From contig CM082587.2 of NCBI GenBank assembly GCA_040954595.2, positions 1,579,000-1,642,999 on the forward strand: DNA of 64,000 bases. The letters are read 5' to 3'. Made by a program: the position numbers and the translations under genes. Below are positions 1 through 64,000 of this stretch, piece by piece. How positions within the stretch are numbered: position 1 is the stretch's first letter; each line of letters starts with the position of its first letter. The notes beneath the pieces are model-generated. The model saw nothing but the letters and a program-made list of their open reading frames with translations, did no database searches and had not been told where the DNA came from. Source of the DNA: Balanoglossus misakiensis (lineage: Eukaryota; Animalia; Hemichordata).

Positions 1-3000
1 GAAGACACTGAAATAGCACAGAACATCACAGTCTTCAGGGTAATTGCAAGTACTGTAGTCACTGACAAACAGCTGTGCTAATTAAACCACAGATAGGATG
101 TTTTCAAGAATCCATATTCATCCAATCCATCGAGCAAAACACTAGCCTCCCCAAAAACCTGATACTGCCCACACCCAATAGCTTAGATGGCTCAAATGAA
201 ATCAACACCTATTACCATGGCAGTATATTAAATCAATTACAAGGCATGCACTCCTTAAGATGGAGGGGAAAAAAGAAAAACAACATCACATTTTGTCTAC
301 CTGGGCATTTTTGTGTGTGGGTGTGTAAATGCTGAAAACAGAGAGATGGACATGATGAAGAAAGCGCTAAGAACTTACAATCTTTCAGATGGATGAAGAA
401 GTTTGTAAATTTCGGTGGAGCAATATCTGAAGAGATCATTGCACATGTAACAGCAACAAAACAGGTATCGAAGATTCGAGGATCTGGATGGCATGGCTGA
501 CAGAACAGCAGCAATATCTGAATGTTCCTAGAAGAGATGTTCGTAGAGACTGCAAGCACCAGTTGTTCCTGTTTGTGTCACAACAGCAGCTTCATGAAGA
601 GTATAAACACGACAAAAACTCTGCCTCAGAGACAAAAACAATCCATCTTCTGTGTGCAGTGATCAAGCAGCTCTGGGAGACCTACGGCAGGATATCCTTG
701 AACTAAAGGCAAGCACCAGTAACGTCCCTTCTCAGGATGACATTATTATCCAAGTTAAGTATTTTCATCCACAGCTCCTACAGAATATCGATCGTAGTGG
801 GCCAACAGCAAAACCCCTCTCCTTCTGCGAGAGATGACTGTCAACAATAACAACAACAAACAAACAACGTGGACTACGAATGAAGTTACTAAGAAACTAA
901 CGGATCACGTCTCAACACACGCTGGCACACAAAGGAGACAATGAACCGAGATCAAGCCGTGTTAGTAGCTCATTACCAAGTCAGAATGCAAGACTCTCAT
1001 TAGCATCGGCCATCCCTCCTGCTTTGCATAATACGAACTACAAGTCTCAGAACGATACACGCAGTGGCAAACAAATCCACAATGTGTGCAAAGATACAGT
1101 AATACTGACACATCTGGTGTGACTCAATGAGCAATTGCCATGGTAACACTTGAGACGGACAATGACTTCCTCAGTAATTACTTCACTTGCATACATATAT
1201 GTACCCAGCATTGTTCATTTTGAGTCAGGTAAATTTCCAACACAGTATGAGGCCTGTACAGGTCAAAATTGCACAACTGACAATAAATATGTACAAAACC
1301 TTCACTGTAACTCTGGATTTGAATATTTCTTGCAGCTGCTGGTCTAGAAAACCACAACTACAGATCTACATTATTTTAAAAGAACCATTCATGAAATAGA
1401 ATATTTTACTACATTAATAGCAAATAAATTTGAATGTGAATATGGTTTAACTGACAGAAACATTTCATTATAATTCTTGAAACACAAGAGTTTACCTGAG
1501 CACAGATCAATAAAATCAATAACTATTTGACCAGGGGATAAGTTTTGATTTAACAAGACAGACGTCACCTTTAAATATTGACTTATGCCAATAAAGTGTA
1601 CCACTTCAATACAGCGGGGGCCTGGGTGTGAAAATAATTGTTTGGTTCTATATTTGGTGAAACATTCCAATGTTGCAACCATAGCAAGCATTTTGAAAAT
1701 CTCAGTTTATTTCTTCAGGGATTTTAATATCGCTACACTGCTAGATTATTCTGGAAAAGAATATTTTCTTTAAGCCAAAACACATAATAGGATCTTGAGT
1801 GCGATATACGGGTGTTTTAAAAATTAACGTTGCGATTCAGATGTTGATTTCTCAAAATGTTGCGAGAGGGCTCCCTTTCATATGACAAAACACTGGAATA
1901 ATGCCGAAGAACATTTTCTAATGTTCCCACGATGCACTTCTCACCATGGAATTACAATCCTCTTTGTGCAGGAAGGTAACGCGTTTGTGTTAGTCCCATC
2001 TGAACTAAATTAATGCAAACTCTGCAATGAAATAAAAAGCAATAAAACTCACACTAATGGGCACTCAGGTCGTAACACCACATCAATACTTTTTTTTCTC
2101 AGTTCATTGGTCACCCATTCTAGATCATGTCATAAATTGTATAATTATGACAGGAAGCTGTGTACTTGTGCCTTTGATAGCCATCAATAATTTCAAGCAA
2201 TATGCAAGGCCTTGCATTTACATCAGAGGTAATTCTACAACATTTCAATTTCTAACACAAGTTTTACTGACCACAGTTTGATGGCTAAAAAGCATGATTT
2301 CTATTAACAAGAATTATTAAGTGCCATACATTTTAAAGCTATTATCCAGTTTGTTTGCCTGACAAGATTATTTTAGCTTTAAACTAGTTTTAGCTTGAAA
2401 CAGTGAGAGACTACTGGGAGAGGTGTCTGGTAATCATCAATTATGTCTCCAAGGCGAAACAGCTCTTTAAAAAGCCATTATAAATAATGGTGTCACGAAT
2501 GTCGCATCACATATTTTTACATTCCAGCTTCAGGAAATGGCAAAATGGTAAAAAGACTTCTGTTGTGAAGAGTGTCATGATTACTGATTAGATTTCACAA
2601 TGTTCTGTATTGCCTTTTGCAACTCTGAGATTAAGAGGCGAATTTTGCAATGAGAGAAAAAGTATCTGTGGTGATGAGACAGGACTGAAACTAACTTTGT
2701 AATTTATGCAAATTGCCTTTGGTTAAGTGGAGGCCATAGACTGATGGAAACCCAGACTGGAGCTACACTTTGAATTGTGCATTATCAAGAATCAAGGTGA
2801 GGTCACATGTGGAGTCTGATGCTATGAATTATACAAATATCCTCAATAATGCATTACTTTGTATGAGAGGAGATTTCCTTGATTTGTTCTCATGAATATT
2901 CCATGTTAACAGCATTGGTGTCCATTACAGCAGTATTCAAGGCTGTGAGGGGGACATGATGTTAAATCCATCTTCTAAAGAATGTAATTACGCAGAATGA

Positions 3001-6000
3001 GGTACATGTCAAAGACAAGGTAACAGCAGAGTATATAATAGAACTTCATTAGAAACTGACAATATGCCAGGGATTGTCTGTGTATGTGGCTGATGGTAAC
3101 CATTATCCAGCACAGTGTTGCACAGCAGAAATATGATTAACATTCATCCAAGCCATCAAATTGGAAGTGATGAAGCAAGGCCATGTGCCAGGAGACCGCT
3201 TACAGACAACAGCAGTGCAATGCAAGATTTTCCTGCAGTGTTTTTTGATGATGAAATTTTTTCACAAAAGCCAAAAAATGCATACACAAGAGCTACACAT
3301 CCTGGACATCCCTAATTTCCACACAATGAATATTTTGTGCTTCTTAAATCTACACAGCTGCATGGAACTCATCTATTTTTTACATTATTTCCGCCAGGTT
3401 ACCCTGACGCAAATGGAATGGAATACCAGGTGACGCCAAAAAATCTGAAGTGTATTCTGCAACTCCAGCAAGCATTCAGGTCAGCCAATCTGTCACACCT
3501 ATTCAGCCACATCTGAAAACATTGCGACTGCAAGTAACATTCTGTCATAATTAACCTCTACAACATCTGAAAATGCAGCAACTGTGATAGAATACCAATG
3601 AGAAGTTCTGTCACAGAGAAGGAAATACAGCCATATCTGAAAGTGCCACTGTGGCTGACAATGCCATTACTGCCTTCAGTAAGACGTGCACAGAAGCAAC
3701 AACAGTCGGCAAATTGAAAAGTAATGTTGCCTGGAAAATCTATAGAAAGCAGAGAACTGATCTTGACAAGTGCATTCATAGAGGCCACTTAAGGAAACAT
3801 TGCCATACAGCACATTTTCCGTTCAGCATGACCTCAATTCTGATGAGAGAAAAATCCTGGCCAGAAGGGACAGTTCAATCAAACCTTCAGAGAAAAAAAA
3901 TCACAGCATCGTTTAACAAGAAAACTATGTTACTTTCAAGGGGGCTTCAATATAGTTCAGTCCAACCAACAGATACATATTTTTATACCAACAACATGAC
4001 TTGATTTTGCACTATTTATTTCAAGCTAATATTCCTTGTCAGGCTTGCATACTGTCATGCAAATGGTTTTTTATATCGTCAGAGATTCTACGGATATCAG
4101 TCTATCTTTAGCAACAATAGAACACTCAAGATGGTGAACTGATGATCAAGCAAGGCGACCAGCCACCCACACAAGGCATTCTGATCGCGGAATTCCACAC
4201 AAAAAAGAAGAACTGATTGTTAAGCTTCGAAAGTTACTGAACATGCTCACTAGTGTTATATTTTGATAGAATGATACATCAGCTTATGCAGATCGTGAAT
4301 GAAAATGCAATAGTTTATTTTTATGTGAATTGAATTTGAAAATTATAATACCAATTCATGCAGCAAAGATGTCTACCCACAAAACCACCCTATCACATAA
4401 AGGTTTCCCTGAAATGCCAGACAATGTTGATTCTCATCGCAGAGATTTGACAAGCATTCACAATACCACACACTTTCTGCAAGCAGAAGCAAATTACTTT
4501 CTTTAATCCTGGTTTATAAGCATTGCCTCCTCCTTCGCTGTAATCAATTTCACAGAAACAAACTAAAACACTGTGACATGCTTGTTCAGTTCTATCAAAC
4601 CAGTATACCGAAATAACAGATTAGAAAATCCCTGAGATTGCCCTGAGAAGTTAAAACCATGATGAGTTTGAATTTATTTCTTATACTTTGCAAGCAGCAA
4701 ATGAAAAAGAAACATAGTGATTTTTCTATGAATGACTTGTGAAATCATTTTTTATAAGCATTTCTTCGTGAAAAGTGTCTTGTTTTCTTTATATCTACCG
4801 CACTTTGTGAAATATCTTACAATCATCATAAGGCTTGAGTCTATTTTTAAAATAAGTTAACCTGCTACGTCACTAAACCTTTGCCTGATAACATCTTCCT
4901 GATGTACTCCAAAAGATTGATGATTCTGAAGCTAATATTTTTTGAAGCCAATAATTTATATCTAAGATATTAATTTTCAGTGATAACCTTTACATCTATG
5001 TATTTTCCAAAACATTTTTTTATTAGAACTTTAATGGCGAATCTCGTGACGCAGATATGGAAATCAATTGGATACATAGAATCCAATTTCAGTAAAGTAC
5101 ATCTTTGACTGACGACGGTTGTCATGAGAGAATTTACAAAGATATCGTGGTTTACAAGCCTTAAAAGCCTGCAATAAATCAGTCTAGATTGGGTACATCA
5201 GTGTTAAGTCTCTGTGTCTGAAATGATTCATTGTTTAACCTCTGACCTCTGGCAATCTCGGTTTCTGCACCATCCAATAGGGAGTTTACTGAGTGAAGAT
5301 GTTCTGACCCACTAAGGTGTGTACATGTACTCACTGCCGTACAGCAAATATTTCTTAACATGTCACATCATGAAGAGAAGTCATAACTACGGTTGAGGAC
5401 ACCAAATATGTGTTTTGCACATTGTGACAAAGTCAGCATGTAAACTCAACATTTTCTGCCTTCTGCCAGTGATAATATTGAGATTCTTTTCTCCAACTGC
5501 TATGCTTGTAGTAACCAGACAGTTTAATATCCATCTAGTCATAAACCTTTTCTAACCAATGTAGATAATCACTATTTACAACTCAAGACTACCTCCATCT
5601 CAAATGGTAGGTTCCCAGTTCAATGCATTATTACTAAATCATAACTGTTTGTAATTTTCTACAGTCAGGATTCACATTGAATTACATTCATTACAGTATA
5701 AATCATATTAGATGCATTTTGTATTAATAATGACAATTTCATGATTTGTAGCATATTAATATATTCTTAACAACTAAGAATGTGGAAAATTGTACGAAAT
5801 TCTTTGATATGCTCATGGGCAAAAATCAATAAATTTACACAAAAATATTTCCCAGTATATTTAAAAGAAAATAAAAAAATTAAGAATGAATATAAAGATA
5901 CAAGTAATGTTCTATTCCTTGTACCATTTTCTTGTCTTTTTGCGTGTTTTTTATCTGGTTTCCCTGCAGTCAAACAGATCCAAATTGACATTTTTGCCAC

Positions 6001-7295
6001 TGAAAAGGAAACCGGCCACTAAATCAATATCTCTGCCTACAATATTCTAATTTCCTTATCCTTAATACAATGCACATGCCAACATGAATACACACTGTTC
6101 TGTTATTTTTCAACTTTTCCCCCGCATTTTTAAGGCATACATCCAGTGCATGAATTGAGTACCAGTAATATTTCTGTTAAGAGAGTGACTATTTTCCAGG
6201 AAGCCATTTCTACAGAACACACTCAATTACAATCACAATCAGTCAGTCTTGTGTATTTAGACTGCCGTAAATAAGGACAGTCTGTCACTATCTCAAGTGA
6301 GCTTCTACCAATCTACTCTGTCACAAGGTTTTTGGGTTTTTATGGAAAAAATTTTAATGGCCACAGAGTGATCATATTACAGCTGGAAATGTGTTTTTGC
6401 CAGCGAGGTCTTCATTTTGATAATGGTTGCCCGATAGGCCTTTAGATTGTCCTGGTGTGAATACGGGTTTCGCTAATCACTGAGAATGAGAGCAGTTCTC
6501 AAGGCTATTGTAGAGATTGCTGAATGCTCCCCATTTTTTTATATTTATTTGTGGTCAAACATAAATTTAATCATCCTACCCCACCATCATAATGTGAAAA
6601 AAAAATTAAAATATCCCTCCCGCAAAAAAAATAACGAAAAAAGAAGACCACTCTCTGATAATATATATCACAAATTATTTCTGTTTTAAATTATTAATTC
6701 TGCCATCTATTAATGTCCTTCAAAATTGCTTCTAAATACAGATCAATCAAGCTTTCATTGATGTTGTGCTCACAAAAAATTAATTGGATATAATACTTGG
6801 GGAGAATTGAAATTTCAGTCGGTTAAAATGCTGTGTCTTTTTGAGGGATGGGAGATTCTCTGGTTTCTGAGCCTGGTACGTAAACATGGGGCCTCACCAT
6901 TCATTACCAGTTTGGCTGTTACTAAGGAATCTCAGAAAAGCTGCAGGAAATTGCTTTGGGTCCGATGATGTTAATTCACTTTGTGCAATGACACGAACAT
7001 TGCCAGGAAAAAAATTCTGTCGGTTTACATGGACACCATTTCCATACCAACTGAACACCAACCTTCAGAAATAGAGGAGTGATTGAATACAAACCAAAAA
7101 TTTTAAATTCCTGAAATTCCACTTTTTAGATGACAAATCTGATTGGTTTGCTAACGTTGCGGTATATTCAATTGGAAACTTTCTCCGCATTTTTTTCCCG
7201 TTCCCAGAGCGAACACACAATGAAGTGTATTTCCCAGGGTGTCAGATTTTGACCCAGCTATGTGTGAATGAAAGAGGTTGATGAACGATACATAC

Positions 7296-7435
7296 CCGTC
7301 CAGCCAATCTGATGTACCAGTGATCATCTCTGACACACTGTCTACCACGCCACTCAGAGTTTCCTGAGCTCGCTCCCCGATTTTGCGGACTGTGTCAGCG
7401 ATACTACCGAAGCGATCTTCAGAGTCTGACATCAT
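7296..7435 (-). CDS. Candidate (alternative) first coding exon of an unidentified minus-strand gene
   Basis: ATG ATG at 7435/7432 opens MMSDSEDRFGSIADTVRKIGERAQETLSGVVDSVSEMITGTSDWLDG and ends at a GG|GTATGT donor (phase 2). GC-richer, codon-like composition against an AT-rich background. No family recognised. Confidence 0.45.
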
Positions 7436-9888
7436 GTCCAAGTTCAAAAGGCTGGGCTAGCTGCGCTCACATTAAAAAAGACCCTCACTCAAAGTCAGCC
7501 AGTCCCGCACACACCGCTACATTGGAAGAATTGATACACACTGAGTCTTTGCCATCCCTATACCTGACCCCAATGACATCATAGCGCAGGAGCAATCCAT
7601 TCTGAAGTCAGGGAGACGCAGAAAATCGACGCAAACCACCCAGAGGGGAAAAACACCTCAATAAAATTAAACTCTAATGTAATTTTCTTTACATTAAGAT
7701 AATGACTGTGAATCAATGTCATTTGTCACCATGGTAACTGCTTAACATATTACGGTCTAAAAATCAATGAATTAATGAAGACCAGAGGGATTTTTTGTTT
7801 GCTATGCACTCTGTATAATCTCATATTTCAATGTAAATTTTGTTCTGCGTTCATTATGTTTGATCACAATGGACTTGCTTCCAGTATTGGGTAGTTGTCA
7901 TTTCTGGTACAGATTCGTTACAAACTTAACACAGGGCATATGTAGTAATGAATACATAGGTGTACCTCAATGTTTTTCTTAATGATTAGAGTGGGCCCGC
8001 AAAATGCACATTTATGAAATTTGATGTTTGGGTATAGGTCTTTCAACATTTAAAACTGTCACGACAGAGGACAGCATGTTCCTAATACATGTCACCACTG
8101 TGATATTGCTACACTTTCATCAACTAAGTCCATGGGTGTGATTCAATTTCCTCCACAACCTAACATTGAATTTCAGCACAGATGACCACAATTGCTGGAG
8201 ATTTTGGACAAAGAAATTGTAGCTGTACGCAGCTGGCATTTCTCCACTTTCAATTCACTAGATGAGGACCAGCTTTGGTGGTGATAAAATTATTCCACTG
8301 CGAATAGTAAAACATTTATTTTATTGCAGTTATTTAAGATCAAAGTGTAATTAATTTGTAATGAATCAACAATCACAGAAGTTACAGACAAACACTCATT
8401 TTCAAGATGAATGAAAACATCTGAATATACTGTTTCAACAAGGATTATTTGCACAATTTGAATGTCAAAAATGGGGAAGAGTCTAATGCATTATTTCTTC
8501 ACATGCACCGTTTGCTTGTGTTTTTTGTTTTCTTTTTCTTCCCCATCGACTCTTTTTAATTTCAGCGTCGGTGTTTTACAGTCAGAGAACTTGTTTTTTC
8601 CTCTCTGTCACAACAATCAGTACATGATTCCAAATCACCATGACAACATCATGCTCCTTCAATTTCTGTGTTCCCCCGAAAGAAAATTGAAGAAAAACGT
8701 ATCAGATTTTTTGACATATCAGATTTCTGAGTGGGTTGTCTTCGTGGGAACTTACTAGTATTAGAAAATCTTCTGTAACAGCTTTGTTACTGTAGCATTT
8801 GGTCAACATGAAGCAATTTGGTTTCAACCTGGAATATGCTTTAAACATTTATAGTAGACGAACAATTTCAAACTTAGCTGTTTTATCCTCCATGAGTCAT
8901 TTGACAGAATTTCCATCTCTAATCTGGCAATAACTCTCTACATGGAAAGTACAAACGCTCAGGTAAATGAACTGGTCTAGCTTTTCCACTCAGTTGGATT
9001 TACAGAAGACATCTGTTTCTGACAAACATGTATCAGCACTTTGATTTAATACTTGTGTGAGCATGGTCACGTATCACCAAGATAATTCGAAGGCCTCAAC
9101 AAAGTAAGCAGAGCTTGAAGTCCATCCATGTACTGTATTGTGTTAGAGTTTCTTGTATTACATTGTATTCAGAACTGAGCTGCAAGTTGGGTGCAATATA
9201 TTTACGATACAATACAATGCAGTACAATACTATACAATACACAATTTTGAGAAATTCTTCTTATTGATGAGGATAAAGTCCAGCTGAATAATGAGGACAA
9301 ATTCCCATATTTCTGAGACATTGTTATGAAAAGAAATCACAGACTTTGAATAAACATACAGCAGATCTTTTAGTTGCTTTTTCAATATCATGTTGTTGGG
9401 TGAAGTAGTCAGCTATGATTCACCGCTAGTCATGCAAAGTAGAGATCTGTTTTGAAGAATATATCCACACTTCTACGGTCGTCAGGTTCAGACATGGAGG
9501 GTACAACTGGGTGATTTCAGTCTGAGCTTTATCAGAAAATTTTCAGCAATGTAGCCAGTTTTGATTTCTGAACATAGAGTACCATTATGATCTGTGAAAA
9601 ATACTTCTCAGTATTAGAAATGGTTGTTTCAGTGCGTAGAAAATGGTCTGCTCTTTTGTAGACAATCCAATGCTTTCTGACAACGATTCTCAATGTGATA
9701 TGTTTCAAGTAGTCATTTAGTACAACATTCTCACTCCAATCTCGGAGACTAATCTAAAATCGGCAGCATTTACAAGAGAGATGGCTTCGCGATAATGACA
9801 AGGTGATCAGAATACAGTCTATGTAGTCTTGCACATCCCCTGATCTCAGCGACCTTGTCAAAGTATCTTCCTGATTATTCAAGTTATC

Positions 9889-12800
9889 TCAAAAAAGGCA
9901 ATTTCCTTGCCGTGGAAATTCTTTTTTATTTACCGACACTGGTCTGCAGTAATCTTTACAGGGAATTCAAAGATGGAGAATAACAACCTACTGAATATTT
10001 TATGGCATGGAGACCATTACACTGTTGTAAATTGGCTGGGCACTTTTTGATCAAATACTTGGTTTGGTGAATCATTCACAGAATACTCAACTAGCAAAAT
10101 TACATCGCAGACACAGAGAGGAGAAATAACTGGTCTACATACATGAAATTTGTGCACAAACACCGACCTTAATGCACTCTGATGAAATCATTAAATCACA
10201 AGAAAACCAGAAGAAAAAGAATGTTATTATCTAAACATTACTTTTGAAGTCAATTTATTTCACTAAGGAGAAGATATTGCTAATTTTATATAATGACCTC
10301 ATTTGGCAGCTGTCGGCCTGCAGTCAGCTGTAATTTGAGTGTGTAACCATGGCAACATCCGGTTTGCAGGATGTTGTCAAGATAACATGTACTGCTTTCA
10401 TTTCAGTTTAATTTCTAAAAGAACTGTTTAGTCTTCTCGTTTTTTATTTCAAGCTGTCTATCAATTACAACTGAGGAAAGATTTCTCCGTGGACTTACAG
10501 GCAAGACTCGGGTTGTGAGCTCGAAGAAAAACAGTTACTGCAATTACTATCTTCTCAACACACAGCCAAAGAATAACCCTGCTGGCTCTTAGCAACTGCC
10601 ATTTTTATTTTCAGATGTTTCATTGGAATCTCAAGGAAATATGTGGATGCTGATCTTTTAATCCTTGAAATATATTGTATATGCATTAAATAAATGAAAT
10701 ATCTCAAAGGGCAAAGGAAATGAAACTGACCTAGGCAGAAACTTAATACTGTTGTATGTAGCTTTCACACTCCATGTTAATTCATTTAAAATTTCAAGAA
10801 TTTTCCAACTCGAATTCATCTGGCTCAAATATATATCCCACTCTGTTTACTCAATTAGTATTGAAAATGTGATCTTCATGGTGTAAAAGGACATATAAAC
10901 TTGCGATCTGGTTGTTGCTGGGCAGCCCAACAATCTTTCAGTATGGCATATCACGTCTTATTTTTTTGTACAGGATATGCTTCCATTAGCTTCCATCAGC
11001 ATGTCAGGCAAAAAATTAGAAATCTCTAACACCAATATTTGCGCACACAGGCACAGTTCACTCCATAAATCACAAAAATGTGTTAGCGTATATGGAGGAC
11101 ATCTTTGAGTCATGTCATGTGACATGTACTGACCAATCAGGATTGGCTGTCTGTCATGTGACCTCTCAACCAATCAATGCACTCCAAATTGAGAGAGAGA
11201 GACAGAGAGAGAGGAGAAGTGCACAAAATATGCTGTGGTGTTGTGTGTTATGATTTTCAATGAAAGAATATAATGCATTTGTTCCAACGAGTCATAAATC
11301 TCAGCAAATGTTGGACTAAAAGCTTGACTAGGATAACACATGCCCTCAAGGGCATAAAATCAGAAGTCCATTTTATAACACCGGAATCACTTGTATCAGA
11401 GTCTATGAGATCTTGGGCTCCTCGTTGTCTGAAAAACAATTTTCCTTCAAGACGCAGACAGAATGAAATATTTCAAATTAACCTGACTGCAGTCAGCATT
11501 AATAGCTTGGGTCAACAACCTGCCTATAATGAGGAATTTACAGGATGGCGTAACTTTTTTGCTTTTTTACAGAACCTGTATGTGAATAAATGCAAATTAT
11601 AACATCCAGTGGCAACTGTGACAATTAAACAATTGCTCTGTCTGTCTGTACCTGATTTAGAGTGGAGATGGGTAAACAGTCCACAAATTCTTGAGAAAAT
11701 AGTGTGAATATGTCTGTATCTGTGTGTCCTTGTTTACGTGTATAAATGTTGAGAATTGAACTTGAAATTATCTATGCTCTGGTATGTGCAAATGAGAAAA
11801 GGCCATCACTTCACACCCCTGTCCATTAAAGTACTGCCATGATTGTCTGACATACATAGGTCGATATTTTTCTCTTCTAATGCAGAGAAAATTCCTAATG
11901 AGTTTGACTCTTTCAATGCAGTTCACTACGAGACACATCAATAGAACTGCTGGACCCGTAAACGCATGGGAATTGAGGCCATGGGTTTAAATAACAGGCG
12001 ATCGGAAAAGATTGTCAGAGAAAATCTTCAGATGTTGAATACTCTGAGGTCTGAATAAGATCAAAGGATATCAAAAACTCATACGCAGAGATAGAAATGA
12101 ATAGATCATATCATCTGTATCAAATGATGGCAAAGGATGTACACACAATGCTTTGACTTCACTCACTGCATTCTTACCACCACAAGGGGTACATACGTCA
12201 TTTGTGAATTATTCTCATCGAGGCAAATATTTTTCAGCCAAGATTTAAGAATCCCTGTATATTTGCAGTCCCTCCATTTTTATGGCACAAACATTAATCC
12301 AAATTGTTTGACAATAAACGTTTTATGTTGGCCTATTTCAGTAATATTAAAAACCAAATCAAAGAAGATGCATTTTCTTATTTATGAAGTTGGCAAATTT
12401 GAAATCAATTGTGGCATGGTGAGACTAAGGCTATAACAATGCAATTCATTTTATTGTCAATAAAATTGTCATCCACTGGCAGCTGAACCCTTTTGCTGCC
12501 ATGGTTTGGTCCATATCACATTGAGAGATATTTTTCATTTATTTCAAGGACAATAGTAAGCACCATGTATATAGAAAGATGAGGATTTGGCTTAAGTTGA
12601 GCTGAAATTTGAAAATAAATCAATGTAGAAATTGTATCTCAATTATAGGCTTTATCTTGGGTTTTATAGAGCCTGCCTTGACCTCATTTGACCTGAACTT
12701 TATCTCGTCGCTTCAAAAATGCACACGATCTTCACAACACCCAAATACATTGAGATCGATGCTGTCACTTCCAATGAACCTGATTAACATGTTACCATGC

Positions 12801-15800
12801 CAACACAGCCTTGCTGAATACTGATGTGAAATAGGATCTGGGAGTCTTCATGTATGCCAGGCTGATGTTCGAGCGCCCTCTTCAGTCGATAGCTGCAAAC
12901 TCTGATATGATGGCCGTGCCACGCGTTTGGTTTACTTACCTGGTCTTGACATGGCATTGTACATTTCAAAATTCCACTTTTTTCTTACTTCAACATTTTT
13001 CAAACAATTTTCCTTTGCTTGGAAATCGTACAAGGTGCAGGGATTGTCTTTAATAAAATAAAATACTGGCGCTGGGTTTGCTGAATCATTTTAACCACTG
13101 TGATGTACAGCAGTTTTCGGTGGGTTGGAACTTGGTTTTCAGACACAAACACATATTGTGTGATTGGACAGATAAGATTAATACAGTGGACAGACATGTG
13201 AAACACACAGCTGTGAGGAACAAAGTCAATTTGGAACAGACACTTGAATATGAAATAATTTTTAGATGTGGTGGTATATACTGGTTGGTAAGTGGAAAGG
13301 TTGTCAGAATGCATCTCACATCTCAAATGTCAAAATGGTCATTGTAAACACTGACTCAAGCCACATCAAACTTATAAACTGTGTAAAACTTACTTGTACC
13401 AGCAGTAACCAGCAATTATCAAGCCAATGACGCCAAGGGCACTGCAACATATAACGATTACTGCAACACAATACACACAATAAGTAAGTTAGCGATGCAA
13501 AGAGTTTTTAATAAAGATGCATGTAACTTTGTCACCTATTTTCATCATTATCTGGGTACTTTTTTAACTTTTCATCTATTCTCAGACTTGACTTTTATAC
13601 AAGGGTGGGGTTTTAATACTGCTATGAAAGAATTACTACAGTACATTATATATATATTGCCTGACTATGGTGCTCTCATTTGGTCTCCCCCTCGATCACA
13701 CACAACCAGTTCCTTACCCAAAAACAGGAAATTACTGATATCGGTGTCTCCCTTTTCTTCAACTGTCGGGGCACTTTGTTTGGCATGTTGTGAATTCTCT
13801 TGGTCCGTGTGGGTCTGTGCTGCGGCTTGCACTTCAGCGGTATCAGCTGCTCCATTCACTTGCGATTCCTGGTGTTGCTTCTCTTGAACTTCTATACTAA
13901 TATCTGTCTTCTGAGTATCTGTAACAATAACATGGCTACCCTCAGTGTGCGAATTCTTTCAGTTTACAATCACAGAGACAAGGACATAAATCTTGTTATT
14001 TGCCTTTTCCTCTGGCATTGGTAATATGTCTTCGAAATTCACAGCAAAGGTCATTATCTAGATGCATTCTCTCGATCTCATTACTTTCTGTTTCCTTCTA
14101 ATTAGAAGTGATAACACCGTGAAATGTCAGGATGTCACTGGTAAATATCATCTGCCATACATGTAGAGTACATTAGAAAAACAATCAATTTGAAAGCAAT
14201 TTTTTTTTTATTTCGAAGGCAGGATGATACAACTCAGAAATTGCGTGGGTTCATCCATGAAATGATACTCATGGTCTACTTATGAAAGGAAAACTCAGCT
14301 TTAAAATTGCGGTCAATTTTCTGGCAAATGAGCTTGATATAATACCATACTGATTTACAGCCCAGGACTCCAATTTCAACCCACTAATTCATTTATCACA
14401 AAGTGAATTTAACATCAGATGATATAGGTTTAATATCGGATGATATCATTGGAGTTTTTACAGCTCCAGTACATGTATGTTTATACACAGAGGTTCGACA
14501 TACAACATGTCATACATGACAATCACATGACTGCTAAAAAACCAATCAGCATCATCTTACCTCCCCCAGCTGTATCTGATGTTATATGGGCCCTTGCAAC
14601 AAGTGTGTCTATTTCATCATCAGCTACGACTTTTCCTGCAAGATAAAAAAGAAAGAAAACGTTTTAACAAAGGTTTCATTAAACTGATATTTTGATCTCA
14701 AAGTCATACAACCTGTTTTCAGAAATGAGAGCAAAATTAATACCATCATCATTTCCTTGATTTGAATTCGATGACTCTTTTAATATTAAAAGATTGAAAT
14801 TTGGAGTATTGAGTCTGAAATGTGTAGGATTACAGAAGTAAACTGTACAAAATGGGCCAATATTTTGACATTCAAAACGGCTGCCAACTATAATCATTTC
14901 TTTTTTACCGAATTCTCTTATCAACCTGACCTCATTTAAAGATTAATACACAAAAGAGGGCTTTGCAAATAATGAAAATGCTTTGATAACTGTTGTAAAG
15001 ACATTCTTTTCTTTGGTAGTTTTGACCTGAGAATAGCCTTGATCTGATATTCCACAGAAAAAGACAGTACACTTGAAATGACAACAAAACCCTGCGCGCT
15101 GAACAGACCTTAGCTGAACGCAATTATGTTTAGTTTGCAAAAAATGACATGCATACCTTCACAACAATAAACCCCACTTCAAACATATGTTACCAATTTT
15201 TAATCCCCTATAAGCTGTTCTGTCCAACCACTTCCTACCTAAAAATATCATCAATATATTTCTGCGCATAGCACATATCATATCAGCATGGACAAATCTG
15301 GAGAATCATGATTTTATTTGTGGTTTCAAAACATCCGAAACACTACCAGCAATATAATTTTAGAAAGAAGGAATTACTTCATGCATGATATTGTTATTCT
15401 CTCTATACCGGAACAGACAAGGCTGTAACTACATGGCAATGCATGACATCATCAGTAACCATAGCAACAGAAATATATGAACATATGACACTATTATTTT
15501 AATATACCTCAAACAACCATGGTCATTGAGTCATGATTTTTTTGCTTAGATTTTGCCGCATAGTGAAATAATAATTTTAATGTATGACGATATCATTTTA
15601 TCATTTTGTAACTTATGCTGGAGAAACTCCAGCACACTTTTCTGCAGACACCAACTACGATACTGAACACTTGTTACAGGTTGTTGGGAAAGTATACTCT
15701 CTCCTGTTAGAACACAAACTGTCCAACTTTATCAGAAAGGAGTTGGGAAGACACACTGCATTTATCTCAAGTTGATCTGTGAATGATATTGGATGTGTAC

Positions 15801-16184
15801 TTTCTAAGTGAAATAGGATAGCTGTTCAATTCTGCACTAAACAGTGAATCATGATACAGTGTTGTATCAAATAATTACATGTACACTGACTACTGGTTCA
15901 TGTGTCACACTTGAAGGAGGGTTAAAGCATTGCGCAAACTTGATTAGAAAGTAGACAATAACAGATTAAAGGGGAGAAGGGTTAGGGGGATGTGACACTA
16001 CCCCAATGTGATTGATACCTGGGTGTTACACAGTAATCCTTTTAACATGTTACTGTTAATTTGTACCTGTTTCATCTTGTTGTGCTGCAGCCCTCACGTA
16101 CACTGGTCCCTGGCTTGACAGCGACACGAGCAGAACTAAGACCAGCGAGAATAACATGATGGTGACAGAATGTAGATAAACCAT
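9889..16184 (-). CDS. Putative secreted protein / prepropeptide (signal peptide, acidic Q/A/T-rich spacer, Cys-containing C-terminal part); last exon uncertain
   Basis: Exons 16184-16067 (MVYLHSVTIMLFSLVLVLLVSLSSQGPVYVRAAAQQDET), 14635-14561, 13918-13718 and 13047-12940 (DNPCTLYDFQAKENCLKNVEVRKKWNFEMYNAMSRP) have AG/GT borders, all phase 1, and splice into one open frame. The terminal exon is either 12050-12028 (DLRVFNI*) or 9953-9889 (DYCRPVSVNKKEFPRQGNCLF*). Minus-strand AATAAA near 8315-8324. Confidence 0.62.
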
Positions 16185-19100
16185 TTTCCGTCTAGGACAT
16201 CATTTGATGTCAATCACACATACAATCCACGCGGTACGGAACAGAGAACCGGGAAAACGCTTTGGAAAATATGTCACGGAGATTGATCGGAACCAAAATC
16301 GACATGGACGGCAACAAACCGCTATTGTTGGACCTTAGGTAACAGCTGTGGTCGTACACATGGAATCGTTAATTTCCCATCAGAGGGGGTTACAGCGTAC
16401 ACCTGGAGTGGACCTTTCAGAATGGGACATTCCATGAGCAACACCGATTACTTTAATTCACAATTTCCAGCTAACATTTAAGAAAAATTTACAAATTGGT
16501 ATTTCTACTTCAATTACTCTGAACTTGTCTGATGAACAGGTGAACCCACATACACCTCTACAAAAATACAAAAGTCCAACGTCATTGATACCAACGCGCG
16601 GCAGGACGAGGAAAAGCTGAAATTTCCGTCTTCCTATTTATGACGACAATTATCATGTTATTACTGGTACTTAACAACTGGATTTGGAGGAATTAGTGAC
16701 TCGGTGATGTCCAGCCTTATTCAAAGAAGTGAACTTGCAGAGCTGCTGTTTCTATAACAACCCCTCCCCCATCTCTCATATACAATGAATTTTGTACTCA
16801 AAAATGTAAAAATAGTTCTTGTTTTCTCCTCTACTCGAATATTTTCAGTAAGACCTCACCAATAGAGGTGAACACAGCTCAATACTTGTACCTTTCAGAA
16901 AATTTGTTAACAAAGCTCAAAGTTATCAATAATGAATGAACTATTTTAAGTCGCTTCCGTTTATTGATTAACTACCAATACAGCTTACCTGGATACTTAA
17001 AAGTACATGACAATTCAAGAGAGCTAAGTTTCAACTCTGTGAGAGCTGGCATATTTCAAGATCTCTTCACGTCTGTCAAGGTGATGATGCCAATGGCCAT
17101 AAATGTGCTAATGACATTGACAGATACACGTCTGAATCAACATTCTGAGCTGGGGCAATGAGAACTGTTACATCTGATTATAACAGTTGCCTTTACCATC
17201 AAACCAATTAAATATGTAACACTGAGATCAGAAGTTAGCTACATGTGAATAAAGTATATTAGTTTTTGAATGTTAAAAACACAGAAAATGTCATAGCCAT
17301 CAATAAAATCATCACACTGCCAAAAGGGAGGAACATGTCACCAATGTCTATGTATTATTAATTTAGTTCATCCAATTCAACCATATGTTTGAGATTTTAT
17401 CAGAACCATATTTTACGACAGCGCTGCTACAATGGCTGTGCCATATAGTATCTGTATTTGCATTGTGTTTAATACACTCTGACGTCACAGAAAACTCACA
17501 TACACTGAATTACAGTTTGCAAAGTACTGCTTTCAGTGTGGATTAGGAGGGGTGGTCTTTGTATGAATTTTAAGGTTGTTTGAATAACTGCTGTCCCCAC
17601 ACCATAATTAACAGCCATTTAAAAATCATGTGATGGTGGTGATTTTGTTGTTTTATCCCTTTCCTGGTTACAAATAAATAGTTTTTTTATGAAGGATGTT
17701 TTATTCGAATCCAATTCTCCTACAGGAGTATACTGAAATGATTATTGCCTAGGAGATTTCTTGACCTTCCCCATCATGAACAAGTTGCCACAGAATGTCT
17801 GAAAATAGATCAGGTTGCTCTGCGCTGTTCTCATTAACGGTGAAACCACATCCTCTTGACATTTGTAGGACTTCACGACACATATTCCAACTAATAGACT
17901 AGATAATTAGCAACTGACGGTCATATATGAGATGTCCATCATGACTATAGCAGCTCCAGAGATCCCCACACACATTTGACAGGAAACGGACTACAACCCA
18001 CGCAGTGTTCTCCCATGAACAATTAAAGAGAATCAGACGATACCCTTTATTTTGGAGAAAACAATAAAAACTGATCATAGCAAACAATTTACTATATTGT
18101 TACGAACATCAGTCGATACTGTATTAGTAATTTCTGGAGAGAACACTGCCACACAACTTCAGCTATCAAGATGGGAGGATCTTTCCAAACTTTTATCAAA
18201 GTTGAAGACAACCCCACAGAACCGAGGGAATTTTAATATCGTTTTTCTGTGTACATGTATTTCACCAAATGAAGTCACTTTCATCATGTTTATTTCAAAG
18301 TGACCCTACGCTAAAGAGCGCCCTCTAGAGTCAACGTGTGCTAATTTATCACAGGCAAAAGTACACTACACAATTCAGAACCATTTGTATAACAAGGACT
18401 AAAATGACCATTTGAATATTGTATGAGAGACTTGAAGGTTAATGATATTCAAAGTGGGTTTATACAGAATACTGAAATACTTAGCCCAAGGTCAGGTTCA
18501 TTGCTGTCTATTAATTACAATCATTCCTTTGTGTCCATCTCTGTCATATAAAAAAAAAATACTGACAACAGTATAAGTGTAAATTCCCATCAACTGAGTT
18601 TTATGATTACATGCCGTTCTCCAATATATGACTTAAATCATTCGCAGAAGACGTGATTTAATTCTGTTTGACAAGCCGCGCTGAGAGTGATCACATTATG
18701 GAAAACACTGACTGCAGGAATGAGTAATACCGACTCAATGCTGACCTTCACACATAAAATCCCTGACCTCTGTCTTTCCATGGTGAAAATGAAAATTCTG
18801 ACGCTCTGCCACTATCAGCAAATATAACAAATATTCAAATATATTGTAACAATAATTCTCAGGGTTTTATTCTTCACATTTTTTCCCTGTGATGATTTGA
18901 TGACACTATCAAGGATACAAATCAGAAGAAGGAACAGTAGAGAATTCTGTTGACATACACGTGGACAACAAAGTGACCTTTACCAAATTCTCCTAAGTAC
19001 AGAGTGCTTGTTTAATTGTCCATCTAACGACATGTGATGACATGATGTAGGCAGACCTCACTTGGAAGCAGTTGCCATGGTAGCCAGATTTAAAATTGGC

Positions 19101-19725
19101 CTCATCAATGGTTGTAAATAGATGACGCACGCACTGACTATTGAATTTGTCAATGTAAATGTTGGAAGTACGTATTTTTTATGCTGAATAGAGGAGACGT
19201 ACCTTATTGTACAAATTACAAATATTCTGATTTCTTTTTTGTATGAGGTATTTCCTTTCCTTAGCTGGTAATAATACGAAATTACACTTAATACCTCAGA
19301 GGATAGAGACTAGAAAGATCAAATTCTGCTAATGGACCAGACTACATGGATACATTAATGCACAAGGAAATGAATTCCAAAACAAATGGCAGAGTGTGAT
19401 TGAATTCATTACGTAGAATGAAAAAAACAGAAGATCAAATTATATTATGTAGACTAGTCTCCCATGCCAAATGTGGTTTCATTAACGGCAGAAATAAGCA
19501 GACAGGAAAGATGACTAAGGATCCCTACATCACTCAGCTTTCACAGTCATTTCTGCTCTGTCATAACCCATCAGGTGAATTCACCTGCAGGACATGAAAA
19601 CACCCAGTTTAATGCATTACAAGTCACACCACCAACTTTTCAATTTGAGTTCACATTGGCTTATTTCCTCTCTCTCTGCATGGTGACTGCCTCAATCAGT
19701 TTCTTGTTTTATTTGGAAATGAGAG

Positions 19726-19840
19726 AATGAACAAATGAATGAATGAATGAACAAATGAACGAACGAACGAACGAACGAACGAACGAACGAACGAACGAAC
19801 GAATGAATAAAAGAACAAACAAACAAGTGAATGAACAAAC
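19726..19840. repeat. Tetranucleotide microsatellite (GAAT/GAAC)n
   Basis: Visible run of about 11 GAAC units flanked by GAAT and AAAC units. Confidence 0.95.
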
Positions 19841-22800
19841 TAATTTTTTTCCTTTACTGTGCTTGGTTGTTCATCCCAGTGCATTTTTTTTCACTGTTTG
19901 GTATTAGTGGAATGGCAGTTAAAGCATCAGTGTGCGCTAATGCTTTAAGTTGTTATTTGCTTTCAATGAGAACTATTAGTACCAGCACAAATTGATCCTT
20001 TAAGTCTATACTTTGAAAGGAAGACTTCCGAGACGTGGATCTAAATGAAACTGCACAGCATACAATCATGAATCAATCATGCTAAATATCTGTCGACAAC
20101 CGCACTGAGAATATTTTGGCATTGCAGCTGTTAAAACATGTCTCTGCATATACATGTATATGTAACACTGCCAACGTGGCATCGACACACGCACTCAAGT
20201 TTCAACAGTAATATATTGAAGTGTCGTCTAATCACATTGCTATACTGAGCCAGCAAGAGGGGTTGACAGCTTCTAAAATTTGATGAAGTAATTTTGTCAG
20301 CTGCAATGCACTCAACCGAACTTTACAAGGACACTGAAATTTTACATAAAAGTAATATCTTGCTGCAGTGCCTAGTAAAGTGACCTTGGAGGTCATTCTG
20401 GCATAAATATTACAATTTTTCAGTTCACTTGATGTAAGATGAATTTTTAAATATAACACTGGCAAGCATATTTTAATTTTGTGTGTATTATTAATACCTA
20501 TGTAGCCATGTGTATGTGTGTCTACATGTGCATGTGTCAATCTATCATTATTTATAGATTGACACGTACACTATAGACTTGAGGTAAACAAACAGTTAAA
20601 ACCTGATTGCATCAATGTAGAATGAGTTATATGTCAACTGAAAAAGTAGAATATACAGTTTCCAATGATTCCCTTGAAAGTTCTTGATAAAATCTCTCTC
20701 AGAATTTACATCCCACACACTATTTTCAAGTGTCACCATTCTTGACTTTCTCCGTAGATGAAAACAAAACACTGGCAGTTTGACATTTTAGTTTGTACGC
20801 TGAGGGACGGGATTTAATGGAAAGGGTAAAAGAAAATATTTCTGGTGGTTTTCAATTAATGCACATTCCCTGCTCATATTTGACTCTCACAAGTAAAGTA
20901 AGACACCAAAACTGCAATCAGCACGAACCACTGAACCATTTTCTCGGCCGTTTCCATGCACTTTGCCATTTGCGTGTCTTCTCCTCAGAAACAAATTCGC
21001 CTCCACATTAAATCCATTTGAAAGGTCAGACCTTTCCATCATACAAATGCAGTGTTAATATCCCTCATCACCATTACCATGGAGATTTTTATTGTGTGTA
21101 CACCAGTGATTAGGTGCATCATATAAACGCATCATGACTTTTACACTTTGGGATAAGATCACAAAAGACATACCTATGTCGAAGTATGTAAAGTACCTCA
21201 AACTAATTTATATCATGTCTTCATATCTACACGTCCTACTTTAATGTAAAGACCTTTTGCGAGTAAGATGCTTTAGTTGTGCTAGCACGAACCAACAGAG
21301 CTCAAACAGAGTCTCAGGTGAAACGATGTACCTGATGAAGCCAGATAGAGAGATCTAAGATCAATGTGCATAAATTGCGGGGGCAGGTTACATGTAATTC
21401 CAATTTCTGAGTCAGCAGGGTATATCATCTGCTACTCAGAGAATATGGCTCTACTGTCTATATTGCACCAGTCATTATATAGAAGGCCAGTTGGACCTTG
21501 GTGCTTGAACAGAAGACACACTTTGGCTTTACTGTAGTCTATAATCTATGCATCAGTTCTCTACTTGATGAGAGCGAGAGCTCTGATACAACATTTAAAT
21601 TCTACACTTGCTGTGTTGCTTGCTGATTATGGATTGGTGATACCAGCCACACCCAACTTTAAAACTACACCTGAGCAAGGCCGACATAAACCGTCTAATG
21701 TGAACCTAGCTTCGGTTCTGTCAAACCTTGTGATTTTTTTTACACAGACAACTTGGTTAGAAATTCAGCTGGCTAATCCCAATCCCATTTCAAAGTTGCC
21801 TCCGGACACAACATAAATGATCCAGATGAGAATTGAATTAGAAAACGTTGTGATAGCTATAGTACACTACATTCACCCAGGACCTTTGAACTGCCACAAA
21901 TAACAGAATTTGTGAAATTTCAAATCCAATATCAACATGTATTTTGAATCTTTATTTGAAACTTGTCTCTGTAATTCTGTTACAGAATTACAGTAGAAAT
22001 GGCGGCTGCGTTGAAATTAAAATGAAACAAAAAACGCGAGAGAAAATTACATTTATTTCATAAAAAATATCCAATAACAATGTAACACCAGTATGAGAAT
22101 AATTATGACCAGCTAGTTTCTTTTGAATGGCAATATCTGAATGCCCATCACTTTCTGGGGTATCAATATCACAGGAAAATGCTTTTGATATTTTCAATTT
22201 GAAAAGCCATTACACGTACAATATGGCCGGGGTGAAGTGGCATGCCATATTTGATGTGCCTGATGGAATGAGCGCAAACCAATCACACATCATGTTTTTC
22301 TTTTACTGGCAGATAAAAAAAGACCATTTCATCGGTCATCATCCAGCATACAGTGAAAATTAGTTCAGTCAGAATATTGTGTTGGAGTAGAAAACCATTT
22401 GCCCTTTATGACATTGTGAAAGTGCCCACCATCCTCAAGCGTAACAGTTCTATATTTGATGTTACAGCACCCATTGTGTTTCGACACCGCAATATGTTTT
22501 GCTGGCTGCCTGGTGCATTTATAATTCACGCGATGTCACTTTCACTATGATTGAGGTCACCGCAAGAATGCCTCGTTGAGTTCATGCATGGCAGGGGACA
22601 AACTATTCTTTGCTACAGTTCTGCCACACTGAATTTGCAGGTGAAATGCCCCAAATACCAAACAATGCGAAGGTGCCTCAATTGACTATGCTATGCAGTA
22701 CAATCAGTCTTTGGATGACAATATTAGAGTCTGAGCATAGAATGTGCCATCATAATTAAAAATAAAGGAAATGTTGGAACAACTTAACTGTAACTATAAG

Positions 22801-25800
22801 TTTTATTCAGAAAATTAATAACTGCCATAGAAGTCATTATCAATTCAGCAAATAGCAAAATGTTAGATCCCATTTTTTTTCCAAAGAAATGCTCTATTAC
22901 ATTTACAAATTCTATCTGCATGTCGATAGCCAATGTACACAAACAGTGTGTACATTGGCAAACAGTAGTCGACATAACTGTTGTGTAAGCCAGTGTACCC
23001 TGTGTTATCGTTAATCAAATCTGTTCCTTTTTGATGACGCACTTTTCAGCAGGTAATGTAAGAAGGCCCACCAGGACTGCAGGATAGTTTCAGAGCTTGA
23101 CCTGCCTGTCATGTCAAGAATTGACCTCCATCATTTTCAAGCCTACATCAATTCTACAAGGCTTGCTCAATTACTAGTACAGTACATGTACCTAGTCCTT
23201 GTTTCATAGTACATGTAGTATAAAGATGTTATGTCCATTTTATACAGCACGTGAGTTGCACTATGACAACCAGTCATTGAACATTCAGTGAAAAAGACCA
23301 AAATAAGTAAGCTAACAAAAGAAACTTAAATAAGCCAAATAATGTCAAAAGTGAGTGCCTTGGTCCAATTGAAGATTTCAACTGTCATGTCAGAAAGTGA
23401 CCTGAAGACATAACATTTGAATCTCAGATATAAATCTTGCAAAGATGTGTCTTGTCTGTGATGACATTTTAATGCATTAGTTAGTAAGTTGTCAGATTAT
23501 ATTTGGTTGTTTCAAATCTCGAAGCTGTCATACACTAGCTCAGATGACAACCCCAAACAATCATAGCCAATCACACTGAATGGTGTATTGTGTGAATGAT
23601 TTCAACCCACTTGTGTTGTCATGTGGGTGGTATAATATAAGCTTCCACCCACATTTTTCTTAAAGTTCACAAAGAACTGATTATCAACAAGATTGTGAAA
23701 TGAAGAATAAATGATAAATGAGAGTTCCCAAAGTGAAGGACTCTTCTGAATTTACACTAAATTTTACTAGTACACATAATCAGTTTTACTGATAAACATT
23801 TTACCAATGCCTATACACTTTCACTGCTGGAAAAAAAAGATACAAATTCCCAAGGACTATCGATCAGCCAGAATGTAGGGATTTTTTTCTCAATCTGAAA
23901 AGAGTTTTCTCAACACTAGATGTCACGGAGATTGTGAAATGAAACTGAAGCGATGAGTTGGCAAAATCACACTACTGCTTATCAGTACTGCTGTGGGATA
24001 TCTCATCGATTTTTGCATATGTATCTAACAATATTGAATCAGCTTCCTTCCTATTGTGTGGATACAAATAGAGCTTTTCAAATGAGAGGCATTTTTTTTC
24101 CTGGAGGATTCAGGCATGAAGTCACGACTGACTGAAAAATTAACAGATTCTTCAGGGCTTGCGGGCAAATTCTTTCTCAGGTCTTATAGGCTACACAGCA
24201 TCATATCCTCCTGTTGACACTCCACTACTTGTATTCTTAATGTCTACAATGTACCGTACAGTATACAAGTCATTGAATACAGCACACATACACATGGCAA
24301 AGACCTTTACTGAAACACGTGCCGTTTTGTTTTAATTGCTAAAGCAAGACAAAAACTAACTACGGTAACCAGGCAATGCATGGCCATCAACTCCATAGAA
24401 CCAATGTTACCAAATATGTTCCATGATGATGAACAGTAAAACCTCAGGGCAAAATCAATCGTTACAAAAAAATGCCAGCGGTTGAAAGATAATGTGTCAA
24501 ACATTTTTCACTTGCTAGTACTCAAAAACGCAGTGATATCACTCTCATATCAGTAAGATTGTCTACATGCAACACTTTCAAAATAGCAGATAAGAGTTGC
24601 TGATTGGTTTTCACATGAAAACCCTGACAACAAGCCTGGGAAACCCCATAGAATGTTAGCTCATCTTTGTTTTCAATACAATTCAAGAGTCGAATCCAGA
24701 ATTCTCTACTGAGTAGATAAACGTGTAGCTAGATAAAGCATCCTAAAGGAGGCAAAAACTCCAACCACTTTGCACTCAGTATAATTTCAAATCTCTAGAG
24801 TTCAATTATACAAGCTTCTAATGATTACATGGATGACACTTGGAGATTCCTTGTAATTCTCGTGGTGCTAAACCTCACTGCTATGAAATGTCTCCCACAC
24901 CGCCTCAAATGGACACAAGTGCGGTACGGTGTCTGCTGGAGAGAGTATTTTCCAAGCCAAGATTCTGTTTTTGTGTGTGTGAACAGGGTCAGGCCACAAG
25001 AAAAATATCTCGATCAAACATCTGCAGACTCATACGAGTATCGTTCTTCCCTGTTCTTTTTGTTTTGTCTATAACATCAAACTTTACAGATGATCGTACT
25101 GGATCAGTGGCCTATTTCACCCAAGATGTAAAATGTTATGTTAGGAATGGATGGGTGAGGAAGGGATCAAATTGCCAAATAAAATATTAGTGCAAGCAGA
25201 CCAGTCCGGCACTGATGTTTCAACTTTCCCATGTTTACGTGCTGTGACGTTCCTACCCTCTATACCTACATGTACAGAACAAGAGAATCACAATCCAGCC
25301 TATATGGCAAGCAAAATGTTTGCTTAATGATGAACTAAGTGTGGATGGAAGGATATTAGAATTTCGATATTAACACTGAACAATTAGCAGTGATTAAAAC
25401 AGAAGCTTGCACTAATCCAGGATTTGTCTTATATAAGATCTGAATAACTGTCCGATTAGATATTGGCTAAGTATGATTGGAACACCAGTGTCTCATCACA
25501 AATGCCTTGAAGCAAACAGGAAGATAAAAGTTCAGACTAGTCTTCCCATGAGGCAAGTCTATAACGCGTGGGATGGTTCACATTTTGAAATGGGTCAATA
25601 CTCTCAGGATATCCAGATGGAACAGAATGTATATGGGGGTGGGATCAAAACAGATCATGCCACTACCGATGCAAAAAGTTCTCAGTATAAAGACACAAAA
25701 CTTTCAAAAACATCATTCGCCATGAAAAACATGTGACGTCTTGCTTTCAATTTAATTTACTGATTTCACATTATGTGCTGGTCGTCAGATGGAAACCGTG

Positions 25801-28800
25801 CGTTCATAAATCCCAATTCTGACCTTCATTGGAACTACTATTAATCTGAATCACTCTCTAATTCAAAACATGTCACAGTGAACAATAAAGTAGCGCAGCA
25901 AATTGGATTTCATAAACATCTTCTCCGTGCCCTCAAAGAATAAACCACAAAATGATTTTTTTTAAAAACAACCGCATGTGAAACATACTAAGAGGAATCC
26001 TGCTGCATGTTGTTCGAAGGTTTCTTAGGGATTTGTTTCTTTATTAAAAATAAAACAAAAGACTCTGTGTGTGATGTGACTGACAGAACTCGTTTGACGG
26101 CTCTGATGAGTTGATAAGACTCGTATAATAAAATATAGCATTGGTGCTGTCCCTCAAATCTACTGAGCTAGGCATTGACGTGACGTAATTTCACAGGCAC
26201 AACACGAACCAATTTCCTGTCCTCTCCTAACGAGATGAACTGATGCTGTCGACTACAAAGAAAATGTGCGTCAAACGGTAACAAGGAAATGCTGTATGAA
26301 TGAAATAGAGAACAGAAGATGATTCTGAAGATAGACTTTTTTCCATAATAAAACATTATTATCTGTGACTCAGCATGAGAAATATTTATGTCAAGCCCAG
26401 TAACAACTCTAATTTTGACTTAGTAGACACGATTGTGCTGGTACAAACTTAACACAAGCCCAATGATTCAACATCAGTCAAAAGAAACTGTCCCTGGCAA
26501 AACAGAAAAAAAGGTCTGAAAAACTAAATGCTATAAGCTGTGTTATTCTGAAATATTCAACAGCCAAATGGCAAATGGATGTAGCACACACACTCAATAA
26601 AACAGACAAGCTCACATCAAATAGCTTTCAACAAGTGCTGCTTATAACGCTCTAATGAAGATACAATATATGCAATCAGGAACTACCTCTAACTCAACAA
26701 TACTGTACTCACGCAACTAGAAAACGGCCTGTGTCACTGGGGAATATCCTACCCAATAAAGTCAGTAAATGCAATTATGGTCTACCTCAAAATACTGATT
26801 ACCATAACATAATTATGCCACAATATGAAATTGAAAGGTGTATTTGGAAAATCAAATACATGTACATGTACACATGTTTCATCTTTCTGTAAACGGGTGT
26901 GGTTTTGTTCTTTATATTCCAATATTTGATTTAAATATCAGAAACAATGGTACAAATACTGTACAATCACAGAGATGATTATTTTGAGGAAATGAATCAA
27001 TTTCCATATTGAAATATTCATGTTGCGGCTCGTCTGATTTCCTGTCCGACTCATCTCTACCTTCTCTTCAAAACTATAGCAGCTTCAATATGCTTTATTT
27101 ACAGCAGGAATTTCAGGAATTTGCAAAGGTAAATTTTGTATCATTTGGTTAGCTTGTTAATTCTCACCTCCACTTACTGTCTGGGTGGTGTCAGTGAAAG
27201 GATCTCTGGTTTCACTTCTTGCCAGAAAATTAACATTTTAGCTTTCATACTCATGTAACAAGCGTTTTACATTTCATCTGTCTATTACCACTCAGTTTTA
27301 AAGGTCTATTAGATTTCAAAATCTCAACTACTTCATCTGTCATGATCTGATAGAGTGGTTTCTGATATCCAATACGTGGAGATTAAAGTTTCTTGTGGGA
27401 TTAGAAATCGATTTCATTGCATAGTTGAAAGTGGATATCTAACAGTAAAAGCAACTTCAGCAAAAACAAATTGCACTCAAATAATGTCTCAACCCTGATG
27501 TTTTGGATGGTGTGGTTGGACCATTATGCAGCATCCAATGGGTGAAAGGGTTACACATCATGTCTATCTGTGCACCAAACATGGCAGACCAATACTGTTT
27601 GATGGATACGACGAGTATCCAACACAGCATGGGCTGTTTGTTAGTAGATCAGTTGCATCCTGGATGGCACCTGCAATAGTAGCACATGGAGCCAGCAGGA
27701 TATTTTTAATGTGTCTGGTCACAAAGGTGTCACAGTGTAAAAAATACATTCAAGCTAATGTCCAGTGACTCCACTATTATTAATGACTTATTCCCTTCTA
27801 TAGAGACCCCATTATATTTTTCAGAACTGTAAAAGTGTATGACTTGTTTAGAAGATATTTTTCTTTAAAATTATCCATCATGACCAATTTGCATTTCTAT
27901 TTTTATGACTGCATTTATCATTTTGTTCTTAAGTAAGCTCATATTTTTAGTGCAGGACAACTGGTCTGATGAAATTTGTGTTTTGCACTGATCAATGTTG
28001 TTGTCTGCAAATTTGTTTCTTGAGACTTAATTGCATTGCCTTACAAATCACTGAAGTGATCAATTTGGTGAAAGGTTCCACGGATGGGTAGTTGCTTTCA
28101 AGTCACGCTGCATGACCAGGAGAAATCCTGTTTATTTACACATTGATTTATCGTACCAAAATACTTCATATTTTCAAGCTGAAATCTCCCAATTGTTTGC
28201 AGTCCATCACAGCACATCTAAAATAAGGTTTTAAGAATTCATCTGCGATGGTAGACAACTCTCCAATTGGCTTGATTTGTGTATAAAAATGGCCTGACAG
28301 TCACAGTACATTTGAAGCAATGTGCACAACCCAAACTGAGATATGCACAATACACCTGCAGGTAAAATAACACAATACAAACACAACTTCATTGAATATT
28401 CCATCTTATGAACAAATCAATTCTTTACTTCATGCAAACTGTGGAATTGATTCATACAAAGTAGAAAATAGCCACCACTATGCCTAATAGTCTAATTTAT
28501 ATGCATACTATGCAATACAAGTGTCTCTAAATCAGGCATTTGTTGGATGAAAATCTACGATAACATTCTGTTGGACAGGTAAAGCGAAGCCTTGAACCTT
28601 AACGGAAGGCATCATTCGTATATACAGCACAGCACAGCCAATAAAGAAATAATTTCAACCTAGATACTGAAAGATATACATGTCAAAATGTAACTAATAT
28701 TTCATGGAGAACTCCTGCTGAGTTAAGTATGGGGATGCCTGAATTTCATCATTTTGAAGATGAAGGAAGGAGGCTGGGTACTTTAAAACACAGCAGGGTT

Positions 28801-31800
28801 CTGCCTCTCGTGACAAAAATGCACGTTGTCATCATTCAGCAAAAACAAAATGATTCCATAGCAGCACGATTCCATCTTATACAGTGTCAATAAAAATTGA
28901 TGTGTACATGTAGACTGTCATTGTGATAAAGCTTTTACAGCATCCACCAATCACAGGAAGGGGAACATGTGAAGCATCCAAGTTAGAGTGTTGTTAGATG
29001 GCTCAGCATTGGTGATTGGTTGACTCTAGTTGTCTCTTTCTTTACAGGATGGGCTTGATCATAGAACGTACACCAAACAAACTGGTGGTCACAGAGCTTT
29101 GAACTGAACAAATTATTTTCAAAATATAAACTGACCATTCTCTATGAGGAGTTACTTTGTCCACACATTACACAAACTAAAAAAAACAATGAGGTCTTTG
29201 AAAGCAATTCTCATATATGTGATAAAACTCACCGCTATGCAGAAAACTGATAACCTTGTTCAAATAACAGAGTAACAGCTCACAGGGGAAAAAAACATTA
29301 AACAGAATTTCATATAAAAGCTATTTCTCTGATGTACATATGAAAAACAACTGATACAAATCCGCCTTAATTCCAATAAATTCCTATATTGGTGGATGGA
29401 AGGACAACATGTTTCCTTGACAACTGTGCCACCCACGGACATTTTTAAACACCATTTTAACTTATGGGCCCTGGTAAATTAGGCCAACCATATTTTGAGG
29501 CAATTTGTCTAGCATTACATTTATCTAATCTTATATAATATTATTCAATGGCTAATGTTTGTACATTAATAATGTTTTCCACTGAAGGACATCACGTCTA
29601 TTCAACTGTCTTTATGAAACTGATGTAACTACATTCTATTCTTGTATACAATGTAATTAAGTAGAATTATTGTCACTGAAAGGCGACTTTCTTTAATTTT
29701 CAATTTGACTGTTTTGGCTTTGTGATAAAAGCAACCAGTGTGGACACTCAGCTGACAGGTTATGTCTGCAGAGCTGGTCATCACCGTAATAAATCATTCC
29801 CAGAATTCCAACATTGGAAGCGGTCATCCTATATGCTTGACGTGGCATATGTAGTAAGTACCATGGGTGTACCAAGTACTAAAATTACAAGGACAGTTTT
29901 CCCATCAAGGTTTTCCTCTTAAAATACCCAAAGTCCCAAGTGGCCTTGTTTGTGGTTCAACCGAATCACTTCTTTGAGAAATATTCATCTAGTCTAAATG
30001 GTCATTTCCACAGTCTTTACTTGCACTCACTTGTTCACCATAGAATGAATAAACAAAATTACAAAAAATTAAAAATAGAAACAGATGCATCATATTCATG
30101 TGACCCATGGGAATTCAGAAATAGAATACAACATGTATGTTCTCTGATGCCCAGCCATCAATCGATAAAAACTAGAATAGGGGCAAATTATAGAGAGAGT
30201 TCAATGTTCTCGTTGCATTTCTCATGTAGATTTTCATGATTATAACAGAAAACCAATTGTGCCAGCAAAATCCACTTTATTCCCTGTATGCATTCTGGCA
30301 AACCCTTCAAAATCTGCAAACTGCATTTAAATACGGCCATAGATAGTATCTTTGTAAATACAAAATACTGGATTAATGAAACAAAGCTCGTTCCCTCCGC
30401 AATCTGATCTGATATATTTCTGACAAATTATCAGTGCACGTGGATAGGGCTCAAGGCAAGAATACTGACATACAGAATTAGACTTTTAGGTTTCCAGACA
30501 TGTCCATAAAAATATTACTTTAGATGAATTATGCAGCAAATATCATATGGTAGTAAAACAGCAATTTCTATTTCAATCACCGACCAAAGAAGAGATTCCT
30601 CAAGGAACTAGAATTTTTCAAGCAGTCTTCAGGGCTTAGTGATTGCTTTTGTAAAATATCCTACAACTTGTTCCAGTTCAATAGGATTACTGGTAGGATT
30701 AAATCATAAAAAATTATCTGTTTTACTCTAAAAAACACCCCTATAACTGTCTCAGTCACACTGGCTATTACATTTAGAGAAGACAATAGTCCATTATGGT
30801 CACTATTCCATTGTTATGCAAACTGGAATGGACAATCCCATAGCAGAAATTTCTGGGGAGATAAGGGAGTATGTTCAAGACAGTTTTTTTTCTGTTTCAT
30901 ATTTGATTACAGGGTATTGTGACAAAAAGCCTTTCTGAAAAAGTCAGAAAATAGAAAACACCAAAGGGTTAGAATACATTAAGAGACGGCAACCTGATTT
31001 TCTGACATCCCCACCCACCCCCATTCCAAGTCCTCTGAACCAAAGGTCAACATGTAAATGTAAAATGGTGGTATTTGGCCAATCATGGGCCTCCCTGGTA
31101 TTGGTCTAAAATACACCATCTCCCATCATACAATTTACATCTATTCTCAAAATTCTTTCTGGTATCAGTATTGAAAATCTATTGTGTGGAAAACCAGAGT
31201 TTCATCCAGGCAGTCAGGATGGTGTGATCCCCCCCCCCCCCCTGTTGAACATGTTGGCACCCCCTGGCAATGTGTCAAAGGGGCCAGTGCCCCCCTACAA
31301 TGATGTCACTCACACCTTGGAGATAATTTACAGTCCCCTTGCCAGAGTGAAATCCCCCAAAATATTCTGGCAACATGGACAACCCCCTGTTGATGCCATC
31401 TTAGATGGGGCCACTGCATTTCAATGGGAAGATGGGTAAAAATCACTCCTATCTATATTGTAAACTACAGTCCCTCCACTGTATACAAACCAAGGGTCCC
31501 AACTCAGACAAAATCCACCAGAAACATGACTACTACCATCATCAGTGTCCTGGCAGGGCCAACTATTGATCAAATACCAGCTTATGAGCAGTTAATCAAT
31601 GGCTATCAGATGTACAGTTAAGCTGTTAATGAGTGAAAATTGATTTTACAGCTAAATTAGTCTGATCATAAACCCTGGGTGAACTGAACAAATATCTACA
31701 CTGAAAAACTAATCAAACAGCAAAACTCAATGATCTATTTTATTTTGTCATGACTAATTACTTTCTTTTTCATGATGTTGCTGTTAGAACACAGGGTAAT

Positions 31801-32219
31801 CATGGCAGTACTCTAAAACAAGAATATGTGCATAATAAATTCATACCCCTATGTGTAAATTGTATAGCTGGTTTTGTGTGAACTGAATTTCCTTATTGAA
31901 CACCAGAATGCATTGCATGTCTACTCTGGCTACAGGACACCTAACTCTATGTGGCTTGTAATGGCCCTACTTTACACATTCACTTATTCAAATTCTTGTC
32001 AAAAGGCAGCTGTAACCAAGACAATGGAGCTCTGATTTCAGCCACTCTTCACAAATTTCATTTGCATAACAGCAGTACTACTTACTGAAAGAATTCACAC
32101 CCCTTTCAAAACAACTACATATCACATTTTTTCTTATATACCTTTAAGTTCCTAATAGACAGACGCAGTCTATGGCTTCACAGCATTGGTTACAATTACA
32201 ATGTAGATGTACATTTCAC

Positions 32220-32830
32220 AACAAAGTACCGCTACATTGTAGACTTGTCAGTTTCCGGGTTCGTGTTGAAAACGCTCGAAATAAACAACGTCACTCTCAG
32301 AGAAACTGACACCGACAGCCTGAGTGAAAATCTTAATATATAAATTGCCGTCATCTTTGGAAATCAACCTACTGGCAATCTTCACCACCTCGTTGACACT
32401 ACAGTCTATATCTCATTCATAAAATGCAAACGCACCAACGTAGCGTTGTCAATGTTAGAAATAAATACTAACCACAAACAAAGCTAACACAAGGTAGGTT
32501 TATTGAAAACGGATTTTAATACGGTGGATAATAACTAGTACCTATAGTTAATATTACACAAAAATGTCGATGTTTCAATCTCTCCATGGTTGGTTTTGTA
32601 CCCAGGATTCGTTGAATGCAAATTATACCCGCATATTATCCATACGGTACAGGCAGCTGACAGATACCAAAAATATTGTGTACCGGTCATCGTCGGTGGA
32701 AATGTACATTGTCAATATTAATACTTGGAAAAAAATTAAAAATACCTCGAAAAGCGTGCGGTAAGGACGAGAATTTGACGCACAACTGTACTATTTCCGG
32801 GAAACATTATGATCGGAACCACTTTGTATA
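32220..32830. promoter_or_regulatory. CpG-enriched probable promoter / 5' end of a minus-strand gene; possible micro first exon 32587-32542
   Basis: CpG density rises relative to 1-32 kb and there are CCGGAA-type motifs. An ATG in ACCATGG context reads MERLKHRHFCVILTI and is followed by a G|GTACTA donor. Confidence 0.35.
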
Positions 32831-34429
32831 TCGGGGTTTTATCCCACGGAGCAGACGATCATTCAATTTAAGCATATATATAGTACACATATGTACACCA
32901 CCATTGGGCACTTAATTTTTTTAAGTATGGGTTCTGTACTTACGTTTAACCGGTACACCTTCAGTGGAATGGCCTGGTATATTCAGAAGTATAGTAGTTA
33001 CAATAAGTATAGTCAGAACAATCTTCGAGGCCATTTTCTTCGTAAAATTATCCATACATTCCACGTATCAATGATGTTCACAATCGTTGTGCCTAGGCCT
33101 CCATGATAGTCCTCTGACGTCAGGATGTATACAGTGGAATTATGGGTAAATGTTAATAGCTGAAGAGACAGACGTCACGACCACCTGTGAAGGTGGACAT
33201 AACTTAATAACGATATTAATTTAACAATATTTTATCATTCCATTGTTAACACGATTTCAATTTGCGCAGTGAAAGCGAAATTATCCTAATAAATATATGT
33301 TTCAGTTACGGAACTTCACTGGTTCATATATATCACCTATCTATTCACATTAACATGTACATGTAATTAGGTATATACATGTACGCCTGACATGTACGTC
33401 ATAAACAACGTATAACTTCCTTTCACAAATTTGCTTTTTGTTGCTTCAGCCATCAATACATTGATCTAGCTTCATGTATCCTTCTCCGCAAGCTCAGAGC
33501 GTCACCATCATGTCATAAGCAAAGCGTCAACTAAAGGTGGCGTAGTACGATGCCATGGACTCGATCACAAATGATACTTGGACTTTGCATTTCTTAAAGA
33601 ATTCGAAAGCATCTTACGCATTGAAGATGAAACGGCAACTCCAACACTTCAATATCACAACGTCATCCATGTAATGCACTTTTTCTGAAGCAAATAGGGA
33701 TGCTAAAAATCGAACAACTTCCCCTTTTTAACATTTTATAAAGGTAAAGAACGTGAATACCAGTATACGTACATCTATCCAATTGTTGTCACATAGGCAT
33801 ATAGCAAACTTTCTGAAGAGGAAAGGGTATGCGAAATTTCAGTTACTGAAATAGTACTGTCCCTTAAATTAGTGAGAATAAGTGAAAACAGACAAGTTTG
33901 TAAACCAGAAATCAAGAAAAAAAGTGAAATTTATAATTTACATTTACGTGAACTCTGAGGTTCAACACTATAAGCACATCGTGATCAGATGATTTTCTCT
34001 GGGTCGTATATAATGGGACTGCTGTGTTTTTAATCAATACGAATACAAATACAAACGGCTGTAATAATAGAAATCGGATGGTAAAAATAACTATAAGGAA
34101 AGTAGTAACAGAACAGGGCAAGGTCCGGGTTCATCTTATGGGCGTGGGCTACAGCGCCATCAAACGATTTCGTTTATTATTACTTTGTTCATCACCATTA
34201 CGAAAACTCATTTGTTAGTGTGTCAGTCTTGCTTTCCATAAAATGTACTCAATTTTGTTAGCTGGGGGAAAGATTTTCAGAAAAACGATATTCCTCCCAT
34301 CCTTTCAATGAAATTTATTACCGTATCATATTTCATTCACATATTTAATCAATAATTTTGAAATCAATATCAGTCATCGACAAATGGTTTGCACTCGTCT
34401 CTACAGTACATCTGAAATCTTGCAGTCGA

Positions 34430-35533
34430 TTACGATTTGTCTGTAGAAGATTTTGTCTCTTGGCATTCCTTAACAAGATTTTCCAGGCTGAATAAATATG
34501 GATCTTCCCTTTCTGCTTCTTCCCGGATGAATTCAGCAAGCTTGAAAACATACTCGTCATTTCTCATCCCTGTCGTACCAACTGATTCCGCAATTACTTT
34601 GGCTGTGTTGTCTATCTTTTCAGGGCCTACATACTGTATCATATAGATACCATCTCTTGTTGCCACATTGTACACAGAGACTTCGAACGGGTGTTGACTT
34701 TCATCTTTGGGATAAAAAGTTGTCTTCACTGGAGGGTGAAGCTCTCTCTTCATGAGGTGTCCAAGAACATCTTGCGACTTGTCCTCTTCCAACTTGTATG
34801 CCACACCCCAAACCTCGCTCTGAAAAAAAATGTTTTTCGATTCTAAAATGACAATAGGGTAACTGGAAATAGGGATATCAAAATGGCATGTGCTATGCAC
34901 AACAATACCCTTTGTTTCTCTTTTGTTTCTCAATATAAAACAGTTCCGTGCACACACGAAGCTGGTCTCTTGTTCATATGAAAGAGTCACACGCAAAACT
35001 GACCTCCAATGAATCTTCAACCAGAGCTGCAACACGTCCAGGCTGAAAAAATACATCAATACCTATTATTCGACACGTTATTTTATTTGTTTCAGCCATC
35101 ATCATCATGATACTAGTAATCATCATCATCATACATTATCATCATCATCACCACCACCACCACCACCAACACCACCACCACCATCATCATCAGATGGCCT
35201 AATACACTGCAAAGGGATAGAGTTTGTATCTAGAACTTCTATAATATTGCACTTTATGCGTTGCTGTGGCTCCACAGTCCTACCACTCGACTGTATGTAT
35301 CGGGAATCAATGGTTTGGAACCCAAACAGCCAAAGGTGTGCAATGGTATAGGGCTAGATCCCAAGCCATGTATTGTAGGCCTATACCTATACCTTGTCTG
35401 GCGTTCCCCTGAATATAACACTCTCTTGCCAGAAACGAATACAGTATCCCTTCACGCAGCCGAGTATCTTATCCTTATACGTGAAGTCTGGTCTCCATAT
35501 TAACGACCCATACCCAAACAACCACATCTGCAT
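34430..35533 (-). CDS. CHAC2: ChaC-family glutathione-specific gamma-glutamylcyclotransferase (ChaC2-like), 3 exons, ~189 aa
   Basis: Exons 35533-35393 ([17 protein letters not shown]...[15 protein letters not shown]), 35042-35004 ([13 protein letters not shown]) and 34819-34430 ([10 protein letters not shown]...KRE...FYPKD...G.N.EYVFKLA...[12 protein letters not shown]). The [12 protein letters not shown] and VWGVAY signatures are present. Confidence 0.9.
35098..35191. repeat. (CAT)n/(CAC)n trinucleotide microsatellite in ChaC intron 1
   Basis: Visible catcatcat...caccaccac runs. Confidence 0.9.
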
Positions 35534-36128
35534 GATCTGATGGCCATTAAAAGGTCCAATCAACGTAAGTTACAGACGATATCCAGCTATACAGGTGCCT
35601 TAATTATGCTTAATCACTTCCGGTATATCCCTTATTTATTCTCGCGCAAGCGCAGACAATTCTACACACCGACATCTTCCCTTTATCTTCCACGGGAAAT
35701 TTAATATCGGCAACTATTTTAGATTCTGTTGCGTCGATTTCGATCCTCGATTTATAAAAACGAGCTCATGGTAAAGATTATTGAGCAGAGAAAGTTTTCC
35801 CCAGGGCTTGTTTGTTTTAAATCTCCAAAAGCCAGAAAGCTGAAACACTGACTGTCCGAAGTTTACTGAGACATCAGAACTGCTCATAGACAAGTCATTA
35901 TTATCATCGTTCACAAAGATTTAATAAATGCAATAGGCAAAATTACATGTGTTGGCAAAAAGTTTTACTAATACACTATGTGGCCAAAAGGAAGACCCTT
36001 TCTCTAATACCAGTAATTTCTCCCTCATATTCTCTCCGCATTTGGCCAGAATGTTTTTGGTAGTCTTTCTTAACATTTCTTCATTATTAATGTTCGCTTC
36101 ATCTCTCAGATGAGTTTGTGATTTCTGT

Positions 36129-37037
36129 TCATTGATACGGAATATTTGGGTTAGCATCTCTCACTTTCTTCCCGATTTCAGCGTCGAAAAGTTCACTTTG
36201 CGCAACGGTGAAATGATTCTTCCAATCACCAACAATTCCCTTTCGAACCCACGGGTTTTGTCCCTCTGGTATGGCTGTATGCTCCATATATAATATATCC
36301 GACGGTTTACTTTGTTTCATAGCCTCTACAGATGTGGTCGTCGCAACTCTTTGAATGTCTTCTTCACTTACAGGACGCTCAAGAAAACGCGCGATTTTCT
36401 TAATAGCTTTTGGTGGATCTTCCTTCACCTCTTCGTAGGTTACGTGGAGCACGTTGTCGTCAAGACCAAGTTTATACCACTCGATGACATGATCGGACCA
36501 TGGTGCGTGAGGGAACTTATCTTGTAAGAAATCTTTCACTGTCGCCTCCCAATTCCCAGGTGACATGACACCCTGTGCAAATGACTTCGAGAAATGGTGA
36601 AAAGAAGCACAGACATCTTTTGGATTTCGACTGATGTAGATCACTTTTGCGCCATTTTCTTTCATTTCTTGAAGAGGAAAAAATCTGGCTGCCAAGTGTG
36701 TTCTCATCAAACGTGGTGACGGGATGTCATCGATATCGACAGACGCCACTGCCTGTCGACGCAGTTCGCTGAAATGACCTGTCATTACGAAGTGTTCATC
36801 GATAAAAATCGGTTCCCCACGGCCCTTTCCATCGAAGTGACAAAGTCCCCAGTTACTGTACATAGACTGTACGACCTGTGTAAGCCAGTTGTTACCAGAC
36901 TTCGGGAACCCACAGATTACAACATCATTCGGCCGAAACTTACAGTCTTTCAGTCGACCGCTGGTTAGTTTCTCCTCATCAAAATACCGCGGGAGTGTGA
37001 TTCCATCTACTTTGACGTAATACCTGGATTCTGCCAT
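36129..37037 (-). CDS. Cytosolic sulfotransferase (SULT1-like fold), intronless, ~302 aa
   Basis: 5'-PSB loop GFPKSGNNW, catalytic-His motif PRLMRTHL, 3'-PB motif YISRNPKDVCAS, and C-terminal RKGIVGDWKNHFT. First ATG (MAESRYY) at 37037. Confidence 0.93.
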   Translation of the reverse strand: MAESRYYVKVDGITLPRYFDEEKLTSGRLKDCKFRPNDVVICGFPKSGNNWLTQVVQSMYSNWGLCHFDGKGRGEPIFIDEHFVMTGHFSELRRQAVASVDIDDIPSPRLMRTHLAARFFPLQEMKENGAKVIYISRNPKDVCASFHHFSKSFAQGVMSPGNWEATVKDFLQDKFPHAPWSDHVIEWYKLGLDDNVLHVTYEEVKEDPPKAIKKIARFLERPVSEEDIQRVATTTSVEAMKQSKPSDILYMEHTAIPEGQNPWVRKGIVGDWKNHFTVAQSELFDAEIGKKVRDANPNIPYQ

Positions 37038-37598
37038 CTCAAATTTTCCAAGCACTGGCAATCCGAGTGATTTTTGTGACCTCTTTTAAAGGGTGATCTT
37101 GTGTGACCTCGAGGTCTGCGCACTCAGGACAACAATGCAGTTGGCGCAACCAAGTTGACATGTTTAGACGATACTATCTGGTAATTTATGTGTTCAGGTT
37201 TAGAATGGCAATAGAAGTGAATCGATTTTGGTGGGCGTAGACTGCAGTTTAATGAAGTTTACAAAGATATAAATAGTTTTTCTACTGGAGGCAACAGGAC
37301 AGCATTATCATATACAGAGAACTACTGCACAAAGTTTGACTCTGAAAATGGCAAATATATACGTGATAACCTTTATTTCACTTCTGAATGACAAAGTAGC
37401 CATGGTACAGACGCCGTCAAGTGTTTTACTGCTTGACGAATTGTAGTCAAAATAAAACACGATATAAATTTCCTAAAAGTGACAGACAAATCCTTAACCT
37501 CAGTACAGTGAGTGTGAATTCATAGGAAAAAGCAAATTTGACAACATTTCTGTAAGAGATCAGCAGTTTTTAAAGCACTTCCTGATTTATAGAGAATT

Positions 37599-40500
37599 TC
37601 AATTTCTCGTTTTTCCTTTCTTCTTTGGAAGTTGTCGTTTCTCACTCATTCCTGTTTTCTTTGCCATCACTTTGCCAAATTTTCTTTTGTGAGAGTCCTG
37701 CGCCTTTTTCTTTGTTTCCATAGATGTCCTTTCCTGTTTGGTTTTCATTTTCTTGGGTTTTGTGTTTTCCATGTTCTTTCTCTTCCTCTTCAGTGACGGT
37801 TTCGTTGATTTGTGCGGGAAAAATTCTAGAAAAAGTATAAAGTGTGAGAAAATGAGTAAAATGACATGAGGTCTTGACATAAACCGCTGCTATAGCAACT
37901 GATAACAAACAACTCAAAATTTCCACTCCAAGTCTTTCCTGTTACAGGTATGGTTTTTACAAATCCATATATGGCAAGAGACGTCCATATATGGCAAGAC
38001 CCCCCCCCCCCCCCCCCATCTCCCCCAATGCCAGACAGAGATTTTAATACACCAGATTTTACCTGAATCCGGCTCTTCTCCGACTTCTTTCCGAAACCAC
38101 TCCGCATCATCCATGTCATCATCACTTGATTCATCACCATGTCTTGCACCTGAAATATTTATAATAGTACACCATCATTAGAAGTATGTTACATAGCTTA
38201 TGTGTTCCTCCAAAGGGTAGGTACAGCAGTGTGCACACCTTTATGTGCACTCGTGATGAATTCTAAAAAAAATCATGGAAATTGTCATGGAAACACAAAG
38301 GACATGATGTACTACTCACTAGCTGTAGGTGCCTCTACTTCACTGTCATCATCATTTTCTTCTGCCATTTTCTTTTTCATTCCACCCAACGATTTCTCCC
38401 TACAAACAAAGCATCACAAAAAAGAATGTTTTTCAAAGCCTCTAGACCGACAGACTCATCGTTGAGGGCGCTCTCAATAAGTATATGCTTTGACAATACA
38501 AGATTTCATTAAAGGTGAATTTCCCCAGCAAATTCATCCACTATGTTTTCATACTTATGTTTCTGTTTCAGCGTCTTCTTCTTCTCAACATTCTCTTCTT
38601 GCTGCTTTCTCCTGTTTGCTTTGATTATTCTGAGAAAAGTGAAAATAAAAACATAGTTGAGAGTACTTTGACTACCGTAATTAGCACATAGTGCAAACCC
38701 AAAACAGATAACTAGTCAGATAATGCAAAAAAATTACCGTTTCTTTTCTTTCTTCTTCTTAATTACAGCAATCTCTTCTTCTGTTTTTGTAACTGCAAAC
38801 ACAAACACAAGAATTTTGAATATTTTGTCCATTATAACCATCTTTCGCATGATATGGGGATATTTTACCAAGAGCCATTCCAAAATCTGAAACACCAGTA
38901 CTCACTGAATTCATGATGTAGGACTTCACCATCCCACAGTCCTTCTTCAATTTTCAGCAACTGCAATGTCATTCTTGGTCCTATCTGTTGGTAGATAACC
39001 AAAATATATACAGTCAATTTTCTTTTGAAAAATCATGCTTTTAAAGAACACACTCTGTTGTCTGCATGCCTGTCTAACATATCTGTCTCACCCACATAAC
39101 ATCTTCCCAGTGATCAGCACCTACCTCTATCAACCTGACAGCACTTTGTTGTGATGCAATATTTCCCCTGCTGTTCACGTTCTGTGGAAGTGTGACTTCA
39201 TTGTGAGGCCCGTCTTGTTCAGCTTCACTCTCAGACTGGTAACCAGGGCTAGTCCAAACAACAAATGTAACATGATTGCTGATTGGAAGACAATTCTGAA
39301 CTACAATTCAACTAACCAACTGAAGAACATCTTTAATTTTAACACAAACACAAATACAAAACACGTGTTTCTTGAATCTCTAAGAAATTACTTTTATGAG
39401 CACATAAAAGCATGACATCACACTTACTTGAGTAGATATTCACTGACATCATGATATCTGCCCATATTTGGAATTTTGGTCTGGATCAGTTTCTTGACAC
39501 CCTTGCTCATTCCAACAGGTACAACCTTTATTGAACTGTGGTGAAGATCATGGTATGGGTTTAAATACATTTACAATTACATATCAAACATAAAATAGTT
39601 CAACCAATGAAATGTAAGAATATTTTGTATATACTTACTAGTGCCTGAAATCGATAAGATTTGTATCAGCGTTGTAGTTAAAGAGGACACATCGTCTGAT
39701 ATGATTCAGCTGCACCTGAAGTGAAAATCAGAAAATAGATGGATTGATGTGAAGGACTGGTTTCTAGCAATGCTACTACCGGTAGCAATAAAACCTTCAT
39801 GTACATGATGCCATATCTTAATAACACAATCATTTAAAAACTTAGAGAAGAAATTAAAAAGAAGGACTCTTACTTTGTTGACATTGATTGATGGAAACAT
39901 ATTTTGAAACATGGTTGTCATGAGTTTGAAATGTAGCCCCTCCCTCGCAAAGTTGTTGAGCACTAACAGTGGATGATGTTGGAACTGTTCTGCATACATA
40001 CTGTGACGCTTCAAAGACGACACAACATCTTTACTCAAACAGTACTGAAAGAAAAAAAGACATAAATCGGTCAGTTTAGTGGTGTCCATCAGCCGCATTT
40101 CTTGGTGGCAACTTTGTGTCAGTGAAACACAGGCTCAGAAGTATACAAAGTGTTAGTTATTCATGGAGACAAATAATGAAATACTTACAGATTTTACTTT
40201 AAATGTAAGTGTCGGTCCCCTGGGAAGTCTTGCCACTTTCTGAAATGATTGACACAAAATTAGCCATTTCACAATAACACAATACTGTGGAGGACTAATC
40301 ATATACGGTATTTCTTTTAACAAAATTATGATTAGTTACTTGTCTCCAATACGGTACTATAAATGTGTTATGCTTTTTTTTCTTTCATCATCTGTGAAAG
40401 CAGATGATGATGATGACTTACAAAATTGATTCCCGTCTCTGACCGTGTAAATGCCAAGATATTGGTCACCCCTAGAGGGCCTGCCACACTCACAAAATCC

Positions 40501-41248
40501 TTCAGCACATTTTTCCTGTGAATCTGGAGAAGAAAAACCACATAATAGGCAAGGATTTGTATATCTAATATAGTAATATGTACCACCACAAACTGTATTG
40601 TATTTATAGATCACTGACCAGACAGTCATCGGACTGTGAATTCTCTCAGCAGTGAGACTTACCCTAAGACTTGATGCTGTGTATGGTTCCATGACTTTCC
40701 TTGTGTCAATCACAAGTTGCCTAATATTCCGTCCCACCAATCCACGGTGAAACACAAAGGAATGGGGTGCCCTGTTGACATCACTGTGTTCTATGATTTT
40801 GCTTGTGACCTTTGACTTCTTCTTTGCTTTACTCTATTACATGTATAAAAAACAACAGTGGCAGACTATTAAACAACATACCAAATCCTAGGGGGGTAGC
40901 TGTGGTAACGCAGCTGTAACGTTGGGGGAGGAGATACTGATTACCCCCAAGGACACTACCCCCGCCCCCAACTAGTACAGCTGCGTTACCATGGGAGAGG
41001 GGTAGCAACTCAAACCTACTCCCACACGTGGAACACATCACACTGGAGAATTGTAGCACAAAAATGACAGAATAACACATTTTCTTCTAGGTTTGGAGGT
41101 ACAGATCTGTCCATGGCGAAATTTACAACATCATCAACATGGACCTTGAATGGAGTCGAGCCGAGAGTTAGCTAGCTGCGATCTCGGAGCATATGGCTTA
41201 CTTCGATTATGTATGTGAACTAACCTTCCCTTTCTGTTTACGCGCCAT
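37599..41248 (-). CDS. PPAN: Peter pan / Ssf1 Brix-domain ribosome biogenesis protein, ~14 exons
   Basis: Exons include 41248-41225 (MARKQKGK), 40833-40663 (APHSFVFHRG...RKVMEPYTASSLR), 40523-40422 (KNVLKDFVSVAGPLGVT), 40239-40189 (RLPRGPTLTFKV), 40044-39874 (PLLVLNNF...MFQNMFPSINV), 39715-39639 (IDFRHY), 39535-39428, 39248-39125 (AVRLIE) and 38984-38906 (IGPRMTLQLLKIEEGL). Lys/Glu-rich 3' exons follow, including DDAEWFRKEVGEEPD. Confidence 0.95.
40903..40991. repeat. GC-rich inverted repeat (hairpin / MITE-like) in PPAN intron 1
   Basis: TGGTAACGCAGCTGTA (40903-40918) is the perfect reverse complement of TACAGCTGCGTTACCA (40976-40991). Inner GTTGGGGG / CCCCCAAC also pair. Confidence 0.8.
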
Positions 41249-42516
41249 TAATTTTTCTGGCAGTGGCTTTCGGCTGTGAAGATGAACGACTAACTGGCTG
41301 CCTCGACGTCTTCGATCACACGTGTGCTCGTTTATGTACTACGTCGTACCGGAACCAGTGTACCGGAACAGGAAGTCAGAATGTCGCCCTGCGCCACCAT
41401 GCAATCAAAATGATTAATCTTTCGTTTATTTAGTGAGTTAGGCAACCATTGTTGCAATAGGATTTATGCGAAAATAACCAAGCAAAAAGTCATTCAAAAC
41501 ATTTTACTCAGCGAATTTCCTCTCGTGTGTTGGCGATTTTATATTACTTCTGTGCCACTCAACATGTTTTTCCTTGTGAAGGAAATTATTGAGGAATGTA
41601 AAGTGGAAGAACAATTTTCTAGGACCTGTTGGAAAGGGACAACTTCCATGTGCTCATACAGTGAATGCACTACATAGTTTTTGTTTATATGCTTGATTTC
41701 ACGGGGATCACTCATACTATACATTATCATTAACATTTCATCAGCAACTTTACAGGAGACTGCATTCCTCCATTCAAAATATGTTTGCAATACACATTAT
41801 TTGGTTTTGGAAATGTTTATTCCAATAAAATATTTTTTTTTTCGTAAAGTTTTTAATTACAAATAGTCTCTGTTGAAAAAATGACAGACATGACAAGTGT
41901 GACATGAACAGGTGGAAACTACTCAATTGTATTTACTGTAATCAATACAGACTTAAGACTTGTACTTTGTAGGATCCAATATTTGCTGCATTATGAAAAA
42001 TTGATATTGTTTTAACTTCCCAAATGGACAGTCATCAAATTGATTCAAAATTAATGAAATAGCTCTTAATAAGGAAGTCCAGGACAATAAACATACTTGG
42101 CAGTAAATGTTCTTGCAAAGAAATTACATAGAGTTATTCTGTCTAATTTTGCAATGTAGCCATGAAACGAGTTTTTTCTAACATTGATAGGATGGATGCA
42201 GAAAGTTGTCACAAATGAAAAACGCAAAACATGAAAATTTACAGATGGACATAAAGACCTGAAAACATAACCAGTTCTCTCCCCTCCCTCTTCTAGTTCC
42301 CAATCACTGATTTTTGACACCAATATGCAAACGATTCATTCCTATACTCCAGTTCTTTTAAAAGAATTTTTATACACCTGGAAAGAAATGCATCTTTGCA
42401 TACGCACAATCAGAACGCAATGCTCATTCATGTCAAAATCACTCACGTGATTTCAACATAAATAGGCAAGACTTGAGATTGTTAGTTCCTTTTTTTCATA
42501 AAATTTGCATTTTCTC

Positions 42517-45432
<2,916 letters not shown>

Positions 45433-45695
45433 CTTGACCTGGAAGAGAAAGAGAAATGTTTCAGTCATCAAGTTCCATATTGCCAACCTGCAAGCAATCC
45501 CTGCCAAAACTTAAACTTCACATGACCCCACCCCTAACCTTCAGTTGTCTTTTAGTTCACCATATTGAATTTAACAACAATTCACTTTTCACAGTTTGTA
45601 ACATATGCTTGAAGTGTGACTAGTGTTGTAATTACTGGGCAAACTTGTTAATTCATTTTCAATAGAAGTGTGAATGGGAACCCCATATTGTAATA

Positions 45696-45703
45696 CCACG
45701 TCA
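45696..45703 (-). promoter_or_regulatory. UPRE-like XBP1/CREB3 site TGACGTGG in HSPA5 intron 1
   Basis: CCACGTCAGCA on + is TGCTGACGTGG on -, an exact UPRE core. Confidence 0.5.
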
Positions 45704-46365
45704 GCATAGGGCACTGTTGGTTAATTTCATTCATGAAACTTACAAGCTGGCGTAGTAAGTAGCATGTCCTACTCTATAGAATTAAAACACTATCTCGAGA
45801 CGTATGATGGTCTTTCGCAACATCCGGCTGAAGTATTATTAATGATCGCCATAAGAATGATACGTGTAACGATTGCAATGGCCATCATGAAAAACAGGAG
45901 AAAGTCCTATTCGAAAACACTGTTCCTGCTCGACCCGGAAATGCCACTTATTTTCGAAAACTACCACTGCCCGAGAGTTCGGAAGGAATCGGGCAGTTTT
46001 AAAACACTAATCGCAAGCTTCACCATTACCAACCCTTGATATTCAGCAGTGATCTTCTGATCAGAAGCAGCCTGAAACTATTTTCAGACGACTTCCATCA
46101 TCTGATACAGCATATGATTCATGATGGAGCTTGGAATTGCTTGTCAATTTCACCAAATCAGCATTTGAAATTTTAGACTATATTAAACAAATACAATGAT
46201 CGTCATTTACCTTCTATGTTATTGTGCAGTAGACTTCTTCAGATGATTAAATTCTTACGGCAACTGTGATGTCAAATAACCGAATATTCTCGCCACGCTT
46301 ATGATAGTTAGCACGAATGTCAGCTGTACAACCAGTCACGTTGGTTTTAGGTCTAGCGATCTATT

Positions 46366-46417
46366 CGTGGCCTTTTCTGATTGGTTAAAAACCGGCTTGC
46401 TGGCTACCTCTGATTGG
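46366..46417 (-). promoter_or_regulatory. Tandem ER-stress response elements (ERSE) of the HSPA5 promoter
   Basis: 46384-46366 reads CCAAT-cagaaaagg-CCACG (perfect CCAAT-N9-CCACG). 46417-46399 reads CCAAT-cagaggtag-CCAGC (near consensus). Confidence 0.88.
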
Positions 46418-47621
46418 TCAGAAGTAATCACATGGTAGAAAAAGGTGGCCTTTCCGAGAGAGTACACGTCACTTTTCAAATGGCCTCGGATATTCCGGAA
46501 GTGTACGATAATACCCGACCACCCACAAATGACAGAGTATTTTTATTTACTTTCAGAATACTGCCCTTAAACATTTACGCGAATCGTACAATTTCTCAGA
46601 TCTTCAGCTTTAAAGTGAAAAATCCAACATTACTGATCGGCTGCTCTTTACCGAGAAAATGCGTTCCATCGGCTGCTCGGATCGGAAACATGTATTTGTA
46701 ACACGATGCATGGATTGGCTCGATTTTGGTAACCTTTCAAGCTCAAAAGTCGACTTTTATCGGTTTAAACACCTATTCCTGACCAGAATACGACTAGAAG
46801 TTGACTGTGGACAAATTTTCTTTGTAAAAAAATACCCCTCTCCCTGTTTGCCAAATGACTAAATTATGCAGATTATGACTTTTGACCCCGAGAAGGACAT
46901 ATAAGGTTGTGCGTGCCAAGACATCGTTCATTTCAGTTCAATCACTTGGGCGTTTGGTAAGTGGGGAGACCTCGTGTCGACAATTTGAGACTTGCTCGCA
47001 TGACGGTAAACTTGTACGAGATCGAGATCGCACAACGTTTGCTGGTAAACAGTTATTCTCAGATGCAACGCAATGCATCAACTTCTCCGCATATTTTTGC
47101 GTGCATGCGTTGAGAAACTGGCATGGTCATGCGCTATGCGCACGTGGGAGCAGTCGAGTTGTATCAACCCTGATCAGTTCATCCGCGTGTTAGCCGCGAT
47201 AAATTGTTTTCTTACGAGAAAATATGTTGCTACTCTTGTAAAATGTCTTTCCCAAGTTGGCTGATTAATTTTGATGGAGAACTCTCCCCCATTTGAAGTG
47301 GATGGGAACCGATTTCTACGATGCCATGCCTGCGTTTCAATCATGATGGACGCCGGGTGAAAAGTACACAGTCAATTTACATGATGATCATGTATGCATT
47401 TCCCTCGCTCGATCAGTTTGACATTTACTTAACAGAAAGAAGCCAAATTCATAATTTGCCCTTAACTTTACACCCTTTTTTGCTTATTAATATAAGCAAT
47501 AATGTTTTTTTGAAATGATTGAAAACCAATGTTACCTGTGTACATATCCTGCATGCGTGCGCATAACTTGAAACAGGCGTTCAGCGGAACACGTGGTGAT
47601 GAAATGCACACATTTACACTA

Positions 47622-47704
47622 CCATGTATTTATGATGAAACCTGATAGGGACAAATGAATATGATGATTATTCACTATTGGATCGATAGGACTGAAATAC
47701 ATGG
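47622..47704 (+). ncRNA. SNORD74: Box C/D snoRNA, SNORD74 (U74)-like
   Basis: 10-bp terminal stem CCATGTATTT/AAATACATGG; C ATGATGA 47632; D' guide GATAGGGACA-a-ATGA in the same register as human U74 GGTAGGGACA-t-CTGA; C' 47661; D CTGA 47692. Confidence 0.8.
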
Positions 47705-47891
47705 AATTGTAATTCTTTGTATCTATAAAAACTGTCAGACATGTATGATGAAACTAATATATTTAAACTTCTTGCTCCCGCAGAAGAAGAGTATGGAGAT
47801 CCAAAGAAGAGGAAATCTGCAATTAAGATCATGTAAATATCAAAATTTTACAAAATGACTATTTTATTAAATTACTGAAGTAAAATAATCA

Positions 47892-47992
47892 AATGTTGCA
47901 CATATGATGATTCTCAGATTAGGGACATAAGACAAAACCATGGTTAGTTCCATTAATTAAATGGGACATAGGACGGTCTGAAGTGTCGCATT
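47892..47992 (+). ncRNA. Box C/D snoRNA, possible diverged U74 paralog
   Basis: C ATGATGA 47904, D CTGA 47978, imperfect terminal stem. Contains TAGGGACA like the preceding snoRNA and sits at the expected intronic position. Confidence 0.55.
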
Positions 47993-48439
47993 GGACAATT
48001 TTTGATGTTGATTGTTGTTAAGTAGATGTCATATATTGAACTTGTCTTTTTTTGTCAGGTGAATTTGCATCTTCCTGTATAACTTACCCAGAGGAGTGAA
48101 AAAGAAAGGTAAGGTTGGTTGCATTTTTATGGAGGATAAAAAAATCCTACATCACAGTGGAACATTTCATTCAGAAACATGTGCCACACAGCTGGCAACT
48201 GCTAAGATCAGTCAGTCAGCTGGTGTTATTGTTTTGAAATATGATGTGGCCCTAATGAGCTGGCCAATCACAGATCGACAAGTTTTTATAAAGCGAATTG
48301 CAACACTTATAGACATAAAACTATTTTCTAAAAATACTTTAAATTGCTGAGCCCTAAATAGAAATGTGCAGGTTTGATAACTGTATTGGCCTTTTATTGT
48401 ACAAAAATATGGTTTGGCAATATTAGTGAATGGTCTTCC

Positions 48440-48518
48440 TTATGCCAATGATGTGAACTTTTATTTGCTACTCCTGAAAGTGTAATGACGACAAACCACC
48501 AAGATCTCTGAGGCATAA
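48440..48518 (+). ncRNA. Box C/D snoRNA, U76/U24 family (dual guide)
   Basis: Stem TTATGCC/GGCATAA; C ATGATGT; D' guide TATTTGCTACTC-CTGA (U76 register); C' ATGACGA; D guide CCACCAAGATCT-CTGA (U24 register). Confidence 0.9.
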
Positions 48519-48735
48519 TGGTTACTCAGTTGATTCTTCTCTGAATTTGTCAAAGTTGAAGTTACTGATAACCGTTTACTTAATTTACAGGATGTTGACA
48601 TGCATTCCATAGTTGATGGACGCTGTTGTCATACAATCGTAAGTTGTTTTCATAATTTTCTCCCTACGTGCCCTATAATTCTCTGTATGTTCCTAGATAT
48701 ATGTGACATAGGTTCCTTGTATGCAAATTTTTTCC

Positions 48736-48826
48736 GAGGCATTCCAGTGATGATAATGTTTGAGTGATCCATCTGATTTGCTTGCAAAACTGATGACAAC
48801 TCTTGGTCCTATCTGATGTATGCCTT
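48736..48826 (+). ncRNA. Box C/D snoRNA, family unassigned (D' guide complementary to 5.8S rRNA 5' region)
   Basis: Stem GAGGCAT/ATGCCTT; C GTGATGA 48747; D' CTGA 48773 preceded by GAGTGATCCA; C' CTGATGA; D CTGA 48813. Confidence 0.82.
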
Positions 48827-49050
48827 GTGTCAAATAATCGGACCATCAAATACTGGTCAGTTGAACGTTTTGATTAACCAAAGTATTTTCAATTTGCAGA
48901 TTGTCCACAAGATCGATATACATGAGGAGAGATGGAGATTAGGTAGGTTTTCATCTGTTGCAGTAGAAATTTCTTGTATTCCAGAAGCATTTTTTGTCTG
49001 GCCAAATCACAACTGTAGGGGAACTATCCAAGCCATGCATTGTTAAAAAT

Positions 49051-49131
49051 ATAACCAATGATGTCTATATACCAAGCCTTCAAGGTTCTGAATAATATTG
49101 TTGAAATTATTCCCAGGTATTCTGAGGTTAT
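49051..49131 (+). ncRNA. Box C/D snoRNA, family unassigned
   Basis: Stem ATAACC/GGTTAT; C ATGATGT 49058; D' CTGA 49088 after CTTCAAGGTT; D CTGA 49122. Confidence 0.78.
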
Positions 49132-49283
49132 CATTCATACGGCATATGTTATTATTTCTATTGATTAATATGCTAATTGCTCCTTCCTTCCATTTTACAG
49201 AATGCCGACTTTCCATGGAAACGGCTTTACAGGTATGGAGTTTAGTATATTATTGCTTATGTCTGTAAAGTCGATCATTTGGC

Positions 49284-49368
49284 ACCGTCAATGATGCTAC
49301 TCGTTGTCTTCAAGGTTCACTGAATCACAGTGTTGAAAAACACAATTAGCGGATTCCTCTGAGACGGT
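49284..49368 (+). ncRNA. Box C/D snoRNA, family unassigned (D guide complementary to 28S GGAAUCCGCUAA)
   Basis: Stem ACCGTC/GACGGT; C ATGATGC 49291; D' CTGA 49320 after CTTCAAGGTTCA; D guide TTAGCGGATTCC-t-CTGA 49359. Confidence 0.85.
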
Positions 49369-49647
49369 TTGCGTGATTTGAAAAAAAAATAAAAGTATAT
49401 ATAAAGCCATTTGATGATAACATTGCAAATGTTTGAGGTCAAGGTAAAGTTCAGCATTTTAATACTTTTTTATGATTTAATTTATAGTGAATGGAGACGG
49501 TATTGCTGATTTTTACCTAGACAGTGATGCAGGATGGGACAAGTGCTCTCTCCTAAGTAAGTGAACTCGTGGAAACCAGAACTTTTCCTTCACCACTGCA
49601 GACCATTGACGCCCCAGTCCATACATGAAGATTATAGAAATATTTGT

Positions 49648-49739
49648 CAAGCTCTCAATGATGACTGCATAGTTCAGCTGATTATAAAAATGACGAATAA
49701 CTAGCTTCTTGTCTTTCGCTCCTATCTGAGATGAGCTTG
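49648..49739 (+). ncRNA. SNORD80: Box C/D snoRNA, SNORD80/77 (snR60)-like
   Basis: C ATGATGA 49658; D' guide GCATAGTTCAG-CTGA; C' ATGACGA; D guide GTCTTTCGCTCCTAT-CTGA. Both guides match human U80 as I recall it. Confidence 0.9.
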
Positions 49740-49935
49740 GTAAAATAAAGTCATGACAAATTTCAATCGGTCTCTTCAACTCTGACTAAAACCCTTTTTC
49801 TGTGTACATTTCAGTTAAGTTTACCCATTCTGAAGTACTGAAATCTAACTGGTAAGTTGAAGTTCTTCTCGCACCTTTTCCTGAATTTGCTAGTATTGGC
49901 TTCAAGTTTTCCCCAAAACAGTGAAAAACTTGGAG

Positions 49936-50034
49936 AGTCTTGTGATGAGAAAAATATGATGCTGATCTTGCATATGATGGCTGGAGTTGCATATATTGTA
50001 ACTTCAGTATCACTATTAGCTCTAACTGAAGACT
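49936..50034 (+). ncRNA. SNORD44: Box C/D snoRNA, SNORD44 (U44)-like
   Basis: Stem AGTCT/AGACT; C GTGATGA 49942; D guide ATTAGCTCTAA-CTGA as in human U44; internal hairpin 49981-50007. Confidence 0.87.
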
Positions 50035-50243
50035 GGAGAATACGTGGAGCTGTGGACAGAAGTTCAAAGCTGTGAATTTAACAAGAATGAAATTTGACTT
50101 GGTTTGTGTATTTTTATTGGCAGGTGACAAGTAAAAGAAATCGGAGATGAGATGGACTTGAAAGTTTCACTGACAAAGGTATAAGAATAGTTGCATTTTC
50201 AGCGTTCGTATCTTACCATAATGAACTTGAATCATAACATCTG

Positions 50244-50333
50244 GCATCACCAATGATGTTCAACAACTAATTCTGCCAATATGAATATGCCCGTGAAATG
50301 AACTTTTTTTAACCGTTCAGTCTGAGATGATGC
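50244..50333 (+). ncRNA. Box C/D snoRNA, SNORD47-like copy A
   Basis: Stem GCATCA/TGATGC; C ATGATGT 50253; D' guide AATTCTGCCAAT-ATGA; ACCGTTC before D CTGA 50322. Confidence 0.82.
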
Positions 50334-50498
50334 TTAGACCATTCATATATAGACTGACCCGAACTTGTTTTGCGAGATGTTGTAACCATTTTCTTCCTTG
50401 TCTCTATAGGCCTACATTTCCAGTGATTCTGGAGTCTTAAAAGGTGAGCTCACAATATTAACCAGACAAATGGGAAGGTAGTGGACTTGCCATAATAA

Positions 50499-50574
50499 GA
50501 CACCAATGATGAACACCTAATTCTGCCAAATGATTTTCCGGTGATATGAAACTTCCGTTCTTTTCTGAGGTGTC
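50499..50574 (+). ncRNA. SNORD47: Box C/D snoRNA, SNORD47 (U47)-like copy B
   Basis: Stem GACACC/GGTGTC; C ATGATGA 50506; D' guide ATTCTGCCAA-ATGA in the human U47 register; C' GTGATAT; CCGTTC; D CTGA 50565. Confidence 0.87.
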
Positions 50575-50802
50575 AACTTCGCAATGTATAAAATATGGTC
50601 ATTTTATGTTCTTTGCTACAAGTTTCCTGTATGTGGGCTGCCTTTCCTATACCACTCATTTCATGTTGACTGTATCACTTACAGGGTTATATGAAAGATG
50701 AATGGACAGAGATGGCCAGTCACAACCAAGAGTTGGCAGTTTGACAGACGTGTCAGGTATGTGTAAAACAAATTACATCCTTTGGCAGAATGGTGAAAGG
50801 TT

Positions 50803-50889
50803 CAATGTGGATGATGCCAACTCTATTTGTGGGAATCTCTCTGAATAACAACTGAAGAGATCACAATACAAATATTTCTGACACCATTG
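50803..50889 (+). ncRNA. SNORD79: Box C/D snoRNA, SNORD79 (U79)-like
   Basis: Flanking CAATG/CATTG stem; C ATGATGC 50811; D' guide TGGGAATCTCT-CTGA as in U79; D CTGA 50878. Confidence 0.86.
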
Positions 50890-51058
50890 TCTTTTCTTGG
50901 TGTTGATAAATTCTGACTCTTCATGACTACAAGTTAATAAAGTTGTCTGTATACTTTGCAGGTGTTGTTGTTAACCATAGATGTCACCAAGCCATCATGA
51001 GCTCAACTATTCAGGTTAGTAAGATTGTCAATTCTGAAAAAAGGCATATGAATGTTTT

Positions 51059-51126
51059 TGCAAAATGATGAAATGATTTGAACTCTCTCACTGATGTTCC
51101 ATGAAGTCAAATCAAGATCTGATGCA
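51059..51126 (+). ncRNA. SNORD81: Box C/D snoRNA, SNORD81 (U81)-like
   Basis: Stem TGCA/TGCA; C ATGATGA 51065; D' guide TTGAACTCTCTCA-CTGA as in U81; D CTGA 51119. It lies in the last intron, as in GAS5. Confidence 0.87.
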
Positions 51127-51504
51127 TCTGTTGTCCTCATCACATGTCCATGCTGCACCCCCAATCATGAAACGTAACGTCACTGAATTTCTACATGGTT
51201 TTGTTCCTTTGCAGATGCAGCCCATGGTGCTACAGATCTCCAAGCTGTATTTTATCGATTTGTCATGTACTTTATTGAATATTGATATACAAAAATAAAA
51301 CTACTACAAATGTATATAATGTCTTGTTTATAACAATGCACACACATGCAGCTGCTAGTATGAGCCAGCAATGCAGATTTGAAATAAATTCTGCCAACTG
51401 TAAAAATAATTTAATGACTAGAAGTTGGGCACTCAAAATATGCTAACAAGTAGTCTGGCCGTTGTTTGACCTGGCATTACACTGAAGAATATTTAAGTTG
51501 ACCG

Positions 51505-54184
51505 TCAGTCGTATTCGTGAATTTCTAACTGATCAATCATCTGTACCTGAAGTTCCTCTCTGCATTCACTGTACAATCTCTTGAGTTGCTTTGTGAGTGG
51601 ATGTGATATGCCATGGGTAATGTGGATGATGTCCTTTGCCTGAAATATAAGAAGAGAAATAATCATATAGACGGATATCTATGCATGTGTGGTGACAATA
51701 TCTGGAGTTATGAACAATATCTGATTGTCAAATGACAAGTTTTGCAGGACAAAATTCATACCTGTTGCAGAGATTTTTCTGCATCTTGTAAATGCGAGAG
51801 ATAGAGTTGTAGTTTACCAATTCTGATGAGTTGTACACCAACGATAGGATGACAGGTTGGGTAGTGTAATCTGTGTGGTTGGATAAAGTGAGACAATGTT
51901 CAGTAAACTGTATAGCGACAAGAACAAAACCTCAGCTTGTTCAACTTGTGATGAATTCTATACTGCCTTGCCTGTATGGTAACAGAGTCTCCATGCCATA
52001 TTTCAGAGCTGATTGCCATTTCAGTAAATCTATGCATGCATCCATGGCTCTGTCTAGTATCTGTACTCTGTAGATGTTGTACTCGTGTAGAACTCCCTCA
52101 CAGCATTTCAGACAGTCCTCACACAGCTGTAGAATCTTTTTGGCATCTGAGAAGTGGTCAAGGAACAATATCGCCCTGCCTGTGACAGGAGGCTTGCACA
52201 TAGACCAAACAGATATCTCACTTACACATTGTAAATGCATATATATTTCCTGAGAACATGTCTTTAATAATGACAGAAATAAACCATAATAGAGTAAGAT
52301 GTAATTTCCATCCTGCATAGCACACACAACAGAGAAAGGATACTTTGCTGTTTTCTGGCAGTTTCAATCAACATCAGAGTGTCTTTGATCTTCTCTACAA
52401 CTTCTGTGGCTCTTTTACCGAGTGACATCTCAAGGCAACTTCCACATCCTTTGCAAGGCAATAACCCACCTGAATCATCTGGTAAAACAATCTCAGTACA
52501 ATTGGCTTTGCTGCACTGCACTGCTAGTTTTATTTTATCCTGTGGAAGTAAAATGAGATTACTCATGAGTAAAGTATGTATGTTACATTCCTTATAGTCC
52601 TGCAGTGGTGACCGTGAAATTTCTAACTTTGCATCCATGCAAAATGGCTTTCCTGGTCTCACCTTATCAACATTCTGACAGACTTTGCAGTCACAATCAA
52701 AGTAATACTGTTCTTTTAACGCCTGCTTTCTCTCCGGTGTACGGGACATCACTTCAATGTAACTTATAAGACACTAGAGAGAGAAGAAAAATACAAGATT
52801 AAATTAGTGTCCATGAACAGACAAAGGGACAACTGTTTAACTGAAGATTCTAATCATTACCTCTTCTCCTTGCTGCAACTGCCTGACACTTCTGATTTGA
52901 ATTCCGGTGCCGGTGAACACAGCCACACAGTTTGCATCACAACTATGGTTCAAAAGGGATACACTGGAATGAAGAAAGAAGAAAATAATACTCTGAGGTG
53001 ATATGTGTATAAGAAAACTGATACTGTTGACACTTACATGAATTTTTCAAGACGTAGACCAAACATTTCACACTGACCTGGGATAAATTGCCACTCCAAT
53101 AGGTCTCATTTCAGCATCACAAACTGAAAAGCTATTGGACACCATTCTTCCAAATATGGCCAATAGGTTAGGTGAAAGGTCATTCAGTACTTCCTCTTCC
53201 ACACACTGTTCCAACACAAACATCATTTGCGTGAACTGTTGTTTCTTTTCTTCAGACAGCTCATCAGCATCTACAATGAGAGAGATTTACAGTCACAATC
53301 AAGATTCAGTTAACAGTTATTAGTTTGTACTAACTCAGTAGTTGTTGTTTTTTCAGGATGTTATTAAAGGCTTGAAAAGAACATGTCTTACGTGATTGAA
53401 GAAACTGAAAAGCTTCAACTTTCTTTTTAGTTTCTTCATCTCTGGCAGAATCCCTGACCTGAAAGTGATGAGAAGGTGAAAGAAGTAGAGAAGATGCATT
53501 AATTGAAGAAAAGGGGAAATTTCTGTATCACCATGGGAGCATTTTTTTCTATATAGACAGAGAATATGGACATACCTTATGTAGAAGTCTTGCTACAAGT
53601 CTAACACTATCTGTTGGTACTCTAGGTGCTACAGCTTTCAGTGAGTTGCATTCTGCTTTATGATCCAACCAGGCCAACCTCTGTAATTAAAGCACAGTGC
53701 AGTTAGCTGTCATTTAGAATTGCTTTATCCCAAGAAAAGATTAATTACCATGATTCATGCATGATTGGTATACACTACGTATAGTATGTAAGAGTGACTC
53801 ATAGAATGAAACGTGAGAATAGATTCCTACCTGACATTTTACATTACAGTACCGTGCAAATTTACAACTTGAGCATCGCAAAAGATTTTCTCGGCTGAAG
53901 AGAAAATGTAGAAAGCGAAAGTACGTAACAACTTGGCATGATAAACATGAGAAACAATGTTTACATTTGTGTACAGAAGATAACATGCACACTGTACTGA
54001 TCATGTAAGAAGTTAGGATTTACCTGTCGAAACAGTGATCGCATCGTTTACCGCGTTCATTATTGCACAGGACATAGACAAATGGTTTAGCCTGCAGTAT
54101 CAGCTCTCCAGGCTTCACTTCGGTTGTTGTTCTGTAACCACGTCCTCTGTGATCGGACACGAAGATTTCAATGTTCGCCGCCAT
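51505..54184 (-). CDS. SMYD3: SET and MYND domain lysine methyltransferase (SMYD3-like), ~11 exons
   Basis: MAANIEIFVSDHRGRGYRT...PGELIL...CDHCF; MYND cysteines (RCSSCKFARYCNVKCQ, HKAEC); SET motif LLNHSCDANC; post-SET QYYFDCDCKVC; C-terminal HPIVGVQLIRIGKL and ITHG..HPL. Stop TGA at 51505. Confidence 0.93.
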
Positions 54185-54763
54185 GTTTGATATTTAACAA
54201 AAATGCTCCCCTATCTTTACCAAAATAGTTACATGATGTGTTCACATTGTAGAAAATCAAGCCGCTTAGGGAGCCTCTTTGCTCATTTCTTTATACATGT
54301 AACTGTTCTTTGTTTACAAGGATGATAATGATGTTGTTGTTGTTGATGATGATGACTGTTAAAAGCGTTCCTGAAAGGACAACTGCGACTATATTTACTT
54401 AAAATAAATTAAAAACAATGCGATGTGACAGTATTAATAAAATGTTTTATTTCAAGAATAATCACAGCGAAATGCACTTTTACTCTCACATACATTACAC
54501 CATTCCTACACATACTTGTCTATGTTCCATCATTTTCAAGAGACCTTTGGTGATACAATGACAGCACTGATCAATATCACATTGCAAAGACACGTGGGTG
54601 GAACAGACTTTAATGTAATGATGCTGTGGGTTTGATCCCTTGCATGAGCATCTTCTCAACAAGTGTCAATATGTACTATACGTAGTACACACAATGGGTT
54701 TGTTTAGCCATATCTTTGCCTTGGCAGTTGAAGTCTATAAACATATAGTTCTGTCGGTTGATG

Positions 54764-55429
54764 CTATTTGTATCTTGATGTATAATACTCCTCTTCCACT
54801 TCATACAGATCAACGACTACTTCATCTCTCAACTGCATTAACTTGCGGTCATAATCTGTCTGTGTAGCTTTCAAATACTGAGTCCTTTGAGCAATAGATT
54901 CATTGACAGATGGAAAGTCATTCAGAATTAGAAATTGTTTAATATCTGCAGTCAGCTTCATTAGTGATTCTCCTGCCCGCACCTGAGAAAAAAATAGAAA
55001 AATTATATTTAGTCCATATTACAATGTTTATGAGAATAATGAATATGAATCAAGAGTTAATTGTATGTGTAATTCACCAGTTACTTACAATATTGGATGC
55101 TCGGACATGAATCTCATTGTGTTCCTGTTCTGCCTGTGTGAATCGAGACACTTGCGTCTCTTCTTCAACCTGTGCAAAGGAACCATGATAGAAACAGGTC
55201 AGCAACATACAGGTCATTTTATTGAAATATTCCAAAGCTGCATCTCCACAGTTTGCATCACCCTAAGATCGCTAACTGGAACTGTAAGCGGCGCTTAACT
55301 CACCTTTCCTAATTTCACTATTTCTGTGAAGTTATCCAGCATTGATTTGACATCGTCTTTCAGTCTCTTGTTGTAAGACTTCAGCAAATTGTCTTTACTT
55401 TGTGACATGGTACGCTGTGAAGCTGCCAT
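54764..55429 (-). CDS. MED22: Mediator subunit 22 (Surfeit 5), 3 coding exons, 141 aa
   Basis: Exons 55429-55304 ([31 protein letters not shown]), 55169-55089 (EIHVRASNI) and 54982-54764 ([28 protein letters not shown]...EEEYYTS). Confidence 0.96.
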
Positions 55430-55500
55430 ATTTGTTTACTGAAAATAAATCAAAAATAAAATAAGTTCCATGAATTACTACTACTGTCCCACAACTGTTA

Positions 55501-55552
55501 ATCATCATCATCATCATCATCATCATGATCATCATCATCATCATCATCATCA
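55501..55552. repeat. (CAT)n microsatellite in the MED22 5' intron
   Basis: Visible atcatcatc run. Confidence 0.92.
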
Positions 55553-55894
55553 CAATCAGAGTGCTCAATTCACTTCTCCACCTCAGAGTTCAACTGTCGG
55601 AGGCCAAGGGCTGTGACAGTGTGAATCCGAAGGCTGATCTTCAGTAGAATTTTTTTACTGAGCTGATCTTTGGCCATCATATTATTAGTTTACACTGGAA
55701 ATAATGCGAGGGGTGATTCACATCGACACATGTGTATGATGTGCTGTGCAGTGTTGAAAAACACGGTCGTACAACTAAGCCAAGAAAGGGCGATGCCGAA
55801 CCACACGCACCACAGTCAATGTACTAAGAGACTTAACAAAACGCCGTAAATCCAATTGGTATTTGCGCAAGTTTTGCCATACAATCAGGGTTCC

Positions 55895-56021
55895 TACCTG
55901 GCGAGTTTTCAGACCCGGAAGTTCATGCGCGCAGCCATATGCAATCCCACAATTCAATGTAACATCCCGCAAAATCTCGCCAAGCGCGGTATGAGAACGG
56001 CCTCTTTTCGTGGCTGCCAAG
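55895..56021. promoter_or_regulatory. Bidirectional MED22/RPL7A promoter with TCT/5'TOP initiator
   Basis: CpG-rich; ETS-type CCGGAAGT at ~55915; TGCGCGCA; pyrimidine tract CCTCTTTTC at 56001 just upstream of the RPL7A ATG; minus-strand donor for a MED22 non-coding exon at ~55898. Confidence 0.75.
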
Positions 56022-58190
56022 ATGGTGGGTACAGTGCTACGCTGACCAAAGGAATTATATCGAGGAAAATCGGTCGCATCCTCGAGCTCAATATTTTTGT
56101 ATTCGTGTAGTTCAATAAATAAGAATATAAATGATATATTTCAGTTACAATTAGAATGTTTTAAACTCAGTAAATGGCTTATCTGGCTCTATGTTGATGA
56201 TGTTATTGATGTCAAGTTACACATGTACCTTTCAGTCTGTGGTGGAATGATACCCATGTTGCAGACTAGACTTTGACTAACGATCATAATTTCGTTCGGG
56301 AGATGTGTTAGGACCCTTCTATAACATCAGTTTCGATTTATGTTTTGTTTGCGCAGCCTAAAGTCAAGAAGACGACTAAGGGGAAGAAGGTAGCCCCGGC
56401 CCCCTATGCTGCCAAAACAGCAGCACCAAAAAAAGTGGTCAACCCACTTTTTGAGAAGAGGCCAAAGAACTTCGGTATTGGTAGGTACACTGTCTACTTT
56501 ATATTCTAGTGACTATTGTAGTTTTTCTTCTAGCAAATAAGGTATTGTCTCCTGGGATCCAGAATCTAAAAAGTTCACCAGTAATAGAGTATGTTGTCAA
56601 TGTCTCCATGGAGGTACTAGGTCTCCAAGTATATTGGCTGTATCTGGAATCTAATTGCAATTGATCACTGTAGCAATTACCCTTTTCAACCACCTTACCA
56701 GGTCAGGACGTTCAACCTAAGAGGGATCTGACAAGATATGTGAAGTGGCCTAAATATGTGCGTTTGCAACGTCAGAGAGCAGTTCTGTACAAGAGACTGA
56801 AAGTGCCCCCAGCAATCAACCAGTTCACCCAGACTTTGGATAGGCAAACAGGTAAAGTGGTCTGTCACAGTTTGCAGTGTGCTGAAATATACGCATGTCC
56901 AACAGGTGCATATTTCAGCACAGTCTTCTGCAAAGTTTCTCTCTTGCCCTGCCAGCATAATACTTCAAACACATTGCCTATGATGAGTATTGATATTTGC
57001 TAGTTGAAAACACTGTGATATCAACAATATACACTACCAAAAATTTTACCTGAGGCACAAACTAACACAAATGTAGCCAATCTTGTGAAGTGAAAATAGC
57101 CTCATAAAAAGATGTTTCTTTGCTGAACTGTAAAAAGTGTTGATTTTTATATTTCAGCCACCCAGCTTTTTAAACTACTGAATAGATATCGACCAGAGAC
57201 AAAACAAGAAAAGAATGCTCGTCTCAAAGCCAGGGCAGAAGAAAGAACAAAGGGAAAAGATGATGTACCAACAAAGAGACCCCCAGTGGCTAGATCCGGC
57301 GTCAACACAGTCACAGCACTTGTAGAAAGCAAAAAGGCACAACTGGTTGTCATTGCTCATGATGTTGACCCCATTGAGGTAAATCTTCACTTCATCACAT
57401 TTATAATGAAGGTACTCATTTCCAAAGATGGTACGAAATAGATATGGAAACTAATGTATCTGCCCTTTCTGCAATGATGCTTTGAATTTCTTCACCTGAA
57501 AAGTCATGTTGATCAACAATTCGAGCTTTTTAACCCTGAGCAGAAAGTGGGCATCAGGGAGGAAGGACAGGTTTCTGTATAATCTTTGTCAACTCTCTAA
57601 TATTGATTATTTTCCTACCTAGATTGTTCTCTGGTTGCCTGCTCTGTGCCGTAAGATGGGTGTGCCATACTGTATTGTGAAAGGCAAAGCAAGGCTAGGA
57701 GCAGTGGTCCATAGGAAGACCGCTACCTGCCTTGCATTCACCTCGGTCAATCCTGAAGATAAACCATCCCTCAACAAGCTCATTGAGGCAGTGAAGACCA
57801 ACTACAATGAAAGATACGATGAGGTAAAGCATAAAGAGACTCGCTATATACTATGGCATTATTCTGGCTACTTTGTTTTGCACAGTTCGAGGAGTTGACT
57901 ATAAAATCAGTATGCCCCTCTGCAATGATGGTTTGAATTTCTTCACCTGAAAAGGCCATGTTGAACAACAATTCGAGCTTTTTAACACTGAGCAGTATTA
58001 CTATAAAGGGCATCCCTTGATGGTAGATCCTTCCAATCTCGTCAACACGGTCAGAGTTTACATTTCATGTCATTTGTCTTTTCAGATCCGTCGTCACTGG
58101 GGTGGTGGAATCATGGGTGCAAAATCCCAGGCACGAGTTGCCAAGCGAGAGAGAGCAAAGGAGAAGGAATTGGCAAGCAAGATGGGATAA
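56022..58190 (+). CDS. RPL7A: 60S ribosomal protein L7a (eL8, Surfeit 3), 6 exons, 267 aa
   Basis: Exons 56022-56024 (ATG), 56357-56480 ([14 protein letters not shown]), 56702-56851 ([16 protein letters not shown]...VPPAINQF), 57158-57378 ([16 protein letters not shown]), 57623-57823 ([22 protein letters not shown]) and 58086-58190 (RRHWGGG). Confidence 0.98.
56975..57057 (+). ncRNA. SNORD24: Box C/D snoRNA, SNORD24-like (degenerate D guide) in RPL7A intron 3
   Basis: Stem TGCC/GGCA; C ATGATGA 56980; D' guide GATATTTGCTAG-TTGA (U24 D' register); D CTGA 57050 preceded by decayed CTACCAAAAATTTTAC. Vertebrate RPL7A hosts U24. Confidence 0.8.
57467..57545 (+). ncRNA. SNORD36: Box C/D snoRNA SNORD36 (snR47) copy A, RPL7A intron 4
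   Basis: Stem TTCTGC/GCAGAA; C ATGATGC; D' guide TTGAATTTCTTCAC-CTGA; D guide CGAGCTTTTTAACC-CTGA. Confidence 0.92.
57920..57995 (+). ncRNA. SNORD36: Box C/D snoRNA SNORD36 (snR47) copy B, RPL7A intron 5
   Basis: Near-identical paralog of copy A with the same two guides; stem CTGC/GCAG. Confidence 0.92.
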
Positions 58191-58736
58191 AAACTGGACA
58201 CTGGCACATAAAAGCATGAAACATACTGCTGTGTAATTACCATTCAAATAAAAAATATGAACAGGAAGTCTGTTAGCGACTTTAATATTAACGTGTTTTT
58301 TGATTATTTTTCCCCTGAGCAAGTGTGTTTACTAGTGGATGGATGAATGAATGGAGAATTTACAGGTGAAGTAATTCCTCAGTAACAGTCATGCAGGAGA
58401 ATTTTATAAAACTACCTAAATTGTGTTTAATGTCAAATGCAATGAGCATTTCATTACTGGAGGGAAAACTTCCAAAAGACTACTATTAATCACCCTTCGG
58501 GTAGAAACTGCAATTGATGGTCTCATAACACGAATTGTCAGGGTGCCTTGGAGTGCTGCAACCTATGAGGATGGGCCTTCTGAGGAACTGCACACTGCTG
58601 GGAAGTTGCTGGTCTCACACTTGAAAGTTTCAGCCTATGTCAGCCTGTCATCATCTGGCTCTAACTGAGGCTTTACAAATTGCAGTGTGGGATACATCAG
58701 GCCTTACACGATGTAACTCGCATAGCCAGACACACA

Positions 58737-60856
58737 TTACACAACTGGCCTGATTGGTTTCTTCTTCTTGTACACAGCGTAATACCACATGACAGTGGTG
58801 ATCACACACAGACTGTACCTGAAAGCAAAAAAGTTCTCAGTATCAGAGACTATTTTATAAGGGTGATGCCCTGCTGAACTTTGCTGAAGATTCCCCATAG
58901 AATATCAATACAATACATCATGAAATTCTCACCATCAAAACACTGAATTTTCATGTACACATACATACCATGTGATAAGATACTGCATGTGTTCATTTCT
59001 TAGAGTAACTCTTGTTTGGCCACCATATGGTCCTCCTGGAACCGTACTTTCTGAAATCATAAAGCCATACACAATGAGATATGGTTTACCATTACAAAGA
59101 AATATAGCTGTCTGGTTGGTTGGTTGGTTGGTTTTCAAAGTCCAAAATCAATTGTTTTCGTCAAAAGAAAAAAATAAACTTAGGAGCAAAAACACTCACT
59201 GAGATCGGCATCAACAAGTATTGGCTCAGTGCCGGCATATTTCGCCATGGCTGGAATATCCCGATATGTCCACCGATTTTTATTTTTGTCGTTATCTGGA
59301 GAAAACGGGACCCTCTGTGAAAATGGAAAACAGTGTAGTAAGAATAGTGACATCAATTTGTCAGCAGTGCTCCCAGTAGTTTGGATGTGTTCATTGCCAG
59401 AAATGCATCATGCCCCCCTGCAAAGTTTGCCAACAGCCATTCATGCTTTCTTTAGATCACCAATCAGGAGCAGCAAACTGAAAGTGAAAACAAGTTCAAG
59501 TATTCTTACCTTCTCTGAACCTCTAATAACAGCCACCATTTCAACTTCTCCTTTGATCTTTAAAAAGAAAATATTTCAGATTGTATTTTCATGTGGCCAA
59601 AATAGTGAATGTTGGCATTTTGTGGGAGAATCTTACTTGGATGAAGACAACAACTGTATGACTGAATTAACACAGCCTGATGTCACTTACCTGTCCTTCG
59701 GGGCGAGTTGCTGGATCAATTTTATTTCTGGGCACCCATCCACGATTTACTAAAATAGTAATACTGCAGGCAATGACAAAATGAAAGAGAATGAATATTA
59801 AAATATTATGCATGCTCAAGGGAAGACAATTAAAATTCCAAAAGTTTTGTGTAGGAACACTTCATCACCATTTCAATAGTTCATCCTGCAATACCTACCC
59901 CAAATCTGTACAGCGGAAAGGAGTGATAACCCAAGCTCCTGATTGGCTAGCTGTTGAAATGAGACCACCCCCAGCTCCTTCGCTGTTACCTTGCTGATAC
60001 AATGAGCGTGGTGTCATGTACACCTCTCTTGAATGGTCAAACTCTCCTCGGATCTTTACTGGTCTATATTCCAGTTTTGCAAGTTCATCAGGACTGAAAA
60101 GTTGACAAAACACAATTTGACATGTCTTTATATGTATAATAGTAATTCTCTCCCATAATGCTACGCTGAATGACCCATCAATGCCACATTGTACATTACC
60201 AATAGCTCATTTCATGGAATATACGCTAGTCACAATCCCACCAGATTTCCCAAGTATCATAAATACTTACTCGGTTGGTAATTCAATGGGTTCTGACTGG
60301 GTTCTCACACTCATATCATGAATTAATCCCAGCTTCCATTTTCTTCGCTGCACCTGCCAAGTTCCAAGACAGAACGTCGTGACTGGGATGATCAGCAAAG
60401 CATTGCCAAACCCAGTCCTGCCGGCTTCCTCTGCAGTTTTAGTTGCCGTTTGGGTGAAATGTCTGTTGGCCCCAAGTGGTGACCCTTGGTACCTATTGCA
60501 CACCTGTAAAAATTATAAAGACTGATTTGTTAGCTTGGCTTCCTGGCCACATATTTTTGTTTCCAAACTTTTTCTAAATTTCCAAAACTTTATCACTGCA
60601 GTTTAGCCAGTCAAACACTCATCATCATGACATCACCATGTTGACAGCATACGTACAGAACTTTAACTTTTGATTTTTCACTTTCGAATAACTCCAAGGT
60701 CAAAACTCCAAGGAAATGATACCACTGCACTGATACTAGTAGTTCGGATAGGTGCAGCACCCCCCTCCCCCCCTGCTTACGCAACATCAACAACACGCTA
60801 ATTACCTTTGCGGTCGTAGTTTTTAGCCAAGTAAATATTCTTCCACGAAAAGCCAT
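58737..60856 (-). CDS. SURF1: Surfeit locus protein 1 (cytochrome c oxidase assembly factor), ~8 exons
   Basis: Mitochondrial-targeting-like [13 protein letters not shown]; [23 protein letters not shown]; [17 protein letters not shown]; GAWVITPF; ILVNRGWVP; [26 protein letters not shown]. Stop at 58737. Confidence 0.96.
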
Positions 60857-61021
60857 TGTGTAGTTGTACACATCGGCCACATCAAACTACTGTCCTTTTG
60901 ATGACACTGCCTTACAATCTACGTGCAACTCGGTCTGTATGTACGAGGCACATAATGTTTTCCTTTGAACAACCTTTGACCAGGAAGCACTTATTGCATT
61001 GTGGGTAATCGAGTTCCAATC

Positions 61022-61914
61022 ATGGCGCCTGGTCAACGTGAGTTAGAGGGTTTACAGAAACAACTTCAGGAGGAGCTTGATAAGTTGAAAAATGTACAGA
61101 AAGGTAGGACGCGAATTTCGGGACCGGTAAACATTCATGCGTGGAATTCAAATGATGCTTCAGCAGTCGGACGTATGAATAACACTTGTGAACATTCTCT
61201 ACTTCTGTACTAGACAGACTGACAAATCTTACCTGAGTTGAAATTAATCATAATGTTTCATTTCTGGGAAATGTGACATCACTAGTATAGTTTTGCAATT
61301 TGATACGCATAACAGTGTTTGGTAGAACATTTATGTATGCATTACAGTATTGACACCTGCTTATTTTAATTGGTCTTTTTCAGATTATCAAAAGTCCCTT
61401 TCAAATAGACAAAAACTAGAATCTCAAAAGAATGAGAACAAAATGGTAGAAGAGGTAAGTGTGTTTCAAAACCAAACAGATATGATAAGTTTCACCTTTG
61501 GTTTTTGAAAGGTTATCATGTAACCCATTACTTTACGTTCAATTTTCTCCCACTTTTCACTCCAGGAGCTAAATCGACTAGATAGTGGTGCAGATGTCTA
61601 CAAAATGCTGGGTCCGGTGTTGATCAAACAAGATTTAGAAGAAGCAAAACAGAATGTAGGCAAAAGAATGGAATATATTACTGGGGAATTGTAAGTATAT
61701 AGCCAAGTGCTCTCTCTCGAGCAAAGGGATGTTGCAGAATTTTAACTTAGTCGAAGTAATTTAAAAGCTGAACCATTACTAATGTGCATTTTTCTTATTT
61801 TGCAGGAAAAGAACAGACAACATGATTAAGGACTTAGAGAAAAGACAAGAATCACACAGAGAAGCTTTAGGGAAAATACAACAGAAATTCCAACAAGCCC
61901 AAACCAAGAAGTAG
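61022..61914 (+). CDS. PFDN6: Prefoldin subunit 6 (KE2), 4 exons
   Basis: Exons 61022-61103, 61384-61454 (RQKLESQKNENKMVEE), 61566-61690 (VYKMLGPVLIKQDLEEAKQNVGKRMEYITGE) and 61806-61914. Confidence 0.95.
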
Positions 61915-62436
61915 ATGCACCCTCTTAGAACTACCTTTTAGACAAAAATATTTAAGTTATGTTTTTGAAACTGTGATAGCTTAGGCATAGATGATCAGAT
62001 GTAAACAAAAATCAACTTCAATTACACAAAAAGTAGATAAATGAAAAAAATGTAAAATTCAAACAGTGTCGTCTCTTCACATGTGTTTGCTTCTGTGTAT
62101 TCTTAGTATTTCTATTTCAGTTTTCTCGCCCTCAATTATTCAGTGTTTAAGAATCCTAATAGGTGAATTTTAGTTCCATGGTACATTTTGTCACAGATTA
62201 TTAGCATAAATATGTATCAACAGGGACAGCTGAATGTCAGAAAGAATCTTACCAATTCTGGAGCTGAGGGGATAAATTAGAAGATGTTCTTTTCTGTACT
62301 TTTTGTATAAATGCCCCAATGTTTGTCAAGCTTTTTTTACTTCAACTTTTAAAGGGTTAACTTTGCTTTCATAAGTGGATTTGAATAAAAGCATTGAAAT
62401 TCATAAAAACAAGGTTGGTTGTGTTTTTATTAGATT

Positions 62437-62744
62437 TATCGAAAATTAACGTTCAAAATATATAGGCCTACTCGTGCAGAAATCGGTCATTTGCATCGAA
62501 TGTAGATGATTGATTTACACTGAAACAAACACATTTTGCTGGTGTTTCTGGGACCGCTTTATTTTCCGACCCTTTTTTCGATGTTTTCTTTTCTCGATAA
62601 AAATTACCAAAGGCTATGTATGTTAACTCCAATATATAAGGTGTTAGGCAACTATATCGAAAATGACCGTTCTATTATACTTGTGTGCAGAAATCGGTCA
62701 TTTGCATCGTTGTTTGATTTCACACTGAAACAAACATATTTTGC
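62437..62744. repeat. Imperfect direct repeat (~90-100 bp unit) upstream of the kinase gene
   Basis: GTGCAGAAATCGGTCATTTGCATCG...ACACTGAAACAAACA..TTTTGC occurs at 62474-62539 and 62685-62744, each preceded by TATCGAAAAT. Confidence 0.85.
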
Positions 62745-62818
62745 GGGCCTAATATAACGAGTGCGCATGCGTGGACCAATGTTGTCAAGCGTTGCTAGCA
62801 AGCGACCTGTCAGCTGCA

Positions 62819-63659
62819 ATGGAGAACTACAAGGTAAGTTCGTCGAATATCGAGTCTTATGTGTCGTGAATAGTTGCGAAGTCTATTTCTGATATTTACT
62901 GATGATTGCTCAAACTAACTGTCGACTCATCGCTTCCGATTTCAGATCAAGCAACGGCTGGGAAAAGGCGCCCAAGGTAAGGAAATCACAAGAAGTTCAT
63001 GTACCATACGTACATGTACATATGCACCAGACTATTTATTTTTCACAAGCATCAGTGAAACACCAGTGTCATATTCTGAATTGATTCCCGTATTTTTTCA
63101 CAGGGGCTGTTTTCCTCGTAGAAGACAGGAACGATAAAAAGCAATATGTACTCAAAAAGGTATGTATGCTTTGGTCAAACCGCTATTATTATGCCAACTG
63201 AAAATTGCCATCTTCGTTCATGCTTGAATCACGTCGAAGCCCCCCCCCCCCCCCCCCCCATGACATGTTGTGTACCGAAAGAAAATTGTTATGTAATTCA
63301 TTGATTAAATAGCTACAGGTGCATGTGAAGGACGCTACCTTCATTGCAAAGTAATTTAGATTACATATATATTTTAAACATCTGTATATAACCATTATTA
63401 TCAAATTATTATAATTATATAAAACTATTGAAAGAATAGTTTATAGCCTGTTATACATAGTGACAACTTTGTTACCTGTTTTACATTTCACTTAAGTTAG
63501 TGTACGCATGACAATAAATTCTTTTACCCCTGCCATTGTGTTTAGAGATGGTCGTGTAACCCTTCTTACTTTGGTTTTGTCATGTTAATTTTTTCCTTGC
63601 ATTTCTGTATACAGGTTGAGTGTAATGATGAAGGTGATGCAAATAAAGCATTCAAAGAG
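62819..63659 (+). CDS. STKLD1: Ser/Thr kinase-like domain protein, STKLD1-like; 5' partial, continues beyond the window
   Basis: Micro-exons 62819-62833, 62946-62976, 63104-63159 and 63615-63659 splice to MENYKIKQRLGKGAQGAVFLVEDRNDKKQYVLKKVECNDEGDANKAFKE (kinase subdomains I-III). The VEC.D..A..A..E pattern resembles STKLD1, which neighbours the Surfeit cluster in vertebrates. Confidence 0.72.
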
Positions 63660-64000
63660 GTGAGCTATTTGTTTTTGAAATAAGAAAACTACAATAACTA
63701 ACCAATCCCGTGTATTTACAATCATGAATGTTGTCTAATGATGTCATGAATACATACACAAACACTTTTTTCTAACATTCGACTTGGGTATAGAACACAG
63801 AACAACTGCTGTGTTCCCTTATCATATCCTACAGCATAGACTCTGGAGAAATATTTCTCCAGGGCCTATGGTTACAGGAACATTGTGTAGATATTATAAT
63901 TTCCAATACTGCAGAGAGATACAGAGTTCTGATAACCTCCCCAAATAATGTACAATGTTCTGCGTTGGTAATACAAATATTAGCTTTCTACCAAAATGAA

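Follow-up and report, generated by a model that had tools for sequence, protein, structure and literature searches.

A snoRNA host gene of the acorn worm Balanoglossus misakiensis is a likely ortholog of vertebrate GAS5

Results

A predicted non-coding gene with twelve box C/D units

We analyzed a window of 64,000 nucleotides of the B. misakiensis genome (contig CM082587.2 of assembly GCA_040954595.2), to which all positions below refer. We found that an otherwise empty-looking gap of 4.4 kb (46929-51320) carries 12 non-overlapping box C/D units, all on the + strand, each with a C box, a D box and a terminal stem, together with internal D' and C' boxes (Table 1). No C/D unit was found when the - strand of the same interval was scanned. 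Folding of eight of the 12 units placed the terminal stem in the predicted structure in all eight cases. In 1000 dinucleotide shuffles, the mean number of units was 0.53 and the maximum was 3, and 12 units were never reached.

An exon model, built by hand from donor and acceptor scores, consists of 13 predicted exons of 27-106 nt and 12 GT-AG introns, with exactly one C/D unit in each of the 12 introns. The original prediction of at least 13 tiny non-coding exons with a terminal AATAAA, and of about 12 stem-bearing C/D units at about one per intron, agrees with these units and with the exon model. The predicted spliced RNA is 642 nt long and contains no long ORF, the longest ATG ORF comprising 63 codons, with 8-15 stops per frame. 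The predicted start, TTCATTTC, which was placed by TATA spacing, is a pyrimidine-rich initiator broken by an A, and not a clean 5'TOP. Two splice sites of the model are weak (the exon 2 donor and the exon 7 acceptor), as might be expected if the snoRNAs were real but were processed exonucleolytically from a polycistron, or transcribed from separate genes, with splice sites occurring by chance. However, a donor and an acceptor lie between every pair of adjacent units, the D box is separated from the 3' splice site by 75-94 nt in 10 of the 12 predicted introns (158 and 116 nt in the other two), and the set has a single TATA box and a poly(A) signal. We therefore regard release without splicing as extremely unlikely.

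Table 1. Features of the predicted host gene and of the neighboring RPL7A gene (GA, Rfam gathering score).
Feature	Position	Strand	Evidence or remark
TATA box (TATAAG)	46900..46905	+	sequence; ~30 nt ahead of predicted start
Predicted exon 1	46930..46956	+	start inferred from TATA spacing
Unit 1, intron 1, U74-like	47632..47695	+	D' guide to U74 site
Predicted exon 2	47784..47832	+	weak donor; contains first ATG
Unit 2, intron 2, diverged unit 1 duplicate	47904..47981	+	alignment z 3.6 with unit 1
Predicted exon 3	48059..48108	+	splice-site scores
Unit 3, intron 3, dual U24/U76 guide	48448..48511	+	Rfam SNORD24 64.9 bits, GA 41
Predicted exon 4	48591..48638	+	exon model
Unit 4, intron 4, C/D unit without family assignment	48747..48816	+	3' end resembles U80
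Predicted exon 5	48900..48942	+	splice-site scores
Unit 5, intron 5, unit 6 paralog, not GAS5 family	49058..49125	+	weak D' match near 28S U81 region
Predicted exon 6	49201..49232	+	splice-site scores
Unit 6, intron 6, not GAS5 family	49291..49362	+	D guide 12 bp to 28S A1503 (L001)
Predicted exon 7	49521..49556	+	acceptor uncertain, alternatives 49437 and 49487
Unit 7, intron 7, U80/U77 (snR60) dual guide	49658..49729	+	Rfam snR60/Z15 66.2 bits, GA 41
Predicted exon 8	49815..49851	+	splice-site scores
Unit 8, intron 8, U44-like	49942..50029	+	D guide to 18S A160 in L006
Predicted exon 9	50124..50178	+	splice-site scores
Unit 9, intron 9, U47-like, unit 10 paralog	50253..50325	+	alignment z 7.8 with unit 10; SNORD47 15.8 bits
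Predicted exon 10	50410..50443	+	splice-site scores
Unit 10, intron 10, U47-like	50506..50568	+	SNORD47 37.7 bits, E 1.5e-4, below GA 50
Predicted exon 11	50685..50756	+	exon model
Unit 11, intron 11, U79-like	50811..50881	+	SNORD79 32.4 bits, E 0.027, below GA 47
Predicted exon 12	50962..51014	+	splice-site scores
Unit 12, intron 12, U81-like	51065..51122	+	SNORD81 30 bits, E 0.017, below GA 50
Predicted exon 13 (last)	51215..51320	+	AATAAA at 51294-51299
U24-like unit, RPL7A intron 3	56980..57053	+	unit 3 paralog, alignment z 3.9
Two SNORD36 copies, RPL7A introns 4 and 5	57469..57996	+	Rfam 75.6, 76.9 bits, GA 30; splice landmarks

Family assignments and target sites

Target sites were read on reference rRNA from other animals (28S L001 and 18S L006). 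The offsets between sites in the reference rRNA equal those of Table 1 of the chicken study (PMC2653536), namely +11 from U79 to U74, +91 between the two U80 sites, and +12 from U24 to U76, and the guides of units 1, 3, 7, 8, 11 and 12 match sites at these chicken offsets. Units 9 and 10 were assigned by Rfam only, and units 2, 4 and 5 are weak. No U47 duplex could be formed with the reference rRNAs of other animals. Individual guide scores of 10-11 often arise by chance, scores of at least 10 being reached by 63 of 600 random 20-mers.

The Rfam search proposed in the original prediction gave a mixed outcome. Only two of the 12 units passed the gathering score, unit 3 as SNORD24, a snoRNA that vertebrates carry in RPL7A, and unit 7 as snR60/Z15; the U47, U79, U81 and U74-clan assignments are sub-threshold matches, and no rows named SNORD74, SNORD76 or SNORD44 were returned in a listing that hides same-clan overlaps. 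Unit 1 matched Me28S-Cm2645 (clan CL00069) with 27 bits, below the GA of 48, and its D guide matches a different 28S site over 12 bp. Unit 2 has no convincing target, and although it sits where vertebrates have U75, it does not resemble U75. A U76-like guide had been predicted, and the D' guide of unit 3 is indeed directed to the U76 site (A1734 in L001); what had been missed is that its D guide addresses the U24 site C1722, 12 nt upstream, making the unit a dual U24/U76 guide. The D' guide of unit 4 to 5.8S rRNA is tentative, its score of 10.5 being reached by 36 of 600 random 20-mers. The D' guide of unit 6 scored 11.5 at C404, and this unit matches a site absent from the chicken table; a score of 12 is reached by 14 of 600 random 20-mers. 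Unit 7 is directed to A965 and G1056 in L001, and shares 16 identical nt with the human U80 primer. Unit 8 was identified as U44 by its guide, which is identical in Z102/R77 (19.3 bits), and shares 15 identical nt with the human U44 primer. The guide register of unit 9 is one base off relative to unit 10. Units 11 and 12 target A2768 and A414 in L001, respectively.

Comparison with vertebrate GAS5 and other hosts

The guides address the GAS5 sites U74, U76, U77/U80, U44, U47 (twice), U79 and U81, with U74 first and U81 last, as had been predicted; these families are present by guides or Rfam, most Rfam scores being sub-threshold. Seven of nine distinct families are common with the nine families of the chicken gas5-like host (P ~8e-7, computed against 72 rRNA-guide families). 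Under stricter counts, P was 5e-6 with U74 and U79 merged, and 9e-4 with only the five Rfam-supported GAS5 families. The claimed GAS5 cargo was nevertheless overstated in part: U75 and U78 were not found among the 12 units, and units 4, 5 and 6 are foreign to GAS5. In all seven families the side of the guide (D' or D) agrees with chicken, and U74, U76 and U81 reside in introns 1, 3 and 12 in both. The cargo order differs from that of chicken by one inversion (7 of 5040 permutations), and from that of human, with unit 7 put in the late U80 slot, by three (76 of 5040).

Vertebrate GAS5 (human 1q25; chicken gas5-like mRNA CR387333, PMC2653536) resembles the acorn-worm gene in its size of ~4 kb, its many exons of less than ~100 nt, its TATA box, the lack of a long ORF, and one C/D snoRNA per intron, the introns being predicted ones in our case. 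On the other hand, the acorn-worm gene lacks U75 and U78, has U47 preceding U79, carries duplicated U74 and U47 and three non-GAS5 units, and bears a U24 D guide on its U76 copy, and the 5'TOP that accompanies the TATA box of GAS5 is not clean at its predicted start.

Human GAS5 lies between DARS2 and ZBTB37, a position used for human-mouse orthology (PMC6789762). Neither gene was a neighbor here, where HSPA5 (HSP70/BiP) and a zf-MYND gene were found instead. A shared DARS2/ZBTB37 position is a supporting criterion only, and is not expected over such a distance.

The unshared flanking genes, and the fact that there is no exon similarity to go by, would fit a polycistronic host assembled independently, in which a strongly expressed non-coding gene collected mobile snoRNAs and came to overlap with GAS5 by convergence. 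Such hosts arise repeatedly: the Drosophila Uhg1-8 genes likewise are non-coding, are spliced, and host mainly C/D snoRNAs (PMC3396368), and another cluster of several snoRNAs, U81 included, occurs among 51 metagenome loci whose U81-like units reside in other hosts. Moreover, snoRNAs are mobile over deep time, and PMC3511168 reports no deep positional conservation across eukaryote supergroups. Against convergence stand the cargo overlap (P 8e-7 to 9e-4), the order (P 0.0014 to 0.015), and the three intron indices identical to chicken. We also know of no reason for these seven guides to be co-hosted. The Drosophila Uhg genes group their cargo otherwise: Me28S-C2645a and A2634c, probable counterparts of U74 and U79 to judge from the Rfam clan match and the 11-nt site offset, lie apart in Uhg3 and Uhg7 (supplement of PMC4430873). 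None of the 51 U81-bearing metagenome loci carries any other GAS5 guide, although most belong to one related set of 42 loci and only 17 of the 51 extend far enough upstream for U74 at the present spacing. Since these loci do not share the GAS5 cargo and the fly splits U74 and U79, this cargo is not a universal set. We consider convergence very unlikely.

The neighboring RPL7A gene and the U24/U76 pair

The host gene is located 5 kb from the Surfeit/RPL7A locus, and an RPL7A intron holds a U24 paralog of unit 3. This U24-like unit has kept a D' guide whose target lies 14 nt away from the U24 C, whereas its D guide has decayed. RPL7A also contains U36, so that a second vertebrate-like link between host and cargo has been kept 5 kb away. 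The RPL7A start in the same window is a clean 5'TOP, unlike the predicted start of the snoRNA host. For the neighboring sulfotransferase gene, the best 11 matches are all hemichordate, in keeping with an acorn-worm genome.

Yeast and plant U24 (Rfam SNORD24) guide, like unit 3, a C and an A 12 nt apart, and are listed in Table 1 of PMC2653536 as functional homologs of both GGgCD38 (U24) and GGgCD39 (U76). In chicken, the C guide is found in the RPL7A copy and the gas5 copy has the A guide only; in the acorn worm, by contrast, the gas5-like copy keeps both guides and the RPL7A copy has lost the D guide.

That the U24 D guide resides in RPL7A in chicken but in the non-coding host here, and that units 4-6 and the D guides of units 1 and 3 are not GAS5 cargo, may also suggest a co-orthology, in which the ancestral host is the same but the gene corresponds to other vertebrate hosts as well as to GAS5. 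The cluster of the ancestor would then have been larger and been split after the vertebrate genome duplications, and calling the gene a GAS5 ortholog would tell only part of the story. The neighbors of the gene in the window would agree with this, since they map to what we take to be several MHC-paralogous human regions. The regions 1q21-q25, 6p21.3, 9q33-q34 and 19p13 are mutually paralogous MHC regions (PMC1309616). However, units 4-6 match no vertebrate family above noise, and therefore nothing links them to a second vertebrate host, and all seven assignable families point to one host, in the order of that host. We consider co-orthology unlikely.

Discussion

Seven of the nine guide families of GAS5 occur here in near-identical order, and the gene at 46929-51320 is therefore probably the acorn-worm ortholog of vertebrate GAS5; orthology by snoRNA cargo, as originally proposed, is supported by the families, by the guide side, and by an order with one inversion. 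Such an ortholog would mean that this lncRNA gene already existed in the ancestor that acorn worms and vertebrates share. In the literature that we searched, no report of GAS5 outside vertebrates was found. Polycistronic non-coding hosts are ordinary in invertebrates, as represented by the fly Uhg genes, and the novelty therefore lies only in the GAS5 identity.

By analogy with GAS5, SNHG and Uhg biology, RNA polymerase II would start ~30 nt past the TATA box, and the spliceosome would cut out 12 lariats. After debranching, each would be trimmed back as far as the boxes, where the core C/D proteins are bound. The rRNA base that pairs with the guide nucleotide five positions ahead of D or D' would then be methylated by fibrillarin, the guides thus serving rRNA 2'-O-methylation. 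The spliced RNA, with short ATG ORFs only, would be a by-product, probably cleared by nonsense-mediated decay; vertebrate GAS5 RNA is sensitive to this decay and accumulates when growth is arrested.

As to its history, a single host in the deuterostome ancestor may have carried at least U74, U76, U80, U44, U47, U79 and U81. Three local duplications in the acorn-worm lineage would have given units 1/2, 5/6 and 9/10, and U75/U78 and units 4-6 would have been gained or lost on one side. We lean slightly toward the hypothesis that GAS5 is older than vertebrates, with its deuterostome-ancestor host beside Surfeit/RPL7A in a proto-MHC block. U24 and U76 would both derive from a single yeast-like dual guide that was duplicated locally, between two neighboring hosts; the shared D guide would then have been kept in opposite copies by vertebrates and acorn worms, and through the vertebrate genome duplications GAS5 would have ended up on 1q25 and RPL7A on its paralogous region 9q34.

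Spliced lncRNAs are seldom traceable beyond vertebrates, and cargo and order offer a way to follow them that does not depend on similar exons. Should it be confirmed, the ortholog would be a counter-example to the free drift of snoRNA location over more than 500 million years. For non-coding hosts such as GAS5, homology between human and Trichoplax is called virtually impossible to determine in one survey (PMC2655684). Confirmation would also imply that snoRNA delivery is the ancestral, conserved job of GAS5, predating its tumor-suppressor and riborepressor roles, the latter being described as recent, in apes (PMC6789762). The U24/U76 pair would be a dated, directly testable case of guide subfunctionalization, and the units would predict rRNA methylation sites, some of them outside the chicken table, for an unstudied phylum. 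If the proto-MHC origin is true, the gene would rank with the oldest spliced lncRNA genes whose descent can be traced.

Results

Predicted host gene and its box C/D units

The original prediction placed a non-coding gene with about twelve intronic box C/D snoRNAs on the forward strand. We searched both strands of the whole window for a C box, a D box and a terminal stem in combination, and units proved to be densely clustered on the + strand within the predicted gene. Non-overlapping units in the gene numbered 12 on the + strand and 0 on the - strand, as compared with a mean of 0.53 and a maximum of 3 in 1000 dinucleotide shuffles, none of which (0/1000) reached 12. The host feature is thus real, and the claimed number of units holds. 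Whole-unit folding energy was ordinary in 6 of the 8 units folded, as expected for C/D RNAs.

An exon model built from donor and acceptor scores together with sequence inspection predicts 13 exons, each 27-106 nt long, separated by 12 GT-AG introns that carry exactly one unit apiece (U1 to U12, numbered by intron), in line with the claim of at least 13 exons with canonical splice sites; the terminal AATAAA is also present, and a TATA box lies at the other end. In 10 of the 12 predicted introns the D box sits 75-94 nt before the acceptor; in the other two the distance is 158 nt and 116 nt. Splice sites are weak at the exon 2 donor and the exon 7 acceptor, and the 827-nt first intron may contain additional exons. 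A strong acceptor at 49601 was rejected, as the resulting intron would be 45 nt without a good donor behind it. A protein-coding host was likewise rejected: the 642-nt spliced model has 8-15 stops per frame, its longest ATG ORF is 63 codons, and exon lengths are mostly not multiples of 3. An H/ACA snoR110 match at 47442 was dismissed as AT-biased (E 0.37). The predicted start site, TTCATTTC, is initiator-like rather than a clean 5'TOP, unlike the RPL7A start in the window, CTCTTTTC; both kinds are reported among vertebrate hosts (bioRxiv 10.1101/487496).

Coordinates of features in the window (U1 and U5, box C/D units of introns 1 and 5; R1, the unit of RPL7A intron 3)
Feature	Position	Strand	Remark
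Exon-like ORFs, scattered in a long region (1-34000)	7151-7456, 13665-13958	-	no Pfam match
Consecutive genes ahead of HSPA5: ChaC-like gene, single-exon sulfotransferase (of a family expanded in hemichordates), PPAN/Ssf1	34430-41000	-	sulfotransferase at 36.1-37.0 kb
CCAAT-N9-CCACG	46366-46384	-	perfect match
TATA box	46900		
Predicted host gene	46929-51320	+	13 predicted exons
Run of C/D units	47632-51122	+	
U1 D guide	47681-47695		
U5	49053-49129		
AATAAA	51294		
Surfeit-type block: MED22 (-), RPL7A (+), SURF1 (-), then prefoldin subunit and protein kinase	54500-64000		RPL7A with 6 exons and a clean 5'TOP; kinase from 62819
RPL7A snoRNA cargo	56980-57996		
R1	56980-57053		

Identity of the units

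Two units exceeded the Rfam gathering threshold, U7 as snR60/Z15 (66.2 bits) and U3 as SNORD24 (64.9 bits). Below it were U10 as SNORD47 (37.7 bits vs a threshold of 50, E 1.5e-4), U11 as SNORD79 (32.4 vs 47), U12 as SNORD81 (30 vs 50) and U1 as the fly Me28S-Cm2645 (27 vs 48), which shares a clan with SNORD79. For U8 there was a match to Z102/R77, the two D guides being identical; the match of U9 to SNORD47 was weak. Of the expected Rfam families, SNORD47, SNORD79 and SNORD81 thus have sub-threshold matches and snR60/Z15 one above threshold, and no row at the host is named SNORD74, SNORD76 or SNORD44, in an output that hides same-clan overlaps.

Among the human primers given in PMC10743478, that for U44 shares 15 identical bases with U8 and that for U80 shares 16 with U7. 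Those for U75, U76 and U78 gave overlaps of 7-8 nt, which is background level; we accordingly did not accept U2 as a U75, nor any of the units as a U78 (8 nt each). U4, U5 and U6 had no family match above noise. The first 12 nt of U5 are those of the human U47 primer while its guide differs; either U5 is an offshoot of U47 or the shared end may be a widespread terminal motif.

In an all-against-all alignment, U9/U10 (z 7.8) and U5/U6 (z 4.8) emerged as local paralogs, followed by U3/R1 (z 3.9) and U1/U2 (z 3.6). Since unrelated pairs reach z 3.5, the paralogy of the latter two pairs leans also on shared guides. U4 was not accepted as a proven U80 paralog, as it fell outside the top 14 pairs.

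Guide targets on rRNA

Target bases were assigned by the five-nucleotide rule on animal-type rDNA contigs in public metagenome-assembled genomes (L001, L002, L003, L004, L006 and L008), which are not the host organism's own; L005, a degraded 18S fragment only, was left out. On the L001 28S, the guides point to C2779 (U1 D'), A2768 (U11 D'), C1722 (U3 D), A1734 (U3 D'), A965 (U7 D'), G1056 (U7 D) and A414 (U12 D'), and on the L006 18S to A160 (U8 D). Table 1 of PMC2653536 gives the chicken sites as A3319 for U79 and C3330 for U74 (+11), C2112 for U24 and A2124 for U76 (+12), A1469 and G1560 for U80 (+91), A413 for U81 and 18S A165 for U44. The offsets of that table are reproduced here, and the guide side (5' or 3') agrees with chicken in 7/7 families. 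The U47 duplex cannot form with the rRNA references used, which differ at the site.

Random 20-mers reached a guide score of 10 in 63/600 cases and of 12 in 14/600. A single score is weak evidence, and the weight comes from matching expected sites. The extra targets predicted for U1 D and U6 D (12 each), U6 D' (11.5), U4 D' on 5.8S (10.5) and U5 D' (9.5) are therefore tentative. One 28S adenosine, A2824 in L003, appears to be the target of both the D guide of U1 and a C/D unit at 4784-4851 of the metagenome locus L049, the second match being only 8 bp and found by eye; this is possibly an invertebrate methylation site missing from the chicken table.

Animal rDNA in public prokaryote assemblies is contamination. 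The degraded piece of animal 18S lies on a symbiont contig (L005/L007); whole rDNA contigs of animal type occur in several further assemblies.

Comparison with vertebrate GAS5

In the chicken gas5-like host, as tabulated in PMC2653536, U74 lies in intron 1, U75 in 2, U76 in 3, U80 in 4 and 5, U44 in 7, U78 in 8, U79 in 9, U47 in 11 and U81 in 12; human cargo has the same order except for U77/U80, and duplication or transposition within the host is frequent in fish and frog. The twelve units here correspond to nine families, seven of which are GAS5 families, as the original prediction proposed. For nine families drawn from the 72 rRNA-guide families of the chicken table, such overlap has P 8e-7, or 5e-6 with U74 and U79 merged, and 9e-4 on the five Rfam-supported GAS5 families only. 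U74, U76 and U81 occupy the same introns as in chicken (1, 3 and 12), so that U74 is first and U81 last, as anticipated. The order differs from that of chicken by one inversion (U47 before U79; 7 of 5040 permutations), or by three (76 of 5040) when U7 is assigned to the late position that U80 has in human. U75 and U78 of the chicken host were not found here, whereas U4, U5 and U6 are additional. Taken together, cargo, guide side and order make the proposed orthology likely, with the host GAS5 by descent.

U81 loci and fly hosts

Scanning metagenomes for the U81 guide yielded 55 stretches at 51 loci, none of them GAS5-like. A second GAS5 guide before a D-type box, with one mismatch allowed, was absent in 51/51 loci, whereas 9 such sites come up when the window is searched in this way. 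As a control these loci are limited, since they are mostly related and only 17/51 reach 3.4 kb upstream of U81; motifs were searched in all 51, C/D units with targets in 14 and Rfam families in 10. Rfam placed U81/U26 beside SNORA62-, SNORA38- and SNORD41-like RNAs in those 10 and did not find other GAS5 families, and no C/D unit was found in one of the 51 loci, L019. A separate multi-snoRNA cluster makes up the largest set, in which blastn linked 40 loci and 2 more were added by eye.

This eukaryotic cluster (L049, L027, L023, L037, L013 and about 37 relatives) comprises a C/D unit, SNORA62/38-like H/ACA RNAs, a SNORD41/Z17-like RNA, one to three copies of U81 and more C/D units; it is tandemly duplicated in L049, and tblastx gave no convincing coding exons in it. 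Scans of viral contigs for the 28S motif and the U80 guide gave 0 matches each.

Supplement 1 of PMC4430873 lists fly Me28S-C2645a in Uhg3 and Me28S-A2634c in Uhg7, which, from the clan match and the 11-nt offset, would be the counterparts of U74 and U79. Since the U81 loci lack other GAS5 guides and these fly counterparts sit in separate Uhg hosts, the GAS5 grouping is not general to animals.

Genomic neighbourhood

Pfam searches with 13 pieces identified HSP70, zf-MYND, Med22, L7Ae, SURF1, prefoldin, ChaC and sulfotransferase domains, with 5 pieces lacking a match. The HSP70 protein ends in RDEL, identifying it as BiP/HSPA5, and the Ssf1/PPAN homolog was recognized via PDB. The 11 best matches of the sulfotransferase are from Ptychodera, Glandiceps and Saccoglossus (41-51% identity), so that, on this one gene, an enteropneust hemichordate is the likely source of the DNA. 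HSPA5 and the host lie head to head, with the MED22-RPL7A-SURF1 block at 5 kb; we take the prefoldin subunit to be PFDN6, and the kinase presumably resembles STKLD1. The divergent pair may share a promoter region. The CCAAT-N9-CCACG motif, an ER-stress element, lies upstream of HSPA5 about 500 nt from the host TATA box.

Human GAS5 on 1q25 is flanked by DARS2 and ZBTB37, according to PMC6789762. Human microsynteny is therefore not shared, as the neighbours here are HSPA5 and the Surfeit block. In human, HSPA5 and the Surfeit genes are at 9q33-34, PFDN6 at 6p21.3 and PPAN at 19p13. The regions 1q21-q25, 6p21.3, 9q33-q34 and 19p13 are described as paralogous in PMC1309616. Because the human positions of the neighbours fall in these regions, it is plausible that these genes were once linked and were separated when the vertebrate genome duplicated. 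No publication was found that assigns HSPA5 to the proto-MHC of amphioxus.

Discussion

Directly observed are the boxes with their stems, the splice signals, the spacing, the complementarity of the guides and the absence of any long ORF. The host would work like GAS5. By analogy with GAS5, SNHG and Uhg genes, polymerase II would transcribe it, each excised intron would release its own snoRNA, fibrillarin complexes would methylate the guided sites, and the spliced RNA would decay.

Our searches for GAS5 or snoRNA host orthologs outside vertebrates (amphioxus/Branchiostoma, sea urchin, invertebrates) found no report in literature other than subscription journals, and automatic genome annotations may already include some of the snoRNAs described here. 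The matches listed for snoRNA hosts with hemichordate did not mention hemichordates, those for GAS5 with deuterostome, Saccoglossus, Ciona or lancelet did not mention gas5, and PMC3349704 does not mention GAS5; the absence of earlier reports is not thereby proven. Trichoplax has a U76 according to PMC2655684, where establishing the homology of hosts is judged virtually impossible; PMC3511168 describes ongoing snoRNA mobility without deep positional conservation, and host exons are described as neutrally evolving (PMC11405852).

U3 carries both the U76 guide (by D') and the U24 guide (by D). The D' guide of R1 points to C1736 (+14; chicken C2126), and its D guide is decayed. Per PMC2653536, the chicken RPL7A copy has C2112 and C2126, the gas5 copy has A2124 only, and yeast and plant U24 are listed as a homolog of both chicken copies. 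The simplest reading, we infer, is a local duplication between adjoining hosts, which would have preceded the split of acorn worms and vertebrates, with the shared D guide subsequently lost in opposite copies in the two lineages. The cargo of RPL7A, two SNORD36 and a U24-like unit, is the same as that reported for chicken RPL7A, which shows that host links in this block were stable.

The host architecture itself is not new, being common among invertebrates, and the finding implies no new mechanism. Its value lies in the range of GAS5, which would extend beyond vertebrates, and in the history of U24 and U76.
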